From positions 1 through 62,365 of IMG/VR virus record IMGVR_UViG_3300044632_002565: a stretch of DNA of 62,365 nucleotides; one strand, given 5' to 3'. The notes under the pieces were generated by a model. The model had not been told where the DNA came from and ran no database searches. It saw nothing but the letters and a program-made list of their open reading frames with translations. Every line of letters starts with the position of its first letter. Positions within the stretch are counted from its first letter, which is position 1. This DNA comes from a virus. Its lineage: Duplodnaviria; Caudoviricetes. Shown here one piece after another: positions 1 through 62,365 of the stretch. Position numbers and translations under genes: made by a program.

Positions 1-535
1 CAACGAAATGATTTTCGTTCCTCAAAAAGGTTCTGACATCAAATTTGCATCTTTCACAGCATCAGGAGTAAGATTACCAAATGGTACTCTTGGAAGTTAC
101 ACATTCACAGAAGCTGAACAACAAGCGGCTTTTGAAGCTTACATCGCTCAAGACAAATACCTCTCTACAAGAAGAGGACAATACGCTGAGAGAAACGCTT
201 CTACAATCCCTGTTCTTCACAGATTTGACCTTTCAGTTCAACAAGATTTCGTAGTGAAAGTAAAAGGTATCAACAACAATTTCCAAATTCGTTTAGATAT
301 CCTCAACTTCGGAAACATGTTGAATAATGATTGGGGTGTTTCTCAAAGAGCAACAAACCCAGCAATCCTTAGCTATTCATCAATCAACACAGCAGGCGAA
401 CCTGTCTATAGATTATCTACACAGAGAAACTACGACGGTTCTACTTCACTTATCAAGGACACTTATCAGTGGAACTCTTCTGTGTTTGACGTATGGCAAG
501 CACAACTTGGTTTGAGATATACATTCGGAAACTAA
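1..535 (+). CDS. TonB-dependent receptor (Oar-like, Bacteroidota type), C-terminal part; truncated by window edge
   Basis: Frame open from window start; RFDLSVQQDF, IRLDILNFGNMLNNDWG and terminal beta-strand WQAQLGLRYTF typical of this TBDR family. Confidence 0.8.
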   Translation, partial: NEMIFVPQKGSDIKFASFTASGVRLPNGTLGSYTFTEAEQQAAFEAYIAQDKYLSTRRGQYAERNASTIPVLHRFDLSVQQDFVVKVKGINNNFQIRLDILNFGNMLNNDWGVSQRATNPAILSYSSINTAGEPVYRLSTQRNYDGSTSLIKDTYQWNSSVFDVWQAQLGLRYTFGN

Positions 536-557
536 TTTCATTCCTCAGTTTTTATAG

Positions 558-583
558 AACCCTCACCTTATGGTGGGGGTTTT
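558..583 (+). terminator. Intrinsic terminator
   Basis: AACCCTCACC-TTAT-GGTGGGGGTT stem followed by T run. Confidence 0.7.
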
Positions 584-584
584 A

Positions 585-592
585 TATTTATA
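585..592 (+). promoter_or_regulatory. TATTTATA putative late-promoter motif (one example of more than 20 copies)
   Basis: 12 nt upstream of ATG 605; same motif precedes many genes on both strands. Confidence 0.6.
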
Positions 593-604
593 ATAAAATA
601 TATT

Positions 605-1213
605 ATGAAAAAACTACTATTACTACTTGCGATGTTGGGATTAGGAACAACATCATTCACTCAGAAACTTCATAGAGGGAAAGCACTCACAATTGTTGAG
701 GGAAAATTTGCTTTTTGTGGGGCTTCTTCTGCTAAGGCAACGGGTAAAACTATTACTGTGGAAGGTAAAAAGTTCTTAGAGGGTGTTGCGGTTTGTCCTG
801 TTATGGATGGTCCTTCAGTAGCAAACAAAATCTTGGTTCCGAATCCTTCACTTACACCTGATGGAACAGATAAAACTGTTTGGTCTTATTTTTGGTATTA
901 TGACAGTGTCCCTCAAGCTCCAACTTGGGAAAATTTACCAACGGTAAATAGAACATTCGTAATATCTAAAGGACCTAAAGGTGGAATGAGTAATATGTGG
1001 TGTATGCCTTGTGTTGTATTACCTAATAAGGTTAACGGTGTAACACTTGCAGAATGTTTTGGTCCACTTAATGAATTAGCGTTTCCGATGAGAAGAGCAT
1101 TACGAGCTCATCCAGGTGAAACATCTGTAACTCAGGCACCTGTGGGGTCTTCATATCCTGTAGGAACAATTATTCCTGTAAACGCACTGAGTGAACTAAA
1201 GAAAAAGAAATAA
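605..1213 (+). CDS. Secreted hypothetical protein, Cys-containing
   Basis: N-terminal signal peptide MKKLLLLLAMLGLG; several Cys. Confidence 0.7.
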   Translation: MKKLLLLLAMLGLGTTSFTQKLHRGKALTIVEGKFAFCGASSAKATGKTITVEGKKFLEGVAVCPVMDGPSVANKILVPNPSLTPDGTDKTVWSYFWYYDSVPQAPTWENLPTVNRTFVISKGPKGGMSNMWCMPCVVLPNKVNGVTLAECFGPLNELAFPMRRALRAHPGETSVTQAPVGSSYPVGTIIPVNALSELKKKK

Positions 1214-1231
1214 AACATAAAAAAAGACATT

Positions 1232-1435
1232 ATGAGAAAATTATTTAGAAGTCAGATAGATAAAAAAATTGCAGGAATTTGTGGTGGACTCGGTGAGTAT
1301 ACAAATATAGACTCTACACTTTGGAGATTGATATTTTTAGCTTTAATATTTGCACCAATACCAATTATTTTATTTTATTTATTAGCTTGGTTAGTAATAC
1401 CTAAAGATAACTCACTTATAGGACAAAAAATATGA
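1232..1435 (+). CDS. pspC: PspC domain protein
   Basis: KLFRSQIDKKIAGICGGLGEY...YLLAWLVIP is the PspC signature. Confidence 0.9.
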   Translation: MRKLFRSQIDKKIAGICGGLGEYTNIDSTLWRLIFLALIFAPIPIILFYLLAWLVIPKDNSLIGQKI

Positions 1436-1572
1436 AAGAATTACTAAAAGATATTGAAACACTCGTTATTAAACACAAATGGACAATTCTATGTGTTATA
1501 GTTATTACCTACTTGATAATTGATTGGAAAGATATCAAACAAGGTTTAATAGACGGATGGTCAAATAAATGA
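1432..1572 (+). CDS. Small membrane protein (46 aa; not in ORF track)
   Basis: MKELLKDIETLVIKHKWTILCVIVITYLIIDWKDIKQGLIDGWSNK; ATGA overlap with pspC stop; followed by terminator. Confidence 0.65.
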   Translation: MKELLKDIETLVIKHKWTILCVIVITYLIIDWKDIKQGLIDGWSNK

Positions 1573-1577
1573 ATTTA

Positions 1578-1606
1578 ACCCTCACTTCACGGTGGGGGTT
1601 TTTTTT
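1578..1606 (+). terminator. Intrinsic terminator
   Basis: AACCCTCAC...GTGGGGGTT plus T run; near copy of 558-583. Confidence 0.7.
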
Positions 1607-1621
1607 GTAACAAAAAATTAC

Positions 1622-1629
1622 TATCTTTG
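1622..1629 (+). promoter_or_regulatory. Bacteroidota sigma-A type -7 element TATCTTTG
   Basis: Matches TAnnTTTG, 7 nt upstream of ATG 1637. Confidence 0.6.
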
Positions 1630-1636
1630 TTACACA

Positions 1637-1987
1637 ATGAACAAATTAGGCTCAATTATTTTTATTCTGACAGTTTATCTTTTTTCTCAAGCGTTTACAT
1701 TCTATCAACTTCAAGGACATCTTTGGAGTAAATGGATTAAAAACAATCCATTTATTATGACCTTACTCGGGGTACCTGTCGGATATTTGGTAATTTTAGC
1801 AAGTAGAGAAATGGTAAGCCTATATAACGGTGAAACTTGGCCTAATCGTATTATAGGATTCAGTATTGGTGTTATTGTATTTAGTTTCATGGCATGGCTT
1901 ATTCTAAAAGAACCGATGACAACAAAAACTTTAATTTGTTTGTCTCTAAGTTTTGTTATACTTTTGATTCAATTGTTTTGGAAGTAA
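1637..1987 (+). CDS. Small 4-TM membrane protein (DMT/SMR-like)
   Basis: Four hydrophobic segments, LKEP motif before last helix; start moved to ATG 1637. Confidence 0.6.
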   Translation: MNKLGSIIFILTVYLFSQAFTFYQLQGHLWSKWIKNNPFIMTLLGVPVGYLVILASREMVSLYNGETWPNRIIGFSIGVIVFSFMAWLILKEPMTTKTLICLSLSFVILLIQLFWK

Positions 1988-1993
1988 AAATAT

Positions 1994-2068
1994 GGTCCCG
2001 TAATTCAACGGATAGAATGACAGATTTCTAATCTGTACATAGAGGTTCGATTCCTCTCGGGACTACCA
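1994..2068 (+). tRNA. tRNA-Arg(TCT)
   Basis: Cloverleaf; ACAGA-TT TCT AA-TCTGT; GGTTCGATTCC; encoded CCA. Confidence 0.95.
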
Positions 2069-2114
2069 TATCAAAGGGGAGATTTATATCTCCCTTTTTG
2101 TATATTTATACCAT

Positions 2115-3593
2115 ATGAAGTTTGTTGATATTTTATTGAAGGAGGGAAGAAAAGAAGACCTCAAGAAAAAATATTCCCAAAAATTTGATAACGAGGTTAT
2201 TGATTTTGTTTTGGGTGTTTCAGATTTACAAGATTTTAATCACAAATATACAGATTGGGTTTTGAAAGTTTTGGAGCCTGAAACAGATGTTGATATGAAT
2301 GTTGAAATTGCGGTTGAGCTTGTCAAAGATTTTGACAAATATCAAAAACAATTAGAAAAAAAAGACATCAATCAATATCTTAGTTTTGAGGAATTAGAAA
2401 AAGCTTTAGAGCCCTTTAAAGAAAAAGAGAAGGAAAAGGAATTAGAAAACCAAACAGAAAAAATTTACGAAGACGATAATTTTCTTGTTTTAGTACCAAA
2501 AACAATAGAGGCTTCTTGTAAATATGGTTCAGGAACAAAATGGTGTACTACAGTTAAGGATGCAGACCATTTTCGTAGGTACACGAGCGGGAAACAAGGT
2601 TTATATTACATCATCAGAAAAAAAGGAAAAGAATATGAACCAAATTACAAAGTTGCGGTTCATATCAACGAAGCGGGATATGAAAATTGGTGGGACTCCC
2701 GAGACCACCAATTGGGGGGCGATACTGTAACTCTTTTCAAAGAATATTTTCCTGAATTATATTCAAAAATAAAAGAACATAGTGAAGAAAAAACCAAATC
2801 AAACTTTGAAGAATTGAACAAAGTTTTTGAAAAAAAAGGGCATAACTTCAGTGTTTACGGAAACTTTCATGGTGTACATAAAGATATTTTACTCGACATT
2901 TACGGTTATGATTTGATATCCGATATGCCGGGTAAAGCTGTAGGTAAACTAAAAATTTATTTAAATGTCGAAGTCATCGATGAATACGATGTATTCGTAA
3001 GTTACTCTCTAAAAAAAGGTAATCAATGGGGAGCCTCTGTTGGATTCAGCGAAGAGTCTGATGAAGAACCAAAATTTGATTTCAAACTTTGGGAATCTTG
3101 GGGTTATGATGTAATGATGAATTTTAACTACCCTCCTGAAGAATTACGATTGAATTTTGATAAAATTTTGTTAGGAAAAGTTTTCAAAAAAATTTTCGAA
3201 AACGAGGAGTTTGAAAAATTTTTAAAAAATATTACTGGTCCAACATGGAGAGCCAGCAGAATAAATCATGGGTATACTTTTGGTAAAAACAAAGGGCTGA
3301 TAAAAAAGTTGATTGATTATTTAGATTCAGGTTACGATAATGGAACCAAATTAGATTTCCTTGAATATATTGGAAAACTAAAAACTCGAGTTGTAAATGG
3401 GAAAAAAGAATACGCTCACTCTTATTCAGATGTTTATCATCCATCAAAACAATTCAGGGGACATTTCGCATCATTTTTTGCATCGGCAAAACACGCTGGT
3501 ATAATTGATTACGTAAAAGAAGGTTCAAAGTTTATAATTAAGAAAGGGCGTAATTTTGAACCGTTCAAAAAAGGTGAACTCAGAGCTCTTTAG
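2115..3593 (+). CDS. Phage protein with KDINQY...YG.GTKWC domain and possible C-terminal winged helix
   Basis: KKDINQYLSFEEL, PKTIEASCKYGSGTKWCTT; paralogous to 33940 and 60140 ORFs; TATTTATA at 2103. Confidence 0.75.
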   Translation: MKFVDILLKEGRKEDLKKKYSQKFDNEVIDFVLGVSDLQDFNHKYTDWVLKVLEPETDVDMNVEIAVELVKDFDKYQKQLEKKDINQYLSFEELEKALEPFKEKEKEKELENQTEKIYEDDNFLVLVPKTIEASCKYGSGTKWCTTVKDADHFRRYTSGKQGLYYIIRKKGKEYEPNYKVAVHINEAGYENWWDSRDHQLGGDTVTLFKEYFPELYSKIKEHSEEKTKSNFEELNKVFEKKGHNFSVYGNFHGVHKDILLDIYGYDLISDMPGKAVGKLKIYLNVEVIDEYDVFVSYSLKKGNQWGASVGFSEESDEEPKFDFKLWESWGYDVMMNFNYPPEELRLNFDKILLGKVFKKIFENEEFEKFLKNITGPTWRASRINHGYTFGKNKGLIKKLIDYLDSGYDNGTKLDFLEYIGKLKTRVVNGKKEYAHSYSDVYHPSKQFRGHFASFFASAKHAGIIDYVKEGSKFIIKKGRNFEPFKKGELRAL

Positions 3594-3804
3594 ATAATTT
3601 TCGAAAGTAGATATATAAACCAAAAAATAAGCCCGCAATACAATACAAAACGAAATTCGCTCTCCATAAACTTCCTGTCAGTAATATCAGGGAATATTGC
3701 ACGGCATCGAATCCAAATGGATTGAAGAAAAGTGCTAACATTAGAAACACTTGAGATAGATTGTCTTGGAGTGTGTTTTTCCAAGTGGATATTTTTCTCA
3801 CCAT
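3580..3804 (-). CDS. Small 2-TM membrane protein
   Basis: Hydrophobic FLMLALFFNPFGFD...FVLYCIAGLFFGLYIYF. Confidence 0.55.
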   Translation of the reverse strand: MVRKISTWKNTLQDNLSQVFLMLALFFNPFGFDAVQYSLILLTGSLWRANFVLYCIAGLFFGLYIYFRKLSKEL

Positions 3805-3878
3805 CTCCCATGAATTATTATTTAAAGTTTATGTCCTAAGACTTTGTTTTCTAAAATAAATACTTTAATTTTGGCACA

Positions 3879-4100
3879 ATGATTGATTTAAAAAAATTAC
3901 TGAAAGAAAAAGGATTAAAGACCAAATTTGAAGGATGTGCTCCCGAAGGTTTTGTTTTGGTTCATGAAAAAACATTAGAAGATTTAAAAGATTTTGATAA
4001 TTGGAAAAATTGGAAAAATAATGAAATATCGATTGATGAACTTAATAAAATTAATTTCGAATCTGTTCAGTTCGAAGAAAAAAGGGAAAAAAACAAATGA
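3879..4100 (+). CDS. Hypothetical protein
   Basis: ORF preceded by TAATTTTG -7 element. Confidence 0.6.
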   Translation: MIDLKKLLKEKGLKTKFEGCAPEGFVLVHEKTLEDLKDFDNWKNWKNNEISIDELNKINFESVQFEEKREKNK

Positions 4101-4182
4101 TGAAAATATTTTCAATGGGAGTTCCGATTGGGAGCAATATAATGATAATATCACATTTTGATTATTCACTACAAACTTACTT

Positions 4183-4578
4183 ATGAATAAAATTATAAAA
4201 AACCCTACTTTTTTTGTTGATATAGATGGTACCATAGTAAAGTACCGAAAATTCAGTAAATTATTCGAATCTACCCTTGAACCTATTCAAGATGTAATCG
4301 ACTATCTCAATAGTCAGTTTGATTCAGGTGCAGTAATAATCATCACTACCGCACGGCCCTCAACCTATGAATTATTCACAAAACAGGAATTAGAGAAAAT
4401 TGGTTTGAAATATCATCAATTGGTTATGAATTGTGGAAGAGGTACTCGTGTTATATTTAATGATAAAGACCCTGAAGCTCCTCAAATCGAAAGAGCTATA
4501 GGTATAAATTTTATCAGAGACGGTGGCTTCAATAGTATTGGTGGACCACCAAAAATAGAAAATTATGAGTCAGACTAA
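4183..4578 (+). CDS. Minimal HAD-superfamily phosphatase
   Basis: Motif I FVDIDGT, motif II ITTAR, NDK. Confidence 0.8.
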   Translation: MNKIIKNPTFFVDIDGTIVKYRKFSKLFESTLEPIQDVIDYLNSQFDSGAVIIITTARPSTYELFTKQELEKIGLKYHQLVMNCGRGTRVIFNDKDPEAPQIERAIGINFIRDGGFNSIGGPPKIENYESD

Positions 4579-4867
4579 AGTATCATTCAAACGACATTTA
4601 GCTAAAACAATAACTTACAGAGTTTTAAGCACAACAATTGGTTTCCTCGGTATGTGGTGGGCTTCTGGAGATATCAAAATAGGTGCTGCTTTCGGAGTGG
4701 TTGAACTTGTTTATAAACCAATTCAGTATTATATTCATGAGAGAATTTGGTATAAATGGGTAAAATTTGGATTGAATACTCCTCCAAAAAAAGAAAAAAA
4801 ATCCCCCACACAACAAACCACTGAGAACAAAGGCAAAAAAGTTCTAAGTTATAAAAAACCTGTTTGA
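4565..4867 (+). CDS. DUF2061-like membrane protein
   Basis: RHLAKTITYRV...YYIHERIW. Confidence 0.75.
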   Translation: MSQTKVSFKRHLAKTITYRVLSTTIGFLGMWWASGDIKIGAAFGVVELVYKPIQYYIHERIWYKWVKFGLNTPPKKEKKSPTQQTTENKGKKVLSYKKPV

Positions 4868-4901
4868 CGGGTTTTTTTTATTTTACAAATATTTATGAAT
4901 T

Positions 4902-5543
4902 GTGAATATATTGGAACATAGAATATCAGAAACTTTTGATAAAATTTTATCAAACAAAAGTCTCATAAATGAGATTTTGATTGATGTAGAATCTAATGAA
5001 TCAAAATATCCAAATTTAATTTTTCATAGAAGAACAAAAAAAGACAAGTTACCACAAGCTTTATTGAATGATTTACAAAAAGCTGCCGAGGCAAACAATT
5101 TTAAAATTACAATAGATTGGGCAAAAACAGGACACCGTAGACTAACTGCTAATGGTTCAGTTAGTAGACATTGGAGACAGTTAGCGGTAGACATCGATTA
5201 CATAATTTTACCTGACGGTAAAAAAGTAGTTGTTGCACCCAAAAATAAAGAAACTGTTGAAAAATTTACTAATACTTTACAGAGTATGGGTTATAGTAAA
5301 AATAAAGAGGGTAAAACTAATCCAAAAGCTTTTTTAACTTTCGGTTTCGCAGGTCACGATGACCATGTACACGTTTCAAATAGTACAGGCGAATCTTATG
5401 AAGGTGATGTGAGTCCTGGTTCTTCAGACAGTCCAGAATTTTCAACAGCAAGTGCTAAAACTGATATCTCTACATCCGATGCTGGTTGGACAGGAAATCT
5501 TTTCTACGATTATATAAAAGGGATTGCAAATCCCGTCAAATAG
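4902..5543 (+). CDS. Putative Zn peptidoglycan peptidase (M15/LAS-type), possibly virion-associated
   Basis: H-x6-D (SRHWRQLAVDI) and HxH (HDDHVHV); TATTTAT at 4890. Confidence 0.65.
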   Translation: MNILEHRISETFDKILSNKSLINEILIDVESNESKYPNLIFHRRTKKDKLPQALLNDLQKAAEANNFKITIDWAKTGHRRLTANGSVSRHWRQLAVDIDYIILPDGKKVVVAPKNKETVEKFTNTLQSMGYSKNKEGKTNPKAFLTFGFAGHDDHVHVSNSTGESYEGDVSPGSSDSPEFSTASAKTDISTSDAGWTGNLFYDYIKGIANPVK

Positions 5544-5546
5544 AAA

Positions 5547-5575
5547 TAAAAAAACCCACGATTGTGGGTTTTTTT
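5547..5575. terminator. Bidirectional terminator
   Basis: A run-ACCCAC-GATT-GTGGGT-T run between convergent genes. Confidence 0.7.
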
Positions 5576-5591
5576 ATTGGAAGAAATTTTA

Positions 5592-5777
5592 TTATTTAAC
5601 TTCTTCTACTTTTGGAGCTTCATCAACTTTTGTTGAATCTACAGGAACAACTGTAGAATCCACTTTAATTGAATCTACTACAACAGTTGAAGAATCAGTT
5701 GTTACTTCAGTTGATGCCCCATTTCCACCACATGCAGATAGCACTACAAGTGATACAATTGCAAAAATTTTTTTCAT
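5592..5777 (-). CDS. Small acidic lipoprotein
   Basis: Lipobox LSAC; DST-rich low-complexity tail typical of Bacteroidota lipoproteins. Confidence 0.75.
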   Translation of the reverse strand: MKKIFAIVSLVVLSACGGNGASTEVTTDSSTVVVDSIKVDSTVVPVDSTKVDEAPKVEEVK

Positions 5778-5929
5778 TTTTGTTTTTTTTTCGGTTAATG
5801 TTTTATAAAACTAACAAACATAAATATACCAAATTAGAACCAAAGTGTCAAGAAACCAAAAGTATTCAATTCAAACTTAAAAGGTGTGATTGAAATTTGT
5901 TGTGTTACCGTTACACCATATGACAAAAG

Positions 5930-5995
5930 AGACAGACCTTAAAGGACGTATTATTCCTCTCATTATCCTTCGAGATGAGGAGCGTGTGTCTGTCT
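5930..5995 (-). ncRNA. Structured RNA or long hairpin immediately downstream of tRNA-CAT
   Basis: AGACAGAC/GTCTGTCT outer stem, CTCAT/ATGAG inner stem. Confidence 0.35.
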
Positions 5996-5997
5996 TG

Positions 5998-6071
5998 TGG
6001 ACCCCCACGGGCTTGAACCGTGGACCTACTGATTATGAGTCAGTTGCTCTAACCAACTGAGCTAGGGGTCC
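5998..6071 (-). tRNA. tRNA-Ile2(CAT) (lysidine type; elongator Met not excluded)
   Basis: GGACCCC acceptor; ACTGA-CT CAT AA-TCAGT; no initiator features. Confidence 0.85.
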
Positions 6072-6281
6072 AATTAGGAAAGGAGAAGATGGTCGAGTGG
6101 ACAACTCCTTTTATGATTGGCATTACTATGATGATTCCAACTCCGAATATACTACCTCCATCATCAGGTTATCGTATATTCCTTCCCCAATCAACCTAAA
6201 AAATTCTTCAGCATTCTGGTTCCAGCATCGAGAAATTCCATCTTGCTTAGCCCATCTCACCGCTGTATGGGTACTGAAGTT
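6072..6281 (-). ncRNA. Candidate structured ncRNA inside tRNA operon
   Basis: No credible ORF; five stems and a possible pseudoknot (see findings). Confidence 0.5.
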
Positions 6282-6635
6282 TTAAACACAGGTTACTTTT
6301 TGTTGTTCCATAAAAGATAATTTATCGAAATAACCTCTCTGATATACTATCTTATCATTTTCAATCCAAAAGAAACCACACCCTCTTAACCCTTTTGGGT
6401 CTTTCCATTCTAATATCCCAACATTTCCATCTTCAAAAATATTCTCAACTATACATACCATTTCATGTTTCTCAAAATCTTCCTTAAAAAATTTTTTTAT
6501 ACTTTCCTTACCTTCAATGATACCTAATGCTGTTTGATGATTTATTGCAGAGTAAGAATATAATTCACTTAATCCTTCAAAATCATATTGGTTAAACCTT
6601 TCAACCCAAATTTGTAATACTTCTTTTGGTTTCAT
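6282..6635 (-). CDS. SnoaL/NTF2-like protein
   Basis: WVERFN..D...LSELY, GKESIKKFF, ILEWKDPKGLRGCGFF; start moved because the track start lies inside tRNA-Trp. Confidence 0.8.
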   Translation of the reverse strand: MKPKEVLQIWVERFNQYDFEGLSELYSYSAINHQTALGIIEGKESIKKFFKEDFEKHEMVCIVENIFEDGNVGILEWKDPKGLRGCGFFWIENDKIVYQRGYFDKLSFMEQQKVTCV

Positions 6636-6650
6636 AATTGTTTCATTTAG

Positions 6651-6723
6651 CACGCCTGAGAGGGCTCGAACCTCTGACAACTAGTTTTGGAGACTAGTAC
6701 TCTACCAACTGAGCTACAGACGT
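6651..6723 (-). tRNA. tRNA-Trp(CCA)
   Basis: CTAGT-CT CCA AA-ACTAG; GGTTCGAGCC. Confidence 0.95.
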
Positions 6724-6729
6724 GGGTAA

Positions 6730-7284
6730 TCATTTTACCAAAAACTTTCCAAATTTACTATTTTTTAATAAATCATCAAAATCTTTATATCCATTTTCTT
6801 GTGCATAGATATCGTTTTTCTTTTTACGATATTCTTTTATTTTTTCAGGGTTTCTCATTTGTTCAACGTTCTCAAAACCGAGGTCTTTAGCACATTCATA
6901 CTCACACCATTTGTGAGAACCAATTTCAATGTTTATTGGAAGGTCTGTCTCCAAAGATTCAATAAAATCTTCAAACTGATTTGCTGCGATGTGTGGCATA
7001 CAATAAGCACCTTCACTAACCGCATATCCTGTATCCTCCTGTCGGTCAAATATTTCCACTCTACCCATCCTGTATCGTTCACCTAAAAGAGAAAAAACAC
7101 CATATCCAACAGTATGATAACTGAAACGGCCAGGATGACTCACTCCTTGCATATCAACAAAATCAGGATTCACTTCCATATAGTTTGCTAATTTGTCTAT
7201 GAGAATCTCGTCTGAAAGTTCTTCAGGATGGTCAACCCTAATATTTTTCAAAAACCAAGCCAATCTATTTCTATCTATTTTCAT
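6730..7284 (-). CDS. Hypothetical protein
   Basis: 184-aa ORF translationally coupled to upstream HAD gene. Confidence 0.7.
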   Translation of the reverse strand: MKIDRNRLAWFLKNIRVDHPEELSDEILIDKLANYMEVNPDFVDMQGVSHPGRFSYHTVGYGVFSLLGERYRMGRVEIFDRQEDTGYAVSEGAYCMPHIAANQFEDFIESLETDLPINIEIGSHKWCEYECAKDLGFENVEQMRNPEKIKEYRKKKNDIYAQENGYKDFDDLLKNSKFGKFLVK

Positions 7285-7799
7285 CTTTCAAGTTTTTTAA
7301 TACATTCATCAATTTTATCTCTGAGTCTTCCACCTTGACCAAAATCTCCATCAACCTGAACATGTCTCCACTGTGGTATTCTCATCCATTTAAATTCTCC
7401 CTTCAAATTCAAATCGTCTATTGCTATCCAATTTGAAATTTTATTGTCTTTAGCCCATTTAACAATTTGTGCAGCTCTCTCCCAATCAATACTAGGTCTA
7501 CTCATTTTAAGCCAAAGGTCTTGATGTGTTGTGATGTCAACAATTGGAGCTGTCACACCGTAATATTCGAAAACTCTTTTTAATTGAACTATACTAAAAA
7601 ATTTTTTCCAATCTGAGCTTATAACCAAGGAAGCATTTGTCTCATTACAAATTTTTTGTAATGCTTGACAATCTTCCTCAACCCAAGGATAAGGAATCGT
7701 GAAGGTCTTCGTATTTTCGTTGAGCGTAACTCTCCCATCTCCCCAAGTTCCCCAAGCCAAAGGACCATCCACATCTATGAAAATTATTTTCCGTCTCAT
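7281..7799 (-). CDS. HAD phosphatase, Swiss-Army-Knife RNA-repair-like
   Basis: IIFIDVDGPL, LVISSDWK, WIAIDD. Confidence 0.8.
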   Translation of the reverse strand: MRRKIIFIDVDGPLAWGTWGDGRVTLNENTKTFTIPYPWVEEDCQALQKICNETNASLVISSDWKKFFSIVQLKRVFEYYGVTAPIVDITTHQDLWLKMSRPSIDWERAAQIVKWAKDNKISNWIAIDDLNLKGEFKWMRIPQWRHVQVDGDFGQGGRLRDKIDECIKKLER

Positions 7800-7800
7800 G

Positions 7801-7874
7801 TGGAAGTAAGTGGATTCGAACCACTGGCATCTATCGTATCAGAATAGCGCTCTGACCAGCTGAGCTATACTTCC
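7801..7874 (-). tRNA. tRNA-Ile(GAT)
   Basis: CTATT-CT GAT AC-GATAG; GGTTCGAATCC. Confidence 0.93.
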
Positions 7875-7880
7875 GTTGTG

Positions 7881-7952
7881 TGTGATTGGAGAGAATCGAA
7901 CTCTCACATGAAGTGCCACAAACTTCCGCCCTACCATTAGGCTACAACCACC
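7881..7952 (-). tRNA. tRNA-His(GTG)
   Basis: GAAGT-TT GTG GC-ACTTC; G-1 present; discriminator A. Confidence 0.9.
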
Positions 7953-7958
7953 ATGTTG

Positions 7959-8030
7959 AGGTCGGTACAGGAATCGAACCTGTGTAGAAAGTTTTGCAGA
8001 CTTTCACCTAAACCACTCGGCCAACCGACC
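7959..8030 (-). tRNA. tRNA-Cys(GCA)
   Basis: AAAGT-CT GCA AA-ACTTT; U73. Confidence 0.95.
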
Positions 8031-8036
8031 TTCTAT

Positions 8037-8846
8037 TTATTTTTTTCCGTAACCGTCAAGTTTTGCATCAGACCTATTTTTGATAATTTTTTTGTTGAAA
8101 GTATAAACAGGATTTTGACAATACCTGATATCAGTACAATAACATTTATCCATACCCAACATCATATTCACATTCTCCAAAGTAACCAAAGGAGAAAGTT
8201 CGGATAACATTGCATAAAGGGCGGCGTGTTCCATCCAAATATAATTTGTGAACATTCTGAAAAATTTTTTCGGTACAATATTAAAAACATTCCCATTGAC
8301 ACGATTATGTTTTAACCAAGGCCAAAATTCAGTTTTACCATCACTTAGGTATGCTTCTTTGAATTCGGTAAACATTTGCCAATCTGTTTCGGGCCACAAC
8401 CAATTCATTTTATCATAATCTACCGTCAGTTCATTCAGCCCTTTCAAAAACCAAGTATCTGTTCTGATTATAACATAAATGTCATATTCAGGAATTTTGT
8501 TTTTCAATTTTTTAAATCTTCCACCACTGCGAAAATTACCTGGAGGAACATTATAACGCCAAAAGTAAAAATTTTTCATAACCTCTTCGTCATGTAAACT
8601 TACTTCTTCGTAATCCAAAAATATTGCATTATAAAATCTGAAATACTCCGCATATTTTTCATGTTTATTTGTGAGAAGAGCAAATTCTACTTCATAACCT
8701 TCTTCTCGAATGGGATTGAAAATTTTTTCTTGATGATTTTCAAAATTTTCTTTCATATCTACTGAATAGGTATATGCCCCATCATGTGACATTTCCAAAT
8801 CGGAATATCCATTTCCAACGTAAATAACTAAACATGTTTTACTCAT
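8037..8846 (-). CDS. Hypothetical protein, possibly glycosyltransferase-like
   Basis: YDIYVIIRTD motif; start moved to MSKTCLV because track start lies in tRNA-Glu. Confidence 0.6.
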   Translation of the reverse strand: MSKTCLVIYVGNGYSDLEMSHDGAYTYSVDMKENFENHQEKIFNPIREEGYEVEFALLTNKHEKYAEYFRFYNAIFLDYEEVSLHDEEVMKNFYFWRYNVPPGNFRSGGRFKKLKNKIPEYDIYVIIRTDTWFLKGLNELTVDYDKMNWLWPETDWQMFTEFKEAYLSDGKTEFWPWLKHNRVNGNVFNIVPKKFFRMFTNYIWMEHAALYAMLSELSPLVTLENVNMMLGMDKCYCTDIRYCQNPVYTFNKKIIKNRSDAKLDGYGKK

Positions 8847-8863
8847 AGGTTTTGTTTTTTTTG

Positions 8864-8935
8864 TACTCGGTACGGGATTCGAACCCGTGCAACCACCGTG
8901 AAAGGGTGGTGACCTAACCACTAGTCGAACCGAGC
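8864..8935 (-). tRNA. tRNA-Glu(TTC)
   Basis: CCACC-CT TTC AC-GGTGG; GGTTCGAATCCC. Confidence 0.95.
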
Positions 8936-8944
8936 GTTCTTGAA

Positions 8945-8976
8945 CAAAATTACAACTAATATTTTAAACAACCAAA
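8945..8976 (-). promoter_or_regulatory. Bacteroidota sigma-A promoter for tRNA operon
   Basis: Minus strand TTTG-N20-TAATTTTG just upstream of tRNA-Glu. Confidence 0.7.
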
Positions 8977-8990
8977 AAACTTCTGAAAAC

Positions 8991-9068
8991 AAAAAACCCC
9001 GAACCACTTGCGTAGTCCGAGGTTGTATATATAACTCTTCAGGAGTTTAAATGTTTACCGAACCACGC
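8991..9068 (-). promoter_or_regulatory. Putative attenuator (terminator/antiterminator pair)
   Basis: Terminator AACCTCGGACTAC-GCAA-GTGGTTCGGGGTT-TTTT; its 5-prime arm can instead pair with TGCGTGGTTCGG at end of leader ORF. Confidence 0.7.
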
Positions 9069-9135
9069 ATAGGTTAGTCACCCAACAAATTTCTTGTTGC
9101 TCACTAAACTCTATATGATAGTTCGTTGTTTTCAT
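9055..9135 (-). CDS. Putative leader peptide MKTTNYHIEFSEQQEICWVTNLCVVR (not in ORF track)
   Basis: 26 codons; TATTTAT 6 nt upstream; last codons form antiterminator arm. Confidence 0.65.
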   Translation of the reverse strand: MKTTNYHIEFSEQQEICWVTNLCVVR

Positions 9136-9186
9136 ACTAAAATAAATATATTCTTTTTCATAAAAGTGTCAAGTGTAGGGTGTCAA

Positions 9187-9402
9187 TTAGTGATTACCAT
9201 TTGTTAGTGAAACGCCATGTCTAAATCCTTGAATGAATAACTCAATTTCTTCTTCATTCATATTTTGATAAAATTCACCAACGGTTACTCCGACCTCATT
9301 GCCTAAATCGGAGATATCACCAATATATTTAATTTCCAACGCTTTTTCTTTTAAAGCATCGGTAATCGAAATCAAACTGACGGGCGAAAATAGTCTTTCC
9401 AT
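9187..9402 (-). CDS. Hypothetical protein
   Basis: 71-aa ORF directly after tRNA-Leu. Confidence 0.65.
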   Translation of the reverse strand: MERLFSPVSLISITDALKEKALEIKYIGDISDLGNEVGVTVGEFYQNMNEEEIELFIQGFRHGVSLTNGNH

Positions 9403-9412
9403 ATCTTTTTTT

Positions 9413-9501
9413 TGGTACCTGAGGCCGGAGTCGAACCGGCACGGACATTACTGTCCAAGAGATTTTAAGTCTCTCTTGTCTACCTATTTCAACACTCAGG
9501 T
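9413..9501 (-). tRNA. tRNA-Leu(TAA)
   Basis: AGAGA-CT TAA AA-TCTCT; long variable arm GGACA-GTAA-TGTCC; encoded CCA. Confidence 0.95.
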
Positions 9502-9527
9502 GATATTCAAAAATAGTAAAAAAAATT

Positions 9528-10253
9528 TTAGTTAGAAAATTTTTCTTCAAAAATTGTGTTGGTCACATTTTGTTCTACGTTCTCTATAAAATTGAGAGTA
9601 ATTTCTCGTGAGTTTAAATCAAACACAAATTCTCCTTGAGAGCCTTCGTTTATTTCCCAACCCCCATAATTGTTTGACAATTGTTGATAGCACCAATCTT
9701 CAACATTAGTAGGGACAGATAGATTATTCTCAAAGTTACTCTCTATATATCCACTATCGCCAGAACCATAAAACTTCAAAGTAAAAATTGAATCTCGTAT
9801 ATTTTCATTATTGGCCATTTCTATCACTGCACCAAAAAGTGGTTCAATTTCCTCTTCGTCGTCATATACCAATACCCGTGTATCTGATGTATCATAATAG
9901 GTGTAAAAATCAGATACTGATATAGTTTCAGTGATTGTATCTATTTCAATTTCAACTCTTCTATAATTTATATCATCTACATCGGGATTATCATCATACA
10001 AACCTTTTTCGTAAATAAAATTAAAAATTTTTGAGAATATTTCTTGTAATTCTTCAGTAACTTCAATTTTGAAATTATTTGAAAAAGATTTTATTTCAGA
10101 AAAATCAATGTCATTTATATCATATTCTTCAACATCAATTTCAATCAAACCGTCTTTCATTCCTAAGGCTCTGAAATATCTGGTATAAGACCTTAAATAT
10201 TTTTTATCTTCTAAGGATAATATTGATGGGAGGCTTTTTTTGTTTTTTTTCAT
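9528..10253 (-). CDS. DUF6878-like acidic protein
   Basis: FYGSGDSGYIE and YGGWEINEGSQGEFVFD. Confidence 0.65.
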   Translation of the reverse strand: MKKNKKSLPSILSLEDKKYLRSYTRYFRALGMKDGLIEIDVEEYDINDIDFSEIKSFSNNFKIEVTEELQEIFSKIFNFIYEKGLYDDNPDVDDINYRRVEIEIDTITETISVSDFYTYYDTSDTRVLVYDDEEEIEPLFGAVIEMANNENIRDSIFTLKFYGSGDSGYIESNFENNLSVPTNVEDWCYQQLSNNYGGWEINEGSQGEFVFDLNSREITLNFIENVEQNVTNTIFEEKFSN

Positions 10254-10274
10254 AAAAATAAATATATTAAATGT

Positions 10275-10853
10275 TCAATTCCAACTATTTTTATCGTAAC
10301 CAAAGATTTCGAAATCGGTTTTGAATTTTTCAAAAATGAATTTAGACAAGTCTTCATTATATTCTCTTTTCCAATAGTCACAATCTGTTTCTCTGTAATT
10401 ATTTTTTATAATATTTTCAAAAAATATTATTTGAAGATTATCATTAAAATTATTTTCTATAATTTTTATATCCATCAAATCATCATAAAGATTTTCAACT
10501 TTCACTAAATAATCAGGTTTTTTATTAAAGTTCAAATAAATTTTTGATAACCATAATTGATTGGGATTGGTGTTTGATTCTTCAGAATCATCTACAATCT
10601 TCCGTATCCAACTTTCAAATTTAAGAGTTGAATATATTTTTTCTTTTTTAATCATATCAAAAATTGATACAATCCTTTTATATGGATTATGAACATTCAT
10701 TATAAATGTATAATCATCACAACCTTGAATTATTTCTTCATTATGATTTTGAATTACGTCGAAGTCAAAATATTCCATAATTGGAGTACAAGACCTCGAA
10801 GCTGTACTCAAAGGAGTGAACCATAAAATTTTATGTCTGTGAGAATAATTCAA
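10275..10853 (-). CDS. Sulfotransferase family 2-like protein (divergent)
   Basis: NVHNPYKRIVS, DYLVKVENL, DFEIFGY; probable TTG start by alignment with 53824 paralog. Confidence 0.65.
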   Translation of the reverse strand: MNYSHRHKILWFTPLSTASRSCTPIMEYFDFDVIQNHNEEIIQGCDDYTFIMNVHNPYKRIVSIFDMIKKEKIYSTLKFESWIRKIVDDSEESNTNPNQLWLSKIYLNFNKKPDYLVKVENLYDDLMDIKIIENNFNDNLQIIFFENIIKNNYRETDCDYWKREYNEDLSKFIFEKFKTDFEIFGYDKNSWN

Positions 10854-11203
10854 TCTTCGAATTCTAATTTTACAGTTTTCAACATCCATATGGGTCTTTT
10901 ATTCTCGTTCAAATTGTTTATCCATTCCTTTGCCGAAGGTATATAGTTATTACAATCTTCTTTTACGTGTTGTTCGCCCACATAACGTGTATAAACAGTT
11001 TTTCCATCTGAGTTTTTGAACTCGGTTCCAAACCTTTTTTCCATCTCAAAAATACCCTCAGAATGATGTCTGAACATTCTATGAAGTGAATCTCCAAACC
11101 AACTTTTTGTTTCGTCTAACCATTCGTGGAGGTGGATATAATCTTCGGGTTTCCCACCGAATTTCTTGGCTGAACTTTTTGCGTGTAGATTCGGATGTGC
11201 CAT
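10850..11203 (-). CDS. DUF6915-like His-rich protein
   Basis: MAHP..HAKSSAKKFGG..EDY..LH.W.D, HRMFRHHSEGIF, EQHVKED. Confidence 0.75.
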   Translation of the reverse strand: MAHPNLHAKSSAKKFGGKPEDYIHLHEWLDETKSWFGDSLHRMFRHHSEGIFEMEKRFGTEFKNSDGKTVYTRYVGEQHVKEDCNNYIPSAKEWINNLNENKRPIWMLKTVKLEFED

Positions 11204-11229
11204 ACTCAGTTTTTATATGATTCAGTTTG

Positions 11230-11302
11230 AGCCAGAGACAGGAATCGAACCTGCGACATACTGATTACAAATCAGTTGCTCTACATGCTGAGCTACTCGG
11301 GC
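11230..11302 (-). tRNA. tRNA-Thr(TGT)
   Basis: ACTGA-TT TGT AA-TCAGT; one acceptor mismatch; D-loop lacks GG. Confidence 0.85.
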
Positions 11303-11306
11303 GAAG

Positions 11307-11380
11307 CGTCCTCTCAAGGGCTCGAACCTTGGACCTAGTGATTAACAGTCACTCGCTCTAACCGACTGAGCTAAGAAGAC
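11307..11380 (-). tRNA. tRNA-Asn(GTT)
   Basis: AGTGA-CT GTT AA-TCACT; G73. Confidence 0.93.
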
Positions 11381-11385
11381 GTTTG

Positions 11386-11459
<74 letters not shown>

Positions 11460-11508
11460 GTTTCACAAAAGTAAGAAATTTTATTTGAAAAATAAGTGTT
11501 AGTAAAAA

Positions 11509-12264
11509 TTATTGGATGTCCCAAAATTTCTTTCTCTTATCTATGTTGGATTGAATTTTTTCCAATTGAGCGTTAAATTGACGAATTTTACTATCTATAA
11601 CTCTTTTCTTCGCCTCCAAAAATTCCCAATAATCTTTTCCCTCTTGTCTGAATCTAGCTCTATCTACATTTGTTAATTCGTCGGAATATAATTTAGGTCT
11701 TCCTCTTTTAATATCTCTTGTTGTTGGTTCAATTTGTTGAACTGAGGGTTGTTGAATTTGTTGTGGTTGGGTTTCTGTTTTAGTAATAGTAGTAATTGGT
11801 TCTGTGGGTTCAGGTTTGACCCTTCTGATAACTCTAATGCTTGGGTCATTTAGGTCAATTCTCGGTTTGTTTTTTGACCCTGGGGGTCTTCCTCTTCTCT
11901 TACCTATTGTATCTTGTATTTCATTTTTAAGATAATTTGTAATCTTGGTTTTTACAATTGGAAATCTTTCCATTGCAGTTTTTATAAAATTTTGAGCGTC
12001 TCTTTGACTCAAACTATTTAAAAAACTATCAATATAGTCCGTGGCCAAAATGATATCATCGTTAGATTTTGTAGATTTTGTTGTGTTTGTTGATAACCAT
12101 CTTTTAAATTCATCAAACATTGGAAGAGACGCAATTTTCACAGGGTTATCAATTGTGCTATCTAAAATCCAACCACCCATGTTTGAAGCAACCCAATTGA
12201 ATTTTTCATCTGAGTAATACCTGGCTTCGTTTATGTAGTCCTGAAAATAATTTAAAAATCTCAT
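11509..12264 (-). CDS. AT-hook protein with C-terminal coiled coil
   Basis: KRRGRPPGSKNKP and KRGRPK. Confidence 0.75.
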   Translation of the reverse strand: MRFLNYFQDYINEARYYSDEKFNWVASNMGGWILDSTIDNPVKIASLPMFDEFKRWLSTNTTKSTKSNDDIILATDYIDSFLNSLSQRDAQNFIKTAMERFPIVKTKITNYLKNEIQDTIGKRRGRPPGSKNKPRIDLNDPSIRVIRRVKPEPTEPITTITKTETQPQQIQQPSVQQIEPTTRDIKRGRPKLYSDELTNVDRARFRQEGKDYWEFLEAKKRVIDSKIRQFNAQLEKIQSNIDKRKKFWDIQ

Positions 12265-12321
12265 AAAAATTTATTTATAAATATATCAAAATTTGATATT
12301 TATTAACATAAATAGATTTCG

Positions 12322-12405
12322 ATGAGTCTTTTGGATTTCAAGAAAACTTATGAGAACATGGTGATTATGAGACGTGGAAAATCTCGAACCATAAACATAA
12401 CTTAA
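12322..12405 (+). other. 27-codon micro-ORF or small RNA between a TATTTAT motif and a terminator
   Basis: MSLLDFKKTYENMVIMRRGKSRTINIT; hairpins; terminator GGGGTCAA/TTGACCCC at 12424-12455. Confidence 0.4.
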
Positions 12406-12491
12406 ACTATTCAATATTTAAGGGGGGTCAAAATTGTTGACCCCTTTGTTTTTTTAATAATTTGACTTAAATTTGTTTAAATTTTTTTATT

Positions 12492-12980
12492 ATGAGCCAC
12501 GTGTTGGTTTTGAATTATGATTATACTCCTTTGAATGTAACCTCTGTACAACGAGGGTTTATACTTGTTGATAAAGGTAAAGCGGAGATTGTAAAATCAG
12601 ATGAAAATCCACTTGTTTCAGGATACAAAACTTATGTTCGTCCAGTAATTATTCGTTTGCTCCGATACATAAGGCATTACACACGACAACTAAGAGCAAA
12701 CAGAAATAGAATTTATAAAAGAGATGGATATGAGTGTGTTTATTGTGGCTCGAGTAAAAATTTAACTTTGGACCACGTCATTCCAAAATCAAGAGGTGGT
12801 TCGAATGGTTGGACTAATTTGGTAACTTCTTGTCAAAAATGCAACCTCAAAAAAGCCGACAAAACACCAGAAGAAGCTAGAATGAAACTTCGTCACGTAC
12901 CTTTTGCTCCAACCCTTGTGAATGAAAACGTTACCCTTTCTAAAATTTGGAATGATTTTCAAAATACCTTCGTTTATTAA
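12492..12980 (+). CDS. HNH endonuclease
   Basis: VLVLNYDYTPL, RDGYECVYCG, LTLDHVIPKSRGG, NLVTSCQKCNLKK. Confidence 0.92.
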   Translation: MSHVLVLNYDYTPLNVTSVQRGFILVDKGKAEIVKSDENPLVSGYKTYVRPVIIRLLRYIRHYTRQLRANRNRIYKRDGYECVYCGSSKNLTLDHVIPKSRGGSNGWTNLVTSCQKCNLKKADKTPEEARMKLRHVPFAPTLVNENVTLSKIWNDFQNTFVY

Positions 12981-12996
12981 AAAAAATTATTAAATT

Positions 12997-13296
12997 ATGA
13001 ATATGATTTCTCAAAAAAATTTAACGATTGTTTCTGTCATATTATTTTCATTACTTATTATGACATTGATTACTCTAAACAAGGGTACCTCTGTGATTGC
13101 AGAGAAAACAAAAGAATTAGAAAAAAATAAACTTGAATTGTATAATTTACAAAAAGTTTGTGATTCTCTTTATGACGAAAATTTCCCTTGTCAAATTGAA
13201 TTGGGGCGATATCAAGTAGCTTATCAAATTTTTATGGAAAGAAATCCTAAAGCCGCGTCACAATATGGTGACATAATCTCAGAAGAAACAGAATAA
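12997..13296 (+). CDS. Membrane-anchored coiled-coil protein
   Basis: N-terminal TM followed by heptads. Confidence 0.6.
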   Translation: MNMISQKNLTIVSVILFSLLIMTLITLNKGTSVIAEKTKELEKNKLELYNLQKVCDSLYDENFPCQIELGRYQVAYQIFMERNPKAASQYGDIISEETE

Positions 13297-13297
13297 T

Positions 13298-13564
13298 ATG
13301 GAACAAGAATCAAACACTAACATTCCTGAGCAACAAACCTCTGTTACAAACACAGACCCCTCACTCTTATTTGCAAAAGCTTTGTCTTTTATTTTGAAAA
13401 ACGGTGAAGGTATCGTGGTTGATACAAATAGCGAAGTAAATTTTTCTGAAGAAGTGAAAAAAGTAATTGTTTTCAAATTCTCAGATAAAATTCACATCTA
13501 TAAATGTGATGAAGATATTCCTGAGGGAACTGCAGTACATTTAGAACAAGAGGAGGAAAATTAA
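13298..13564 (+). CDS. Hypothetical protein
   Basis: In-operon ORF. Confidence 0.65.
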   Translation: MEQESNTNIPEQQTSVTNTDPSLLFAKALSFILKNGEGIVVDTNSEVNFSEEVKKVIVFKFSDKIHIYKCDEDIPEGTAVHLEQEEEN

Positions 13565-13568
13565 AAAT

Positions 13569-15236
13569 ATGAAAGTCTTAGGTTTTTCTAATGGCCACGA
13601 CAAAGGAGCGGTCATAATTGAAGACGGTAGAATACTTGTCGGTATAACACAAGAAAGATTATCGAGAATTAAACACGATGGGGCATACCAAGGTGGAAAA
13701 ATACCCTTTGAGTCAATAAATTATTGTCTGAACGCTATAGGTTGTTCAATTAGGGAAATTGATTATTTTGTTTATAGTACCACTGAAAATATTGATGACG
13801 TCGAAGACCAATTTTTTTCAAAATTCTCACATGTGAGTAGAGAAAAAATTCAATTCATTCCTCATCATTTAGCACACGCATACTCAAGTTTTTTCAGTTC
13901 GGGATATGATGAAGCAGCTGTTGTTGTGGCCGATGCCTCAGGTAGTATAATCACTTATAAAAATAAAACTCATGAGTGGTATGACCCTAAAAAATGGGAT
14001 TTAAATCCTGATTTTGATTGGGCCGAGGGAATTTCAATTTTACATCTAAAAAAGGATTCTTACGAAGAACATTATAAAAGATGGGTGAAGTTTCCTGTTC
14101 CATGGAACACAAATGAAGAAACATCTTTAGGTACCATGTATTCTGAAGGTACATTACAACTTGTGTATGAACCTTCGAACCATACTTGGAGTGCCGGTAA
14201 ACTAATGGGATTAGCTTCTTATGGGGACCCAAAATTAGTTTCAGAAGCACCAGATTTTGTTAAAGAGATTGATGGAGAATTATCTATTCTCAATAACAGT
14301 ATTTACCCAAAAGTTAAATGGTCATCTGATTTCTTTTCTCGGTCAGTTGCTGCCGGAATTTATCAAAGGGAACAAGAAAGAGCTTCTTTGATTTTAGCTA
14401 AAATGGCTAAAAATATGACCAATTCCAATAACATTTGTGTGGCCGGAGGGTCTTTTCTAAATTGTAATTCAAATGAGCTTATTTTGAAATCAGGTTTGTA
14501 TGAAAATTGTTTTTTCTTACCTCCTGCCGATGATAGCGGTATTCCCCTCGGGTGTGCTTGGTACGCATATCAAAAAATGACTGAAATAAAAAATACAACA
14601 AAAATTTCACCTTATTTCGGAAGACCATACCACAAAAATGAAATTATATCCGCTTTAAATGAATACCCTGAGTTAGATTTTAAAGAATATAAAGATTTCA
14701 ATGAGTTGGTTGAACAAGTTACTTATTGGTTGACACAAAATAGAGTCATTGGATGGTTTCAAGATGGTTCTGAAATAGGTCCCAGAGCCTTGGGTAACAG
14801 GTCAATTATTGCATCACCAATTACAAAATGGATGTGTGGCCACATAAATGCCGACATTAAAGGAAGAGAGTGGTATCGTCCTTTCGCTCCAGCAGTTCTC
14901 TACGAGTATCAAAGTGAAATATTTGATATGGATTATTTATCTCCACATATGTTAGTGACAACAACTGTGAAGGAATCTTGGAGAGAAAAAATACCCTCAG
15001 TTGTCCATGTAGATAATTCAGCAAGAATTCAGTCCGTTACGGAAAAAAATAATTATAAATTTTATACCCTTATTAAAAGTTTTTATGAAAAAACTCAGGT
15101 TCCTGTACTTTTAAACACAAGTTTTAACGGACCGAGTGAACCAATTGTGGAAACTCCAAATGACGCAATAAAAACTTTTATAAATTGTAATTTAAATTAT
15201 TTGGTACTGAATAATTTTTTAATTTGGAAAAACTAA
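13569..15236 (+). CDS. Carbamoyltransferase (NodU/CmcH/TobZ family) 1
   Basis: GHD, ERLSRIKH, HHLAHA, GKLMGLASYG, EIGPRALGNRS, RPFAP, LLNTSFN. Confidence 0.92.
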   Translation: MKVLGFSNGHDKGAVIIEDGRILVGITQERLSRIKHDGAYQGGKIPFESINYCLNAIGCSIREIDYFVYSTTENIDDVEDQFFSKFSHVSREKIQFIPHHLAHAYSSFFSSGYDEAAVVVADASGSIITYKNKTHEWYDPKKWDLNPDFDWAEGISILHLKKDSYEEHYKRWVKFPVPWNTNEETSLGTMYSEGTLQLVYEPSNHTWSAGKLMGLASYGDPKLVSEAPDFVKEIDGELSILNNSIYPKVKWSSDFFSRSVAAGIYQREQERASLILAKMAKNMTNSNNICVAGGSFLNCNSNELILKSGLYENCFFLPPADDSGIPLGCAWYAYQKMTEIKNTTKISPYFGRPYHKNEIISALNEYPELDFKEYKDFNELVEQVTYWLTQNRVIGWFQDGSEIGPRALGNRSIIASPITKWMCGHINADIKGREWYRPFAPAVLYEYQSEIFDMDYLSPHMLVTTTVKESWREKIPSVVHVDNSARIQSVTEKNNYKFYTLIKSFYEKTQVPVLLNTSFNGPSEPIVETPNDAIKTFINCNLNYLVLNNFLIWKN

Positions 15237-15237
15237 A

Positions 15238-16833
15238 ATGAGTAGAATTTACGGTATGTTCACCGGCTCGCATAGCCCGTGTATAGCTTACTTAGAAGAT
15301 GGAGAAATAATTTTTTCTTTAGAGGAAGAACGTTTGACCAGAATAAAGGCTGGTGATAATTTTGACATTCAAGCTGAACTTTGTTTGAATAGAGCTGAAA
15401 TAGAAACAAAAATCAAATTTCATGAAGCCGATTACAGAGTAATAGCTCAACCTGTACCTGATGAATTTTTGAGAAAAATTTCCAAAGGACAACCTTACGA
15501 AAGAGTAAGTCATCACACCGCTCATGCCTACGGTGCTTATTTTACAAGTGGACTCGAAGGTAAAGCAATTACAATAACTTACGACGGGGGTGGTCAAGAA
15601 TCTGTAATGAAAATTTTTTTATGTGAAGATGGAAAAATGACTTTAATAAAAAATATACCATACGCAGGTTTTGGTAGTTTATCTCATTTATGGGGTTTCA
15701 GCACATCTAGCATGAGAGGTTACGATGAATACAACGAAGGGAAATGGAAAATGTGTAAAGATGAGGGAAAACTTATGGGAATGGCCCCTGATGGGTTTTA
15801 CGATGAAAAAATTTATAAAATTTTGAATTCATTGGTGAATTATGAAAATTTAAGATTTTTTCCTTCAGGAACCGCGTCAAAAACACAATTTGTTTGTGAC
15901 ATGATGTTTGAAGATGGCTTTTTTGAAAGTCAAATGAACAAAGAAATTTTTTGTTTCAATCTTCAAAAATTGACAAATGACTTGATGTTGAGATTCATAA
16001 ATGATTTACATAACTTATATCCTGAATATACAAAACTTTGTTTTGCTGGTGGCCTTTTTGCAAATGTGAAACTGAATCAACACATAAACGAATTACCTTG
16101 GGTTGATGAGGTTTATATTTTACCACCTATGGGTGATGAGGGATTAGCATTAGGTGCTGCAATATATAAGGCTGTAGAGATTGGTGAGTGGTCCAAACCG
16201 AGACGTCTAAAAAATGTTTTTTTTGGTTCAAAATACTCTGAAGAAAAAATTCAAAGGTCATCAACTTATTATAATTTCAAAAGAAAAGAATATGATGTAA
16301 AAGAGATGGCAAAAAAAATTGCCGATGGTAAAATAGTCGGATGGTTTAATGGAGGTTCTGAATTAGGTCCTAGAGCTTTGGGTGCGAGAAGTATCTTAGT
16401 GAAACCTACGGACAAAGAAACCCATAAAATTCTAAACGGAAGACTTAAAAGATATGATACAATGCCCTTTGCACCAATTGTTATGTCTGAACATTTTGAT
16501 GAAATTTTCACCTGTTCAAAATCAAAGTATACCGCAGAATTCATGACTATGTGTTATTCAACAAAAGAGGAATGGATTGACAAAATTCCAGCAGTAATCC
16601 AAAAATCGGACAAAACAGCAAGACCTCAAATTGTGGTAAAAGAGTCAAATCCAAAGTTTTGGGAAATCTTGAATGAATTTTATTTGATAACAGGTATTCC
16701 TGTTCTTTTAAACACATCATTCAATTCTCACAACGAGCCGATTGTTGAACATCCTCGTCATGCCTTTGATTCTTTACAAAAAAAAATAATAGATGAACTC
16801 ATATTAGAAGATTATGTATATTACTCTGAATAA
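15238..16833 (+). CDS. Carbamoyltransferase (NodU/CmcH/TobZ family) 2
   Basis: EEERLTRIK, HHTAHA, DGGG, EGKLMGMA, ELGPRALGARS, LLNTSFN. Confidence 0.92.
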   Translation: MSRIYGMFTGSHSPCIAYLEDGEIIFSLEEERLTRIKAGDNFDIQAELCLNRAEIETKIKFHEADYRVIAQPVPDEFLRKISKGQPYERVSHHTAHAYGAYFTSGLEGKAITITYDGGGQESVMKIFLCEDGKMTLIKNIPYAGFGSLSHLWGFSTSSMRGYDEYNEGKWKMCKDEGKLMGMAPDGFYDEKIYKILNSLVNYENLRFFPSGTASKTQFVCDMMFEDGFFESQMNKEIFCFNLQKLTNDLMLRFINDLHNLYPEYTKLCFAGGLFANVKLNQHINELPWVDEVYILPPMGDEGLALGAAIYKAVEIGEWSKPRRLKNVFFGSKYSEEKIQRSSTYYNFKRKEYDVKEMAKKIADGKIVGWFNGGSELGPRALGARSILVKPTDKETHKILNGRLKRYDTMPFAPIVMSEHFDEIFTCSKSKYTAEFMTMCYSTKEEWIDKIPAVIQKSDKTARPQIVVKESNPKFWEILNEFYLITGIPVLLNTSFNSHNEPIVEHPRHAFDSLQKKIIDELILEDYVYYSE

Positions 16834-17458
16834 TGAACAAATAGTTTTCAACACAAATCCAAGTGTCCATGTAAGGGTTGCTGGTCCTGACAAATTATAT
16901 TACGTTGAGTTGAGAGAGTATAAAAAGAATGAGGACCAATCTTTATATGTAGAAGGTTATAAAATATCTTCTGGTTCTTATCCAAGATGGAGGGTAGATT
17001 TCACTTGTCCAATAGAATTTTACTATGATTTTGAAGTACAAATTTACAAATATGTACCAGATTACGGAATGTCTAAAATATTTGTTCACAGATTTAATGA
17101 TTACGGTAAACACGTTTTATTCAATTTAGTGACAGAAGACAAAGATGAAGCATTTTTGTGGACTGAAAGAGTAAAGGTTTATCAAAAAATACATGGATGT
17201 AAGGTAGTTTTGAATTCCAAGTTTGATGAAATCAATAAAATGTTCGGAGATTATTATTCAACTTATGGAATAGATTTTTACAAAACTTATAACATAGGTA
17301 GATTTCCTAAAACCTCAACTGACTTCAGAACTTTAGACCACAGAATGGAAGGAGTAATCTGGTATGGAAATTGGAAAACATTTTGGTCTTATCAACATCC
17401 AAGATTATGGAAAAATCTTTCAAGTCAGCAAATTGCTGATGATATTTTGGGTCTGTGA
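16814..17458 (+). CDS. Protein resembling N-terminal half of Aah/TibC-like heptosyltransferases
   Basis: YQKIHGCKVV, YKTYNIG, QQIADDILGL pattern; lacks C-terminal GT domain. Confidence 0.45.
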   Translation: MYITLNNEQIVFNTNPSVHVRVAGPDKLYYVELREYKKNEDQSLYVEGYKISSGSYPRWRVDFTCPIEFYYDFEVQIYKYVPDYGMSKIFVHRFNDYGKHVLFNLVTEDKDEAFLWTERVKVYQKIHGCKVVLNSKFDEINKMFGDYYSTYGIDFYKTYNIGRFPKTSTDFRTLDHRMEGVIWYGNWKTFWSYQHPRLWKNLSSQQIADDILGL

Positions 17459-17494
17459 CTTTTTTTTATTATTTTTGTTACAAATTTAATACAT

Positions 17495-18172
17495 ATGTAC
17501 TTGGAAAATGAGTTTTCAAACTATTACACAAAACACCTTGGTAAAGGTTCTTTGGACTTGCATTATTTTGGTGAACAAATTAAATCTTCAATGACCCCTT
17601 ACATCCTTGAAGAAAGAGAAATGAGGGCAACACAAATTGATATCTTTTCTAGATTGATGAGAGATAGAATTATTTGGGTTGCTGGTCCGGTTGATGACAG
17701 AATGTCAACTATAGTTCAAGCTCAACTTATGTTCTTGGATAATTCAGATAAGACAGATATCACCATGCACATAGATTCACCTGGAGGTTCTGTCAAAAGT
17801 GGTTTATCAATGGTTGATGTCATGCAATATATCTCTTGTGATATTAGGACAGTCAATACTGGAATGGCCGCTTCTATGGGTTCCGTATTGTTAGGTGCTG
17901 GTACTAAGGGAAAAAGAGCCTCCCTACGGTTTTCAAAAACAATGTTACATCAAACCTCAGGGGGTGCTGGTGGTAATATTCAAGATGCTAGAATCAACTT
18001 CATAGAATGGGAAAAAACCAATAAAATTTTATTCGAACTTTTAGCAGACTTTTGTGGTAAAACTGCAATTCAAGTTACTGAAGATGCTCAACGCGATTTT
18101 TGGCTTTCTGCAGAAGAAGCGGTTGAATATGGTATTATTGATGAGGTAGTTAAAACAAAAAAGAAGGGTTAA
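17495..18172 (+). CDS. clpP: ATP-dependent Clp protease proteolytic subunit
   Basis: DIFSRLMRDRII, IDSPGGSV, catalytic AASMG, MLHQ, RDFWLSAEEAVEYG. Confidence 0.97.
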   Translation: MYLENEFSNYYTKHLGKGSLDLHYFGEQIKSSMTPYILEEREMRATQIDIFSRLMRDRIIWVAGPVDDRMSTIVQAQLMFLDNSDKTDITMHIDSPGGSVKSGLSMVDVMQYISCDIRTVNTGMAASMGSVLLGAGTKGKRASLRFSKTMLHQTSGGAGGNIQDARINFIEWEKTNKILFELLADFCGKTAIQVTEDAQRDFWLSAEEAVEYGIIDEVVKTKKKG

Positions 18173-18234
18173 ACCCTTCTTTTTTTTGACTTGGAACACC
18201 CCCTTTTTAGTTTTCCTACCATTTATATTGATTA

Positions 18235-19581
18235 TTAGAGCGCAGACATTCTAACAACCAAGTTCTTTGCGTTTTCTGTGAATTTATTGTACATTTCACA
18301 CACGGAGTCCTCCAATTTTGAATTCAAATTTTCTAAAAAAGCTGGATTTTTCAATGTGTCCAATAAACTTGTGTTCACAACATCACTCTGAATTATATTT
18401 TCTGAATTCATTTTTTTTGTAAGTTCCTCTGATATTGAAGTTGAAATAAAATTTGTTAAAGATTCACAATTTCCCATAGCGGGTATGATTAGTGTTCCTT
18501 TAGTTTGAATATTTGTCAAAACTTTATTTTTCAAATCTTCATCGAGGCCAATTTTGGTTAGTAGTGAGATAATCAGAGGTTCAGATATCGCACCAATCAT
18601 GCCTTCCATACTTTTCCCATATAAATTCTGAAAAATATCAGTTAGATTTTCTTTTATCAAACCAAGCTCTAATAATTCGGAGGATTCTTTTAGAAATCTG
18701 AAACCAAATCTGACCTTTTTAACTCTATTCATAGTTTCAAACTCAGACAAATTTTCTATTACAATTTTCAATCTACTTTCACATATTTTACCAAGAATCA
18801 CTTTGTTTTCCTTTAGTCTTTTTGTTTCCACCAAAACTTCTTTCACGAGTGAATTCAAATTTTTGTTTTCAATTAGAGGTAAATTTACAATCTTATATTT
18901 TCCCTTATCTTTATCTCTTTGAGCATAGTTTGCAAGTGTTTGTAACATTGTATTTATTTCCTGTTTAGTTTTCCTATTGAGTTTTTTCATGTTTTCCTGT
19001 CTTGCACATTTGGACACACTATTTTTAACAACATCGTGAAATTGACCTAAATCAGGTCCTGGAGCGTTTTTTGAATACTGAAAGAATAACTTGATTGCTG
19101 CTATACAGTCTTTAGTCTTTATTTCTTGTAATGGACTATTCTTGGCCGCATTCAAGGCATCTTTAAGAGTTGGGTCAATTGACTCTTCACCGTCTGTGTT
19201 TTGGTTATTTTGATTTGTATTTTTATCATTTGTTTGATTTGGTACAGGTGGTTTTGTGGATTTTGATAATTCGGCTTGCAACGGTCTACAAGTCCATATG
19301 TGAAATTCTTGAGGATTTAGGGTTTTGATTATTTTTCCTAATTGTTGTAATCCTCGGCTGTCTTTATTGTTGACATCGGGTTCAAATGTTATTTGCCAAT
19401 CCGCCTTTGATTCATTACCCTTAGCAAATAGAACCACATTACCATCTTTTTCTTGTGGTGTTTCAGGATTTATTGTTAAATCCAAACTATCAAAACAACC
19501 CAACTCAATTGCTTTGGTCAGATTTGTTGTTTTAGTTTGTTTATCTGTAGCTTGTTCTTTTAATATTCTTTTATATTTCAT
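18235..19581 (-). CDS. Putative virion/internal protein
   Basis: Last gene of 5-gene operon under TATTTAT; ILKEQ leader, multiple LxE motifs. Confidence 0.65.
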   Translation of the reverse strand: MKYKRILKEQATDKQTKTTNLTKAIELGCFDSLDLTINPETPQEKDGNVVLFAKGNESKADWQITFEPDVNNKDSRGLQQLGKIIKTLNPQEFHIWTCRPLQAELSKSTKPPVPNQTNDKNTNQNNQNTDGEESIDPTLKDALNAAKNSPLQEIKTKDCIAAIKLFFQYSKNAPGPDLGQFHDVVKNSVSKCARQENMKKLNRKTKQEINTMLQTLANYAQRDKDKGKYKIVNLPLIENKNLNSLVKEVLVETKRLKENKVILGKICESRLKIVIENLSEFETMNRVKKVRFGFRFLKESSELLELGLIKENLTDIFQNLYGKSMEGMIGAISEPLIISLLTKIGLDEDLKNKVLTNIQTKGTLIIPAMGNCESLTNFISTSISEELTKKMNSENIIQSDVVNTSLLDTLKNPAFLENLNSKLEDSVCEMYNKFTENAKNLVVRMSAL

Positions 19582-19583
19582 AA

Positions 19584-21059
19584 TTAAAATTTTGTTTTTT
19601 GATTCGAAAATTCTGGTTTTGGTGTTTGTTGTTGCACAACGGGTGATGGAGTTGGTGTGGGAGGTTTCGGTGGTTCGGGTCCAGGTCCTGGCCTTTTTTC
19701 GTTTTGGGATAAAAGTAATTGATAGGTTTTTTTGTCTATAACACCACTTCCAGGTCTGTTCAAGGTGTATAAACCATTTGTACTTTGATAAATTTTCACC
19801 GCCTTTTCCATATATGGCCCAAACTTATCATCTGTTGTTTCGGATTCACCATTACCCCTAAGTACATCAAACAAATATGATTGGAAAACTGGCATTTCTT
19901 GAATTTTACTTACGATAGGACCTGACATGCACTTGGTTATCTTTTTTTGACCTGAAAGAACCTCTTTTTCGGTTGGGGCATTTGAATATGCCTTGCATGA
20001 TTTTATATCAGGTTGTTTTTGAGTTTTTTTCTTTGTATCTTCTTGACCATTACCGTCGTCGTCTTCGCTTTCTTCATTACCTCCCAAAGCCTCTTTAGGG
20101 TCATAAACTTTTCCATTATCCCATTTTATGATAAAAGAAGTATTGTCGTCTGCACACTCCCATTTTCCTTTTTTAATTATTTTTTCACCTTCTCTTGTCC
20201 TGTGATAAGCGGTGTAATCCTCATCAAAAGCATATTCGGTTTTTTCTCCGTTTACTCTTTCACTAATTGCAACCCATGTCTGAGGTTTATTCAATTTATA
20301 AGATAGTAAAACATAACCATTGTCATTCAAAAAAACATTTATACACTTCCAAACATCATCTTTAATTTTTTCTTTTGCACCTCCACCTCCTCCACCATCT
20401 TGGTCATCAGAAATTTTTGTAACATTACGCTCAACCTGAATATTATTATTATTCATAATTCTGAATCTACCTTTGATTACTTTTCCATCAGCATCTTTGA
20501 TAAAATCTAAATCATACTTTTCATCTCTCGACTTGAAGTTATCGCCATTTTGAATTAGAAGTACTCTTCCTACAATTAGTTTATAGTATAAGTTGTCATT
20601 TTCGGCATCTATATTGTAAACTTCAAAGGTTTCATCATCTTGATAATCTCCCGCATAAGGTTCCAATTTAGGTTTTCTTTTCAAAGCATAATTTCTCGAA
20701 AATTTTCTTTTGTCGTTCGTTATAAGGATAAGGTTTTTTCTATTTCTTTCACCATCTTTCAACCTCCTTTCCATAATAGTTTCCCAAACATATTTTATGT
20801 ACTCTTTTTTAAAAAAGAGTTTTCTGAAGTATTCTAAACTTTGTAAAAAATCAGTAGTAGTCCCTCGCAGTGGAAATTGGATTTTATCGGTTGGATTTTC
20901 TTTGTTATAATCCAATATATCATTGTAAAGTGTTCGAACTCTTTCCTCATTTTTATTCAAATCCTCTCCAGTAAGTTTACGCAACTCCTCTTCGAAATTT
21001 TGGAAAATATCTACCCAATTTACTGGTGGTATATCTATTTGTTCAGAAAGATTTTTCAT
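19584..21059 (-). CDS. Putative virion protein with C-terminal peptidoglycan-binding-like domain
   Basis: DDKFGPYMEKAVKIYQSTNGL...GVIDKKT; Pro-rich tail. Confidence 0.6.
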   Translation of the reverse strand: MKNLSEQIDIPPVNWVDIFQNFEEELRKLTGEDLNKNEERVRTLYNDILDYNKENPTDKIQFPLRGTTTDFLQSLEYFRKLFFKKEYIKYVWETIMERRLKDGERNRKNLILITNDKRKFSRNYALKRKPKLEPYAGDYQDDETFEVYNIDAENDNLYYKLIVGRVLLIQNGDNFKSRDEKYDLDFIKDADGKVIKGRFRIMNNNNIQVERNVTKISDDQDGGGGGGAKEKIKDDVWKCINVFLNDNGYVLLSYKLNKPQTWVAISERVNGEKTEYAFDEDYTAYHRTREGEKIIKKGKWECADDNTSFIIKWDNGKVYDPKEALGGNEESEDDDGNGQEDTKKKTQKQPDIKSCKAYSNAPTEKEVLSGQKKITKCMSGPIVSKIQEMPVFQSYLFDVLRGNGESETTDDKFGPYMEKAVKIYQSTNGLYTLNRPGSGVIDKKTYQLLLSQNEKRPGPGPEPPKPPTPTPSPVVQQQTPKPEFSNQKTKF

Positions 21060-22921
21060 TATTGTTGTTCTAATTCTAATGCAACACTATCTGCATCAGG
21101 TAGTTTAATATTATCAGCATTTACTTCACCATTTGATTCTTCCTCGGTGACTTTTTTCAATTCCTTTTGTTTTTCTTCGGATTTACCAATTATTGGTTTT
21201 ATGTCAGGTCTAAATGCACCGATGGTATAAGGTAAGTTTGCAACAAATCCCCAAGCTTGTGCTACTACTGGTAACGCGGTTGCTATGATTCCCGCATACC
21301 CCTTACTTACAATAGATTTTCTTAAAGCATCGGCAAACCCATCGGGTATGGCCATTGTTATAGCAGACCAACCTTCTCTTTCCATTTCTGACTGCTCAGC
21401 AAGATAAGGACACCATCCCTCTTCAGCTACACCCGTGTCGGGGTTTACTTTATACATTAGACTGGGTACCCAAACAGAAATCATTTCACAAACTTCTGTT
21501 ATAATTTTACCGATTGGTTTGATTACAAATTCTTTGAAAATTTCCCCTCCTACGCTCAGTATAAAACCTGCTGCCGATGCAACTGAAGTCCAAACTACAC
21601 CTTCACCTAAAGCCGACCAAAATCTTGGATTTTTGGAAAGTAATTTATTTTTTGCCGCAATTTGATATAACGTATCAAAGCCAGACCACGATTGTGTCCA
21701 AAACCAAGTCCCAATATTCGTTTCAGGATTTAACAAGTCTTTCACAATTGTTTTCCATTTTAGGGTAAAGAAATCCAATAAGAATTTAGAAATAGTTTTT
21801 ATAAAATTTCTACCAGCACTTACCACAGATTCCCAAATATTGGTACGTACTGAACTCTTTGCCGATGCAAAACATTCATTGAAATATTTGAAAAAATCAT
21901 CTTGATTATTTCTGAAATGTGCAACTATATCATCAGGTAAACCTGAATCTTCCAAAATTTGTATTGCGTCGTCACCAAATTTTAACTTAGCCTTTCTTAA
22001 AATTATAGAAACTTGTTGAGCATAAGCAGCACTTAAAGTGTCCAATGTTTCTTTCTGAGCTTCCGCAGGTAATTTAGAAGCCCTAATAACATCGTCAGCA
22101 TATGCCTCCATATATCCCAAAACCGTAGATTCATAATCTTGTAATGTTTTTCCCCAACTTTTGAAAATACTTGTGAAAAGGGTATTTCTCTTTCCCAAAA
22201 ATCTTTTCAAATAATTTATACGGGGTTCACTCAACGGAATTACTTTACCAGGAGCTTTTTTAACTACACGAGTTTTAAAATTCAGAGGGTTCTCATCAAA
22301 TTCTTTTAATCTTTTTTCAAATGTTGGAAGCAAAGTTTCTAAATCGAAAGTGTCATCAACTAGCCCAACACCACGTAACCAATCTGACAAATTCCACTCT
22401 CTACCCTCACTAAAGGCTTTTTTTCTAGCGTTGGACATCCATCTATAAAATGCTTTTTCAGACTTCAATGCGTCTGGGAATAAATCTGAGGTCTGTTTGA
22501 ACCAACTTTTCATAAATTCATTATAAAATTCATTTGCGTAGTCATCACCTAATGTCTGTAATAAACTTCTAATTCTACCTCTAAACATTTCTTCAGTTTC
22601 ATTACCTATTTTATTTGTAAATTGTTGATATGCTCGCATGAATTCATCACCTTCAGCATTCAATAATTTATAATACATGTTGTAAACATCTTCAGGTACA
22701 CTTCTCCCTGCAATTTTGAAAACGTTGGTTCTAACACCATTTTGAGTGATAATTTCTTCAATACTAGGGTTCAAAATTTTTCTTACTGTACCTCTCAAAC
22801 TTTTGAAAATTGGGGCAAAAAGGTTTTGCATTTGTTCATTCAAAGGGAACAAACCCATTATCTCTCTCATCCTATTTATATCCTCATTTAAGATATTTTG
22901 TTTTCTATATGAATTTTTCAT
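21059..22921 (-). CDS. Putative virion (ejection-type) helical protein
   Basis: ILNEDINRMREIMGL..LNEQ leader; C-terminal hydrophobic Gly/Ala helices. Confidence 0.6.
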   Translation of the reverse strand: MKNSYRKQNILNEDINRMREIMGLFPLNEQMQNLFAPIFKSLRGTVRKILNPSIEEIITQNGVRTNVFKIAGRSVPEDVYNMYYKLLNAEGDEFMRAYQQFTNKIGNETEEMFRGRIRSLLQTLGDDYANEFYNEFMKSWFKQTSDLFPDALKSEKAFYRWMSNARKKAFSEGREWNLSDWLRGVGLVDDTFDLETLLPTFEKRLKEFDENPLNFKTRVVKKAPGKVIPLSEPRINYLKRFLGKRNTLFTSIFKSWGKTLQDYESTVLGYMEAYADDVIRASKLPAEAQKETLDTLSAAYAQQVSIILRKAKLKFGDDAIQILEDSGLPDDIVAHFRNNQDDFFKYFNECFASAKSSVRTNIWESVVSAGRNFIKTISKFLLDFFTLKWKTIVKDLLNPETNIGTWFWTQSWSGFDTLYQIAAKNKLLSKNPRFWSALGEGVVWTSVASAAGFILSVGGEIFKEFVIKPIGKIITEVCEMISVWVPSLMYKVNPDTGVAEEGWCPYLAEQSEMEREGWSAITMAIPDGFADALRKSIVSKGYAGIIATALPVVAQAWGFVANLPYTIGAFRPDIKPIIGKSEEKQKELKKVTEEESNGEVNADNIKLPDADSVALELEQQ

Positions 22922-22928
22922 TGCCTCA

Positions 22929-24617
22929 TTATTTTTTCTTAGGTTTTATGAAAAGTTTTGTACCAATAAATATTGTTTCATTACTAATCTCTTCATCTTC
23001 ATTGAAGTCTTTATATTGTTTATAACCCAAATCCGTATATTTTTTGATATTTTTTGGTGTGTCAGCTATTTCAGTTTCCAAAGTATCTCCTTTTTCAGGG
23101 TCCTCTTGAAACTCTATGTATTCCTCAGGACCAATAATATCTTTCATGTGGGTATTGACGACTTTTGAAATAGTTGAGTCGAAGTGTTTCCCTTTTTCTG
23201 GTAATTGGGTTTTGAACCTTTCTACAACCTCTGGAACTTTTTCTGGATGGTTTGCAAGATTATATTCAAATTCTTTTTTGTGAGACTCTGGAATTGTACG
23301 ATATACACTCGCTAAAACCATTTTCTCCTCGTCGTTGAGTTGTCTACCTAAAAAAACTTCAACTCCCAAACCAAGTACAGCGATAAAACCGGCCCATCCA
23401 AGTTCTTTAGCCATCACACTTTTCAGAAATGAAATTCTCCAAAATTGTTCAGGAGTTTGACCAACAGTTTTAGCTGCTAAATTCACAAGAGCCTTAGGGT
23501 TTTCAACAAATTCTTTTATAGTTTTTTCAATCAATTCTTTTGTCAAATCATCTCCACCATTGAATATTTGTGTAAACAATCTTTGTTTTTCTAATCCCAA
23601 AGGACCACTTTCTGCTAATTCTTTATAAAATTTCATGACATCGTCTGAAGTTTCCAAAGTAACTTTACTTAGGTCATCAGCTAAAGAATTGAAAACTTCG
23701 GGTTTAACTCCTCTGAATGCGGTACTACCTCTAAGAAGTGGAATACCAGACAGAAGAAAAGTTAAAACCCCTGAAACATTATTACCTTTTTGAAATTCTC
23801 GAACTCCAACTACACCACCAATTCCAACCACACTAAATAAACTCTCCATAATCCACGCTTGAGCGGCTGAAAGGCCATACCTAGCTGATAACCCCCTTGT
23901 CAAAATTGCAAGACCCACAAACGCAAGTATTTGTTTCCACCAAGAAAAATTATCCGCAAATTTTTGATAAGCGTTTCGAGAATCAGTGGGTTCTTCATAC
24001 CAAGGACCACTACCTTTTATACCACCAAGATAATAACCTGTGAAATGCCAAGTTTTATCTTTTTGTTGGGTTATAATACATTTATATTCTTCAGAATCAT
24101 TTGACAGTTGAAATTTAAAAACAGTATCAACAGGCAATATATCCCTCATATTATTAAATAATAGGTCTCTATAAGCATTTTTTTCTTGTTCGGTTGCGGT
24201 TGGACTTAATGGAAATTTTTTTGCTAAGTAATCGGCCGTTGCTTTCCAATCTGTAGGATTAGTAAAGCTTATCGTTGCATTCTGAGGAATCCAAATTCCA
24301 ACTTTTTCTGAGGATGAAACATTTTGTTCTGGTCTTGCATATCTACAATATCCTTGATAACCTGTAGCTTCCCCTTCGTCAACTTTAACAGCCATATTGG
24401 GATATTTGCAGTAGTTTGGATATTCTTCTGGGTTATATTCTTCGGGGGCTTCTGTTGGAGGATTCGCAGGTGCTCCTGGAGTGCCAGCCCATACACCCCC
24501 CATTTGTTCGGTAATAGATTGTTTATTCTCAGTCAAAGTTTTTTTGGAATCATATTTCATTTTCAATAAAATTGATTCCAAACTTTCCTTTGGTGTAAAA
24601 TTTTTATTTTTTTTCAT
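22929..24617 (-). CDS. Putative virion (ejection-type) protein with TM helices
   Basis: LTENKQSITEQ leader; several hydrophobic segments. Confidence 0.6.
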   Translation of the reverse strand: MKKNKNFTPKESLESILLKMKYDSKKTLTENKQSITEQMGGVWAGTPGAPANPPTEAPEEYNPEEYPNYCKYPNMAVKVDEGEATGYQGYCRYARPEQNVSSSEKVGIWIPQNATISFTNPTDWKATADYLAKKFPLSPTATEQEKNAYRDLLFNNMRDILPVDTVFKFQLSNDSEEYKCIITQQKDKTWHFTGYYLGGIKGSGPWYEEPTDSRNAYQKFADNFSWWKQILAFVGLAILTRGLSARYGLSAAQAWIMESLFSVVGIGGVVGVREFQKGNNVSGVLTFLLSGIPLLRGSTAFRGVKPEVFNSLADDLSKVTLETSDDVMKFYKELAESGPLGLEKQRLFTQIFNGGDDLTKELIEKTIKEFVENPKALVNLAAKTVGQTPEQFWRISFLKSVMAKELGWAGFIAVLGLGVEVFLGRQLNDEEKMVLASVYRTIPESHKKEFEYNLANHPEKVPEVVERFKTQLPEKGKHFDSTISKVVNTHMKDIIGPEEYIEFQEDPEKGDTLETEIADTPKNIKKYTDLGYKQYKDFNEDEEISNETIFIGTKLFIKPKKK

Positions 24618-24868
24618 GCGGTTCCCAATTTATTTGCAACCCCTCTGGCAGGTCCACCATGGATTTGAGCCCAAAATTGTCCTTTTTTCGGTAGACTATT
24701 TGCGACACCTCTTCTCGGTCCTCCAACAGTATCGGCCCATTTAGAAGGATTATTACCCTTACCACCTGTTCCACCACCGGCAGCATCTTGTTCTCCCATC
24801 TCCATTTTGGAAGAATTTGTAGTATTTTTCTCAAAAAATTTAATCAGATTTTCTACGTCCAAGTTCAT
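24614..24868 (-). CDS. Small Gly-rich protein with W-x(7-8)-RGVAN-x-L repeat
   Basis: WADTVGGPRRGVANSL and WAQIHGGPARGVANKL. Confidence 0.7.
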   Translation of the reverse strand: MNLDVENLIKFFEKNTTNSSKMEMGEQDAAGGGTGGKGNNPSKWADTVGGPRRGVANSLPKKGQFWAQIHGGPARGVANKLGTA

Positions 24869-24922
24869 TATGATAAATACTATGAATTTTCGCTTTTTTT
24901 GGTAATTAAACTACCTTCACAT

Positions 24923-25225
24923 TCAATAAAAATCGGCTTTAGGTAAATCTTGTGGATTTATTGTATAATATTCGTTCAAGAAAATAATTAGTTCATCTTC
25001 ATCTAACTCTATTTTATCAAACTCTCCATCCTCAGATTCCTCAAATTCATCATCAAAGAAATCAAACGATTCAGTAACCAAATCAAATCCATAATCTTGA
25101 ACAAATGTATAGTCAATATTGTCAGTTCTAAGAACATCATCATTATCTTCTATTGTTCTAAAAGATACCTCCAAAATGTTTGCATCACTATTTAAAAAAT
25201 AGGATACTATCTCTTTGATTTCCAT
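24923..25225 (-). CDS. Acidic hypothetical protein
   Basis: 100-aa D/E-rich ORF. Confidence 0.7.
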   Translation of the reverse strand: MEIKEIVSYFLNSDANILEVSFRTIEDNDDVLRTDNIDYTFVQDYGFDLVTESFDFFDDEFEESEDGEFDKIELDEDELIIFLNEYYTINPQDLPKADFY

Positions 25226-25343
25226 ATACCAAGTAATTTATATACAAATATTCTAAAACAAAGTAAAAAACGTATCTTAGAGAAAAAAATAATATTTTTT
25301 TTCGTCTACATATTCTTATATTTTATAAAACAAAGTTTATCAA

Positions 25344-25925
25344 ATGAGATTTAATTCACTAACTATAGATAATTTCTATGAAAACCCTACCGAAGTACGA
25401 GATTTTGCTTTAAAACAAGAATTCAAAGTTAGAGGTAACTATCCAGGTCAAAGGACAGTTTCTTTCCTGAACGAACCTTTGAAAAATAAGTTCAGAGAGA
25501 TTCTTTCCCCATTCGCAGGAGACATTGTATGGTGGGGTGGTGAATACACCGGCTCGTTCCAATATACAGTTGCTGCAGACCGTTCTTGGATTCATGCAGA
25601 CTCCACAACCGATTGGGCAGCACTTATATATTTGACACCAGATGCCCCACTTAGTTCAGGTACAGGAATTTTTAGACATAAAGCCACTGGTTGGCAACAT
25701 TTCGACTACAAAAGAGAAAACGAACCTGGTTACAAAGAAGCCGCACCTCCAGGTTCAGATTGCCAAGATTATACAAAATGGGAAATGGTAGATAGAATAG
25801 GAAATGTTTTCAATAGATGTGTTATGTACAGAGCAGATAACTATCACGTTTCTTTGGATTATTTTGGTAAAGATATGTATGATGGTAGATTATTTCAGGT
25901 CTTTTTTTTCAATACTGAACGTTAG
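25344..25925 (+). CDS. DUF6445-like 2OG-Fe(II) oxygenase-fold protein
   Basis: IDNFYENP..VR, YPGQR, HxD (IHAD), distal H, RLFQVFFF. Confidence 0.75.
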   Translation: MRFNSLTIDNFYENPTEVRDFALKQEFKVRGNYPGQRTVSFLNEPLKNKFREILSPFAGDIVWWGGEYTGSFQYTVAADRSWIHADSTTDWAALIYLTPDAPLSSGTGIFRHKATGWQHFDYKRENEPGYKEAAPPGSDCQDYTKWEMVDRIGNVFNRCVMYRADNYHVSLDYFGKDMYDGRLFQVFFFNTER

Positions 25926-26392
25926 TCCAATTTCGATTCCAAATCCAAAACATATTTAAAATCTAAGTCACCAATAACCTGAACGAATCCTTCAGGGCAA
26001 TAACAATAATTGAGAGTACAACTAACTCGGTTATAGTGATAGAATGAAGCGAAAATTGGAGTATAAAATTGTCTACGATAAACAAATTCGATTGGGTCGA
26101 AGGTGGGCTTGAAAAGCATGTTCCCGTGGATGTTCGTATCCATGAGGAAATCAATACTTTCTTCAGCATAAGATTCGAAGTAGGGTAAATCTAATTTATC
26201 AATAAAAGGTATCAAAGGATTTTCAAATCCCGATTTATTTTTTTTATCAAAATAAGAAAAATACGTCAACCTTGTTTTATTTTGTTCTTTTTGTACAAAA
26301 TGCCAAACATAGTGTTGATATTCCTTAGCAATTGAAGGGAAGTCTTTTACTGTTACCTTTTCTCGTACCATTTTATCGGAAATTTGCTCCAC
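25922..26392 (-). CDS. Hypothetical protein
   Basis: 156-aa ORF coupled to oxygenase gene. Confidence 0.6.
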   Translation of the reverse strand: MEQISDKMVREKVTVKDFPSIAKEYQHYVWHFVQKEQNKTRLTYFSYFDKKNKSGFENPLIPFIDKLDLPYFESYAEESIDFLMDTNIHGNMLFKPTFDPIEFVYRRQFYTPIFASFYHYNRVSCTLNYCYCPEGFVQVIGDLDFKYVLDLESKLD

Positions 26393-26966
26393 ATAGCCAC
26401 GTAACCAACGAACGTCTTGTTCCTGAGGTTAAAGGTTTTACTCTATGTAAAAGGAATGAAGGGAAAAAACATATCAATCCCAATTTTTTTGGAACTGTCA
26501 ATAAATTTCCACCAGGATTCATTTCCAATTCACCTCCTTCATATTCACTTGGGTCTGACAATTGGAGTACTACGGATAATTTTCTGTTAGAAATACCAGG
26601 TCCCAAATCCGCATGCCAGTCATAATGGCCACCATCACCGTAGTAAATGGTATACTGTAAGCTATCATGATAACCCCAAATGTCAAAATTCCACATCTCT
26701 TTATTTGCAATTTTGGCCAAATCAGAAATTTTCTTATAAATCCAGCCTGTTTCTGAATTGTCTCCAAGCCAAGATATATCGCTGATTCTGTAATCGTTTA
26801 CTATATTTTTGTCATCAGATACTGTTGTACCCTTTTCTTTTGGAGAATTATCTCCAATTTCTCTTATTTTGATGATTTCCTCGGGTGTAAATCCTTCCGT
26901 AAAGTAATAATAATTCAAATGATTTGTATTATTTCTTTGGTCCGCTAAAAAATAGTTTGATGACAT
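26373..26966 (-). CDS. 2OG-Fe(II) oxygenase (prolyl-hydroxylase-like)
   Basis: YDWHAD, RKLS, YEGGEL, FPSFLLHRVKPLTSGTRRSLVTW. Confidence 0.92.
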   Translation of the reverse strand: MSSNYFLADQRNNTNHLNYYYFTEGFTPEEIIKIREIGDNSPKEKGTTVSDDKNIVNDYRISDISWLGDNSETGWIYKKISDLAKIANKEMWNFDIWGYHDSLQYTIYYGDGGHYDWHADLGPGISNRKLSVVLQLSDPSEYEGGELEMNPGGNLLTVPKKLGLICFFPSFLLHRVKPLTSGTRRSLVTWLCGANFR

Positions 26967-27033
26967 TTTTAAAAATTTTTGTATATTAAAAATACATGTT
27001 TTTATCAATAAATTCAATCTAATTTTTTTTATA

Positions 27034-28188
27034 TTGAAAAAAAAATCAATAATCGACTGTTGTTTTATCTATGATGAGATAGAAATGCTAAAATTCAGGT
27101 TTACTGAGTTATATGATTTTGTTGACAATTTTATTGTGGTTGAAACCAATCGCGATTTCAACGGAGAAAAAAAAGATTTTAACTATGAAACAAAAGAAAT
27201 TTTTTTTCAAAATTGGTTAGATAAAATTATTTATTTGAAATGTGACCTTGATTCTTATCAAGAAGATTCAGATATCAAATTTCAAATATCAAAAATTCAG
27301 TCAGTCATTTTAAATCAGCTAAAAAGTATGAAGTTGGATTATGAAGATTACATACTTTTTTCTGAGGTTGATGAATTACCCCCAAAATTTAGCATAAATG
27401 ATTTGGATAAAATTTTGAGTTTCGAACCAATTGCTTTCTTACAGAAAAATTTTGTTTGTTCCACAGAATATGTCAACACAGAAAACCATTTGGGAACTTT
27501 TTGTTTTACTTTTTCACAATTCCTGAGAGAGAATAATATTATAGACAGTCTTTATTTTAACAAAAATATTATTCATTCAATTTATTACAGAATAGTCGAG
27601 GGTGGGTTTCATTTTTCGAAGTTTGGTAGTGTGGAATCAATAATCAAAAAAACTAACTTGATTGAAAAAAAAGAAATAACTTCGGATGAGGTGAGTAATT
27701 TCAAAAAAAACTTGAGATATTGGGATGATAATTTACCCTTTTTTAAAAACTACGAAGGACCATTACCACAAAATATAGATATCATTGAAAAACCTTTTTT
27801 TGAATCTATCGAACCGAAAAGAAATATAATAATATTGAATTTCAATCAGAATCTTGTTGATGTTTCTAAATTTTCTGAATTCACTAATATTTTAAATTTC
27901 AATTTTACAAAATCCTATGATTATCCACACAAAATAATTGTAACAGATTATTTGACCAATTTTAATATTTTCATACCTGAAAAAAAATTTTACAACTCTG
28001 AAAAATTTGAATTAGAATTTGGATTAAATGAAATAAAAAACGTTTTATCAAAATTAAATTGTCTAAATCAAGATATCTTTGAATTTTATATATATGATGA
28101 AATTTTTCACCTTGATGAGTTTACCGAACTTACTTGGCTTGACATAAAAAATAATCGAATTTATGATTTATTAAAAAACCCCTCATAA
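27034..28188 (+). CDS. Glycosyltransferase family 17-like protein
   Basis: IDCCFIYDEIEML.FR..EL...VDNFIVVE, SEVDELP, GFHFSKFG. Confidence 0.75.
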   Translation: MKKKSIIDCCFIYDEIEMLKFRFTELYDFVDNFIVVETNRDFNGEKKDFNYETKEIFFQNWLDKIIYLKCDLDSYQEDSDIKFQISKIQSVILNQLKSMKLDYEDYILFSEVDELPPKFSINDLDKILSFEPIAFLQKNFVCSTEYVNTENHLGTFCFTFSQFLRENNIIDSLYFNKNIIHSIYYRIVEGGFHFSKFGSVESIIKKTNLIEKKEITSDEVSNFKKNLRYWDDNLPFFKNYEGPLPQNIDIIEKPFFESIEPKRNIIILNFNQNLVDVSKFSEFTNILNFNFTKSYDYPHKIIVTDYLTNFNIFIPEKKFYNSEKFELEFGLNEIKNVLSKLNCLNQDIFEFYIYDEIFHLDEFTELTWLDIKNNRIYDLLKNPS

Positions 28189-28202
28189 GAGGGGTTTTTT
28201 TA

Positions 28203-29837
28203 TCAATTAAACTTTTTCATTCGTTCCATCATTTCGTTTATCTTATTTTTTTGAATCACAATACTTTCAACAACATCCTCACTCATGTTAGAAAATTCAT
28301 CGTCACCTGTCATAGATGTTATATCTTCCCATGAAGCATTTCTATCTATTTTGTCAGGATTTAATTCATTTGGTTCCAAATCCCAATATACATCTTCATT
28401 TTCTCCCTCATATCCACCGAGCTCTTCACCACCCCAACTATGTGTTTGATACGGTCCCGCTTTTCCTGGCCCCGTACTCACAAAAGCATAAGGTTTTTTT
28501 GCTGAGGTTTGTGATGCTTGTGCACCTGAAATGTCAACCTCCTCCAATTCTTCTTCCCACGCAGATGACATTTCTTCATAAACAGGGTAAACGTCACCAC
28601 CATTTTCATTTCCACCTCCCGACACAAACTCATAAGGTTTTTTAACATCTTTATCATCCAAATCCATATCATCAGCGGGGATAGTGAACGTGTCTTCGAT
28701 TGGGCCATCAGAATCAAAATTAAAAGCGGGGTCTACATTACTTAAATCCATATCAGGTGCATTTCCTCCACCTGTAAAACCACCTTCTCTCAAACCTATA
28801 GCCGCTGATTTTATACTTGAAATTGGTTTTTGTCTCAACGTTCCTCCGTCACCCACGGGCCCGTCAGATTTGAAATCATAAGCCGGTTCTATTTCGTTAT
28901 AATGTTTTCCCATAGAAAGTGGTGTATTAGAAGTAGCACTTTCTTTACTCATTATTTTTTTCATGTGGTGGTCTTTTTCAAAACTATTGTCGTAGTTGTC
29001 ACCTCCTTCAACGTAATCAAATTCACCTTTCAAATCCAAATCTTTAACATTATATATGTCATCTAATTTTCCACCTCTTTCGTATAAAGCCATTTTATTT
29101 AAATAAAAACCCAACTCATCGGCCTTTCTTTTATAAGCGTTCAAAACCCTCATTTTATATGCGGGATTCATTTCAGGGTTCATTTCCTCTAAAGACCTAT
29201 ACATTCTCATACTTGTGTTCAAATGTTCTTCAGTTTTAGAGTCCTGAATAAGTTTGATAATTTTTTCGATAGCTTCTGGTTCATATGGGCGTCTATCCTT
29301 AACTTCTCTTCTTTTCAAAATTTTTTTCACCGCTGGAATATCTAAAATTCCCTCATTAGTTTTTTCTTTGTCTTTTTCATTTTTTATACCGTCAATTTCA
29401 TCTTCTAAATCTATTAAAAAATCTCCGAATTTTTTCAGAGCCTTCTCAAGTTTTGTATCCTCATCTTTTTCCATCCATTTTTCAAATCTTGTTTTTTTTC
29501 TAGTTTTGGTTTCAGTTTCTTCTTCCATTTCTCCTTTCCATCCACATTCTGAACACTCTCCCTCTCTCATTTCTGAACCACATTCTGAACACATACCCTT
29601 TTCCTCTGTTATATTTCGGTCAACTTGTTCATAAATTTTATTGGTATACCCAACTAATTTACCATCGTTAGTTAAAGTGGCACCAAGTTTATCTTTTGCA
29701 AAATCTTGAACATAAAGAGGTTGTTCGTTGGAAACTTTCGGTTGCATTGTTTGGTAACCATTATAAAGTTCTTTATGTTTTGATAAAATATTTTCTTTCT
29801 CTTCCGAAGAAACTTGTTGTAGAAACCAAGGATTCAT
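28203..29837 (-). CDS. Acidic repeat protein with CSECG Zn ribbon, putative head-internal protein
   Basis: CSECG x2; four P(A/Y)xFxSxG repeats; VSSEEKENILSKH leader. Confidence 0.7.
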   Translation of the reverse strand: MNPWFLQQVSSEEKENILSKHKELYNGYQTMQPKVSNEQPLYVQDFAKDKLGATLTNDGKLVGYTNKIYEQVDRNITEEKGMCSECGSEMREGECSECGWKGEMEEETETKTRKKTRFEKWMEKDEDTKLEKALKKFGDFLIDLEDEIDGIKNEKDKEKTNEGILDIPAVKKILKRREVKDRRPYEPEAIEKIIKLIQDSKTEEHLNTSMRMYRSLEEMNPEMNPAYKMRVLNAYKRKADELGFYLNKMALYERGGKLDDIYNVKDLDLKGEFDYVEGGDNYDNSFEKDHHMKKIMSKESATSNTPLSMGKHYNEIEPAYDFKSDGPVGDGGTLRQKPISSIKSAAIGLREGGFTGGGNAPDMDLSNVDPAFNFDSDGPIEDTFTIPADDMDLDDKDVKKPYEFVSGGGNENGGDVYPVYEEMSSAWEEELEEVDISGAQASQTSAKKPYAFVSTGPGKAGPYQTHSWGGEELGGYEGENEDVYWDLEPNELNPDKIDRNASWEDITSMTGDDEFSNMSEDVVESIVIQKNKINEMMERMKKFN

Positions 29838-30010
29838 AATTTTTTCTTTATAAATATCTTTGAAAATATCTTTTTTTGATTTGACATCAAATAAAAATTG
29901 TTGTAATTTTGTTTTGAAAACAAGTGGGATTTAAATTTCTGTTAGTAACTTGGTAATTGCTTGTAGCCTTATTTATAAATCACTTGTTTTCACTTTTAAA
30001 AAAAATCAAA

Positions 30011-30214
30011 ATGCACATACTACTTTTTAACACCACAACCAAAACAGTTCAAGTAACTGAGAATACCAAAATACTTTTTTCTTATTCAAATGTTCCAACC
30101 GTAAAAATTAGAGAAGAGGGTTTCTATGAAGTTATGAGAGAAACTTCGAACGAAGAAAGATTACCGGTTGCTAGATTTCCGATTCAAAACACTATCATGC
30201 TAATTGAAAAATAA
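30011..30214 (+). CDS. Hypothetical protein
   Basis: Start moved to ATG 30011. Confidence 0.6.
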   Translation: MHILLFNTTTKTVQVTENTKILFSYSNVPTVKIREEGFYEVMRETSNEERLPVARFPIQNTIMLIEK

Positions 30215-30229
30215 TTTAGATTGATTATT

Positions 30230-30412
30230 ATGAAAAACGAAGAGTTAGTTAAAAATCTCATCAAAGAGGCTGAAGAATTAAAAATCAAAGAGAACGTTCT
30301 TTGCACGGTTGAAAAACTCATGGAGCTGAATCCCCTAATGAGTAAATTGGACGCATTGAAATTAGCTTTGAGTAACGCTAAACTACATGCAGGTTTAAAC
30401 GTACGTAAATGA
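30230..30412 (+). CDS. Hypothetical protein
   Basis: Coupled to thyA. Confidence 0.55.
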   Translation: MKNEELVKNLIKEAEELKIKENVLCTVEKLMELNPLMSKLDALKLALSNAKLHAGLNVRK

Positions 30413-31752
30413 ACAATTTAGACAAACAATATCAAAGACTTTTACAAGATATTATTGATTATGGTGTAGAAAAGACCGATAGGACCGGTACTGGTACAAA
30501 ATCTATCTTTGGTTACACCATTAGACATAACATGAAAGAGGGATTCCCGCTTCTTACCACTAAGAAGATGGCATGGAAATCTATTGTAATTGAATTACTA
30601 TGGTTTTTAAAAGGGGATACCAATATCAAATATCTTGTTGATAATGACTGTCATATTTGGAATGGTGATGCGTATAAGAGATATCACACTGTAATGAATA
30701 GCGATGACTACATTGAAAATTGGGTTGAACCGGGAAAGGAACGAGAAGAAGCTAGAAAAAATAAAGGAAATAACGGTTATACTAAAGAAGAATTCATTAA
30801 TGAAATAAAAACAGATGATGAGTTTGCTAAGAAGTGGGGTGAACTCGGTCCCCTGTATGGAAAGCAATGGAGAAGTTGGGGTAAAAAAAACGTAATAAAT
30901 TATGATTTAGAAAATGTAAAAAGTTCTGACAAAGTTAAAGTTATGGACTTAATTCATGATGGTGGCGATTATAGTAAATATGATGTTAAAGTAACATACC
31001 AAAATAATTCAATAGACCAAATCGCAAACCTAATCAACGACCTTAAAACAAATCCAGACTCAAGACGATTAATGGTTAATGCTTGGAATGTAGGTGAATT
31101 AAACCGAATGGTTCTTCCACCTTGTCATTATGGATTTCAAGTTTATACTAGAGAGCTGAGTTATGAAGAAAGATGCGATATATTTAAACCCAATACTAAG
31201 AATTTTAGAACTGAAACAAATTCATATATAAAAGATTTGAACATTAAAATAATGAATGATTGTGAAATTCCAACTAGAGCAATTTCTCTGATGTGGAATC
31301 AACGCTCTGTCGATACATTCCTTGGTTTACCTTTCAATATAGCTTCATATGGTTTACTTCTCACATTTCTTGCGAAAGAGGTCAATATGGTACCTGACCA
31401 ACTAATAGGAAACCTTGGCGACGTACACCTATATTCAAATCATATCGAACAAGCAAAACAACAAATTGGTCGTGAACTGAGTTATGAAGAAAGATATCAC
31501 ACTTGGTTTGCAAACAACTACGAAACCGGTTTTGAATATAATGAAAATGAGAAAGTAGATTTTGATAACCCCTATTGGACTCCAACACCAAAATCGACGA
31601 GAGAACCTTACCCTTTACCTGAAGTTTTGTTAAATTTTGAATATGAGTATCAAGAGGGATATAAAATACTTTGGGACAAAATAGATTTAAATAAGATTGA
31701 AATTTTAAATTATCAATCACATCCTCCAATCAAAGCACCTTTATCTAACTAA
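30409..31752 (+). CDS. thyA: Thymidylate synthase with large insertions
   Basis: DRTGTGT, FPLLTTKK, ELGPLYGKQWR, LPPCH, QRSVDTFLGLPFNIASY, GDVHLYSNH. Confidence 0.97.
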   Translation: MNNLDKQYQRLLQDIIDYGVEKTDRTGTGTKSIFGYTIRHNMKEGFPLLTTKKMAWKSIVIELLWFLKGDTNIKYLVDNDCHIWNGDAYKRYHTVMNSDDYIENWVEPGKEREEARKNKGNNGYTKEEFINEIKTDDEFAKKWGELGPLYGKQWRSWGKKNVINYDLENVKSSDKVKVMDLIHDGGDYSKYDVKVTYQNNSIDQIANLINDLKTNPDSRRLMVNAWNVGELNRMVLPPCHYGFQVYTRELSYEERCDIFKPNTKNFRTETNSYIKDLNIKIMNDCEIPTRAISLMWNQRSVDTFLGLPFNIASYGLLLTFLAKEVNMVPDQLIGNLGDVHLYSNHIEQAKQQIGRELSYEERYHTWFANNYETGFEYNENEKVDFDNPYWTPTPKSTREPYPLPEVLLNFEYEYQEGYKILWDKIDLNKIEILNYQSHPPIKAPLSN

Positions 31753-32341
31753 AAGAAATATATATATCTAAAAGTTTTTTACTTATTTCTCGAGCTCGTG
31801 AATTTACAGAATCCATATCATCCACATCCATATTTTTTGATTTCATATATGATACCAAGTTTGACACAAAAATATTTCTAGCCTTTTCTGCATCTTCTAA
31901 AAATTCTTGAAATTTCTCGTCATCTTCCCTACCTTCTCCATAATATCTATCAATATGGTTTTTACCAGCATAAATTAAAGGAGCAGCACCAAACATATTT
32001 ACGATTCCAGAATCTCTCATTTTAACCAAAAACTCTCTGAAAAATCTCCAATCAAAATGTTTGAATATTTCTTTGTTTCTTTTGAAGGATTCAATAGTAT
32101 TTTTTTGTTCAGTGATTTGATTGTCAACAATTTTTTTCCAAGCATCAGTTTGTGTAAGTAGTGATAATGAAGACCCATTGTCCCATTTCACAGAAATAAT
32201 TTCGGAATCAGGCTCAAAAGGGTCTCTAGTTATTTTAGTCACCTCTCCATAGGTACCAGGTGTTACAGAGGTTTCACCTTCCATATATAGACACATTATT
32301 CTATCACCAACAGATAAAGGAGCGTTTGTTATACCTTTCAT
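31745..32341 (-). CDS. DUF4314-like SH3 domain fused to RDSG.VNMF helical domain
   Basis: VGDRI...GTYGEV...VKWDNGSSLSL; MRDSGIVNMFGA. Confidence 0.6.
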   Translation of the reverse strand: MKGITNAPLSVGDRIMCLYMEGETSVTPGTYGEVTKITRDPFEPDSEIISVKWDNGSSLSLLTQTDAWKKIVDNQITEQKNTIESFKRNKEIFKHFDWRFFREFLVKMRDSGIVNMFGAAPLIYAGKNHIDRYYGEGREDDEKFQEFLEDAEKARNIFVSNLVSYMKSKNMDVDDMDSVNSRAREISKKLLDIYISFS

Positions 32342-32374
32342 ACCATAATAAATACTTCGAGTATATTTATTATT

Positions 32375-33010
32375 ATGGATTTTTTAATCACCGAAAGTCA
32401 ATTCAAGACATTAGTTTTAGAAAATAATAGTGAACAATTTTCAGAATACATGAAAATAATGTATTCATTTGCAAAAAATATTGTTCAACGGGTTAAAAAA
32501 AAATATTCTTTAAACACCAAACTACTACTCACCTGGGGTGCTGCTTTGGGTGGATTAGTGATGCCTTTGGACGGATTCATAAAAACAGGAAACTTTACAC
32601 TCGATGATAATCAGACCGCTTTGATTTTAATTGGTTGTGCTGCCGCAATGTTTTATGATAACAAAAAATACTTTGAAAGAATTTTCGAGGAAATAAAAAA
32701 TCAGAATCTTGAAGAACCTTTCAAACAGACTTTATCAAAAGGGTTAGAACTAAAGAAAACATTTGTAAACTTTATTAGTTCGTTGAGAATAAGTTTGGGT
32801 TCAGTATCTGAAATTACCTCTTACGGTTTTTTAGTTCCGATAATAATGGATATTATAGATTTTTTAAAAACTGGGGATTTCGAAAAAAATTTAGATTTAG
32901 TTGTCTCCAGAATTATAGGTTCGGGATTAGTTTTAGTTGTTGCAGAAATTTTAAGAGAATTACTCAGACAAATCAAAAATAGGCTTACTATTCAAATTCG
33001 GGGAAATTAA
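32375..33010 (+). CDS. Hydrophobic protein with ITESQ leader
   Basis: MDFLITESQF; several hydrophobic helices; TATTTAT at 32364. Confidence 0.7.
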   Translation: MDFLITESQFKTLVLENNSEQFSEYMKIMYSFAKNIVQRVKKKYSLNTKLLLTWGAALGGLVMPLDGFIKTGNFTLDDNQTALILIGCAAAMFYDNKKYFERIFEEIKNQNLEEPFKQTLSKGLELKKTFVNFISSLRISLGSVSEITSYGFLVPIIMDIIDFLKTGDFEKNLDLVVSRIIGSGLVLVVAEILRELLRQIKNRLTIQIRGN

Positions 33011-33734
33011 TAATTTTTGAGCTTACCTCTGCTTTTCTTTGAATTCCGTTTATCTCATTTACATATACGTAGGCAACATAGTAAATCTCAAGATGGTTAA
33101 TTTGCATCTCAGGTTCAAGAGTATTATAAATAATATTTTCGATTTCAACACGAAAATTATAAGATTCATCATCAATCATGATTTTATCTTGTATCATGGA
33201 ACAAAATTCTGATAATACATCCCCGTATTTTTCAATTACAGGAAATGGCTCACCGTCTATATCAAAACGTCTCAAATTCATATCAAAATGAAAATAAATT
33301 TCCCCCCCACCTTTTTCTGTGTTTACAAATAGCTCTGAAGGAGTATATACAACCTCAAAACTTACCTCTTGTTCACGCGAATTTCTATAAGAAAAAATAT
33401 TATTTTCTTTGTTCAATCTTGCTAACAATTCTTCCCTTTTTTCTTGTGAAATAAAAACTTTCATGGGGTCCATTCGGTTAAATTCAAATTCAATACCAAT
33501 CGCCATTTTTTCTTCACCCATCAATCTAATTTTATTATACACAATAGACTCAATATCATCTACCATCTTTTGTCTACAATAAGACTGAAATGGGTTTTTG
33601 GTAGTAATATTCAAAATGAAATTGGGTGTTTCTTCGTCACCATCATATGGTACTACATCCAAAAAATTATACATATAAGTACCGATTGGAATGGATTTAC
33701 CTTTCAAAAGTTTTTTTAAAATTTTCACGTACAT
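32988..33734 (-). CDS. Hypothetical protein
   Basis: 248-aa ORF with upstream TATTTAT. Confidence 0.7.
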   Translation of the reverse strand: MYVKILKKLLKGKSIPIGTYMYNFLDVVPYDGDEETPNFILNITTKNPFQSYCRQKMVDDIESIVYNKIRLMGEEKMAIGIEFEFNRMDPMKVFISQEKREELLARLNKENNIFSYRNSREQEVSFEVVYTPSELFVNTEKGGGEIYFHFDMNLRRFDIDGEPFPVIEKYGDVLSEFCSMIQDKIMIDDESYNFRVEIENIIYNTLEPEMQINHLEIYYVAYVYVNEINGIQRKAEVSSKIINFPEFE

Positions 33735-33773
33735 ATTGATAAATACTATAAATTTTCTATTGTTTTGAAACCG

Positions 33774-33859
33774 GGAAGTGTGGCAGAGTTGGTCTATCGC
33801 GCTAGTCTTGAAAACTAGAGACCTTAACGGGTCCGTTGGTTCGAATCCAACCGCTTCCG
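33774..33859 (+). tRNA. tRNA-Ser(TGA)
   Basis: CTAGT-CT TGA AA-ACTAG; long variable arm; G73; terminator follows. Confidence 0.95.
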
Positions 33860-33939
33860 CAAAAAGAAGGTGAATTATTCACCTTCTTTTTTATTTGACA
33901 GATATTTTTATTTTCACTATTTTTTCAAAAAACTAATTT

Positions 33940-34947
33940 ATGTCCCGACTTGATGAATTGAAAAAACAATATCCAGAACTCAATATCACTATGTTTGATG
34001 TGTTCAAATCTATGGACCCTACAAGTTCCTACAAATATTTTCCTTTGTTTTGTAAAATTTTTAGTAAAAAATGGAGAATCAACGAACAATATCCAAAAGA
34101 TGAAATACCTAAAGTGACTATGGAATTTAGAACTCTACTCACGAATTTTGGTATCAATACCCAAAGTTTTAGTGACAATCAGAATTATTTCCTGAGACAT
34201 CTAATGGACTTTTATCCAAACAGTCATTTCGAGACCTTGAGAGAATTTATTTCTTTAATGGAGAATAAAAGATTACAGAATAAAGACGTTACTTCTTATA
34301 ATTCTCTTGATGATATAAGGATGTCTGTTTCTTTAGCAAGCATAAACGAATTGAATCGTGAATTAGAAGGTCAAGTAATAAAAGAATACGAAGACGATAA
34401 ATGGGTTATTGTTAGACCTCTCACATTTGCATCTTCTGCGAAGTATGGAGCATCAACGAGATGGTGTACAACTTACAAACATGATAAGGCATACTTCGAG
34501 AGGTATTGGCGCCAAGGGATATTAGTTTATTTTATAAATAAATTCACAGGTTATAAATTTGCCGGTTACAAATCACTTTCAGATAAAGATTTATCATTCT
34601 GGAATGCTGAGGACACGAGAGTTGATTATTTAGATGTGGACGCTGATGAATATTTGTTTCCAATAGTAAGAAGAATATTCCAATCAAAAGACACAAATAA
34701 AAATTTTTGCAGCGATGAATTACAAGAAAAGGTACATCAGGAATGTTTACATGATTTGGAATTAAAGTGTCGTGTTGATGAACCTATCGTTGAGGCGACT
34801 CCAAGGGTTGCACGAGCTTATACTGAAGGAGATGTACCAAACCAACAACCCCTTCCTGAAGATTACAGGTCTTACAATGATGTCATAGAAGGATATATCA
34901 CAACCCAAACTGATATCCCGATATATGAAACACCAAATATCGCTTAA
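33940..34947 (+). CDS. Phage protein with KDVTSY...YGASTRWC domain
   Basis: Paralog of 2115 ORF domain. Confidence 0.75.
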   Translation: MSRLDELKKQYPELNITMFDVFKSMDPTSSYKYFPLFCKIFSKKWRINEQYPKDEIPKVTMEFRTLLTNFGINTQSFSDNQNYFLRHLMDFYPNSHFETLREFISLMENKRLQNKDVTSYNSLDDIRMSVSLASINELNRELEGQVIKEYEDDKWVIVRPLTFASSAKYGASTRWCTTYKHDKAYFERYWRQGILVYFINKFTGYKFAGYKSLSDKDLSFWNAEDTRVDYLDVDADEYLFPIVRRIFQSKDTNKNFCSDELQEKVHQECLHDLELKCRVDEPIVEATPRVARAYTEGDVPNQQPLPEDYRSYNDVIEGYITTQTDIPIYETPNIA

Positions 34948-35150
34948 ATTAAAACAACTAATTTTCCGGAAATTTTTTTTGGTTCCCCATCTACAATTTC
35001 GATGTCAAAATTATTTTCGGATTTGAGAAATTCTTTTATGTCCTCCGTGATTGGAAATTCTTTTATGCAATCCACAATTAAAGAATTATGGGCCTTGTAT
35101 TTGAAATATCCAATTTCCTCTGTATCAATCAAATTCTTCAATTTCAACAA
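34944..35150 (-). CDS. Hypothetical protein
   Basis: 68-aa ORF at operon end. Confidence 0.5.
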   Translation of the reverse strand: MLKLKNLIDTEEIGYFKYKAHNSLIVDCIKEFPITEDIKEFLKSENNFDIEIVDGEPKKISGKLVVLI

Positions 35151-35397
35151 CTAATTTAGAATTTCCTTTTATTACTCTATGCCAAACAAATTTGGGAATA
35201 AATATTTGTTCGGCAACATACAATTTGTTTGGCAAATCATCGTCCATTTGGAATGACCACCCACCATCTTCAATTATTGTGACTTTTCGGTCTTTCAAAT
35301 CCTGATGCCATTTCAATTCATCTGTATCAACATCAGGATGAAATGTCCTAATAATTTTACCTGAATCAGTTGTATTTTGTTCAAATGGAAAAATCAT
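35125..35397 (-). CDS. Small cupin-like phage protein
   Basis: ELKWHQD, W.FQMD, IFIPKFVWHRVIKG. Confidence 0.75.
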   Translation of the reverse strand: MIFPFEQNTTDSGKIIRTFHPDVDTDELKWHQDLKDRKVTIIEDGGWSFQMDDDLPNKLYVAEQIFIPKFVWHRVIKGNSKLVVEIEEFD

Positions 35398-35728
35398 TTC
35401 TAGTCCTTCCTTTTTTGAAAAAAGGTCTTTTGTTCCAATGTATTTTTATCTTATTAACTATAGATAATAATTTGAAAAAATCCTCAACATCTCTTTCTAC
35501 AGATTTGTATTTGCTGGTAGGAATATCCCAACCTTTTGATACAAACGATTCTGGTTCGGTATCTATAAAAACGTGGATTATAGGGGGGTTGAAACTTCCT
35601 TTCAAAATATCATGAACAGTGAATTTGATATCTTCCCCTTCGGGTAAATCATTTTTGACCCTCTGAGTGACAACTGAATCTAAATAATTCTGTAAATGTT
35701 TTTTTATTCTATCGGCATCCATCACCAA
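35381..35728 (-). CDS. Hypothetical protein
   Basis: In-operon ORF. Confidence 0.65.
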   Translation of the reverse strand: MVMDADRIKKHLQNYLDSVVTQRVKNDLPEGEDIKFTVHDILKGSFNPPIIHVFIDTEPESFVSKGWDIPTSKYKSVERDVEDFFKLLSIVNKIKIHWNKRPFFKKGRTRNDFSI

Positions 35729-36348
35729 GCATTTTTAGAAGCTAAACCCAATTGTTTTGCATATCTACCAACATTACAGGACCAATATCCAGCGGTTGTT
35801 CGGTCCTTTTTTTGGTCACATCTGTGTCTTGCTCTGAAGGATTTAGCAGCACCTTTATTTCTATTTCTAACTTTTAATTTTGGGTCTCCAAAAGTAACTT
35901 TTTTTACACCACCACCTTTGGATTTTACGTAAACTGCAAATTTCTTAGGACCACCAGGTGTTCTGAATGGTTTATTTAATTTAACATTTTTACCTCTATG
36001 TTTGGCTTCTTCAATAATTTCCTCTTCAGTCCATTCTTCAGTAATAAAAGGAGCATCCAAATAGACTATTTCACCATTTATTTTTACCCTTTTTCCTAAA
36101 TCGGATTCTACCATCAAAATATCTTCCTCATTTAGTTCAATCAAATCATTTTCCCATAAACTCCTGACTTCGTTCACTAATTTAAAATAACCCTCTGAAT
36201 AAACTCTAAAAATGTTATTTGTAAGTGATAATCCATTTTCAATGTGATATTTCAATGAATCAGAAATTTCAGTATTTTCTTTCAATACTAAAGACCGGTC
36301 CAAATATTCTTCTAAACTTTCTTTTATTAGGTTTTTGAGTTCATCCAT
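35722..36348 (-). CDS. Phage protein with basic C-terminal domain
   Basis: KFAVYVK..GVKKVTFGDP..KSFRARH.C..AGYWSC; acidic N-terminal half. Confidence 0.75.
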   Translation of the reverse strand: MDELKNLIKESLEEYLDRSLVLKENTEISDSLKYHIENGLSLTNNIFRVYSEGYFKLVNEVRSLWENDLIELNEEDILMVESDLGKRVKINGEIVYLDAPFITEEWTEEEIIEEAKHRGKNVKLNKPFRTPGGPKKFAVYVKSKGGGVKKVTFGDPKLKVRNRNKGAAKSFRARHRCDQKKDRTTAGYWSCNVGRYAKQLGLASKNAW

Positions 36349-36388
36349 AAAAAATTGTTTTTTTATATAAATAGTTTTATTTTTGGTT

Positions 36389-36580
36389 ATGAAAAATTTA
36401 GTGGGATTTTTATTTCTTTTCTGTAGATTTTATTGCGCTTATAAAATATTCATGTGGTTGTTCCAACGAAACTATTATAAAAATAATTTACCAATATCAG
36501 AAATTGAAAACATATTGGTTTTCATAATTTTTGATATATGGATAATGATATCAATACGGGAGATAAATAAAGATTACTAA
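36389..36580 (+). CDS. Small membrane protein
   Basis: Two hydrophobic segments. Confidence 0.45.
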   Translation: MKNLVGFLFLFCRFYCAYKIFMWLFQRNYYKNNLPISEIENILVFIIFDIWIMISIREINKDY

Positions 36581-37680
36581 GGTCGTAAAACAGCTAAAAC
36601 TTCCGGATACACACCCTCCAAAACCTTTTCGTTTTTACCTTCGTATGGTATGTTTTGCAAAACATATCTTATAGAATTCAAACCTGAAATTCTTTTATCT
36701 TGTGAATCAATAATAACCCAAGGGTGATTTATTGTTGAAGTTTTATCAAATAATTTTTCTTTAAATTCTGTAAACCTGTCCCACAAATCTTGCATTTGGG
36801 CATCGTTTGGAGAATATTTCCAATATTTCAATGGAGATTGTTGCCTCATTTGAAATCTTCTTTTCTGTGTTTCTTTATCTATAGAAAACCATAATTTGAA
36901 AAGATAATCTCCCTCCTTCACCAAATCGTTTTCGAAATCCTCAACGTTTTCCATAAAATCTTCATATTCCTCAGGGGTTCCATAACCCATGACAGGCTCA
37001 ACCAACCCTCTGTTATACCAACTCCTATCAAAAAAATTTATCATACCAGGTTGTATTCTATCTTTATACCTGTTCCACCAATTTTTTCTTTCATCAGGTG
37101 TAGGTATACCCAAAGCAATCACGTTATAATATCTCGGATTCAAATTCTCTGTAAATTTTTTTATTGTTGAGCCCTTACCCGCCGAATCTCTACCTTCGAA
37201 GACTATTATCACCGTTTTTCCCGTTTTTCTCAACCACTCTTGTAGTTTGACCAATTCAATTTGTAAGTAGTATAATTCTTTTTTATATATCTTTTTGGGT
37301 AAAATTGATGGTTCCTCGGGTTCAAATTCATAATCTTCACTTTCTGGTTCGACACCATAACCCCCTCTTTCCCTGAATTTCAAGGAAATAATAATATTTT
37401 TAAAATATTCTTCAATGTTCTTTTTTTTATCCCCTTTTTTCAGAAGAATTTTTCTTAAACCCCTATCCACCATTTCAAAATCAATAATTCTATCCTCGGA
37501 TAATTTTGAAATTTTCCAAAGTAACCCCTCGATTTTTTTATTATATAATTTCAAGAAAGTTAAAGTATCAACAACTTTTTTTAAATTGACATTCATGAAG
37601 GGAGCATCTTCAGGATTTTTTTTACCCTCAGAAAGACCCATAACAAACCTAATTCTTTCTACATCATTTAATAAATTCAT
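36577..37680 (-). CDS. ppk2: Polyphosphate kinase 2 with about 125-aa N-terminal extension
   Basis: Walker A FEGRDSAGKG, Walker B FDRSWYNR, WKYSPND lid. Confidence 0.93.
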   Translation of the reverse strand: MNLLNDVERIRFVMGLSEGKKNPEDAPFMNVNLKKVVDTLTFLKLYNKKIEGLLWKISKLSEDRIIDFEMVDRGLRKILLKKGDKKKNIEEYFKNIIISLKFRERGGYGVEPESEDYEFEPEEPSILPKKIYKKELYYLQIELVKLQEWLRKTGKTVIIVFEGRDSAGKGSTIKKFTENLNPRYYNVIALGIPTPDERKNWWNRYKDRIQPGMINFFDRSWYNRGLVEPVMGYGTPEEYEDFMENVEDFENDLVKEGDYLFKLWFSIDKETQKRRFQMRQQSPLKYWKYSPNDAQMQDLWDRFTEFKEKLFDKTSTINHPWVIIDSQDKRISGLNSIRYVLQNIPYEGKNEKVLEGVYPEVLAVLRP

Positions 37681-37744
37681 AATGAATTTTTTTATAAATA
37701 GTTGAGTTTAGTCATATTTATAGATTACCAAGTTACTAACAAAA

Positions 37745-38236
37745 ATGAAAAAATTATTCGTTTTAGCAATTTTTTTGCTATCTACCCTATTTTCATTTGG
37801 ACAAAACAAAAAGATTTGCTTGAATTCAATAGAAAACAAGATACAAATCGGTCAGATGATGGGAAATAGAAACCTTACTTTTGGTTTTAAAAACATTTTA
37901 TTAGAATATCTACAAGAAAAAGATTTACAACTTATTGACAGTTGTAATTTAGCTGATTTGAAAATTCAAATTGAATTAATTTACTTTGATGTTTTGAAAA
38001 CCAATTCGGGTTTTTCCGTAATCCATAAAGAAAACGACGAAACAGTTCTTAGGGTAAAGGCTAAGTTATTGAATACCGACGGAAAAAAAATCAAAGAAAC
38101 TTCAGTGACTGAAAAATCATCTGAAATATCAATGTCAACTTTGATAATTGCAGAAGGTGGTAAAATAAATCAACAATCCGTCTCAAATGTAATAAAAAAA
38201 TCATGCGAGACATTAATCAAAAATCTATTTGAATGA
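37745..38236 (+). CDS. Secreted protein, possibly CsgG/TolB-N-like fold
   Basis: Signal peptide; C-terminal INQQSVSNVIKKSC resembles FNQSTIGITTKKAL of 41013 ORF. Confidence 0.55.
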   Translation: MKKLFVLAIFLLSTLFSFGQNKKICLNSIENKIQIGQMMGNRNLTFGFKNILLEYLQEKDLQLIDSCNLADLKIQIELIYFDVLKTNSGFSVIHKENDETVLRVKAKLLNTDGKKIKETSVTEKSSEISMSTLIIAEGGKINQQSVSNVIKKSCETLIKNLFE

Positions 38237-40137
38237 TGAAAAAATTATTTACATTACTTTCATTATTGTCATTCCCATTTTTAGGTTTTTCACAGACACC
38301 AGAAATTGGTCACTTCCAACAATTGAAAACTGTAAGAAGAGGTGACACGTTAGATGTTGCTTGGTATTACAAACCAGCAGCTGGTACGGATGTGAGAAGT
38401 TTCCAAGTGGATTGGCAATATAAAAAACGACTTTTCACCCACATATCAACAACTGTTGATGTTGCGGTTAGTGGAAACGGTCCTGAAATTTCTTACAGAA
38501 GTTGGGAAGATTACAAATATCAATCTTACTCAAGTGGAAATTATACTTATGTGTCCGACACAAACTGGACTATTGCAAGAAACTATTTGGTTTTATCTAA
38601 CGGTTCACAGGTTTCTTCGAACGGATATATAATTCACAACAAATATATAATAAACAACGTAATCCCAAATTTCGTTTCAGATACTGTTACGTTAAATTGG
38701 GCTAGAATGTTTAAGGTTGACGGAACAACAATTGGTGACAATGTAGCGATTTTAAATTACAACAAACTCGCGGTAAAATTACTTGGAAATCTTACAATTT
38801 CAGGTAAGGTTTGGCTTCCACCATCAGTAGTTACAAGAGGATGGGTTCCAACTTTATATTGTTACGAAAATGCAACAGGAAATCTGGTTTCAACAACAGT
38901 TCCAGACATAAACACAGGTTTATACGTTTTGGACAACATCGATGAAAATACAAGATATAAAATTGAACTAAGATTTAATCCTGACAGTTTGGTTTCAATC
39001 AGAGATAATTCAGTTACAGTTACAGATGCGGTAAAAGCTTTCAACGAATTTGTGAACGCTGACATTTCGCAAACTTACCCTCGTACCTACTTACAAAATG
39101 GATTGGCATATTTGATTGCAGATATAAATTGGAACCAAAAATTTGACGGGGGTGACCCTTATGGTATTTACGCTTCGGTTTCAGGACTCAGACCTATTGC
39201 AACTAATAACTTGATAAAAGTTTTTACCAAAAACGAATTTGATAGTTTGGCTTTGGGTATAAACCAATGGTCAGATTGGACAACTTACAATAGTAGACAA
39301 AATTTTGTTTTGGATACGGTTCTTACATCTAATTTGTCACTTGATTTGAAATACTATATACAAGGGGATGTTGATAGAAGTCACTCCTCTCCTGTTTATG
39401 ACGCTAATGGAAACCTTGTAAGAGGTCCTGTTTACACGGGAAGATATAGTGTCAATATTCCTAACTCATACTCTGTAGGTCAACCTATGTTTGTACCATT
39501 TAACGTGTCAACAAACGGATTAGTGAATTATGGACTACAATTTGAAATGAAATATGACCCGACAAAAGTTAAATTTACAGAAATAATATCGAAAGTTCCG
39601 AATGAATGGTTACAATATGTAACTCATGATGACCAAAATGGAATCATCAGATTCGGTGGAATGAATAATCAAAAAAAGGGGGGGATAATTGGTTTATCCA
39701 CCCCCTTTAATTTAAAATTTACGCCAATTGACCCTTCGGAGGATATTTCTTCTTATGTTTTTGTTAGACAACTAATGGACGCCTCCAATTCTGAAGGTGA
39801 ACATTTCAATATTGAATTAGCATCTGAAAGAATAGTTTTAACTTATAGAGCGGCAGGGCCAATATTAGCCGTAACGAAGCCTATTGCAGAAATCAGACCA
39901 AATCCAAATTCGGGACAATTTGAATTAACTGTTACATTTCCGAATAATTATTGGATGAAAGGTTATGTTTATGATTACAACGGAAGAAAGGTTTTGGATT
40001 TAGGAGATTTCAAAACCGATGAGTTTACAAACGTAATCACAAGAGCAATTAACGCCAAAAATCTAGCACAAGGTAAATATTTGTTAGTGATGGCGAATAA
40101 TAATGAAAGAATAACTAAACCATTTGTAAAAATTTAA
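38233..40137 (+). CDS. Secreted cohesin/dockerin-like protein with T9SS type A C-terminal domain
   Basis: Signal peptide; ADINWNQKFDGGD and GDVD Ca loops; GLQFEMKYDPTKVKF cohesin-like; IRPNP..YDYNGRKV..LAQGKYLL..KPFVKI. Confidence 0.75.
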   Translation: MMKKLFTLLSLLSFPFLGFSQTPEIGHFQQLKTVRRGDTLDVAWYYKPAAGTDVRSFQVDWQYKKRLFTHISTTVDVAVSGNGPEISYRSWEDYKYQSYSSGNYTYVSDTNWTIARNYLVLSNGSQVSSNGYIIHNKYIINNVIPNFVSDTVTLNWARMFKVDGTTIGDNVAILNYNKLAVKLLGNLTISGKVWLPPSVVTRGWVPTLYCYENATGNLVSTTVPDINTGLYVLDNIDENTRYKIELRFNPDSLVSIRDNSVTVTDAVKAFNEFVNADISQTYPRTYLQNGLAYLIADINWNQKFDGGDPYGIYASVSGLRPIATNNLIKVFTKNEFDSLALGINQWSDWTTYNSRQNFVLDTVLTSNLSLDLKYYIQGDVDRSHSSPVYDANGNLVRGPVYTGRYSVNIPNSYSVGQPMFVPFNVSTNGLVNYGLQFEMKYDPTKVKFTEIISKVPNEWLQYVTHDDQNGIIRFGGMNNQKKGGIIGLSTPFNLKFTPIDPSEDISSYVFVRQLMDASNSEGEHFNIELASERIVLTYRAAGPILAVTKPIAEIRPNPNSGQFELTVTFPNNYWMKGYVYDYNGRKVLDLGDFKTDEFTNVITRAINAKNLAQGKYLLVMANNNERITKPFVKI

Positions 40138-40141
40138 AACT

Positions 40142-40450
40142 ATGTCAGAAGAACAATTAGAACAAAATGATGGGTCTTGGTCAGGACTAAAGAAGACCAT
40201 CGTAGGAACACTCGGAACTGTTGTTGCGGGTGGTGGCGTATGGCTAAGCACTTTGTTGTTTGGCGGTCATGAAGAAAAACAAGAACAAGCACCTCCTCCT
40301 CAACCAACAATCGTAATTAACAATTCTCAACAACAGCAAGCAGCACCTGAGAAAACTGTGATTATCAAAGAAAAAGCGTCGCAACCTGCCGCTAAACCAG
40401 CTGAACCTGCTCCAAAACCTAAACCTTTTTCAGAGGAACCAAAATGGTAA
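40142..40450 (+). CDS. Single-TM protein with Pro/Gln-rich tail
   Basis: TM then QAPPPQPTIVINN, PAAKPAEPAPKPKP. Confidence 0.7.
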   Translation: MSEEQLEQNDGSWSGLKKTIVGTLGTVVAGGGVWLSTLLFGGHEEKQEQAPPPQPTIVINNSQQQQAAPEKTVIIKEKASQPAAKPAEPAPKPKPFSEEPKW

Positions 40451-40453
40451 TTT

Positions 40454-41011
40454 ATGAGTCAACAAACACCAACAGGATTTAAAGATTTATTAAACTCCAT
40501 GATGAAAAAGAGATGGTGGATTACCGCTCTTGTTCTTGGAGGATTTGTTGTAATCATCGGCGCAATTTTTTTGGCTATTTTTGAACAAAGTGCTATCAGT
40601 GGAGAGTGGAAAGAGCTTCTACTTTTATTACTTGGTGCTTTTATCGGTTCTTATGGTAAGATTATTGACTATTGGTTCAGTGATACAGATAAGGACAAGA
40701 TGTTAGTTCAAAAAATGGACGAAGAGGATGGTGTATCTTTCTCATCTACTTTAGATATGAAAGATTCTGCATCGGCTCAACATAATGAACCTATTGTGGT
40801 ATCCACCCCTCAAGTAACCCCTCAGGTCGCCCCTCAAGTCGGTGTCGAAATCGATGAAGATGGTGATGGTACAATGGATGGTATCGATGAGGATGGTGAC
40901 GGTATTATAGACATGTATTTCGAACATCGTCAGTGTGAACACGTTTGGGGTGACGCTGATGGTGATGGAGATGAAGAGTGTCTTAAATGTGGTCTTATTA
41001 AACAAGTTTAA
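40454..41011 (+). CDS. 2-TM protein with DxDGDG Ca-binding repeats and Cys/His motif
   Basis: LLLLLGAFIGSYGKIIDYWF; DEDGDG x2, DADGDG; CEH...CLKCG. Confidence 0.75.
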   Translation: MSQQTPTGFKDLLNSMMKKRWWITALVLGGFVVIIGAIFLAIFEQSAISGEWKELLLLLLGAFIGSYGKIIDYWFSDTDKDKMLVQKMDEEDGVSFSSTLDMKDSASAQHNEPIVVSTPQVTPQVAPQVGVEIDEDGDGTMDGIDEDGDGIIDMYFEHRQCEHVWGDADGDGDEECLKCGLIKQV

Positions 41012-41012
41012 A

Positions 41013-41729
41013 ATGAAGAAAATTTTATTACCTGTATTTCTACTCGTATGCTCATTTGTGAACGCACAAGTTGTGGGAACAACTAAAACTGAGCAATACA
41101 AAGCAAGTTTCGAAACAAAAATCAATATTGATTCTTTGATGGATTACGATGGTCCACAAATTCCAATTCAAATCTTAACAATTGGAATTAGTGATGAGGT
41201 ATATGAACAGTATCCTGAGCTGAAAGAAAAGAAAGTTGGTCTTGGTGTTGCGAATATAAGTTTGGAATTTTTGTCTGAACTAAACAGATTCACTTTTACT
41301 GAAGATAAAACTGAAATAAAAAACCGTATGGTCAAACAGTTTCAGGCATCTCAAGCAGGAATTAGTCAAGACAAATTGGACGGTAGAGGTAAGATTAGAC
41401 TTGCTCATTATTTCGTTACAATCGAAGTTTATGACTTTTCTGTTTCTGAGGATGAGACTGTAAATTTAAAAGATGGAGTTAAAAATATTGTAAACACAAG
41501 ACTCGGTCTTCAGGTTAGATTTACAAACGCAGAAACAGGTGAAATTATTGCGGCTTCAGGTCTCGGTGAGGCAAAAACTGTCAGAGAATTATCTCTTTTA
41601 AATGATGATAATTTGAGTGACGTTAAATTCAATCAATCAACAATAGGAATTACTACAAAGAAAGCACTTGAAATTGCTTGTAGTAGAATTCTTGTAAGGA
41701 TGATTAAAAAGGGCGTGTTCCCAAAATAA
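41013..41729 (+). CDS. CsgG/HfaB-like protein
   Basis: Signal peptide; NRFTFTE, AHYFVTIEVYDF, LQVRFTNAETGEII. Confidence 0.65.
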   Translation: MKKILLPVFLLVCSFVNAQVVGTTKTEQYKASFETKINIDSLMDYDGPQIPIQILTIGISDEVYEQYPELKEKKVGLGVANISLEFLSELNRFTFTEDKTEIKNRMVKQFQASQAGISQDKLDGRGKIRLAHYFVTIEVYDFSVSEDETVNLKDGVKNIVNTRLGLQVRFTNAETGEIIAASGLGEAKTVRELSLLNDDNLSDVKFNQSTIGITTKKALEIACSRILVRMIKKGVFPK

Positions 41730-43202
41730 ATGTGGAAAGGGTTAAAAATTTTTTTAAGTATTGTTTGTATCTTCTTTCTCAACTTGAAAGTTGATGCTCA
41801 AACCATTAATTACGAGTTTATAGACCCTTGCACAAAAGCTGTCACAAACTTTTCAATCCCTATTCAGGGAGGAACAATAATTTATTTTTATGGAAAATCG
41901 GCATCATTCACCGCGGCTGACGTGGCGAGTGGTGCTTTTGCCTCTTGGGTCAATCAAGCTTATGTGGACTACAGAAAATTGACACCTTGCTCGGTTCAAT
42001 CCGTAGGTGTCACAAGAAATCAAATAACCGCACAAGTAATCGGAAATGTGGTAAGTAGTGTTGTTGGTCAAATAAACTCATCCGTGATGCAAGGTTCATC
42101 TATGGGTGGAAATGATGCGGGTTCAAAAGACAATAGGTCCGAAAAAACAAGAAATAGAAATGAAAATACTAATTCTAACTCTAATAATTCCGTTTCTAAT
42201 ACTAATAGTAGTGGGACTTCTCCAAATGGGGGCTCAGGTGTATCAGGCGGTCAGGGCAACAGTTCTGTACCTGTGGGAAGTTCTAACCAAGGGGGTCAAA
42301 CTTCTTCTCAAGGGACTTCAAATAACCCTACAAGCGGTGGTAGTGGTGTCGGGGGGAACAGTAATTCTTCTAATAGTGGGGTTAGTAACAATAGTGGTGT
42401 TTCTTCATCTTCTTCTACGGGAAGCGGTGAGAAAGACAAAGAAAAAGGTTCTGAGGTGGTGGCGACAACCGTAATGAATGTTGATGTAAGGAACGACCGT
42501 GGTTCAGAAAGTGGTGGAGGTGGAGGAAAAAAAGGTTCATCAAAATCAGGAAATTCAAACCCGATGATAGTATCATCTGACCTTACTTCCGCTCAAAACT
42601 TAGACAAAAGTTTTACAGGAATTGCAAATGTAGGTGTATCAAGAACCTCTTTAATGGGAACAAGTTCTTGGGGCGTAACAGGAATGATTTGGTTTAATTT
42701 CAAACAATTTGCAATCAACTCAAGATATACAAAAATAAAAATTAACCAATCAGGAACCCTTAAATTCGTTCATAATGTAAATCTAACGGGTGCTTATTCA
42801 TACGGAAACCTATTCTCATTTTTGGGTTATAGTATGATAATAAACGCCAAGAAGTGGGGAATTACAGGATTTAATATAAGTGGAGCTGTTGCCAAACTTC
42901 CTGAAGATAGTAACTTATTTATTAGTCCATCTTTTACTGCATTTTATACCAAGCCAATTGTTGCAAATAAAAAACTTACCATCTCCCCTGAGATTTATTT
43001 AATTTCAACACCTGTGGTTTATTCTTCAGTAGATAAAGTAACTGTAACAGACAGAACATTCAGTGCGTTTATAGGAAGTGGATTTGATTACCAAATCTCA
43101 AGAAGATTCAAATTCAATGTAAATTATAAAGCCAATCTTAGTACCAATCCTGAGTTTCCTATTTTATCATTTTTCTTGATTGGTAGTAAAGTAAATCTAT
43201 GA
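41730..43202 (+). CDS. Secreted protein with G/S/N-rich linker and C-terminal beta-barrel-like domain
   Basis: Signal peptide; low-complexity middle; alternating beta-strands ending FLIGSKVNL. Confidence 0.7.
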   Translation: MWKGLKIFLSIVCIFFLNLKVDAQTINYEFIDPCTKAVTNFSIPIQGGTIIYFYGKSASFTAADVASGAFASWVNQAYVDYRKLTPCSVQSVGVTRNQITAQVIGNVVSSVVGQINSSVMQGSSMGGNDAGSKDNRSEKTRNRNENTNSNSNNSVSNTNSSGTSPNGGSGVSGGQGNSSVPVGSSNQGGQTSSQGTSNNPTSGGSGVGGNSNSSNSGVSNNSGVSSSSSTGSGEKDKEKGSEVVATTVMNVDVRNDRGSESGGGGGKKGSSKSGNSNPMIVSSDLTSAQNLDKSFTGIANVGVSRTSLMGTSSWGVTGMIWFNFKQFAINSRYTKIKINQSGTLKFVHNVNLTGAYSYGNLFSFLGYSMIINAKKWGITGFNISGAVAKLPEDSNLFISPSFTAFYTKPIVANKKLTISPEIYLISTPVVYSSVDKVTVTDRTFSAFIGSGFDYQISRRFKFNVNYKANLSTNPEFPILSFFLIGSKVNL

Positions 43203-44644
43203 AAAAATTCGTTACCATATTTTTATTTTGTTTCGCACAGTTTGTTTCGCATGATTTTTGTTTCGCACAAAGTGTAACGGCACCACCAGGAAGAACTTAT
43301 CAGGTGAGTACCTCAGGTCAAGATGCAAGTGGATTTGTAATCAACGGATTCACATCTGAAACTTTATTAACTTCAATAGGTCTTGTTAATCCCCCCGCAG
43401 GAACAACATTTTCAATCACAACAACTACAGGTTTATCTTTTGCCACAGGATATAACACTTGGTCAAATATCACAAGAATTAGTTTCACAGGAACTCAAGC
43501 AAACGTGAATAACGCTCTCGCCTCACTTAAAATCAACACAGGGTCTGCATTGGGAAGTGTTCAAATCTCAGTTTCAACGACAATAAACCCTGTTGGATAT
43601 TATTACAACGCAACAAATGGTCACTTCTATAGACCAATTTCAACCACCGCAACTTACACAAATTCAAAGGTTTTAGCTGCTCAACAAACCTTCAAAGGTC
43701 AAACTGGTTATTTGGTGACAATTACGTCTGCGGATGAACAAAACTTTATTATTGCAAACGTTCCTCAGAATAATATATGGTTTGCTCTCTCAGACAGACT
43801 ACAAGAGGGTTATTGGAGAGTTGATGCGGGTCCTGAAAATGGAACTTTGGTTAATATTGGAAACTTTAATGGGAACCCTCAACCAGGAACATATCAAAAT
43901 TGGTGTGGTGGTGAACCGAACGATGCCGGTGGTGAAGATTTTGCAGTAACAAAATGGGGTGGTGGTGGATGTTGGAATGATTTACCTGATTGGTCTAATC
44001 CTTATGTAATTGAGTTTGGTACGTGGTCAAATCCTCAGGATGCAACTTTTACAGGATACTACGCAGCAAACACAACTAATACTGTTGCAATTACAAATAC
44101 ACTTTCGGGTACAGTTTCAGTTCCGACACTGAGTCCTTATCCAACTTTGACATTATATAGGGTGGTAAACGGAGTTGAAACCTTGGTCGATTATAAAACT
44201 TTAAGTTCAAGTGGAACTTACACTTTTACTTTACCTCAACAAAATTCGACCTATAAATTAGTCCCCTCTCTTTCGATTCAAGGAATAACAACCGCCGATT
44301 TTACCCCACTATTTAACGAAATTCAAAACGTAAATACACCTAATAACACTCCCTCAGGTTTATTTCTCACAGGAACAAAACAGTGGAAGGCATCTGACGT
44401 AAACAAAAACGGTATAATTGATTTGGGTGATGCATATCTCATCTTAGCACATATCACAGGACTGAGACCTATTACAGAAGTACTTTGGTTCACCTCAACA
44501 AATTATGATTTAATCAATAGAACAAATTTCGGTTCTATTTCACCCGTCACATCTTTTACAATAAATGTGGCAACTTCAAACGTTACTCAAAACATCAAAT
44601 ATTGTATGTTAGGCGACGTCAATTTATCACATTCTTCACAGTAG
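43199..44644 (+). CDS. Secreted C-type lectin plus dockerin-like protein
   Basis: GYLVTITSADEQNFI, W..GEPND..GED, WND; SDVNKNGIIDLGDA, GDVN. Confidence 0.8.
   Translation: MKKFVTIFLFCFAQFVSHDFCFAQSVTAPPGRTYQVSTSGQDASGFVINGFTSETLLTSIGLVNPPAGTTFSITTTTGLSFATGYNTWSNITRISFTGTQANVNNALASLKINTGSALGSVQISVSTTINPVGYYYNATNGHFYRPISTTATYTNSKVLAAQQTFKGQTGYLVTITSADEQNFIIANVPQNNIWFALSDRLQEGYWRVDAGPENGTLVNIGNFNGNPQPGTYQNWCGGEPNDAGGEDFAVTKWGGGGCWNDLPDWSNPYVIEFGTWSNPQDATFTGYYAANTTNTVAITNTLSGTVSVPTLSPYPTLTLYRVVNGVETLVDYKTLSSSGTYTFTLPQQNSTYKLVPSLSIQGITTADFTPLFNEIQNVNTPNNTPSGLFLTGTKQWKASDVNKNGIIDLGDAYLILAHITGLRPITEVLWFTSTNYDLINRTNFGSISPVTSFTINVATSNVTQNIKYCMLGDVNLSHSSQ
43227..43267 (+). repeat. Three copies of TTTGTTTCGCA in signal-peptide coding region
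   Basis: Copies at 43227, 43241, 43257. Confidence 0.85.
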
Positions 44645-44672
44645 AAAATATTTATTAGGAAATTAAATTACT

Positions 44673-45506
44673 ATGTTACTAAAAGTTGGGTCTAGAGGAG
44701 AAGACGTTAAAAAACTTCAACAAAAATTGGGTTTGGGTGCCGATGGAATCTTCGGTAATGGTACTGAGCAAGCTGTAAAAAATTTCCAAACAAAAAATGG
44801 TTTAAATCCCGATGGTATTGTGGGGGAACAAACATGGCAAAAAATCATGGGACAAGGAGTTCTAATTACTGAACCCGCTCCTGTACAACAAGCTCCAATT
44901 GTTAACACAGGTTCTTTGAAATTAGAAAATTTGAAAGGTCACATTCCTGATGATGTTATTGCTCAAATCCCTGATACCGCAAAAAAATTCGGTATTGATA
45001 CACCTCTAAAACTTGCTCACTTTCTTGCACAATGTGGTCATGAATCAGGAGGATTTAGACTCACTCAAGAAAATTTAAATTATTCTGCTCAAGGTCTCAA
45101 AAACATTTTCCCAAAGTATTTTCCTGGTAATCTTTCTGAGTCTTATGCAAGAAATCCTCAGAAAATTGCGTCAAAAGTATATGGTGGAAGAATGGGTAAC
45201 GGTCCTGAATCAACAGGAGAAGGTTTCAAATTTCGTGGTAGAGGTTATATTCAACTCACAGGTAAAGACAATTACACCGCATTTGGAAAAGCAATAAATG
45301 AAGACATTGTTTCAAATCCTGATTTGGTTTCAACAAAATACCCTTTACTCTCAGCGGCATGGTTTTTCAGTAAAAATTGTTTGAAAAGATGTGTTGATGA
45401 TTCCAACGCAACTGTAACTTCCGTTACAAAATGTGTAAATGGTGGAACCATAGGACTTGCTGATAGATTGAAACATTTTAAAGAATATTATCATTTATTA
45501 AAATAA
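44673..45506 (+). CDS. Endolysin: PG-binding domain plus GH19
   Basis: LKVGSRGEDVKKLQ..DGIFG..T; HFLAQCGHESGGF, FRGRGYIQLTGKDNY, VNGG. Confidence 0.93.
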   Translation: MLLKVGSRGEDVKKLQQKLGLGADGIFGNGTEQAVKNFQTKNGLNPDGIVGEQTWQKIMGQGVLITEPAPVQQAPIVNTGSLKLENLKGHIPDDVIAQIPDTAKKFGIDTPLKLAHFLAQCGHESGGFRLTQENLNYSAQGLKNIFPKYFPGNLSESYARNPQKIASKVYGGRMGNGPESTGEGFKFRGRGYIQLTGKDNYTAFGKAINEDIVSNPDLVSTKYPLLSAAWFFSKNCLKRCVDDSNATVTSVTKCVNGGTIGLADRLKHFKEYYHLLK

Positions 45507-45559
45507 CCCCTCTGGTTATGTCTGAATTTGATAATTTTTGGTTCTTTATTATATTTATA

Positions 45560-45640
45560 AATGACATCACCGTAAGGTGTTCTCATATATCCTTTCCAAA
45601 AGACCCGTCAAAAATTATTTTGTCGGGTCTTATTTTTTTC
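45560..45640 (+). ncRNA. Candidate short RNA between TATTTATA and terminator
   Basis: CACC-GTAA-GGTG hairpin, then AAGACCCG/CGGGTCTT terminator; no ORF. Confidence 0.35.
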
Positions 45641-45663
45641 TTATCTTTGTTCAAACTATAAAA

Positions 45664-45894
45664 ATGGATAAACAAAGTAATCATTGGGGAGACGTTATCA
45701 TTTGGTTAGAAAAAGTTGCTAAATCTTGTCAAACCAAAGAACAGGCAGAAAATTGTGAAAGGTTAGTATGGAACTTTCACAGAAAATACCAAAAAAAACT
45801 CGGTTTGGCAGAATGTTTTGACCTCACAAAAGAGATTGATAAAATACTTTTGGAATTCAAACTCCCCGCATTTTATAAAAAACAAAAATTATGA
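45664..45894 (+). CDS. Hypothetical protein
   Basis: Start moved to ATG 45664, downstream of TATCTTTG at 45642. Confidence 0.65.
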   Translation: MDKQSNHWGDVIIWLEKVAKSCQTKEQAENCERLVWNFHRKYQKKLGLAECFDLTKEIDKILLEFKLPAFYKKQKL

Positions 45895-46493
45895 AAGTAG
45901 TCTTTACTGAAAGTTTTTGGAAGTCTTTAAAAATTATGGCTAGACACCAAACTTGGTGGTATAGAACCTATGAAGTTTTTAGATATAAGCTTCCCGCATT
46001 TTTCCGTAATCTTTATTATTTCAGACGAGAATTATGGGAATTTAGAGGATGGGATTATTCATTCAATCTAACTTTGTTTGCACGTTCCCTTGAGAAAACA
46101 TCCGAAGTTTTAGAAAAACATGGAAATGAGGTGGAGGTTTCAAAGAACAAAAAAGTTGAAAAAATAAAAAGGGTTATTGAGTTAATAAAGAATAGCCGAG
46201 AAGACCATTACATTTATCGCGCGGAGGAAGAGTTAGGTGAAATCAGAGGGGAAAATTGGTTCCTCGGAGATGACGAATTAAATCCTGAGGACATGGAACA
46301 TAATAGAAAGGTCTACGCTAGAGCTCGTGAAATAGAGGAAATAGAATGGAGTGAAATTTGGGACATTTTAAGGGGTCAAAATATCGATGAGTACCGAACC
46401 CTAATGGGTAAGTTACCTCCCGAAGAAAAGGATAAAATGGACGTTTGGAACGATTGGTATGATGGGTCAGGTATTCGTAATTGGTGGGATTAA
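45891..46493 (+). CDS. Hypothetical phage protein
   Basis: Trp-rich, ends GIRNWWD. Confidence 0.75.
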   Translation: MKVVFTESFWKSLKIMARHQTWWYRTYEVFRYKLPAFFRNLYYFRRELWEFRGWDYSFNLTLFARSLEKTSEVLEKHGNEVEVSKNKKVEKIKRVIELIKNSREDHYIYRAEEELGEIRGENWFLGDDELNPEDMEHNRKVYARAREIEEIEWSEIWDILRGQNIDEYRTLMGKLPPEEKDKMDVWNDWYDGSGIRNWWD

Positions 46494-46505
46494 AAAAAAA
46501 TAAAT

Positions 46506-46667
46506 ATGATTGCAATTTTCTTTTTTATGTTTATCTTTGTTGTCCTGATTGCGTGGGCTTGGGTCAGAGGAATTGATAATATGAAAAAAAATCATCCCGA
46601 TTATAAGGGTGAAGACTTTCTAAATTGGGACAAAATGAAGAGATATGAAGATGACCTTTATAAGTGA
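46506..46667 (+). CDS. Small membrane protein (53 aa; not in ORF track)
   Basis: MIAIFFFMFIFVVLIAWAWVRGIDNMKKNHPDYKGEDFL... Confidence 0.65.
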   Translation: MIAIFFFMFIFVVLIAWAWVRGIDNMKKNHPDYKGEDFLNWDKMKRYEDDLYK

Positions 46668-46723
46668 TAGTGGTCATCCCCAAATGATACAATGGCATTT
46701 TAACAATTGTAAACACAAAAAAA

Positions 46724-47404
46724 ATGACTAAAAAATACGTTTTTATATCAGACACTCATGGAAAACATGAATATCTGACTTCCAACAGGATGGGAAACAT
46801 TTTAGGAAGTGGCGATTGTTTAATCCATGCGGGCGACATTTCAAATGTGGGAAAAGTTCACGAGATTAAAGATTTCTTAGATTGGTTTAGCAATACTGAT
46901 TTCACTCATAAAATCTTCATTGCGGGGAACCATGATTTTGGTTTTGAACTTGTTCAAGACATCGCTCCTGAATATAAGGAGAAGGGAGTTCATTATCTTT
47001 TTGATAGTGAGGTGGTCATTGATGGTGTGAAGTTCTACGGAAGTCCTTGGCAACCTGAATTTTATGATTGGGCATTTAATCTTCCAAGAGGAGAGAAACT
47101 CGCTGAAAAATGGGCAATGATTCCTGGAAATACTGATATCCTTATAACCCACGGACCAGCCTACGGAATGCTTGATTGGGTTCCAAGTGGAACACAAGTA
47201 GGTTGTCAGGATTTGTTCCACAGAGTGATGGAAGTTCAGCCAAAAATTCACGTTTGTGGTCACATCCACTGCGCATACGGTCAGAAGAATTTCAATGGTG
47301 TTGAGTTTTTGAATGCTGCACTTCTCAATGAAAGGTACATACATGAAAACAAACCAATCGTTCTAGATTTTGATGTAGAAACAAAACAAATTGATTACCC
47401 CTAA
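46724..47404 (+). CDS. Metallophosphoesterase (calcineurin-like)
   Basis: SDTH, HAGD, GNHD, ITHGP, GHIH. Confidence 0.92.
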   Translation: MTKKYVFISDTHGKHEYLTSNRMGNILGSGDCLIHAGDISNVGKVHEIKDFLDWFSNTDFTHKIFIAGNHDFGFELVQDIAPEYKEKGVHYLFDSEVVIDGVKFYGSPWQPEFYDWAFNLPRGEKLAEKWAMIPGNTDILITHGPAYGMLDWVPSGTQVGCQDLFHRVMEVQPKIHVCGHIHCAYGQKNFNGVEFLNAALLNERYIHENKPIVLDFDVETKQIDYP

Positions 47405-47416
47405 AAATGAAATAAT

Positions 47417-47614
47417 ATGAATAACAAAATTAAAGCTTTAGTAACGGTCGTTGGTTTTTTGCTCACCTTGACCCTAATTTCTTTAGGAGTGAAATACTAT
47501 GCTGAAATAATGGGTTATATAATTGTCGGAAGTGCATTAATTCTCTGTTTATGGATTGCTTATAATATTGCACTTGAATATTATAACTCAAAAGACAAAT
47601 TCAACAACAATTAA
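47417..47614 (+). CDS. Small 2-TM protein
   Basis: Two hydrophobic segments. Confidence 0.6.
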   Translation: MNNKIKALVTVVGFLLTLTLISLGVKYYAEIMGYIIVGSALILCLWIAYNIALEYYNSKDKFNNN

Positions 47615-47624
47615 ATTACCCGAA

Positions 47625-48098
47625 ATGAAAAACAAAAATGTGATTGAAGAGTTAAAAAAGTTGAATCCCGAAGACTCAACAAAAATTACGCTAATCTTCA
47701 ACAAAAAGAGTTTGAATGAAATAAACTACATCAACGGCACGTGGGAAGAAAAAAACTATTTTTGTGAAGCCTCCACAAATTGGAGGTCAGCGGAATTGTT
47801 TACTGAAGAGTTTACTGTTGAAGAGCTAATAAAACTCTTGAAAAACAAAAACATTTCAGAAATTGACCAAAGTGATTTCAATGACCTTCAATTAGTTGAA
47901 TCTTCTGATGGTTCTACTGATGTTTACGACGTTGAGTGGGATGTTGTTCTTACTGAAGAGGAACAAGAAATTGCTCCTTCAGGAATGGATATGTATTGGG
48001 ACGGAGACATAACTGATTCAGACTACGAATTTGGCACTGATGCGATTTACGAAATGAAGATTGAATGCGGTGATTATTCGACTAGTATAAACGAATAA
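47625..48098 (+). CDS. Acidic hypothetical protein
   Basis: Start moved to ATG 47625. Confidence 0.65.
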   Translation: MKNKNVIEELKKLNPEDSTKITLIFNKKSLNEINYINGTWEEKNYFCEASTNWRSAELFTEEFTVEELIKLLKNKNISEIDQSDFNDLQLVESSDGSTDVYDVEWDVVLTEEEQEIAPSGMDMYWDGDITDSDYEFGTDAIYEMKIECGDYSTSINE

Positions 48099-48099
48099 A

Positions 48100-48348
48100 A
48101 TGAAAAAAAATAAGATAAATCAGGGGCATTTTCTTGAACTTATGGATAGACTTCACGTTCAATCATGTATGATTGAGAATCATTTGATAGGTCATCCACT
48201 TACAAAAAAAATTAAAAAAGTTAAAAAACTAATTGATGATGCAGGTTGGGCTTTAGCTGAGGCCTATCAAATCATCGGACAAGAGTCTATCAAAAATTAT
48301 GAAAAAAATAAAACTTTATCTAGACGACATAAGAAACCCAAAGACTGA
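48100..48348 (+). CDS. Hypothetical protein
   Basis: HFLELMDRLH..HP..AYQIIG. Confidence 0.65.
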   Translation: MKKNKINQGHFLELMDRLHVQSCMIENHLIGHPLTKKIKKVKKLIDDAGWALAEAYQIIGQESIKNYEKNKTLSRRHKKPKD

Positions 48349-48604
48349 AGGATGGACAATTGTTCGAAACCATGAAGAATTCGTAGAATTTATAAATATA
48401 AACGGTCTTCCAGAAGAGGTTTCTTTTGACCATGACTTAGGGGAAAATAAAAAAACAGGGTATGATTGTGCAAAATGGTTATGTGAATATTGTTGGACTA
48501 ATGGACTCCCTGTCCCTGATTGGAATGTTCATTCCGCAAATCCTGTTGGTCGTGATAATATTATATCTATTCTTACAACCTTCCAAAAAAAACTGAACGA
48601 TTAA
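48299..48604 (+). CDS. Cyclic-phosphate-processing receiver domain protein
   Basis: LYLDDIR, VSFDHDLG, TGYD, VHSANPVG. Confidence 0.85.
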   Translation: MKKIKLYLDDIRNPKTEGWTIVRNHEEFVEFININGLPEEVSFDHDLGENKKTGYDCAKWLCEYCWTNGLPVPDWNVHSANPVGRDNIISILTTFQKKLND

Positions 48605-48642
48605 AGGTGGGATTATTCCCACCTTTTTCGTATTTATGGAAG

Positions 48643-49275
48643 ATGGAATCTCAATTTGAAAGTTTAGATTTGAAGGAAATTGCAAGCATTGCAAAAATTT
48701 GTTTGGAAAAGGGTTTGAGATTTAACGAACCATTCCTTCAAAATAATTATGATATTTTATATTCGGTCTCAAAATTGTTCGGTAATTCCCAAATTGATAG
48801 TTTTGATGTTGAATATATTTGTGCATTTACACTTGAGAACTATCATTTATTACAAAATTGGATTGATAAAAACAATTCCTATGATTCCATATCAAAGAAA
48901 CTAAGAAAACCCAAGTTAAAAAAATTTCAAGTTTACTACAAAGTATCTTCGAGAGAATTCGTGATTGAATATTATAAAACTGATTGGGATTCATTCAATA
49001 AAGACTGGGTTGAGGAGTCAATTCAAGAAACTTTATCATCTGGTGGGTGGGACTATTATCGTGAAACTCCAATCGAAAGAGAAGTTATAGATTCTGATAG
49101 ACATGAATTTGAAATTCAATCGGTTGAATCTTATAAAGATTTAGGATTAGAAAGTGTTGAAAAGAATATAATAAAGTTACTTTCTGAAAATACAGAAAAA
49201 ATTGTTGGTAATTTAGATAGAAATTCCCTTATTAGAATTAGAAAAATAATTGATTCTAAATTAAAATCACTTTAA
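48643..49275 (+). CDS. Hypothetical protein
   Basis: TATTTAT at 48631; start moved to ATG 48643. Confidence 0.65.
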   Translation: MESQFESLDLKEIASIAKICLEKGLRFNEPFLQNNYDILYSVSKLFGNSQIDSFDVEYICAFTLENYHLLQNWIDKNNSYDSISKKLRKPKLKKFQVYYKVSSREFVIEYYKTDWDSFNKDWVEESIQETLSSGGWDYYRETPIEREVIDSDRHEFEIQSVESYKDLGLESVEKNIIKLLSENTEKIVGNLDRNSLIRIRKIIDSKLKSL

Positions 49276-49479
49276 TTTTTCCTCTTTAACTAAGTCCCCT
49301 AAAGTTTTTTTCTTCTTATTTGATGGATGTTGAAAACCCCTCTTATACTTATATTCAACTTCTATGGGACCGTTTGTGGTTTTATTTGAATTATATTTCC
49401 AAATTGAAATTGTGTCCTCGTCTTCGTAAACGACCTCCCATCTAGTCGGTTTCGGTTCAGGTTTTTTTTCGAATGGCAT
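49267..49479 (-). CDS. Hypothetical protein
   Basis: TATATTTG -7 element upstream. Confidence 0.65.
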   Translation of the reverse strand: MPFEKKPEPKPTRWEVVYEDEDTISIWKYNSNKTTNGPIEVEYKYKRGFQHPSNKKKKTLGDLVKEEKLK

Positions 49480-49497
49480 GTTGCAAATATAGTAAAA

Positions 49498-50373
49498 TTA
49501 TTTTTCTTCGTATGATTCCATTCTCCATCTTCCGTTTTCCTTGCCCATACATACGCTATTACAAAATTTTGTATTCCTATAACAATTTATAAATGAGGTT
49601 TTAACTTGTACAGGAACCCAACCAATCCCATCATCAAATACTAAAAAATCAACCCCCAATGAGTCTGCAAAAGAGAAATCTCCACTAAATTTTATCACTG
49701 ATGAGAATGTTTTTTCTAATTCTCTGTAAGCTTGAATTTCAGAATTTTTTCCGATTCCATATGTGCCCTTTATTGTGTCCACAACACCTACAATTATTTC
49801 GTTATCAAACTCATTCAACGACTCCGCCAAATAATTCAAAACTAATTTTTGAAATATTGTCAAGTCCTGTTTGTAATCAGGTAAATCTTGCATATAAGTA
49901 CCTAAAAAATATTTGTTAAAACAAGATTCAAAACTGTTTTTTGAACCATCTTTTTCTCTAAATTTTGTTAAAACGTAAGCCAAAGCGGAGTAATTTGTTT
50001 CCAACATACTCATCTCATCCCAAACAAATTTTTCATTTAACTCTTTGAGGATTACAAATTTGGAAGATAAATTCACCTTGAAGTCCTCGAATGTTTCTTT
50101 ATTCAATTCACACTGTTCTGATAATTTTTCCTCCAAGGTTCTAAAGTTTTCAAAATTTTTTTTGAAGTATTCGTCATCTTCTTTTACATATTTGATTTTT
50201 TTTGAGATTACATCGTTTACATCCATTATGACAATAAAAGCAACATCACTCAAAAGTCTTTTGACGTCTTTCATCTTAAATTTTATTTTTCTTGATGCAA
50301 GTTGACAAAAATCTTTTTCTTCTGAGTGAATATCAAATCTGTTGCACCCCCATTGAGTTCTTTTATCTGACAT
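49498..50373 (-). CDS. Protein with possible C-terminal PD-(D/E)xK nuclease-like domain
   Basis: E...D.LGVDFLV...VPVQVK. Confidence 0.55.
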   Translation of the reverse strand: MSDKRTQWGCNRFDIHSEEKDFCQLASRKIKFKMKDVKRLLSDVAFIVIMDVNDVISKKIKYVKEDDEYFKKNFENFRTLEEKLSEQCELNKETFEDFKVNLSSKFVILKELNEKFVWDEMSMLETNYSALAYVLTKFREKDGSKNSFESCFNKYFLGTYMQDLPDYKQDLTIFQKLVLNYLAESLNEFDNEIIVGVVDTIKGTYGIGKNSEIQAYRELEKTFSSVIKFSGDFSFADSLGVDFLVFDDGIGWVPVQVKTSFINCYRNTKFCNSVCMGKENGRWRMESYEEK

Positions 50374-50435
50374 AATAGAATAAATACCCTAATAAAATAA
50401 AAATCCCCTCCTTACTGGTGGGGATTTCAATTTCT

Positions 50436-50687
50436 TTACTCTTCTGTAGATTCGCCTTTTGATTTGTTAATCCATTTGTCAACAGAACCGATTCCAAAAG
50501 AACCTAAAACTAACCACATGAATGCATTAAAAATGAATTCGTTGATTACTAGGTCTTTACCTAAAGAACCAGTTACGATGTCCGCAATTGCAAAACCAAC
50601 CATCATAACAAATGCTAAAAAGCCTACAACACTCTTTTCATTGATTGAGTTGCTGTCGTTGAATAAATCGTGGAAAAATTTTTTCAT
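50436..50687 (-). CDS. 2-TM membrane protein, holin-like
   Basis: Two TM helices, charged C-terminus, TATTTAT upstream. Confidence 0.55.
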   Translation of the reverse strand: MKKFFHDLFNDSNSINEKSVVGFLAFVMMVGFAIADIVTGSLGKDLVINEFIFNAFMWLVLGSFGIGSVDKWINKSKGESTEE

Positions 50688-50761
50688 AATCTTGGTAATT
50701 TACTTACCAATAAATATTCCAAAAAGTATTGATTTTGATATTTTGAGAAAATTTTATGGAT

Positions 50762-50790
50762 AAAAAAAGGGAGACACCGTCGTGTCTCCC
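50762..50790 (-). terminator. Intrinsic terminator
   Basis: GGGAGACAC-GACG-GTGTCTCCC-TTTTTT on minus strand. Confidence 0.8.
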
Positions 50791-51068
50791 AAAGCCCCCG
50801 TCAGAGCGAATTGGTCAAATTTTAGTGGACTGGGATTTAAGACCTGATTAGTAACCCATCATGAGTGGACAACTCTTGTTTTTATTTAACGACTAAAAAC
50901 GTCCGAAAAGTCTTTGGTTGTTTGTTTATTCAGGATGAAACAGGAATTTTCCTTTCCGCATAAACCTCCCGTGTTTTGATTGACACTACATTTCTAATTT
51001 ATAGAGCGGAGAAGAAAGTTTGTCGGGTGAGTATGGGGAACCACCACTGAAGAAACATTCCGCTGTCC
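50791..51068 (-). ncRNA. Candidate structured ncRNA of about 280 nt
   Basis: Own -33/-7 promoter, terminator, many stems, no credible ORF. Confidence 0.55.
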
Positions 51069-51148
51069 TTTTTTTTGTAAAGATAAGAAAGATTTTAATG
51101 CCTTCCAAATCTTTTGAAGAAAATTCAGATAAAAATCTGAAAATTTCG

Positions 51149-51237
51149 TGGTTGGGGGTGGAGTCGAACCACCGGCACAAGACTGTTCAGGTCCTTGCTC
51201 TACCTAAACCCTAAAGAGTTACTGAGCTACCACAACC
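51149..51237 (-). tRNA. Atypical tRNA-Phe(GAA)
   Basis: AGGAC-CT GAA CA-GTCTT; GGTTCGACTCC; enlarged D-loop; bulged acceptor; own promoter. Confidence 0.75.
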
Positions 51238-51295
51238 AAAATGTCTTACAAAGATAAGAAATCTTTTCAGACTACCAAAAATTGTAAGAACTTTT

Positions 51296-51340
51296 TTTAT
51301 CCGAGTACCGAGTATCTTTCATCGCCTGTAAGTCCCGAAT
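51296..51340 (-). ncRNA. Candidate small RNA of about 45 nt
   Basis: Directly downstream of TTTG-N20-TATCTTTG promoter; ends TCGGG/CTCGG pair. Confidence 0.35.
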
Positions 51341-51386
51341 TGTTACACAAAGATAAAATAAAAAAGAATAATAATCAAAATTAATT

Positions 51387-51593
51387 TCAGAGCGAGTCCC
51401 AAAAAATTTGTTTCCACTCCTCTAATTCAGCTGCAGTAAAACCAACTGTAAGTCTTGCTTGAGAGATTATAAAAGAAGTTGATGATGTGTCAACCAATAT
51501 CCTGAAAACAGTGTCAATCGTTTCGTAAGTCACTATTTCTGTATGACCGCTTTGTAAATAATCACAAAATTCTTGAATTGTATAAACTATCAT
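51387..51593 (-). CDS. Hypothetical protein
   Basis: TATTTAT upstream. Confidence 0.6.
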   Translation of the reverse strand: MIVYTIQEFCDYLQSGHTEIVTYETIDTVFRILVDTSSTSFIISQARLTVGFTAAELEEWKQIFWDSL

Positions 51594-51611
51594 AAAAATA
51601 AATATTACGAT

Positions 51612-51902
51612 TTAACTAATCCCATCTAAATATTTTTTTATAGTTCTACGAATTTTTCTTTCTCCTAAAGAATCCCATAATTTGTAAACAATATCATAGA
51701 TTTTTGATACCAAATATTTTTTATTGTTTTTCAATAACCTTGTTTTGTCATCAATCTTAATGAATTTTATAGGTTCTTCCATCCAATCATGTTTTATTTC
51801 TGTAACAGGGAAGTGCCTTTTGAGATGTAACAATAAATCGTCGGAGGTATCTCCTGAGTACTTGGATAAAACTGATTTTTTTTCTTCGTATATAGAATTC
51901 AT
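51612..51902 (-). CDS. Hypothetical protein
   Basis: Start moved to MNSIYEEK. Confidence 0.65.
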   Translation of the reverse strand: MNSIYEEKKSVLSKYSGDTSDDLLLHLKRHFPVTEIKHDWMEEPIKFIKIDDKTRLLKNNKKYLVSKIYDIVYKLWDSLGERKIRRTIKKYLDGIS

Positions 51903-51941
51903 ATTATCAAATATATATCTATTTATAAAAAAATTCAAATT

Positions 51942-52073
51942 ATGGCAAAAGGTTCAAAATCAGCAGTGTCTTCAAGAAAAATTACTTTCGGTAAAAGAAA
52001 AGGGGGTAATGCAAAAAAATCTTATAACAAACACTCACCAAGACCCAAGGCTTATCGTGGTCAAGGAAGATAA
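51942..52073 (+). CDS. Small basic phage peptide ending YRGQGR (43 aa; not in ORF track)
   Basis: MAKGSKSAVSSRKITFGKRKGGNAKKSYNKHSPRPKAYRGQGR; TATTTATA at 51920. Confidence 0.75.
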   Translation: MAKGSKSAVSSRKITFGKRKGGNAKKSYNKHSPRPKAYRGQGR

Positions 52074-52110
52074 GATTACTTTATTTTTTTTTAAATTATA
52101 ATTTCTCATT

Positions 52111-52395
52111 ATGGATGAGAAAAAAAGATTTATTCGTCTTTTGGAATTGTACATAAATGGTCACAGGGGGTATGCTATTGAACAAATGTACGGGAAAGGA
52201 ACTACTATTAGAATACATAATGTAATTTTTTCTCCAACACAAAAATCAGTGGTGGTTGAGGCGGTTATAATTTTGGGTGATTTAATTACTGAGGACGTTT
52301 TGGATAGGGAGTTAGCGGATGTTTTGATTCAAGACGCAATCCCTTTATTTTTTTCAGATTACAGTGTCAAAACTATGGTAAGATGGGACGTATGA
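52111..52395 (+). CDS. Hypothetical protein
   Basis: 94-aa ORF. Confidence 0.65.
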   Translation: MDEKKRFIRLLELYINGHRGYAIEQMYGKGTTIRIHNVIFSPTQKSVVVEAVIILGDLITEDVLDRELADVLIQDAIPLFFSDYSVKTMVRWDV

Positions 52396-52397
52396 AA

Positions 52398-52697
52398 TTA
52401 TCCTCTGAAATTTTTCAATAGTTCATTGTTTTCTCTCTGTAAAAATTCTACTTTAACCGCTAAAGCAGAAACTTGTTCTGTTAGCCTGAGTATCGTCGCC
52501 CTCATTTCGTCTTTTTCTCTCGATGATTCTTGTAATAAAACTTCAAGTTTTGAAATTCTATCTTTACAATCATGACGAATAAATTCTTCATCCTTTTCTT
52601 TTCTGATGGCCCTTTTTTCATAAAATCTCCAAGCACTCGCGGAACCCAATACAGTGATAATGGTAATAAGAACAGTCCAAAATGACTCTTGTTGCAT
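52398..52697 (-). CDS. TM plus coiled-coil protein
   Basis: VLITIITVLGSASAW then long heptad region. Confidence 0.7.
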   Translation of the reverse strand: MQQESFWTVLITIITVLGSASAWRFYEKRAIRKEKDEEFIRHDCKDRISKLEVLLQESSREKDEMRATILRLTEQVSALAVKVEFLQRENNELLKNFRG

Positions 52698-52873
52698 ATA
52701 TAAAAAATTTACTTTTAATAAATACAAAAAATAAAGAAAAAAATTTTTTTAAAAAAAAAGATTTTAGTGCGAAGGACAATAATTATTATTCTTATAGAAT
52801 AATAATAAAAATTAAATAGAATAGAAAAACTAATAATACTAGTTCTAGGAATTTTTCGGTTTTTCTTAGATGG

Positions 52874-53254
52874 TTAGATTTTAGACCACGTCATATCAGA
52901 GTTTAACACAACAGAATATAAAAAGGACTTCGACCATTCGGTGGGTCCAATGAGAGAGAGGGTCTTTGAGCCGTCAGAATTCTCATATAAGTGATATATC
53001 TCCCCGATTTTGGGTTCAAATTTGTATTGTGACTCATATACCTCCTGTTGAAGTAGGATTGAATTTTGAAGGGTTTCTGCGTCTTTAACGAGTTCGTCAA
53101 ATCTTTTCTTCACAAATCGGTCCACTTTGTTTAAACCGTGTTTCTTGAACGCGGTCAAATCTTGAGGTTCAATCTTTGGTGCACCTACATGTGTGGGGTA
53201 GGGAATTACCATCGGTTGTAAATTGACCTTATCTATATGTGATTGAGTTGACAT
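52874..53254 (-). CDS. DUF2452-like protein
   Basis: YPTHVGAP, Y.FEPKIGEIYHLY, LSLIGPTEW. Confidence 0.75.
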   Translation of the reverse strand: MSTQSHIDKVNLQPMVIPYPTHVGAPKIEPQDLTAFKKHGLNKVDRFVKKRFDELVKDAETLQNSILLQQEVYESQYKFEPKIGEIYHLYENSDGSKTLSLIGPTEWSKSFLYSVVLNSDMTWSKI

Positions 53255-53311
53255 AAAAAAAAATGTCCCGATATGGGACATCAATATAGTAAAAATATTT
53301 TATTATCCAAA

Positions 53312-53803
53312 TTATTCTCCTTTGATGATTTTTAAAGATTGTTTCAAGAATTCTTTCGCTCTTGGATTCAAACTTTGTAGAGAATATACCTTTTCGATAT
53401 CTTTTACTAACTCTTCTCCGTGTTCGTTTTCCTTGTACAGTTCTATTATCTTATCCATAGCTCTATTACATTCTTTCTTTGTTTCATCAAAATAATTATA
53501 AGGTTTATAAGCCTTTAAATTATCCATAATTTGATTAGCCAAATGAACACCACCGTCAGATACGTTTTTCAAAAGTCTGACAGATTTCAAGAGTTCTAAT
53601 TTGTCAACCAAACCACGAACACCATTTTTTCTCATTCTTATACCGTCAATATAATCATCATCTTCTTCATTTCCCATAATTTCCTCCAAAGTTTTTACAT
53701 TACCACTATGACAAAACTTTCTTTCTTCTTTGGGTTCCTCCATCAGATATAATTTTCTGATTTTGTTTTTTTCTTGTTCAGAAACTATAAATCTTTTACT
53801 CAT
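53312..53803 (-). CDS. Hypothetical protein with VSEQEK leader
   Basis: TATTTATA immediately upstream of ATG 53803. Confidence 0.7.
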   Translation of the reverse strand: MSKRFIVSEQEKNKIRKLYLMEEPKEERKFCHSGNVKTLEEIMGNEEDDDYIDGIRMRKNGVRGLVDKLELLKSVRLLKNVSDGGVHLANQIMDNLKAYKPYNYFDETKKECNRAMDKIIELYKENEHGEELVKDIEKVYSLQSLNPRAKEFLKQSLKIIKGE

Positions 53804-53823
53804 GTCTATAAATATATCTTCAA

Positions 53824-54537
53824 TCAAAATGTTTCATGTAAAAATTTTTTCCTACTTTCATCGTTGATTTCATCAGTTGTAAAAGAAAAGGGGTCATAGT
53901 CGCAAATAAAAAATAACTTTTTTTGGTATTGATAAACTTTATTAGCACTTTCAAAAGAATAAACTTCATTGAAACTGAAAGGCCGGTTTATTTTGAAATT
54001 GTTATTATAAATCATCTCTTGGATTTGACCAGATTCCCACAAATCACTTTGTGTTATAAAATCAATTTTTTGAAAATCCTCGACCATATTTTCGGTTCTT
54101 ATAAAAAAATCTGGAATTCTATTTTCAAAATTCAATGAGGAAATATAATCTTTCACAGGTTTTTCTCTTTCTAAATTGACAATTTTATCGGTCAAAATAG
54201 CGTAGTGATAAAGTTCTTCAACAAAATAGTTGAAACGTTTTATAAATTTTTCTTTGGAATCTCTTGTAAAGACTGAATTTATCCCCACTGAAGTAAAATT
54301 TAAATATAATCCCAAAACTCTATCGTAAGGATTACGCATATTACAAATTATTTTATAATTCTCACAACCCTCAGGTATGTTTAAATCATGAGAGTGATAC
54401 GGGTCACATAATTTTTTGTAATTATTTTTACCAACAAAATATTCAAAATTGTAATTTTTTAATATTTGTGCTGTCAATTTGGTTGCAGTCCTTTCTGGAG
54501 CCCACCAAATCATTTTATACTCATGAGATACGTTCAT
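53824..54537 (-). CDS. Sulfotransferase family 2-like protein
   Basis: PERTAT, MRNPYDRVL, DFFIRTENM.EDF. Confidence 0.7.
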   Translation of the reverse strand: MNVSHEYKMIWWAPERTATKLTAQILKNYNFEYFVGKNNYKKLCDPYHSHDLNIPEGCENYKIICNMRNPYDRVLGLYLNFTSVGINSVFTRDSKEKFIKRFNYFVEELYHYAILTDKIVNLEREKPVKDYISSLNFENRIPDFFIRTENMVEDFQKIDFITQSDLWESGQIQEMIYNNNFKINRPFSFNEVYSFESANKVYQYQKKLFFICDYDPFSFTTDEINDESRKKFLHETF

Positions 54538-54585
54538 AATTGAAAAAATAAGTTAAAAAAAGAATTTTTGAACGTATTTATTTTT

Positions 54586-55221
54586 ATGTTTAGACTATAT
54601 TTCATACTTACACTCCTTTTTTTCACTAATTTATGTTTCTCACAAGATACCGTAAGGTTAAAACATACAAATTACAATTCAGTTTACAGTAAATCAAAAA
54701 AATACCCTGTTTTAGTGGAATTTTGGGTTACGAAGAGTATGGTTGATTGTAAAACTCCCTTAAAAAGAAAAGATACCTTTAAGCCTGACCCACTTTTACC
54801 GAATGAAACAGATAATATGAAGGATTTTGTAAATAGTGGAACGGACAGAGGACACATGATGCCAGCAGCTGACAATTTATGTCAAACACAACTAATTCAA
54901 GATGAATGTTTCTATTTTACGAACATTGCCGCTCAATTTCATTCGTTGAATGCGGGAGATTGGAAGTCTTTGGAAGTTCATATTAGAGAAACGGCTAAAT
55001 TGAAGGATTCAATAATGGTTTGGTGTGGAAATTTTGGTGAATTGAAGAAAATTGGTAAAGTCACAGTACCAAAATATTGTTGGAAAGTTACTTTTATAAA
55101 GAAAGAAAACATGTGGTCGGCATTTCTATTCGAAAACTCACCTTCCAAACCTGACGGTTTCAAAAACAACGAGGTTAGTGTGGAAGAAATAACAAAATTG
55201 ACAGGATTTAAATTTCGTTGA
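54586..55221 (+). CDS. Secreted DNA/RNA non-specific endonuclease (NucA/EndA family)
   Basis: Signal peptide; F.PDP, DRGHM.PAAD, FYFTNI..Q..LN.G.W..LE, VP...WKV. Confidence 0.9.
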   Translation: MFRLYFILTLLFFTNLCFSQDTVRLKHTNYNSVYSKSKKYPVLVEFWVTKSMVDCKTPLKRKDTFKPDPLLPNETDNMKDFVNSGTDRGHMMPAADNLCQTQLIQDECFYFTNIAAQFHSLNAGDWKSLEVHIRETAKLKDSIMVWCGNFGELKKIGKVTVPKYCWKVTFIKKENMWSAFLFENSPSKPDGFKNNEVSVEEITKLTGFKFR

Positions 55222-55426
55222 ACAAAAATTTGTTCAGGTTATGTATTGTGTTAGCAGAATCGATTTTGTCATAACACAAATCCCACAAAGTTTTGTTTTT
55301 TATAAATGGATGTGGTTGTGTTTTAGCCCAATTTCTACCTGCATTATAATCCTCAACCGTCCAAGTTAGTTTTCTTGAAGGTTTTTTGGTAAATAAACTT
55401 TTGATTTTCAATAATATTTTAAACAT
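55208..55426 (-). CDS. Hypothetical protein
   Basis: 72-aa ORF. Confidence 0.55.
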   Translation of the reverse strand: MFKILLKIKSLFTKKPSRKLTWTVEDYNAGRNWAKTQPHPFIKNKTLWDLCYDKIDSANTIHNLNKFLFNEI

Positions 55427-55465
55427 GACACAAAAAACCCCTCATTTGAGAGGGGTTCAAATATT

Positions 55466-55660
55466 TTAATATAGTTTTTTAGTTTCGTTAAATACTCTTT
55501 TCATTTCGTGTTCTAAAAAATCGATTTTTTTCTGATTTTGGGGCGAAATATTTATATCCTCTGATTTTATCAATCTTACTTGTTCTTGTAATCTTTCGTA
55601 TTGTCGTAACAATTTGTTGTAAATTTCTGCTTTTTGGTTATTTGATAAATTTTGATTCAT
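55466..55660 (-). CDS. Small coiled-coil protein
   Basis: Start moved to MNQNLS. Confidence 0.6.
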   Translation of the reverse strand: MNQNLSNNQKAEIYNKLLRQYERLQEQVRLIKSEDINISPQNQKKIDFLEHEMKRVFNETKKLY

Positions 55661-55687
55661 AAACTTTTTTTTAAAAATAAAACACAA

Positions 55688-55972
55688 TTATAAACTTGTA
55701 AATTGGTCTTGAAATTTAGTTTGGTCGTAAATTTTATTAATTTTATTTGTTAAATTATAAAATTCTGCTTCTGATTCGGTTGAAATAGTTTTACCTGTCT
55801 TGAACATTTGTTTCAATTCATTTAGTTTGGAAATATTATCTTCAATAGAATCAATTAAATCGTTATTTCCTGTTGATGTTGAATAATTCATAGGTTGGAC
55901 ATAGATATCCAAATCCATAGCAGTTTCTAATAATTTGACTAACTGAGATTCTGAAATTATTATTGTCTTCAT
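55688..55972 (-). CDS. Small protein with ISESQL leader
   Basis: MKTIIISESQLVKLLE; TATTTAT upstream. Confidence 0.7.
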   Translation of the reverse strand: MKTIIISESQLVKLLETAMDLDIYVQPMNYSTSTGNNDLIDSIEDNISKLNELKQMFKTGKTISTESEAEFYNLTNKINKIYDQTKFQDQFTSL

Positions 55973-56008
55973 CTTGTATAATATTTATAAATAGTTCAAA
56001 AATCTGTT

Positions 56009-56410
56009 ATGGCTTATTCTGATAAAGTGTTAGACCACTACACAAATCCCCGAAATATAGGTACCTTGGATAAAAACAAGAAAAATGTTGGTACTGGTTT
56101 AGTCGGAGCACCAGAATGTGGCGACGTAATGAGACTACAGATTGAAGTCACTGAGGATGGCATTATTAAAGATGCAAAATTCAAAACTTTTGGTTGTGGT
56201 TCCGCGATAGCATCCTCGAGTTTGGCAACTGAATGGTTAAAAGGTAAAGATTTGGACGAAGCCATAAAAATCGACAACATGACTATTGTAGAAGAATTGA
56301 ACCTTCCACCGGTAAAAATTCACTGTTCAGTTTTAGCTGAGGACGCAATAAAAGCGGCCATAAACGACTACCGTAAAAAAAACGGTTATGAAGAAATACC
56401 AATAGAATGA
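56009..56410 (+). CDS. iscU: Fe-S cluster scaffold IscU
   Basis: GAPECGDVM, FGCGSAIASSS, LPPVKIHCSVLAEDAI. Confidence 0.97.
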   Translation: MAYSDKVLDHYTNPRNIGTLDKNKKNVGTGLVGAPECGDVMRLQIEVTEDGIIKDAKFKTFGCGSAIASSSLATEWLKGKDLDEAIKIDNMTIVEELNLPPVKIHCSVLAEDAIKAAINDYRKKNGYEEIPIE

Positions 56411-57204
56411 AAAAACTAATTTATTTATTAATTTTTTTACCATCTCTCGCTTTTTCTCAAGTGAGTTCTTGGCGTTCGTCACCACCATCCCAAAACACTT
56501 CATCTTCACAAAGAACAACCAGTTCATGGAGGAATGAATTACCCACGGAATTTAATAGACCAAGACAAACAACACCAACAATTGTAAACAATCACCCACC
56601 GTTCGGGTGGAGTAGATGGGAGTGGAATAGATGGGGTCTTTGGGGTGCACCTGGATTTGGTTGGAACTCTTGGTTTCCATTTGACTATTGGAATTCGTGG
56701 GGATACAGACAACCTGCACGAGTGTTTTTCTATGACAATGGAAGAAGAGACACAATTTTTGGTAAAAAACCTGTTTATAATTTTGGTTTACAAATCTCAA
56801 GTTTGAACCAAATTGGTGGTTTTTTTGCTGTGGGGACCAAGTCATACTTCATTATGGAGTACAATTCTACTTACAAAAGGGATAATTCTACTTTCTTCCC
56901 TTACGGAAACATAAACTTGGTGGATTTCCCTTTAGTCAATGATTTAGTTAAACTCAAAACATACTACGTGGGAGTGGGTAAAAGATTTAAAAGAACAGGT
57001 ATTCATATGATGGTTGGAGGAAAAAACGAAATAGTTAGATACAGAGGTAAAGATGATGTTGGTTACATTACTTTTCCCAAATATGATGATAATTCTATGA
57101 CAATTAAATTTGGTGTTCTACAAGATTTCAAAACTGTGAGTTTAAAAATGGATTATAATCCTATTATAAATAATTTTTACTTCGGATTAGGCCTTAATTT
57201 CTAA
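56407..57204 (+). CDS. Secreted/outer-membrane protein with Trp/Gly-rich region
   Basis: Signal peptide; C-terminal beta-signal FYFGLGLNF. Confidence 0.7.
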   Translation: MKKLIYLLIFLPSLAFSQVSSWRSSPPSQNTSSSQRTTSSWRNELPTEFNRPRQTTPTIVNNHPPFGWSRWEWNRWGLWGAPGFGWNSWFPFDYWNSWGYRQPARVFFYDNGRRDTIFGKKPVYNFGLQISSLNQIGGFFAVGTKSYFIMEYNSTYKRDNSTFFPYGNINLVDFPLVNDLVKLKTYYVGVGKRFKRTGIHMMVGGKNEIVRYRGKDDVGYITFPKYDDNSMTIKFGVLQDFKTVSLKMDYNPIINNFYFGLGLNF

Positions 57205-57206
57205 TT

Positions 57207-57539
57207 ATGGTAACAGTGACAAAAAATGCTAAAATGCACATTCTCAAACTGATGAATGATTCAGGTTTGGATACTGCAACTCATTTTTTACGAGTTGGTG
57301 TAAAAGGGGGAGGGTGTAGTGGACTATCCTATGTGATGGACTTCGATGATAAAAAAGATTCGACTGATGAAGTCGTTACTATTTCTGATGACCTCAAAAT
57401 TGTTATAGATAAAAAATCTTTATTATATATTTTCGGAACTGAACTCAACTACTCTGATGGGTTGAATGGAAAGGGGTTCGAGTGGGTCAATCCTAACGCA
57501 TCTCGTACTTGTGGTTGTGGTGAAAGTTTTGCACTCTAA
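57207..57539 (+). CDS. iscA: A-type Fe-S carrier (IscA/HesB)
   Basis: LRVGVKGGGCSGLSY, NPNASRTCGCGESF. Confidence 0.95.
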   Translation: MVTVTKNAKMHILKLMNDSGLDTATHFLRVGVKGGGCSGLSYVMDFDDKKDSTDEVVTISDDLKIVIDKKSLLYIFGTELNYSDGLNGKGFEWVNPNASRTCGCGESFAL

Positions 57540-57976
57540 TTCAGGTCTCCCACACAAATATATTTTTTATTTAGATTCTTTTTCATATCTAAATATTTTT
57601 TTACAATTTGGTAACTCCAACCATATCTGTCTAACAAACTCCATTCCGAATTTTTCTTTAACATATGTTCAATCAGATAATCAAAACTTCCACTTCTTCT
57701 TGAAATTACTCTTATGTTTTGGGAAGTTAGATTCCCATACCAATCTTTCAGTAATGGTTGATATTCATTTTGTTCGAAAGAAAAAAGTCTAAAAAAACTA
57801 TTAAAAAAATTGGAATTATAATGAATTTGACCATAACAATCGGATGAAAAACACCAAGATTTATCATCAAAGTTTATAATCCACGTCTCTCTACCATTTG
57901 GTAAAAAAATAAAATCTTCCAAATCGGAATTCAGTTTATCGAAAATTATTTTTTTTAACCTCGGATGTATGTCCAT
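57536..57976 (-). CDS. Hypothetical protein
   Basis: 146-aa ORF. Confidence 0.65.
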   Translation of the reverse strand: MDIHPRLKKIIFDKLNSDLEDFIFLPNGRETWIINFDDKSWCFSSDCYGQIHYNSNFFNSFFRLFSFEQNEYQPLLKDWYGNLTSQNIRVISRRSGSFDYLIEHMLKKNSEWSLLDRYGWSYQIVKKYLDMKKNLNKKYICVGDLN

Positions 57977-57985
57977 TATAAATTA

Positions 57986-58393
57986 TTAGCTAGCGTTGAT
58001 ATTGAAATCACCCTCTAAATCAAATTGTGATAAATTCATTCCAACAAATTTGACTAACGATAACATTCGCCCTCTGACATTGTATAAAAAATTTTCACCA
58101 TAAGCGGTGTCAAAAGTTTTTTGAGATACTTTTTCTCCATTTTTCCAACCCGCATCATTCAGAAAACTTATGTGTAATTCTAATTTGACCAAAAACTTCA
58201 AATTCTGTTCAAAACGGTAATAAGGTCCCATAGTTTCTTTATGCTCAACCCACTTTACACCTAAGGTTTCGAAAGATTTTATTTGAGGGAACGAAGGGGG
58301 TACTAAATTATCCCAAAGTTTTTTTATTGGTTCAGTGTAATCCTCAACCAAATCTTTGTCAGTCCAAATATATTGTTTTTCATTACCCATCAA
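57986..58393 (-). CDS. Hypothetical protein
   Basis: TATTTATA upstream. Confidence 0.65.
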   Translation of the reverse strand: MMGNEKQYIWTDKDLVEDYTEPIKKLWDNLVPPSFPQIKSFETLGVKWVEHKETMGPYYRFEQNLKFLVKLELHISFLNDAGWKNGEKVSQKTFDTAYGENFLYNVRGRMLSLVKFVGMNLSQFDLEGDFNINAS

Positions 58394-58437
58394 TATAAAT
58401 ACAACAGAATATAAGTTTACAGGAACCTATAATTGTA

Positions 58438-58851
58438 CTAATCCAGTTGTATTTGCCTCACAAAAAAACGAAAATTATATCCATCGTTATGATTTATAAC
58501 TGATATCATGGCGGTGTTATTAGTACTTATTTTTACTATGTCGATGGTTACTTGTAAATCACGTTTCAAATCCCTTGCTTTATATCTAATCCCAACCAAA
58601 TTTTTATTAGAGATATCTTCTTTCGATTCACTGTAAATTTTATACATGGAGGGAGACTTTCCTTGTATTGAAAGGAATTCGTTTTCGATTACAATTGTTA
58701 TTTCTGTATCGGAGTTTTTTTGGTACAATTCCCATTCTTTGGAAATGTTATTGAATGTATACATTTCGGTTGTGTAAGCTTTATAATAATCTTGACTGGG
58801 AGACAAAAGAAATCCAAAAACTAAAACACAGGTTAAAAAAAACTTTTTCAT
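58438..58851 (-). CDS. Secreted hypothetical protein
   Basis: Signal peptide MKKFFLTCVLVFGFLL; start moved. Confidence 0.65.
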   Translation of the reverse strand: MKKFFLTCVLVFGFLLSPSQDYYKAYTTEMYTFNNISKEWELYQKNSDTEITIVIENEFLSIQGKSPSMYKIYSESKEDISNKNLVGIRYKARDLKRDLQVTIDIVKISTNNTAMISVINHNDGYNFRFFVRQIQLD

Positions 58852-58853
58852 AA

Positions 58854-59288
58854 TTATTCGATTATTGAAATAGAATTGATTTGTTCGCCTTGTTTGATTT
58901 GCCCAATTAGGTCTAACCCCTCGGTGACTCGTCCGAAACAAGTATGATTTCTGTCAAGGTGTTGGGTATTTTGTCTATTATGACAAATGAAAAACTGAGA
59001 ACCTCCAGTATCTCTACCAGCATGAGCCATAGACAAGACACCTCTGTCGTGAAATTGTTTTTGACCATTCACCTCACAGGGAATTGTGTATCCAGGCCCA
59101 CCGGTCCCATTTTTATTAGGACATCCCCCTTGACAGACAAAACCAGGAATTACTCTATGAAAATTCAATCCGTCGTAGAATTTTTTAGAAAGCAAATCCA
59201 AAAAATTTTTTACAGTTAGAGGAGTTTCTTTGTCATAGAGTTCACAAACTAAATCACCTCTGTCCAATGAAATTTTTACTTTTGACAT
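58854..59288 (-). CDS. Cyclophilin-type peptidyl-prolyl isomerase
   Basis: FYDGLNFHRVIPGFVCQGG, LSMAHAGRDTGGSQFFI, HTCFGRV. Confidence 0.95.
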   Translation of the reverse strand: MSKVKISLDRGDLVCELYDKETPLTVKNFLDLLSKKFYDGLNFHRVIPGFVCQGGCPNKNGTGGPGYTIPCEVNGQKQFHDRGVLSMAHAGRDTGGSQFFICHNRQNTQHLDRNHTCFGRVTEGLDLIGQIKQGEQINSISIIE

Positions 59289-59334
59289 AATATTTTTTCA
59301 AAAGATAAGTTTTTAAAACAAAAAAAACAAGAAG

Positions 59335-59502
59335 TTACTCTTCATCTACAAGGAAAAATCTTTCTCCGTTAAAATCAATCCATTGGGTTCCAACTTGATA
59401 CTTAGGAAAAATTTTTGTTTTAAATTTTTTAGAAAAACCAATATCATATTTTATGATAATTTCAGTTTCATAAAATGATATACTTCCAATTGTTTTACTC
59501 AT
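59335..59502 (-). CDS. Hypothetical protein (55 aa; not in ORF track)
   Basis: MSKTIGSISFYETEIIIKY...FFLVDEE. Confidence 0.5.
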   Translation of the reverse strand: MSKTIGSISFYETEIIIKYDIGFSKKFKTKIFPKYQVGTQWIDFNGERFFLVDEE

Positions 59503-59553
59503 GATTAAAAAAAAACCCTCTCAGTGAGAGGGTTTGATATAAATAATTTATTT

Positions 59554-60039
59554 TTACACCATATCTGATGCTTGGGCGCTTGTGCTAGCAAAATCTGCCT
59601 TTGGAACCCATTCACCTTTGGAGTTTTTCATACAGAATTTTTTTCTAAGTCTTTTGACAAAAGAATCTGATTTGTATTTTATTACCTCTACATTCTCACC
59701 CTCTTTAGCTGGTTCAACTTCTTTTTCTATGTCTGTTTCTAAATGTTCGTCTTGACATTTATAAGATACTCCAACTTCTTGTTTTTGAGTTTTACCACCA
59801 ATAGATGTCTGTGAAGATTTGAAATCTATTCTTACTGTACCATTTAAATCTTGTACAACCTTCGAAATCATAAATCTTTTATCTAACTTGTTAGTTTCAT
59901 CATAAAGATTTATTGTTTCACCCTTTTTTATGTCTGGGGTACTTGGCATTAGAACCTGTTCAACTAAAGTTCTTTTTGGCGAATGCATCTCTAAAATTCT
60001 CATTTTTTCTTCCTGTGATACTGTGAATATACTTCTCAT
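59554..60039 (-). CDS. Hypothetical protein with VSQEEK leader
   Basis: VSQEEKMRILEMH...LVEQ; TATTTATA upstream. Confidence 0.7.
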   Translation of the reverse strand: MRSIFTVSQEEKMRILEMHSPKRTLVEQVLMPSTPDIKKGETINLYDETNKLDKRFMISKVVQDLNGTVRIDFKSSQTSIGGKTQKQEVGVSYKCQDEHLETDIEKEVEPAKEGENVEVIKYKSDSFVKRLRKKFCMKNSKGEWVPKADFASTSAQASDMV

Positions 60040-60139
60040 GATTGATTTTTTATATAAATATATGACTTTGGAAAAAATTCAAAATTTCTTATCTTGATGT
60101 GGATTTATATATTAGCTAAACAGGGGTTATGAAATGTAA

Positions 60140-61708
60140 TTAAAAATTAAAAAAATCTCCAACTGAAGGAACCTTAGATGAAGAATAATCAATTTTCTTT
60201 ATAAACTCTCCTCTTTTGTTATAAAGTTTGCCTTTCCCTTTCTTATCCCAATCAAATGAGTAAAGATATTCTACGCCATTTTTGGAGGTGAAAAAAAATG
60301 TCCAATTTCCTGTTGGTTTATCATTTCTGAAAAAACCCTCCAATTTAATAGAGCCGTCTGGTTTAAATATTGTCCAATTGCCTGTTTTTCTACCAAGAGT
60401 GGTCAGTTGTCCGAGTGCTTTCGGAGTTCCTTTCGGATAAAATACTATTATTTTACCCCTGAAATTATATTCATTACCTTCCGCAACAACTTTGATTACA
60501 TCGTTTTTGGTTAAACCTGTTGCTGGAGCTTTCGCATCATCGTAGTTTTTTAGAACATACGTAACCCCCCAGGTGTTATAGTGCATATTCATTTTCCAAA
60601 TTCCAATTCTATTACCTTTTTCATCGTACTTACCTTTTTGTTCAAGGTCTCCCTCATTGAAAAATTTTTCGTAATCGTCAATATAAATAAAATCACCTTT
60701 AGTTGGTTTAATAGTCCCTCTTTCATGTACTTTTCCATTACCCCAAAAATTGATAAACGGCCCTTTTCTTTTGTTGTCTACGTAAGTGTATAATCCCTCC
60801 AAACCACCCCGATAAAACGATTTCCAAACACCTTGTTTTCCTTTTTCGTCTTGGTGTCCCTTCCCTTCGACAGGTACATCAATTTCGAGATGAGATGCGA
60901 TTTTTTCGTAATTGTAAGTTTCTGATTTATCTGACAACCACTTGTAAAAAAATTTAGGTTCGAAATTGAATCTTTCTACATCGTTTTTGTTCATGAACTG
61001 TTGACTTTCAACGTGTAACTGGTATGGGGACAATGGGTCGTTTAGATTGAAAAGTACGATATATTTCGAACCCTTGTCACTTTTAAGGTAATCTTTAAAA
61101 TGATAAAAATGGGCGATTGTACAAATTTCTATGGTTGCTCCTTTATCTCTACCTCTACATCTACCAAGTAAATCCCGATATATTTTCCAATTTTCTTTAG
61201 TAGGTTCTGAAATCTCAAAAACTTGATAACCGTCCAAACCTCCCTTTTTTAGACCTTGTTCGGGTTTCCAAAAACCAAGATACTTATTTCCTCCCGTTGA
61301 GGTAAGTTTTTCAATTTCGTTTTTCGAAAGAAATGCTGAGGATTGAGGAATATCTTCATATTTGACATCACCTTCTTTGATTTGGATGACAGTTTCGATA
61401 AAGTCTTGTAAATCCTCTAGTGTCTTATAAAGGTTGAGGTCTTGAAATTTGAATTTCTTCTTATTCTTTTCAAAAATATCAATGTATTCTTTCCACTTAT
61501 ACAGGTCTTCAGATTTAAGGAGATTTGTTCCAATTTTTTTTGTAAGCCAAGCTAAAATATAAAACTTACCGTGAGAAAGGTCTTGAATTTTTTGAAACTC
61601 CTCATCTTTTAGGGGTTTTCCTTCTCCAACATATTTGTCTTTGAGTTGTTGAATTTGAAGGGCTAAATCTTCCAATAAAATTCTTCTTATAGTTTCGCGT
61701 AAAATCAC
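60140..61708 (-). CDS. DLNLY/ICT-domain protein fused to MORN-variant (YwqK-like) repeats
   Basis: FQDLNLYKTLEDL, IEICT, YQLH.ES.QFM; repeated G.W..F..DG...EG.F. Confidence 0.75.
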   Translation of the reverse strand: MILRETIRRILLEDLALQIQQLKDKYVGEGKPLKDEEFQKIQDLSHGKFYILAWLTKKIGTNLLKSEDLYKWKEYIDIFEKNKKKFKFQDLNLYKTLEDLQDFIETVIQIKEGDVKYEDIPQSSAFLSKNEIEKLTSTGGNKYLGFWKPEQGLKKGGLDGYQVFEISEPTKENWKIYRDLLGRCRGRDKGATIEICTIAHFYHFKDYLKSDKGSKYIVLFNLNDPLSPYQLHVESQQFMNKNDVERFNFEPKFFYKWLSDKSETYNYEKIASHLEIDVPVEGKGHQDEKGKQGVWKSFYRGGLEGLYTYVDNKRKGPFINFWGNGKVHERGTIKPTKGDFIYIDDYEKFFNEGDLEQKGKYDEKGNRIGIWKMNMHYNTWGVTYVLKNYDDAKAPATGLTKNDVIKVVAEGNEYNFRGKIIVFYPKGTPKALGQLTTLGRKTGNWTIFKPDGSIKLEGFFRNDKPTGNWTFFFTSKNGVEYLYSFDWDKKGKGKLYNKRGEFIKKIDYSSSKVPSVGDFFNF

Positions 61709-61745
61709 GTTTATAAATACTTAGGAAAATAAAAAGCCTCGGATG

Positions 61746-61856
61746 TTATCCGAGGTACCTTTTTAAAACTATGTTATTAGCCGTAATTCTTTTGTTTGTT
61801 TTTCTGCCAGATTTTTTACTTCTCATAGGTTTGAAAAACTTTTTTGTTCTAGCCAT
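61746..61856 (-). CDS. Small basic peptide (36 aa; not in ORF track)
   Basis: MARTKKFFKPMRSKKSGRKTNKRITANNIVLKRYLG; TATTTAT upstream; terminator overlaps stop. Confidence 0.55.
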   Translation of the reverse strand: MARTKKFFKPMRSKKSGRKTNKRITANNIVLKRYLG

Positions 61857-61887
61857 GATGTATTTTATAATAAATACATCATTTCAA

Positions 61888-62103
61888 CTATCCATTCATT
61901 TCACTTAGAAAATCGTGAATAATTTCTCTACATTCTTCTTCACTGGCTTCGTCTCCGTCCCACATCATGTCAGAACTATCTGCGGTCCAATCATCCCATT
62001 CATCCCAATTTGCAACAATTGTAAATTTTTTTCCATCCTTAGTCTCTCCATTAAACCAAACGGTTTTGGATATTGTTTTAGCTGATTCGTAATCGATGTA
62101 CAT
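61888..62103 (-). CDS. Acidic hypothetical protein
   Basis: Start moved to MYIDYES. Confidence 0.6.
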   Translation of the reverse strand: MYIDYESAKTISKTVWFNGETKDGKKFTIVANWDEWDDWTADSSDMMWDGDEASEEECREIIHDFLSEMNG

Positions 62104-62148
62104 AAGTTTTTTTTTCAAAAATAAGAATTTTTAATTTATTGGTAAAGT

Positions 62149-62364
62149 TTATTCAATATTTAGTTTATTTTCAGAATATCCCGAATTTTCCCAAACAATT
62201 CTTATTTTCTTTCTATCTTCGGAATGTAAATATCCATGATTAAACATAGACAAAGATATCCAAAAATTTCTTTTAGAATTTATTGAACCTCTAATCGCCC
62301 TCACTCTATCACCAAGGGTTTTTTTTATATTTTTTTTTATTAAAGGAAAATCTTTTTTAATCCA
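62149..62364 (-). CDS. Partial hypothetical CDS running off window end
   Basis: Open frame WIKKDFPL...NKLNIE ending TAA at 62149. Confidence 0.45.
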   Translation of the reverse strand, partial: WIKKDFPLIKKNIKKTLGDRVRAIRGSINSKRNFWISLSMFNHGYLHSEDRKKIRIVWENSGYSENKLNIE

Positions 62365-62365
62365 T

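What the first reader, a model, noticed from the sequence alone, without database searches (positions are those of the whole stretch)
8991..9148. Leader-peptide attenuator that may sense tRNA depletion and switch on a phage tRNA/RNA-repair operon
Seen (minus strand): TATTTAT motif (9142-9148), then a 26-codon ORF (9135-9055: ATG AAA ACA ACG AAC TAT CAT ATA GAG TTT AGT GAG CAA CAA GAA ATT TGT TGG GTG ACT AAC CTA TGC GTG GTT CGG TAA), then a 13-bp terminator with GCAA loop and U tract (8991-9024). The last four sense codons (TGCGTGGTTCGG) can form a 12-bp helix with the terminator 5-prime arm and loop (TCGGACTACGCA), excluding the terminator. Downstream tRNAs are Glu, Cys, His, Ile(GAT), Trp and Ile2(CAT); the leader contains GAG/GAA, TGT/TGC, CAT, ATT, TGG and ATA, so every one is represented. 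The operon also encodes an RNA-repair-type HAD phosphatase. Established: ribosome-coupled attenuation (trp/his type), and tRNA cleavage as an anti-phage defence. Inference: a ribosome reaching the stop codon masks the antiterminator so transcription terminates, while stalling on any depleted tRNA allows read-through. That would be a multi-tRNA sensor rather than a single-amino-acid one. Caveats: a diverse 26-codon peptide covers many amino acids by chance, and a separate host-type promoter (8945-8976) lies downstream of the terminator, so this would be supplementary control.
Basis: partly seen in the sequence, partly recalled or inferred. Interest (0 to 1): 0.92.

Follow-up and report, generated by a model that had tools for sequence, protein, structure and literature searches.

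The report
Leader-peptide switch guarding phage tRNA genes
A tiny reading frame wrapped in mutually exclusive RNA hairpins sits in front of a block of transfer-RNA genes in a giant lake-water phage, and comparison with relatives suggests the phage uses it to make more tRNA when ribosomes run short of it.

Summary
The element is conserved. I found 19 distinct versions in related freshwater jumbo phages, which are bS21-encoding and predicted to infect Bacteroidota. All 19 keep an intact ORF from the same ATG, although the peptide itself drifts and one variant is frame-shifted.

The RNA has four regions. R1:R2 is a long hairpin spanning the ORF. R3:R4 is the terminator. R2 can also pair with R3.

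Two paralogous leader families have the same design in front of other tRNA blocks. In one of them all four regions change together. That family has no promoter between the terminator and the first tRNA.

In phages that carry two leaders, each leader is enriched in codons read by the tRNAs downstream of it (Fisher p from 3e-5 to 3e-4). Flavobacterial trp leaders share the N-terminal motif and the promoter spacing.

Best reading (about 0.65): a ribosome-mediated transcription attenuator that raises tRNA transcription when matching codons are read slowly.

Main caveats: no experiment has been done. A conserved second promoter follows this terminator. The statistics are post hoc and rest on related genomes. 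I found no prior description.

The parts
9143..9172 (-). Promoter P1. TTGACA at 9172-9167 and the box TATATTTA at 9150-9143. The box ends 7 nt before the ATG, so the mRNA would be leaderless or nearly so.
   Evidence: 11 of 12 match; the box ends 6-8 nt before the ATG in 11 of 18 L1 versions and 16-17 nt before it in 6. The regex found no box in 1.
9055..9135 (-). Leader ORF of 26 codons plus TAA. The peptide is MKTTNYHIEFSEQQEICWVTNLCVVR.
   Evidence: The ORF is intact in 19 of 19 distinct versions.
9103..9125 (-). R1, the 5' strand of the long hairpin. It acts as the anti-antiterminator partner of R2.
   Evidence: MFE fold and RNAalifold on class I.
9082..9099 (-). Codons 13-18 (QQEICW). They form the apical hairpin CAACAA/UUGUUG. 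I propose them as the sensing codons.
   Evidence: All 6 pairs are invariant in 16 of 16 sequences.
9058..9080 (-). R2, the 3' strand of the long hairpin. Positions 9069-9058 can instead pair with R3 as the antiterminator.
9033..9047 (-). Small hairpin between the stop codon and the terminator.
   Evidence: One pair covaries: C-G in 8 sequences, U-G in 6 and U-A in 2.
8991..9024 (-). Intrinsic terminator. R3 is the 5' arm plus loop (9024-9008), R4 is the 3' arm (9007-8995), and the T tract is 8996-8991.
   Evidence: The basal pair changes from A-U to G-C in 1 sequence.
8945..8976 (-). Second promoter P2: TTTG, then 20 nt, then TAATTTTG. It lies 9 nt upstream of tRNA-Glu.
   Evidence: A TAnnTTTG box is present downstream of the terminator in 16 of 18 L1 versions.
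8863..8935 (-). tRNA-Glu(ttc), the first gene of the controlled block. The later tRNAs are Cys 7958-8030, His 7880-7951, Ile 7800-7874, Trp 6650-6723 and CAT 5997-6071.
7281..7799 (-). HAD_SAK_2 (RNA-repair-type HAD) protein gene inside the tRNA block.
   Evidence: PF18143, E 8.7e-19.

Best explanation
The segment 9172-8991 (minus strand) is a ribosome-mediated transcription attenuator of the leader-peptide type.

**Layout.** Promoter P1 starts an RNA that begins at, or a few bases before, the AUG of a 26-codon ORF. The ORF lies inside a long hairpin, R1:R2. An intrinsic terminator, R3:R4, follows. R2 can also pair with R3.

**Proposed switching.**
- If no ribosome is present, or a ribosome runs through to the end, R1:R2 re-forms or R2 is covered. 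R3:R4 then folds and transcription stops about 150 nt from the start.
- If a ribosome is held up on the central codons (QQEICW at the tip of the hairpin), it keeps R1 and R2 apart and leaves R2 free. R2 pairs with R3, the terminator cannot form, and RNA polymerase reads on.
- Read-through continues into tRNA-Glu, Cys, His, Ile, Trp and the CAT-anticodon tRNA, and into the interspersed genes, which include an RNA-repair-type HAD protein.

**Consequence.** The central codons are read by the tRNAs encoded downstream. The circuit would therefore be negative feedback that adds tRNA transcription when those tRNAs are scarce.

**Shown in silico:** conservation of the ORF, of the four regions and their alternative pairings, of paralogous modules, and of the codon-tRNA match.

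**Inferred:** translation of the ORF, stalling, and regulated read-through.
For: **1. The ORF is kept while the peptide drifts.**
- 19 of 19 distinct L1 versions have an intact ORF from the same ATG. Sixteen have 26 codons, two have 28 and one has 32.
- Frame 0 has no stop in 14 of 14 distinct 78-nt sequences. In the other five frames, only 3 of the 70 frame-sequence combinations are stop-free.
- A substitution simulation keeps the frame open in only 1.1-5.8% of runs.
- The share of changes that fall in synonymous codon pairs is barely higher in frame 0 than in the other frames: 22 of 105, against 16 of 102 and 10 of 103.
- Variant L099 has a 2-nt deletion. It changes the C-terminal residues but keeps R2 and still ends 9 nt further on.

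**2. The alternative pairing is kept.**
- R2:R3 forms standard pairs in 89.1% of 192 cells. Two pairs change on both sides in 5 sequences. 0 of 500 shuffles reach the covariation score, and slid controls pair in 22-40% of cells.
- The terminator, small hairpin and apical stem are 98.7% paired.
- The R2:R3 segment folds at -15.5 to -20 kcal/mol, against -15.5 to -21 for the terminator.
- Before R4 is made, modelled ribosomes at codons 1-11 give R2:R3 probabilities of at least 0.83 in 16 of 16 versions. From codon 21 on the probability is 0.

**3. Paralogues share the design.**
- L2 (8 versions) lies before tRNA-Pro. L3 (8 versions) lies before tRNA-Asn in other phages. Both have the same layout with different sequences.
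- In L3, all four regions change together at the same position. One type reads UUGAC / GUCAG / CUGAC / GUCGG; the other reads UUAAC / GUUAG / CUAAC / GUUAG.
- In L2, R2 and R3 covary A-U to G-C.
- L3 has no TAnnTTTG box in 0 of 7 versions, and only 5-14 nt separate the T tract from the tRNA. The tRNAs there need read-through.
- The cognate R2:R3 duplex is matched or beaten by no more than 20 of 200 shuffles in 27 of 33 modules.

**4. Codons match the downstream tRNAs.**
- In complete genome G001, L2 has 23 codons read by its own block's tRNAs and 8 read by the other block's. L1 has 5 and 19. Fisher p = 1.2e-4.
- G003 gives 3.1e-5 and L039 gives 3.4e-4.
- Against random windows of phage ORFs, L2 reaches p <= 0.002 and L1 p = 0.005-0.024.
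- For the window itself, p = 0.0065.
- Two anecdotes fit. L039 lacks tRNA-Asp and has no Asp codon in L2. G005 lacks a tRNA-Ile(gat) match and its core has ACT in place of ATT.

**5. Host context.**
- The phage's genes show no Shine-Dalgarno enrichment: 4 of 65, against a background of 8%.
- The two complete relatives encode bS21. This matches the freshwater Bacteroidetes phages of PMC9723584 (passages read).
- Trp leaders of four Autumnicola genomes begin MKTFTVHTWWW, with the same promoter box 5 nt before the ATG. I ran the Rfam scan on one of the four; it scored 77.5 bits against RF01692 and lies upstream of trpE.

**6. Expression hint.** A 159-nt contig at depth 2 in one RNA library covers 8991-9124 of a relative. 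This is weak evidence.
Against: - **No experiment.** Translation, stalling and regulated read-through are all inferred.
- **A second promoter.** A conserved promoter-like site, P2, lies between this terminator and tRNA-Glu in 16 of 18 L1 versions. For L1, read-through can only supplement transcription from P2.
- **Equilibrium folding does not discriminate.** With R4 present, the terminator wins at most modelled ribosome positions. The antiterminator prevails only at codons 12-13 and 18 in the window and 12-13 in L003, and never in the other 6 of the 8 versions modelled. In 7 of 8 class I versions, including the window, R2:R3 is favoured or competitive even without a ribosome before R4 is made. 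The default state therefore rests on folding kinetics, which I could not model.
- **Weak covariation for R1:R2 within classes.** Only 1 of 26 pairs in class I and 0 of 21 in class II are compensatory.
- **No long single-codon run.** There is no run like those of the trp or his leaders. Only CAA CAA is invariant.
- **Unmatched codons in the window.** 16 of the 25 leader codons are not read by the six downstream tRNAs, and 11 have no matching tRNA gene anywhere in the window by my reading. These include Lys, Tyr, Phe, Val and Gln codons.
- **Statistics are post hoc.** The three phages tested are related, so the p-values are not independent.
- **R2:R3 support is uneven.** It is modest for L2 and for L1 class III, with z between -0.5 and -2.2.
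- **A generic terminator cassette.** The small hairpin plus terminator also occurs without any leader, after an ordinary gene, in L091.
Confidence: 0.65

Rival explanations
1. It is a stand-alone small gene. P1 to the terminator makes a discrete RNA of about 150 nt, which acts as a small RNA or encodes a 26-residue micropeptide. The tRNAs are transcribed from P2. The alternative pairings serve RNA stability or are relics of a hairpin duplication.
For: - The element has its own strong promoter and its own terminator.
- P2 is conserved in 16 of 18 versions.
- The RNA contig has about the length of the terminated species.
- From the stop codon to the terminator, the RNA is nearly invariant at the nucleotide level.
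- Liberated attenuator RNAs and leader peptides can act in trans in Sinorhizobium (PMC6614838 and PMC7298713; search listing and start of abstract only).
Against: - The peptide is weakly constrained and is frame-shifted in L099.
- A non-coding RNA would not need the ORF kept open in 19 of 19 versions.
- The four-way covariation in L3, and the lack of any promoter before its tRNAs, argue against it.
- So does the codon-tRNA match.
- No PHROG family matches the peptides.
Confidence: 0.15
2. It is a ribosome-dependent attenuator that reports general translation trouble rather than the supply of particular tRNAs. Triggers could include slow ribosomes, inhibitors, or a peptide-mediated arrest.
For: - The architecture is the same as in the best explanation.
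- There is no long run of one codon.
- Any stall at codons 1-11 (and at 18-19) frees R2 in the model in 16 of 16 versions. At codons 12-17 the probability drops in several class II versions, where the model lets R1:R2 re-form around the ribosome.
- In one pair of versions (L041 and L043), all 4 differences are synonymous third-position changes.
Against: Two leaders in the same genome have opposite codon make-up, and each matches its own tRNA block. A general sensor does not predict this.
Confidence: 0.13
3. It is a ribosome-independent RNA switch. A factor such as tRNA-Glu or a protein binds the invariant apical hairpin and shifts the R1:R2 versus R2:R3 balance. The loop GARAU displays a Glu codon.
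For: - The apical stem is invariant in 16 of 16 sequences. The only loop change is A/G at the wobble position of the Glu codon.
- The first downstream gene is tRNA-Glu in 18 of 19 versions.
Against: - It does not explain the open reading frame, the conserved ATG or the conserved stop region.
- Rfam gives no T-box or other match, even at E <= 10.
- L2's apical loop has only 4 nt.
Confidence: 0.05

Closest known systems
Classical leader-peptide transcription attenuators of amino-acid operons (trp, his, thr, and the multivalent ilvGMEDA leader). Recalled from established knowledge.
   Same: A short ORF, the mutually exclusive pairings 1:2 / 2:3 / 3:4, and an intrinsic terminator. The regulatory codons relate to the product of the controlled genes. 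The thr and ilv leaders already sense more than one amino acid.
   Different: - The controlled genes are tRNAs, not biosynthetic enzymes.
- The element is encoded by a phage.
- The ORF spans both R1 and R2.
- The sensing codons are a mixed run for five or six different tRNAs at the tip of the hairpin.
- The mRNA is leaderless or nearly so.
- In L1 a second promoter follows the terminator.
Rfam RF01692 Bacteroid-trp, the tryptophan leader of Bacteroidota
   Same: - Same host phylum.
- The Autumnicola examples begin MKTFTVHT, like the phage leaders (MKTLTLHT in L3, MKTTNYHI here).
- They have the same TATATTTG-type box a few bases before the ATG.
- They have an AUAUAUAC stretch before the terminator.
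   Different: - The phage elements do not match the RF01692 model even at E <= 10.
- They have no Trp-codon run.
- In the host leader, the last 45 nt of the ORF do not pair with the terminator's 5' arm. In the two leaders tested, the duplex is no better than in 160 and 196 of 200 shuffles.
T-box riboswitches. Recalled.
   Same: They sense tRNA status through a terminator/antiterminator choice.
   Different: T-boxes bind uncharged tRNA directly and have no ORF. They control synthetase and amino-acid genes. Rfam gives no match here.
Leader-ORF attenuators that respond to ribosome stalling by antibiotics. Recalled.
   Same: A ribosome stalled on a short upstream ORF opens a terminator.
   Different: There the trigger is a drug-bound ribosome, not codon supply, and the controlled genes confer resistance.
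Small stable RNAs encoded inside the phage T4 tRNA cluster. Recalled; not found in my searches.
   Same: A small RNA of unknown role is encoded among phage tRNA genes.
   Different: I know of no reported ORF, alternative pairing or regulatory role for them. I did not test relatedness.

Membership tests
Leader-peptide (ribosome-mediated) transcription attenuator | A short ORF upstream of the controlled genes, maintained by selection | tested here: met
   The ORF is intact in 19 of 19 distinct L1 versions, 8 of 8 L2 and 8 of 8 L3. The simulation keeps the frame open in 1.1-5.8% of runs.
Leader-peptide (ribosome-mediated) transcription attenuator | An intrinsic terminator between the ORF and the controlled genes | tested here: met
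   Terminator folding energy is -11.9 to -21.9 kcal/mol in all 33 modules.
Leader-peptide (ribosome-mediated) transcription attenuator | An antiterminator: the 3' part of the ORF pairs with the 5' arm of the terminator | tested here: met
   89.1% of cells paired, 2 covarying pairs, 0 of 500 shuffles reach the score; the cognate duplex is matched or beaten by no more than 20 of 200 shuffles in 27 of 33 modules. Covariation is also seen in L2 and L3.
Leader-peptide (ribosome-mediated) transcription attenuator | An anti-antiterminator (1:2 pairing) that a translating or stalled ribosome disrupts | tested here: inconclusive
   For the ORF folded alone, at most 5 of 100 shuffles are as stable in 17 of 18 L1, 5 of 8 L2 and 4 of 7 L3 versions. 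L3 shows joint change of R1 with R2, R3 and R4. Within the L1 classes only 1 of 26 and 0 of 21 pairs are compensatory.
Leader-peptide (ribosome-mediated) transcription attenuator | Regulatory codons matched to what the controlled genes supply | tested here: met
   Fisher p = 1.2e-4, 3.1e-5 and 3.4e-4 in three related phages; p = 0.0065 for the window. The tests are post hoc.
Leader-peptide (ribosome-mediated) transcription attenuator | Controlled genes depend on read-through, with no promoter between terminator and genes | tested here: not met
   For this element (L1) a TAnnTTTG box with an upstream TTTG follows the terminator in 16 of 18 versions. The feature is met for the paralogue L3 (0 of 7 have a box) and is unclear for L2 (5 of 8 have one).
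Leader-peptide (ribosome-mediated) transcription attenuator | Read-through rises when the cognate charged tRNA is scarce, and this depends on translation of the leader | not testable with these tools
   This needs reporters, Term-seq or an in-vitro coupled system.
Rfam RF01692 Bacteroid-trp | A match to the family's covariance model at its gathering score of 49 bits | tested here: not met
   No match at E <= 10 on window 8970-9190 or on L018 3560-3850. The positive control L187 scored 77.5 bits.
T-box riboswitch | A match to the Rfam T-box model | tested here: not met
   No T-box match at E <= 1 over 5500-12500 or at E <= 10 over 8970-9190.

The most novel reading that the evidence does not exclude
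The large tRNA arrays of these jumbo phages are divided into separately regulated blocks. Each block is headed by a leader peptide whose central codon run spells out the tRNAs of that block: QQEICW before Glu...Cys-Ile...Trp...Gln, and RPTTPNGDxG before Pro-Asn-Asp-Gly-Gly-Thr. This would be a modular, demand-driven sensor for several tRNAs at once. It would be derived from the host's amino-acid attenuators. It would let the phage top up exactly those tRNAs that become limiting, whether from codon-usage mismatch, host shut-off or tRNA-cleaving defences.
Probability: 0.5. Interest if true: 0.9.

Novelty: new variant of a known kind. Interest (0 to 1): 0.86.

Why it matters
As far as I know, and as far as five full-text searches showed, tRNA genes are not known to be controlled by leader-peptide attenuation.

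If this reading is right, four things follow:
- It would be the first case in which the sensor (ribosome speed on given codons) and the output (tRNAs reading those codons) close a direct feedback loop.
- It would show that phages regulate their tRNA supply rather than merely carry it.
- It would explain why phage tRNA arrays are broken into blocks.
- It would give a compact natural sensor of codon-specific translation speed for use as a reporter.

It also bears on the debate over why phages encode tRNAs, namely codon compensation versus escape from tRNA-targeting defences (PMC10264068 and PMC11555353; search listing and start of abstract only).

Tried and rejected
**Searches that gave nothing useful**
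- Nucleotide search of 50,697 isolate phage records found only the tRNA-Glu part of the query. 417 records matched, none covering more than 19%.
- Rfam gave no family for the element.
- PHROGs and Pfam gave nothing for the three leader peptides, the 71-aa upstream ORF or the 269-aa downstream ORF.
- PDB sequence search gave nothing for the 184-aa ORF.
- A genome-contig scan with the L1 apical motif found 0 places.

**Analyses that did not discriminate**
- Equilibrium folding with a modelled ribosome and R4 present does not discriminate.
- Counts of synonymous against non-synonymous changes are close to neutral and do not decide coding selection.
- Within-class covariation of R1:R2 is weak.
- The alignment does not settle whether the CAT-anticodon tRNA is Ile2.

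**Searches with limits**
- RNA runs X18-X20 laid only on the tRNA parts. They gave no cover of the element, which says nothing either way.
The covariance model then picked out one new L1 (L099) and one leaderless terminator cassette (L091) among the 75 new loci searched.

**Ideas considered and set aside**
- A type I toxin. By eye the peptide is not hydrophobic; I did not compute this.
- A T-box-like tRNA binder.
- A degenerate tRNA.
- A functional micropeptide.

**Not available**
- Supplementary tables of PMC9723584 were not opened. They list the bS21 phage genomes and could show whether the window's phage is among them.
Full report
**Observation.**
- The TATTTAT motif is at 9148-9142. It lies inside a promoter-like site, TTGACA-16-TATATT at 9172-9145, which matches 11 of 12 positions.
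- A 26-codon ORF runs from 9135 to 9055.
- A 13-bp terminator with a GCAA loop lies at 9024-8995, followed by a T tract.
- Positions 9069-9058 can form a 12-bp pairing with 9020-9009 at -18.6 kcal/mol. Only 1 of 200 shuffles did as well.
- Downstream lie tRNA-Glu, Cys, His, Ile(gat), Trp and a CAT-anticodon tRNA. There is also an HAD_SAK_2 protein gene.
- The 151-nt transcript folds with z = -4.9.
- A random 25-codon window of this phage's ORFs carries a codon for all six downstream tRNAs with p = 0.0065.

**Source and host.**
- The window is a 62-kb fragment of an IMG/VR virus record, with a CheckV completeness of 20%. Lake-water metagenomes hold it.
- Two complete relatives of 321 kb that carry the same element encode ribosomal protein bS21.
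- This, together with a GC content of 33% and the tRNA arrays, matches the freshwater phages predicted to infect Bacteroidetes in PMC9723584 (passages read).
- The window's genes show no Shine-Dalgarno enrichment: 4 of 65, against a background of 8%. They have A-rich upstream regions instead.
- The leader's lack of a ribosome-binding site is therefore not an argument against its translation.

**Conservation of the element (L1).**
- I found relatives in four ways: through the exact terminator, through the 71-aa ORF upstream, through the apical hairpin, and through a pattern outside the ORF followed by a covariance model.
- In all there are 19 distinct versions. Every one keeps an ORF from the same ATG: 26 codons in 16, 28 in 2 and 32 in 1.
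- Frame 0 has no stop in 14 of 14 distinct sequences. In the other five frames, only 3 of the 70 frame-sequence combinations are stop-free. Random re-drawing of the 105 substitutions keeps the frame open in only 1.1-5.8% of runs.
- The peptide itself is weakly constrained. Variable columns number 12, 15 and 18 of 26 at codon positions 1, 2 and 3. Changes in synonymous codon pairs are 22 of 105 in frame, against 16 of 102 and 10 of 103 out of frame.
- L099 carries a 2-nt deletion. It rewrites the last eight residues, leaves R2 intact and still stops 9 nt further on.
- An ORF that is kept while its peptide is free to change is what a leader peptide predicts. A micropeptide or a non-coding RNA does not predict it.

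**RNA structure.**
- The ORF lies in a long hairpin, R1:R2. The ORF folded alone has a mean z of -3.7, and 17 of 18 versions are matched by at most 5 of 100 shuffles.
- The tip of the hairpin, CAACAA/UUGUUG, is invariant and encodes QQEICW.
- A small hairpin follows, with one pair running C-G, U-G, U-A. The terminator R3:R4 has one basal A-U to G-C change. These structures are 98.7% paired.
- The alternative R2:R3 helix is 89.1% paired over 16 sequences. Two adjacent pairs change on both sides in 5 sequences. No shuffle of 500 reaches the covariation score, and slid controls pair at 22-40%.
- Energies are comparable: the R2:R3 segment folds at -15.5 to -20 kcal/mol, the terminator at -15.5 to -21, and R1:R2 at -19 to -26.
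- Before R4 is transcribed, a modelled ribosome at codons 1-11 gives R2:R3 probabilities of at least 0.83 in all 16 versions. From codon 21 on it blocks the pairing.
- With R4 present, equilibrium favours the terminator at most ribosome positions. The antiterminator prevails only at a few codons in 2 of the 8 versions modelled, the window among them. Any switch must therefore be kinetic, as in classical attenuators.

**Paralogues.** The covariance model also hit weaker relatives.
- *L2* has 8 versions and lies at the head of the first tRNA block (Pro-Asn-Asp-Gly-Gly-Thr-Ala) in the larger phages. *L3* has 8 versions and lies before a tRNA-Asn-led array in other phages.
- Both have a promoter box close to the ATG, an ORF of 30-53 codons beginning MK(T/Q)L, a hairpin spanning the ORF, and a terminator. 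In both, a stretch in the 3' part of the ORF is complementary to the terminator's 5' arm.
- In L3 the four regions change together. One type reads UUGAC / GUCAG / CUGAC / GUCGG; the other reads UUAAC / GUUAG / CUAAC / GUUAG. The R1 changes are synonymous.
- In L2, R2 and R3 covary: AGAUUCAG with CUGAAUCU, against AGGUUCAG with CUGAACCU.
- L3 has no promoter box, and only 5-14 nt separate the T tract from the first tRNA (0 of 7). L2 has a box in 5 of 8 versions and L1 in 16 of 18.
- For L3 at least, the tRNAs can only be reached by reading through the terminator.
- The window's phage has L1 only. A plain promoter precedes its tRNA-Pro.

**Codons and tRNAs.**
- In complete genome G001, 23 of L2's 32 codons are read by tRNAs of its own block and 8 by tRNAs of the other block. 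L1 has 5 and 19 of 25. Fisher p = 1.2e-4.
- G003 gives 3.1e-5 and L039 gives 3.4e-4. Against random windows of phage ORFs, L2 reaches p <= 0.002 and L1 p = 0.005-0.024.
- The matching codons form the central run of each leader, at the tip of the hairpin and ending about 13-15 nt before R2.
- Two single cases agree. L039 lacks both tRNA-Asp and Asp codons in L2. The complete genome G005 has no match to tRNA-Ile(gat), and its core has ACT where the others have ATT.
- These tests are post hoc and the genomes are related.
- In the window itself, 16 of the 25 leader codons are not read by the six downstream tRNAs, and by my reading have no matching tRNA gene anywhere in the window.

**Link to the host.**
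- A genome scan with the L3 start motif hit four Autumnicola (Flavobacteriaceae) genomes. There it is the trp leader MKTFTVHTWWW..., with the same box 5 nt before the ATG.
- On one of them I ran Rfam. It scored 77.5 bits against RF01692 and lies upstream of trpE.
- The phage leaders thus share the N-terminal motif and promoter geometry of genuine Bacteroidota attenuators. They do not match that Rfam model and are built differently.

**Expression.** One aquatic RNA library holds a 159-nt contig at depth 2 that covers 8991-9124 of a class I relative. That is about the length of the terminated transcript. This is a weak hint only.

**Model.**
- P1 starts an RNA at or just before the AUG.
- Without a ribosome, or after a ribosome has passed, R1:R2 holds R2. 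R3:R4 then terminates transcription.
- A ribosome delayed on the central codons separates R1 from R2 and leaves R2 free to pair with R3. Polymerase then reads into the tRNA block.
In L2 and L3, R2 ends 11-14 nt earlier, so R1:R2 must be the general off-state.
- The conservation and covariation are shown. Translation, stalling and regulated read-through are inferred.
- For L1, P2 means the attenuator can only add to a basal level.

**Novelty.**
- Five full-text searches found no description of attenuation of tRNA genes or of such leaders in phages.
- The L3 peptides form 72 clusters in metagenome protein sets. None has a Pfam domain, and where a source gives a name it is 'hypothetical protein'.
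- I file this as a new variant of a known kind of system.

Noticed in passing
window 9173-9190; L003 and L024 (between the 71-aa ORF and P1): Many relatives carry a tRNA-Leu(tag) between the 71-aa ORF and the leader promoter. They include L023, whose 71-aa protein is 100% identical to the window's. The window lacks this tRNA and shows only a short junction sequence. The tRNA gene is therefore present or absent among very close strains.
   Followed up: partly
window 9187-9402 (-): A conserved 71-aa ORF of unknown function, with no Pfam or PHROG match, lies directly upstream of L1 in most versions. More distant homologues (54% identity; L013, L014, L030) have neither the leader nor tRNAs beside them.
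   Followed up: partly
L043 about 2425-2575: In this relative the second promoter box and tRNA-Glu are deleted. The leader's terminator is followed after about 150 nt by tRNA-Cys and tRNA-Ile, so those tRNAs may depend on read-through.
   Followed up: no
L091 4810-4885: The small hairpin plus terminator cassette occurs without any leader ORF. It follows an ordinary gene and precedes a protein gene in an unrelated AT-rich phage contig. The cassette may be a generic terminator unit.
   Followed up: no
L016 5818-6180: Phages that carry the L3 leader also encode a tmRNA next to their tRNA array.
   Followed up: no
L015-L021: A nearly identical tRNA-Glu(ttc) gene is shared by phage contigs with otherwise different surroundings.
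   Followed up: no
window 13569-16833 (+): Two tandem Nol-like carbamoyltransferase genes (phrog_1601, E 4e-109 and 3e-89).
   Followed up: no
window 6282-6680, 9528-11203 (-): The ORFs interspersed in the tRNA array include a SnoaL-like protein, DUF6878, a sulfotransferase-like protein and DUF6915. The 269-aa (8037-8846) and 184-aa (6730-7284) ORFs have no match in Pfam. The 269-aa ORF also has none in PHROGs, and the 184-aa ORF none among PDB sequences.
   Followed up: partly
L186 and L190: A 1.6-kb contig binned as a Cyanobium MAG carries an L3 leader with tRNA-Asn, Val and Tyr, and is probably a mis-binned phage fragment. The motif hit in an archaeal MAG scaffold (L190) is a 13-codon ORF with no terminator or tRNA nearby, and is probably chance.
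   Followed up: partly

Follow-up and report, generated by a model that had tools for sequence, protein, structure and literature searches.

Clusters of csgG and csgF genes, termed "curli" clusters, have been described in pelagimyophages (the HTVC008M group) and in the Methylophilales phage Melnitz, which are lytic aquatic myoviruses. In the relevant passages of the two papers, these clusters encode a CsgG-type protein and exported partners without curli subunits, and their function, given as unknown, has been proposed to be "sibling capture" or the timing of lysis (PMC7029224, PMC9004378); the Melnitz csgGF genes adjoin the lysin (PMC9004378). Cryophage, from cryoconite holes, encodes proteins with type-A sorting domains of the T9SS (type IX secretion system), which are presumed to hijack the host T9SS. 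As characterized in the section on these cargos, their three genes are variable and stand apart from one another; two specify enzymes (an endoglucanase and a GH39 protein), and one product has a PA14 sugar-binding domain (PMC7468147). In the cultured Flavobacterium phage vB_FspM_immuto (NC_055915), which infects Flavobacterium sp. LMO8, the RefSeq annotation includes proteins called "lectin C-type domain-containing" or "cohesin domain-containing"; the part of a review that deals with its genus mentions only modified nucleotides and cell-surface glycosylation (PMC11500664).

We analyzed a window of 62,365 nt (the whole stretch of DNA under study) from a very large lake-water phage whose putative hosts are Flavobacterium-type bacteria. 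The window contains 12 tRNA genes and, packed at 37745-44644, a cassette of seven plus-strand genes (g1 to g7), in which adjacent genes overlap by as much as 4 bases or lie up to 4 bases apart. A sequence-only reading had described seven tightly coupled, co-directional genes that follow a motif, stand directly before the endolysin, and encode five signal peptides and two membrane-anchored proteins. This layout was recovered throughout: all of the ORFs are in place on the plus strand, and an endolysin gene (g8) begins 28 nt past g7.

37714-37721, +: promoter-like motif ATATTTAT, 23 nt ahead of the g1 ATG; TATTTATA, part of it, is at 37715-37722
37745-38236, +: g1, small, predicted exported CsgG-fold paralog, 163 aa (hhalign to g5; leader with Gln at +1)
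38233-40137, +: g2, T9SS cargo scaffold, 634 aa (Por_Secre_tail and TIGR04183), with leader, N-terminal beta-rich part, and then shared module
38788-39396, +: shared module of g2
about 39394-39876, +: cohesin-like domain of g2 (cohesin-only profile against PDB)
39898-40119, +: type-A CTD of g2 (Pfam and NCBIfam matches)
40142-40450, +: g3, predicted bitopic inner-membrane protein with Pro/Lys/Ala-rich periplasmic tail, 102 aa
40454-41011, +: g4, membrane protein, 185 aa (TM 25-43 and a weaker segment at 54-74)
41013-41729, +: g5, CsgG-fold protein of 238 aa, predicted to be exported and lacking a lipid anchor (start at an internal ATG of ORF 40935)
41730-43202, +: g6, predicted stalked outer-membrane barrel, 490 aa (AF2 and Foldseek)
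43199-44644, +: g7, lectin, 481 aa, with leader, N-domain, C-type lectin domain, and shared module; no CTD
43676-43987, +: C-type lectin domain of g7 with EPN/WND (Lectin_C, PF00059)
44084-44641, +: shared module of g7 (hhalign to g2 188-386)
44648..44655, +: second ATATTTAT motif, 17 nt ahead of the endolysin gene
44673..45506, +: g8, endolysin (PG_binding_1 and GH19), no leader

Hydrophobic N-terminal leaders were called in g1, g2, g5, g6, and g7 by eye from the translations, without a signal-peptide program, and in each a Gln follows the presumed point of cleavage; membrane segments are present in g3 and g4. Gln after the leader is described for Bacteroidetes in the abstract of the paper on this "Q-rule" (PMC5837995).

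The cassette shares with the pelagimyophage and Melnitz clusters, as far as their published descriptions cited above go, a CsgG-type protein with exported partners and the lack of curli subunits. Those clusters belong to phages of Proteobacteria and have a recognizable CsgG with a CsgF partner, whereas here g5 lacks a lipid anchor, CsgF is missing, and g5 is accompanied by T9SS cargo with a cohesin-like domain, by a C-type lectin, and by a predicted 12-strand barrel on a protein of its own. Compared with the cargo genes reported for Cryophage, the T9SS cargo is a single conserved, nonenzymatic scaffold per genome within a fixed multigene block. The immuto block (gp012-gp019) is homologous and encodes a nuclease, a C-type lectin with the module, a cohesin plus CTD, and homologs of g3, g5 (53% identity), g6, and g1; it differs in gene order, in the spread of g2 functions over two genes, in the lack of g4, and in an endolysin 8 kb away. 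The parts thus have published precedents in the phage csgGF clusters and the Cryophage T9SS cargo; no precedent for the whole ensemble was found in the literature searched.

Cargo scaffold, lectin, and their common module

The T9SS type-A sorting domain previously read in ORF 38233 scored 32 bits against Por_Secre_tail (PF18962; Pfam cutoff, 27) and 23.9 bits against TIGR04183 (cutoff, 23), and a CTD match was detected in 18/18 g2 orthologs. With this above-cutoff CTD and a Sec leader (by eye), g2 has what defines a type-A cargo of the T9SS. A cohesin-like domain is probable for the same ORF from profile matches: the g2 protein of the window scored 17.2 bits against Cohesin (PF00963), under the Pfam cutoff of 24.1, matches at E<=0.05 were obtained for 11/18 orthologs (best, 5.1e-5), and the top PDB matches of a cohesin-only profile were all cohesins (E = 5.7e-4), led by that of ScaB. 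CarboxypepD_reg was matched in 7/18 orthologs.

ORF 43199 (g7) had been described as a lectin with EPN and WND motifs, a tail similar to that of g2, and no CTD, and each of these points held. Its lectin domain scored 26.8 bits against Lectin_C (Pfam cutoff, 22.6), all 13 of the 13 orthologs matched, and E239, P240, N241, W259, N260, and D261 are invariant among them. The lectin profile matched the domains of langerin, CEL-I, and MBP (E = 1e-9); EPN is taken to mean mannose-type specificity. The tail is the same module as g2 188-386 (hhalign, 99.2%; E = 2.7e-19), a beta-rich unit of ~180 residues with one DxNxNGxxDxGD loop-helix. Of the dockerin-like calcium loops proposed for both proteins, the calcium loop itself was retained; the plural was not, as there is one loop per protein. 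A two-repeat type I dockerin (PF00404) was accordingly rejected: Dockerin_1 matched 1/13 g7 orthologs (E = 0.03) and 0/18 g2 orthologs, and both repeats of the ScaH dockerin, the top PDB match of the module, aligned to the same single module segment.

In each of five phage records, g2 is the sole ORF with a CTD, and exactly two ORFs (g2 and g7) contain the module, counts that suggest one-to-one pairing of g2 with g7. In immuto, gp015 consists of only a leader, cohesin, and CTD, and the module is on the lectin gp013; this split of g2 functions may be a Rosetta-stone hint of the same association. The arrangement resembles cellulosomal and noncellulosomal cohesin-dockerin assemblies, with a cohesin-like domain on a scaffold predicted to be anchored and a calcium-loop module on the protein to be held. 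It differs from them in its single loop-helix within a larger beta-rich module, its T9SS CTD as anchor, and a lectin rather than an enzyme as cargo.

CsgG-fold, membrane, and barrel components

The most conserved member of the cassette is g5. Neither g1 nor g5 matched a Pfam family at E<=0.1, and g5 matched none in NCBIfam; the CsgG likeness claimed for ORF 41013 was substantiated as remote homology and fold through intermediates rather than as a direct Pfam match. In the extended g5 family, CsgG (PF03783) was matched in 18/38 members (best E, 1.9e-17) and LpoB in 8. The g5 profile matched the solved CsgG (E = 0.0016), the best match in a viral library was a phage "CsgG" (E = 4e-7), and the top Foldseek matches of the AF2 model (pLDDT, 81.7) were the CsgG structures 4uv2/4uv3 (E = 4.6e-7; TM, about 0.5). 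The more hesitant assignment of ORF 37745 to the same fold was strengthened by comparison of the g1 alignment with the g5 alignment (hhalign probability, 92.7%; E = 4.2e-7).

No lipobox Cys is conserved in the phage g5 sequences, whose leaders end in A/S/G-Q; most of the distant g5 relatives do carry one. The model of g5 has one long hairpin at 133-172 and a low-confidence second hairpin region. In a HMMER alignment, the hairpin is shorter than the membrane hairpin of CsgG, with invariant S143, S145, D147, and E148. Because this hairpin is short and contains invariant Ser, Asp, and Glu, g5 may form no pore at all. A channel of the phage's own, as the sequence-only reading had proposed, is therefore doubtful, as g5 lacks the lipid anchor of CsgG and appears to lack its hydrophobic hairpins. 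Like g5 and g6, PelC/PelB and LptE/LptD pair a small CsgG-fold periplasmic protein with an outer-membrane barrel encoded beside it. PelC and LptE, whose structures were among the Foldseek matches of g5, serve the PelB and LptD barrels; they are lipoproteins, whereas g5 and g1 are not, and g6 showed no homology to PelB or LptD.

The g6 protein comprises a leader, a small two-Cys N-domain, a disordered G/S/N stalk of about 150 residues, and a C-terminal barrel, in agreement with the flexible linker and barrel-like end noted for ORF 41730. AF2 placed 12 long strands at 279-488 (pLDDT, 65 to 82), with residues 91-275 below 50. The top Foldseek matches were all outer-membrane barrels (PcoB, E = 5.8e-4; TamA, FapF, EspP, and KdgM); the best reached a TM of 0.49 on the target, and only one match reached an E value of 0.001. 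The C-terminal part is thus predicted with moderate model confidence, and at the level of fold only, to be a 12-strand outer-membrane barrel. In 18/18 rows g6 ends in GSK(V/I)NL, without the aromatic residue of the beta-signal, a rule that is not strict; the immuto homolog ends in F.

The small protein g3, kept in 38/38 full loci, has a Gly-rich hydrophobic segment (19-42) followed by a PPPQP...KPAEPAPKPKP tail and resembles the VirB10 N terminus at a subthreshold level only. The variable member is g4, detected in 31/38 full loci and missing in 7; no family was found for it in Pfam, PHROGs, or NCBIfam. Its acidic tail contains the DxDGDG repeats reported for ORF 40454, together with a Cys/His cluster.

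Conservation, phage origin, and the promoter-like motif

The six core genes are colinear in 38/45 related viral contigs from IMG/VR, the other 7 being cut by contig ends, and colinear cassettes reach down to about 40 to 55% protein identity. Conservation of the cassette as a unit is therefore well supported, as is its assignment to phages. It occurs in a complete 168,946-bp myovirus record with terminal repeats (G001), which also encodes a terminase, a portal, two head-protein paralogs, and a sheath, and a rearranged version is carried by three sequenced isolates of the cultured phage immuto. Among the 38 full loci, the endolysin follows the cassette in 18, precedes it in 8, and is absent from the locus in 12; it is a neighbor rather than a fixed member.

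The ATATTTAT motif is a real, oriented element in the window, where 15 of its 23 occurrences lie <=45 nt upstream of a same-strand gene start, versus 4 occurrences of its reverse complement in such a position. Exact copies precede g1 in 10/18 related loci, and TATTTAT only is present in 2 more. In G001, 33 of 52 occurrences are upstream in the sense orientation and 1 is antisense; the motif lies upstream of the terminase (21 nt), portal (18 nt), adaptor-like (23 nt), and sheath (43 nt) genes and of g1 (18 nt), and the two head-protein genes have no copy directly before them. The immuto stretch has copies that flank the lectin gene and none ahead of the helicase or RNR genes. Because the motif also precedes terminase, portal, and sheath genes, the cassette is probably expressed late, the motif being the one line of evidence for this timing.

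Predicted function and alternative readings

The fold and domain identities of the cassette proteins are well supported; as to where these proteins go and what they do, we infer in every case. Our preferred reading, to which we assign a probability of about 0.45, is an operon expressed late, whose products, exported through Sec and T9SS, remodel the envelope of the infected Bacteroidota cell and present a lectin there. The proteins g1, g2, g5, g6, and g7, with leaders that obey the Bacteroidota Q-rule, would use the host Sec system to pass the inner membrane. By means of its type-A CTD, g2 would then be taken through the outer membrane by the host T9SS and stay outside as a surface stalk, built from beta-sandwich domains and tipped by the cohesin-like domain. 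The lectin g7 has no CTD, and no route is known that would take it through the outer membrane; g2 most likely holds it, by contact of the cohesin with the module or of the two modules with each other. Beneath g6, g5 and g1 could form a ring or adaptor in the periplasm; the stalked barrel of g6 would export or anchor part of the assembly (compare PelC-PelB and LptE-LptD), and g3, with g4 where present, would tie the assembly to the inner membrane. The displayed lectin is predicted to be calcium dependent and of the mannose/GlcNAc type. Since expression appears to be late, the coat would be active shortly before lysis and after it, when it may attach the cell or fragments of its envelope to neighbors or particles or, alternatively, mask glycan receptors and so spare progeny from loss on debris. 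Of the earlier proposal of a modular glycan-binding structure built with the host T9SS and the phage's own channel, the fold identities thus survive and the certainty about mechanism does not; the purposes it named (aggregation, receptor masking, anti-grazing) are conjectures. A bolder version, which we regard as rather doubtful, is that the pathway for display at the outer membrane is the phage's own: a nonlipidated g5/g1 ring and the stalked g6 barrel would export or anchor the untagged lectin alongside the T9SS-delivered cohesin scaffold, and late in infection the cell and its envelope fragments would become calcium-dependent glycan-binding particles that capture neighboring host cells or algal particles for the progeny.

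The cassette could instead assist lysis, with g3, g4, g1/g5, and g6 as a trans-envelope device that times or completes it, whether in place of a spanin or holin or as a gated opening in the outer membrane. The endolysin directly follows the cassette in the window behind the same ATATTTAT motif and lies within the fetched locus in 26/38 full loci, and no holin or spanin was recognized in PHROGs and NCBIfam searches. In addition, g4 is holin-like in layout (two hydrophobic segments and a charged tail), the Pro-rich tail of g3 would span the periplasm, and the Melnitz paper, in its passage on CsgG, argues for a lysis role of the phage protein (PMC9004378). However, a lysis device has no place for an intact-site lectin, a cohesin-like scaffold, or a T9SS cargo tag; in 12/38 loci the endolysin is missing from the surrounding 10 kb or so, in immuto it is 8 kb off, and 7/38 loci dispense with g4, the strongest candidate for a holin. 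We consider such a role unlikely in any of its forms. Superinfection exclusion or receptor masking on the living cell, with a lectin layer over the glycans or T9SS-dependent adhesins that phages use as receptors, would draw on the same anatomy as the preferred reading, and exported Q-rule proteins of Porphyromonas gingivalis phages are suggested, in the part of that study concerned with them, to modify the outer membrane (PMC10367356). It seems improbable to us: exclusion works best early, yet the cassette has the motif class common to virion genes, and none of the results identified a receptor.

Capture or uptake of glycans, in which the lectin, a porin-like g6, and g3 as a TonB-like anchor raise the sugar supply in analogy to Sus-type systems, would account for the porins KdgM, PcoB, and TodX among the Foldseek matches of g6, for protein-atlas features that point to porin families (a lead only), and for the conserved lectin site and Pro-rich g3 tail. 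Nevertheless, a TonB C-terminal domain is lacking in g3, the block contains neither a glycoside hydrolase nor a transporter, the long disordered stalk and the N-domain of g6 are not porin features, and with a late promoter class the proteins would come at the wrong time for feeding, which makes this reading very unlikely. That the cassette has no phage function at all, being a host locus on a chimeric contig or a set of virion structural proteins, is close to refuted. Among 185,579 species genomes, only three MAG contigs (labeled Thiobacillus, Sediminibacterium, and Flavobacterium) have the cassette with its g5 relative, and the 112-kb Sediminibacterium contig could be phage or bacterial. Against a host origin, cellular Bacteroidota relatives of g5 score 26 to 66 bits versus 288 for the phage type, the module is present in 3/301 Bacteroidota genomes (one being a MAG contig already matched by g5), and the cassette is found on 45 IMG/VR contigs, in a complete phage genome with hallmark genes, and in three cultured-phage isolates. 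Sec leaders and a T9SS tag are unfit for proteins of a virion assembled in the cytoplasm.

The g5 family comprises 6168 clusters at E<=0.001 in a metagenome protein collection, on contigs of up to 230 kb; the phages that carry the block are therefore large and abundant, with Bacteroidota of fresh and brackish water as hosts. Bacteroidota of such waters turn over algal carbon. If the late lectin coat is real, the aggregation and sinking of infected cells and their encounters with new hosts would change, and the module would show plainly that one virus can use two export systems of its host together; the phage's own display pathway, if true, would amount to a virus-built adhesion organelle with a new, phage-specific pair of cohesin and single-loop dockerin. 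The cohesin/module pair and the CTD are also possible display tools for Flavobacteria. The function is directly testable, since the homologous block is available in a cultured pair, immuto and Flavobacterium sp. LMO8. In immuto (gp012), as in the related loci L024 and L027, a leader-bearing Endonuclease_NS protein is encoded inside the same block.

Organization, conservation and phage origin of the cassette

CheckV estimated the completeness of the 62,365-base IMG/VR virus record at 20%, and most of the proteins encoded in the window were without known identity. The cassette and its immediate neighbors were as follows.

36577-37680, - strand: polyphosphate kinase 2 gene (PPK2; 243 bits), directly upstream of the cassette
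37745-44644, + strand: g1 to g7, seven ORFs, adjacent ones overlapping by at most 4 bases or separated by at most 4
28 nt 3' of g7: g8, endolysin (PG_binding_1 and GH19 domains), without leader

The tight co-directional clustering reported by the sequence-only reading was thus confirmed, and synteny supported a conserved unit. A g2 scan of IMG/VR recovered 45 loci at 52 to 97% identity, of which 38 carried g1, g2, g3, g5, g6, and g7 in colinear order; in each of the remaining 7, the contig ended <5.9 kb past the g2 start. Among the 38 full loci, g4 was detected in 31. The PPK2 gene was found in closer relatives only. The placement directly before the endolysin holds for the window but not as a rule, because the endolysin was downstream in only 18 of the full loci, upstream in 8, and outside the locus in 12. 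One sub-lineage carried two leaderless DUF2589 proteins inserted between g4 and g5 (L034:11964-13059; also L039).

One of the cassette-bearing records, G001, is a complete genome of 168,946 bp with terminal repeats that encodes, in addition to a terminase and a portal, a tail sheath and two paralogous head proteins. Record G003 represents a closer relative (g2 74% identical) and carries a terminase and a head protein. Relatives of g5 appeared in only three contigs of metagenome-assembled genomes (MAGs) among 185,579 species (one genome each). In a sample of 301 Bacteroidota genomes, 36 contained distant CsgG/LpoB-like relatives (26 to 66 bits, versus 288 for the phage type), and the module shared by g2 and g7 (see below) occurred in 3, one of them a MAG contig with a g5 relative. 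This near-absence from bacterial genomes, together with the complete phage genome, indicates that the block belongs to the phage, and we rejected an ordinary host locus or a misassembled contig, which the sequence-only reading had named among the findings that would count against it. The block is abundant and conserved and is probably a phage-encoded envelope and secretion module. Each of five records held exactly one ORF with a type IX secretion system (T9SS) C-terminal sorting domain (CTD) and two module ORFs, and the module appears phage specific within the databases searched. A 112-kb Sediminibacterium MAG contig and two further records (G002 and G004) gave no match to the sheath protein query or to phrog_138.

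A gene for ribosomal protein bS21 lies beside the terminase and head genes of G003 (65479-65640, - strand); none was present in the complete 169-kb relative G001. This protein is a hallmark of huge freshwater Bacteroidetes phages (Chen et al., PMC9723584), and its presence in G003 ties the phage group to them.

Domain content of the cassette proteins

The 634-aa g2 protein bears a T9SS type A sorting domain that exceeded both curated cutoffs (PF18962, 32 bits against 27; TIGR04183, 23.9 against 23) and recurred in 18 of 18 orthologues, as had been read from the sequence. The cohesin-like segment also claimed for g2 fell below the cutoff in the window (17.2 bits against 24.1) but was matched by 11 of the 18 orthologues, with 5.1e-5 as the lowest E value. 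A whole-protein g2 profile returned nothing significant from PDB, and the top PDB matches of a profile of the cohesin part alone were all cohesins (ScaB; E value, 5.7e-4).

The 481-aa g7 protein was verified as a C-type lectin without a CTD (26.8 bits, cutoff 22.6; 13 of 13 orthologues). Its lectin profile matched langerin, CEL-I, and MBP at an E value of 1e-9, and EPN and WND were invariant. For the g7 N-terminal domain, the protein atlas gave cadherin/Big-like matches (score, ≤0.80), which serve as leads only. In one sub-lineage (L040:15595-17895 and L043:15669-17969), the g7 protein reaches 766 aa; its lectin match is weaker (18.9 bits), and it contains added sequence ahead of the shared module. 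The module-bearing protein is thus variable in its head.

Residues 188 to 386 of g2 and 301 to 480 of g7 form one homologous module (hhalign, 99.2%; E value, 2.7e-19). It comprises a CarboxypepD_reg-like sandwich (CarboxypepD_reg matches 7 of 18 orthologues), one DxNxNGxxDxGD loop with its helix, and a terminal beta-rich part whose last residues read GDV(N/D)xSHSS. The best PDB match of the module profile was the ScaH dockerin (E value, 3e-4), both repeats of which aligned to the single loop, and one g7 orthologue among 13 gave a PF00404 match (E value, 0.03). We therefore rejected a canonical two-repeat dockerin. Of the dockerin-like calcium loops proposed for g2 and the similar tail proposed for g7, what stands is a similar module with one dockerin-type loop. 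Complex prediction for g2 388-548 with g7 296-481 scored 0.14 against a mark of 0.32, a result that weighs neither for nor against binding.

No family directly matched the 238-aa g5. A profile of 18 g5 orthologues retrieved 282 representatives at E values of ≤0.001 among 1.84 billion proteins, and 31 of these were included in a widened alignment of 38 rows. Pfam CsgG was matched by 18 of the 38 rows (best E value, 1.9e-17) and LpoB by 8. The narrow profile gave no match to PDB sequences, and solved CsgG was reached by the widened profile only (E value, 0.0016). The AF2 model (pLDDT, 81.7) was nearest in PDB to CsgG (E value, 4.6e-7; TM, ~0.5), followed by PelC, FlgT, LptE, and GNA1162, and nearest in a viral library to a phage "CsgG." Thus, g5 is a member of the CsgG superfamily, in agreement with the original reading, and the more hesitant suggestion for g1 was borne out, g1 being a shortened g5 paralogue (hhalign, 92.7%; E value, 4.2e-7). 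A bona fide curli-type CsgG pore is improbable and was set aside, since phage g5 is without the lipobox Cys, present in most distant relatives, and its hairpin is shorter than the CsgG membrane hairpin and contains invariant Ser, Asp, and Glu.

The 490-aa g6 consists of a leader, a small N-terminal domain with two conserved Cys, a G/S/N stretch, and barrel strands, the last two as anticipated. The G/S/N stretch (residues 91 to 275) was disordered in the AF2 model (pLDDT, <50), and twelve long strands followed at 279 to 488 (pLDDT, 65 to 82). All top Foldseek matches were outer-membrane barrels: PcoB (E value, 5.8e-4), TamA, TodX, FapF, EspP, and KdgM. Against PDB, the g6 profile gave low-complexity matches only, and the protein atlas gave porin-like matches for the barrel (score, 0.94; leads only). 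Alignment rows without the N-terminal domain are an artifact of ATG-only ORF calling; the full g6 frame of L025 opens with a non-ATG start. One relative has, between its g5 and g6, a g6 paralogue that is barrel only (L017:11107-11883; 29% identity), with a leader and a poly-Pro linker.

The membrane segments of g3 and g4 and the DxDGDG repeats of g4 were also recovered: g3 is bitopic and carries a Pro-rich tail, and g4 has two hydrophobic segments (one strong, one weaker) and an acidic DxDGDG tail. Inspection by eye upheld the five signal peptides, each ending immediately ahead of a Gln. This feature corresponds to the "Q-rule" of Bacteroidetes signal peptidase I substrates (PMC5837995).

Promoter-like motif and a cultured relative

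The motif ATATTTAT lies 23 nt before g1 and 17 nt before the endolysin gene. In the window, 15 of its 23 occurrences were in sense and no more than 45 nt ahead of a gene start, against 4 for the reverse complement; two control motifs of the same composition had no occurrence so placed (0 of 13 and 0 of 15), and shifted variants overlapping ATATTTAT scored between motif and controls. In G001, 33 of 52 occurrences were upstream in sense, against 1 for the reverse complement. The G001 genes preceded by it include those for the terminase, portal, adaptor-like protein, sheath, and g1; two head-protein genes were without it directly before them. Among 18 diverse loci, 10 had the exact motif upstream of g1, frequently preceded by a hairpin and a T-run. 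In this phage group ATATTTAT is an oriented, promoter-like element, and it resembles neither the sigma-70 nor the Bacteroidota -7 consensus. Its presence before virion genes, g1, and the endolysin suggests that the cassette belongs to a late, virion-gene promoter class. One aquatic metatranscriptome run contained 97 contigs on parts of the block (2 at least 99% alike, 67 below 90%), with peak depth on the repetitive g4 tail; as contigs from RNA libraries do not prove transcription and the peak sits on a repeat, we concluded nothing from them.

No GenBank phage matched the region by megablast. In a tblastn search of the GenBank phages, g5 matched Flavobacterium phage vB_FspM_immuto (53% identity), a 160-kb phage of Flavobacterium sp. 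LMO8 represented by three isolates, so a cultured phage-host system exists for the block. Its homologous block (NC_055915) reads as follows.

gp012: nuclease with leader
gp013: C-type lectin with EPN/WND and the shared module
gp014: exported protein, unassigned
gp015: 243 aa, leader, cohesin, and CTD, nothing else
gp016, gp017, gp018, gp019: homologues of g3, g5, g6, and g1

The lectin and cohesin proteins are already annotated as such in RefSeq. In the immuto stretch, ATATTTAT flanks the lectin gene and not the helicase or RNR genes. Immuto encodes the cohesin-CTD part in a gene of its own, and the window has it fused with the module, a Rosetta-stone arrangement hinting that cohesin and module may work together. 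Like immuto with gp012, some other relatives have a leader-bearing DNA/RNA nonspecific endonuclease inside or beside the cassette (L024:7236-7862 and L027:14779-15402); a secreted nuclease would suit a function near the time of lysis, for instance the removal of released DNA.

Candidate role of the cassette

We favor, at a probability of about 0.45, a late module exported by Sec and T9SS that displays a lectin on the envelope of the infected Bacteroidota cell. Sec would export five cassette proteins, and T9SS would deliver the g2 scaffold, which would capture the lectin g7. Beneath the g6 barrel, g5 and g1 may act as a periplasmic adaptor, with g3 and g4 as putative inner-membrane tethers; the outcome would be lectin-coated cells and, at lysis time, lectin-coated debris. 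The observations behind the sequence-only reading of a secreted surface complex hold, and its interpretation is supported in part.

Virion proteins were rejected because Sec leaders and a T9SS tag misfit cytoplasmic virion assembly. An accessory to lysis seems unlikely, with the endolysin adjoining the cassette in the window and variably placed among the loci. Exclusion acting on the living infected cell, considered beside the exported lectin and the probable late promoter class, is equally improbable, and an aid to sugar uptake by way of barrel and lectin is more doubtful still.

Phage csgG/csgF clusters are described, with function unknown, in two reports (PMC7029224 and PMC9004378), and in Melnitz such a cluster adjoins the lysin (PMC9004378). 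Other papers describe a T9SS cargo encoded by "Cryophage" (PMC7468147) and exported proteins obeying the Q-rule in Porphyromonas gingivalis phages (PMC10367356). A literature search, with most subscription journals and supplements outside its reach, found no paper on the whole ensemble. Lectin, cohesin, and CsgG go without mention in PMC12619734, on moraphages, and in PMC13037316, a survey of jumbo phages, as do lectin, CsgG, curli, and secretion in a boreal jumbophage preprint and lectin, secretion, and CsgG in the main text of the bS21-phage paper (PMC9723584).

Further genes in the window were as follows.

13569-16833 and 27034-28188: carbamoyltransferase genes of the NodU/CmcH type, two in tandem (phrog_1601; E values, 4e-109 and 3e-89), and a glycosyltransferase gene resembling GT17 (E value, 1.6e-16)
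30409-31752: 447-aa thymidylate synthase, matching only 279 PHROG profile positions over its whole length
46724-47404: 226-aa ORF with calcineurin-like phosphoesterase motifs (by eye), near the endolysin
1994-11459 and 33774-33860: 12 scattered tRNA genes, all but one in the first 11.5 kb

The thymidylate synthase seems to hold an insertion of ~170 residues. In immuto, a phosphoesterase gene likewise adjoins the endolysin. The carbamoyltransferases and glycosyltransferase may modify a glycan or DNA; genes for cell-surface glycosylation are noted for the related genus Immutovirus in a review (PMC11500664).
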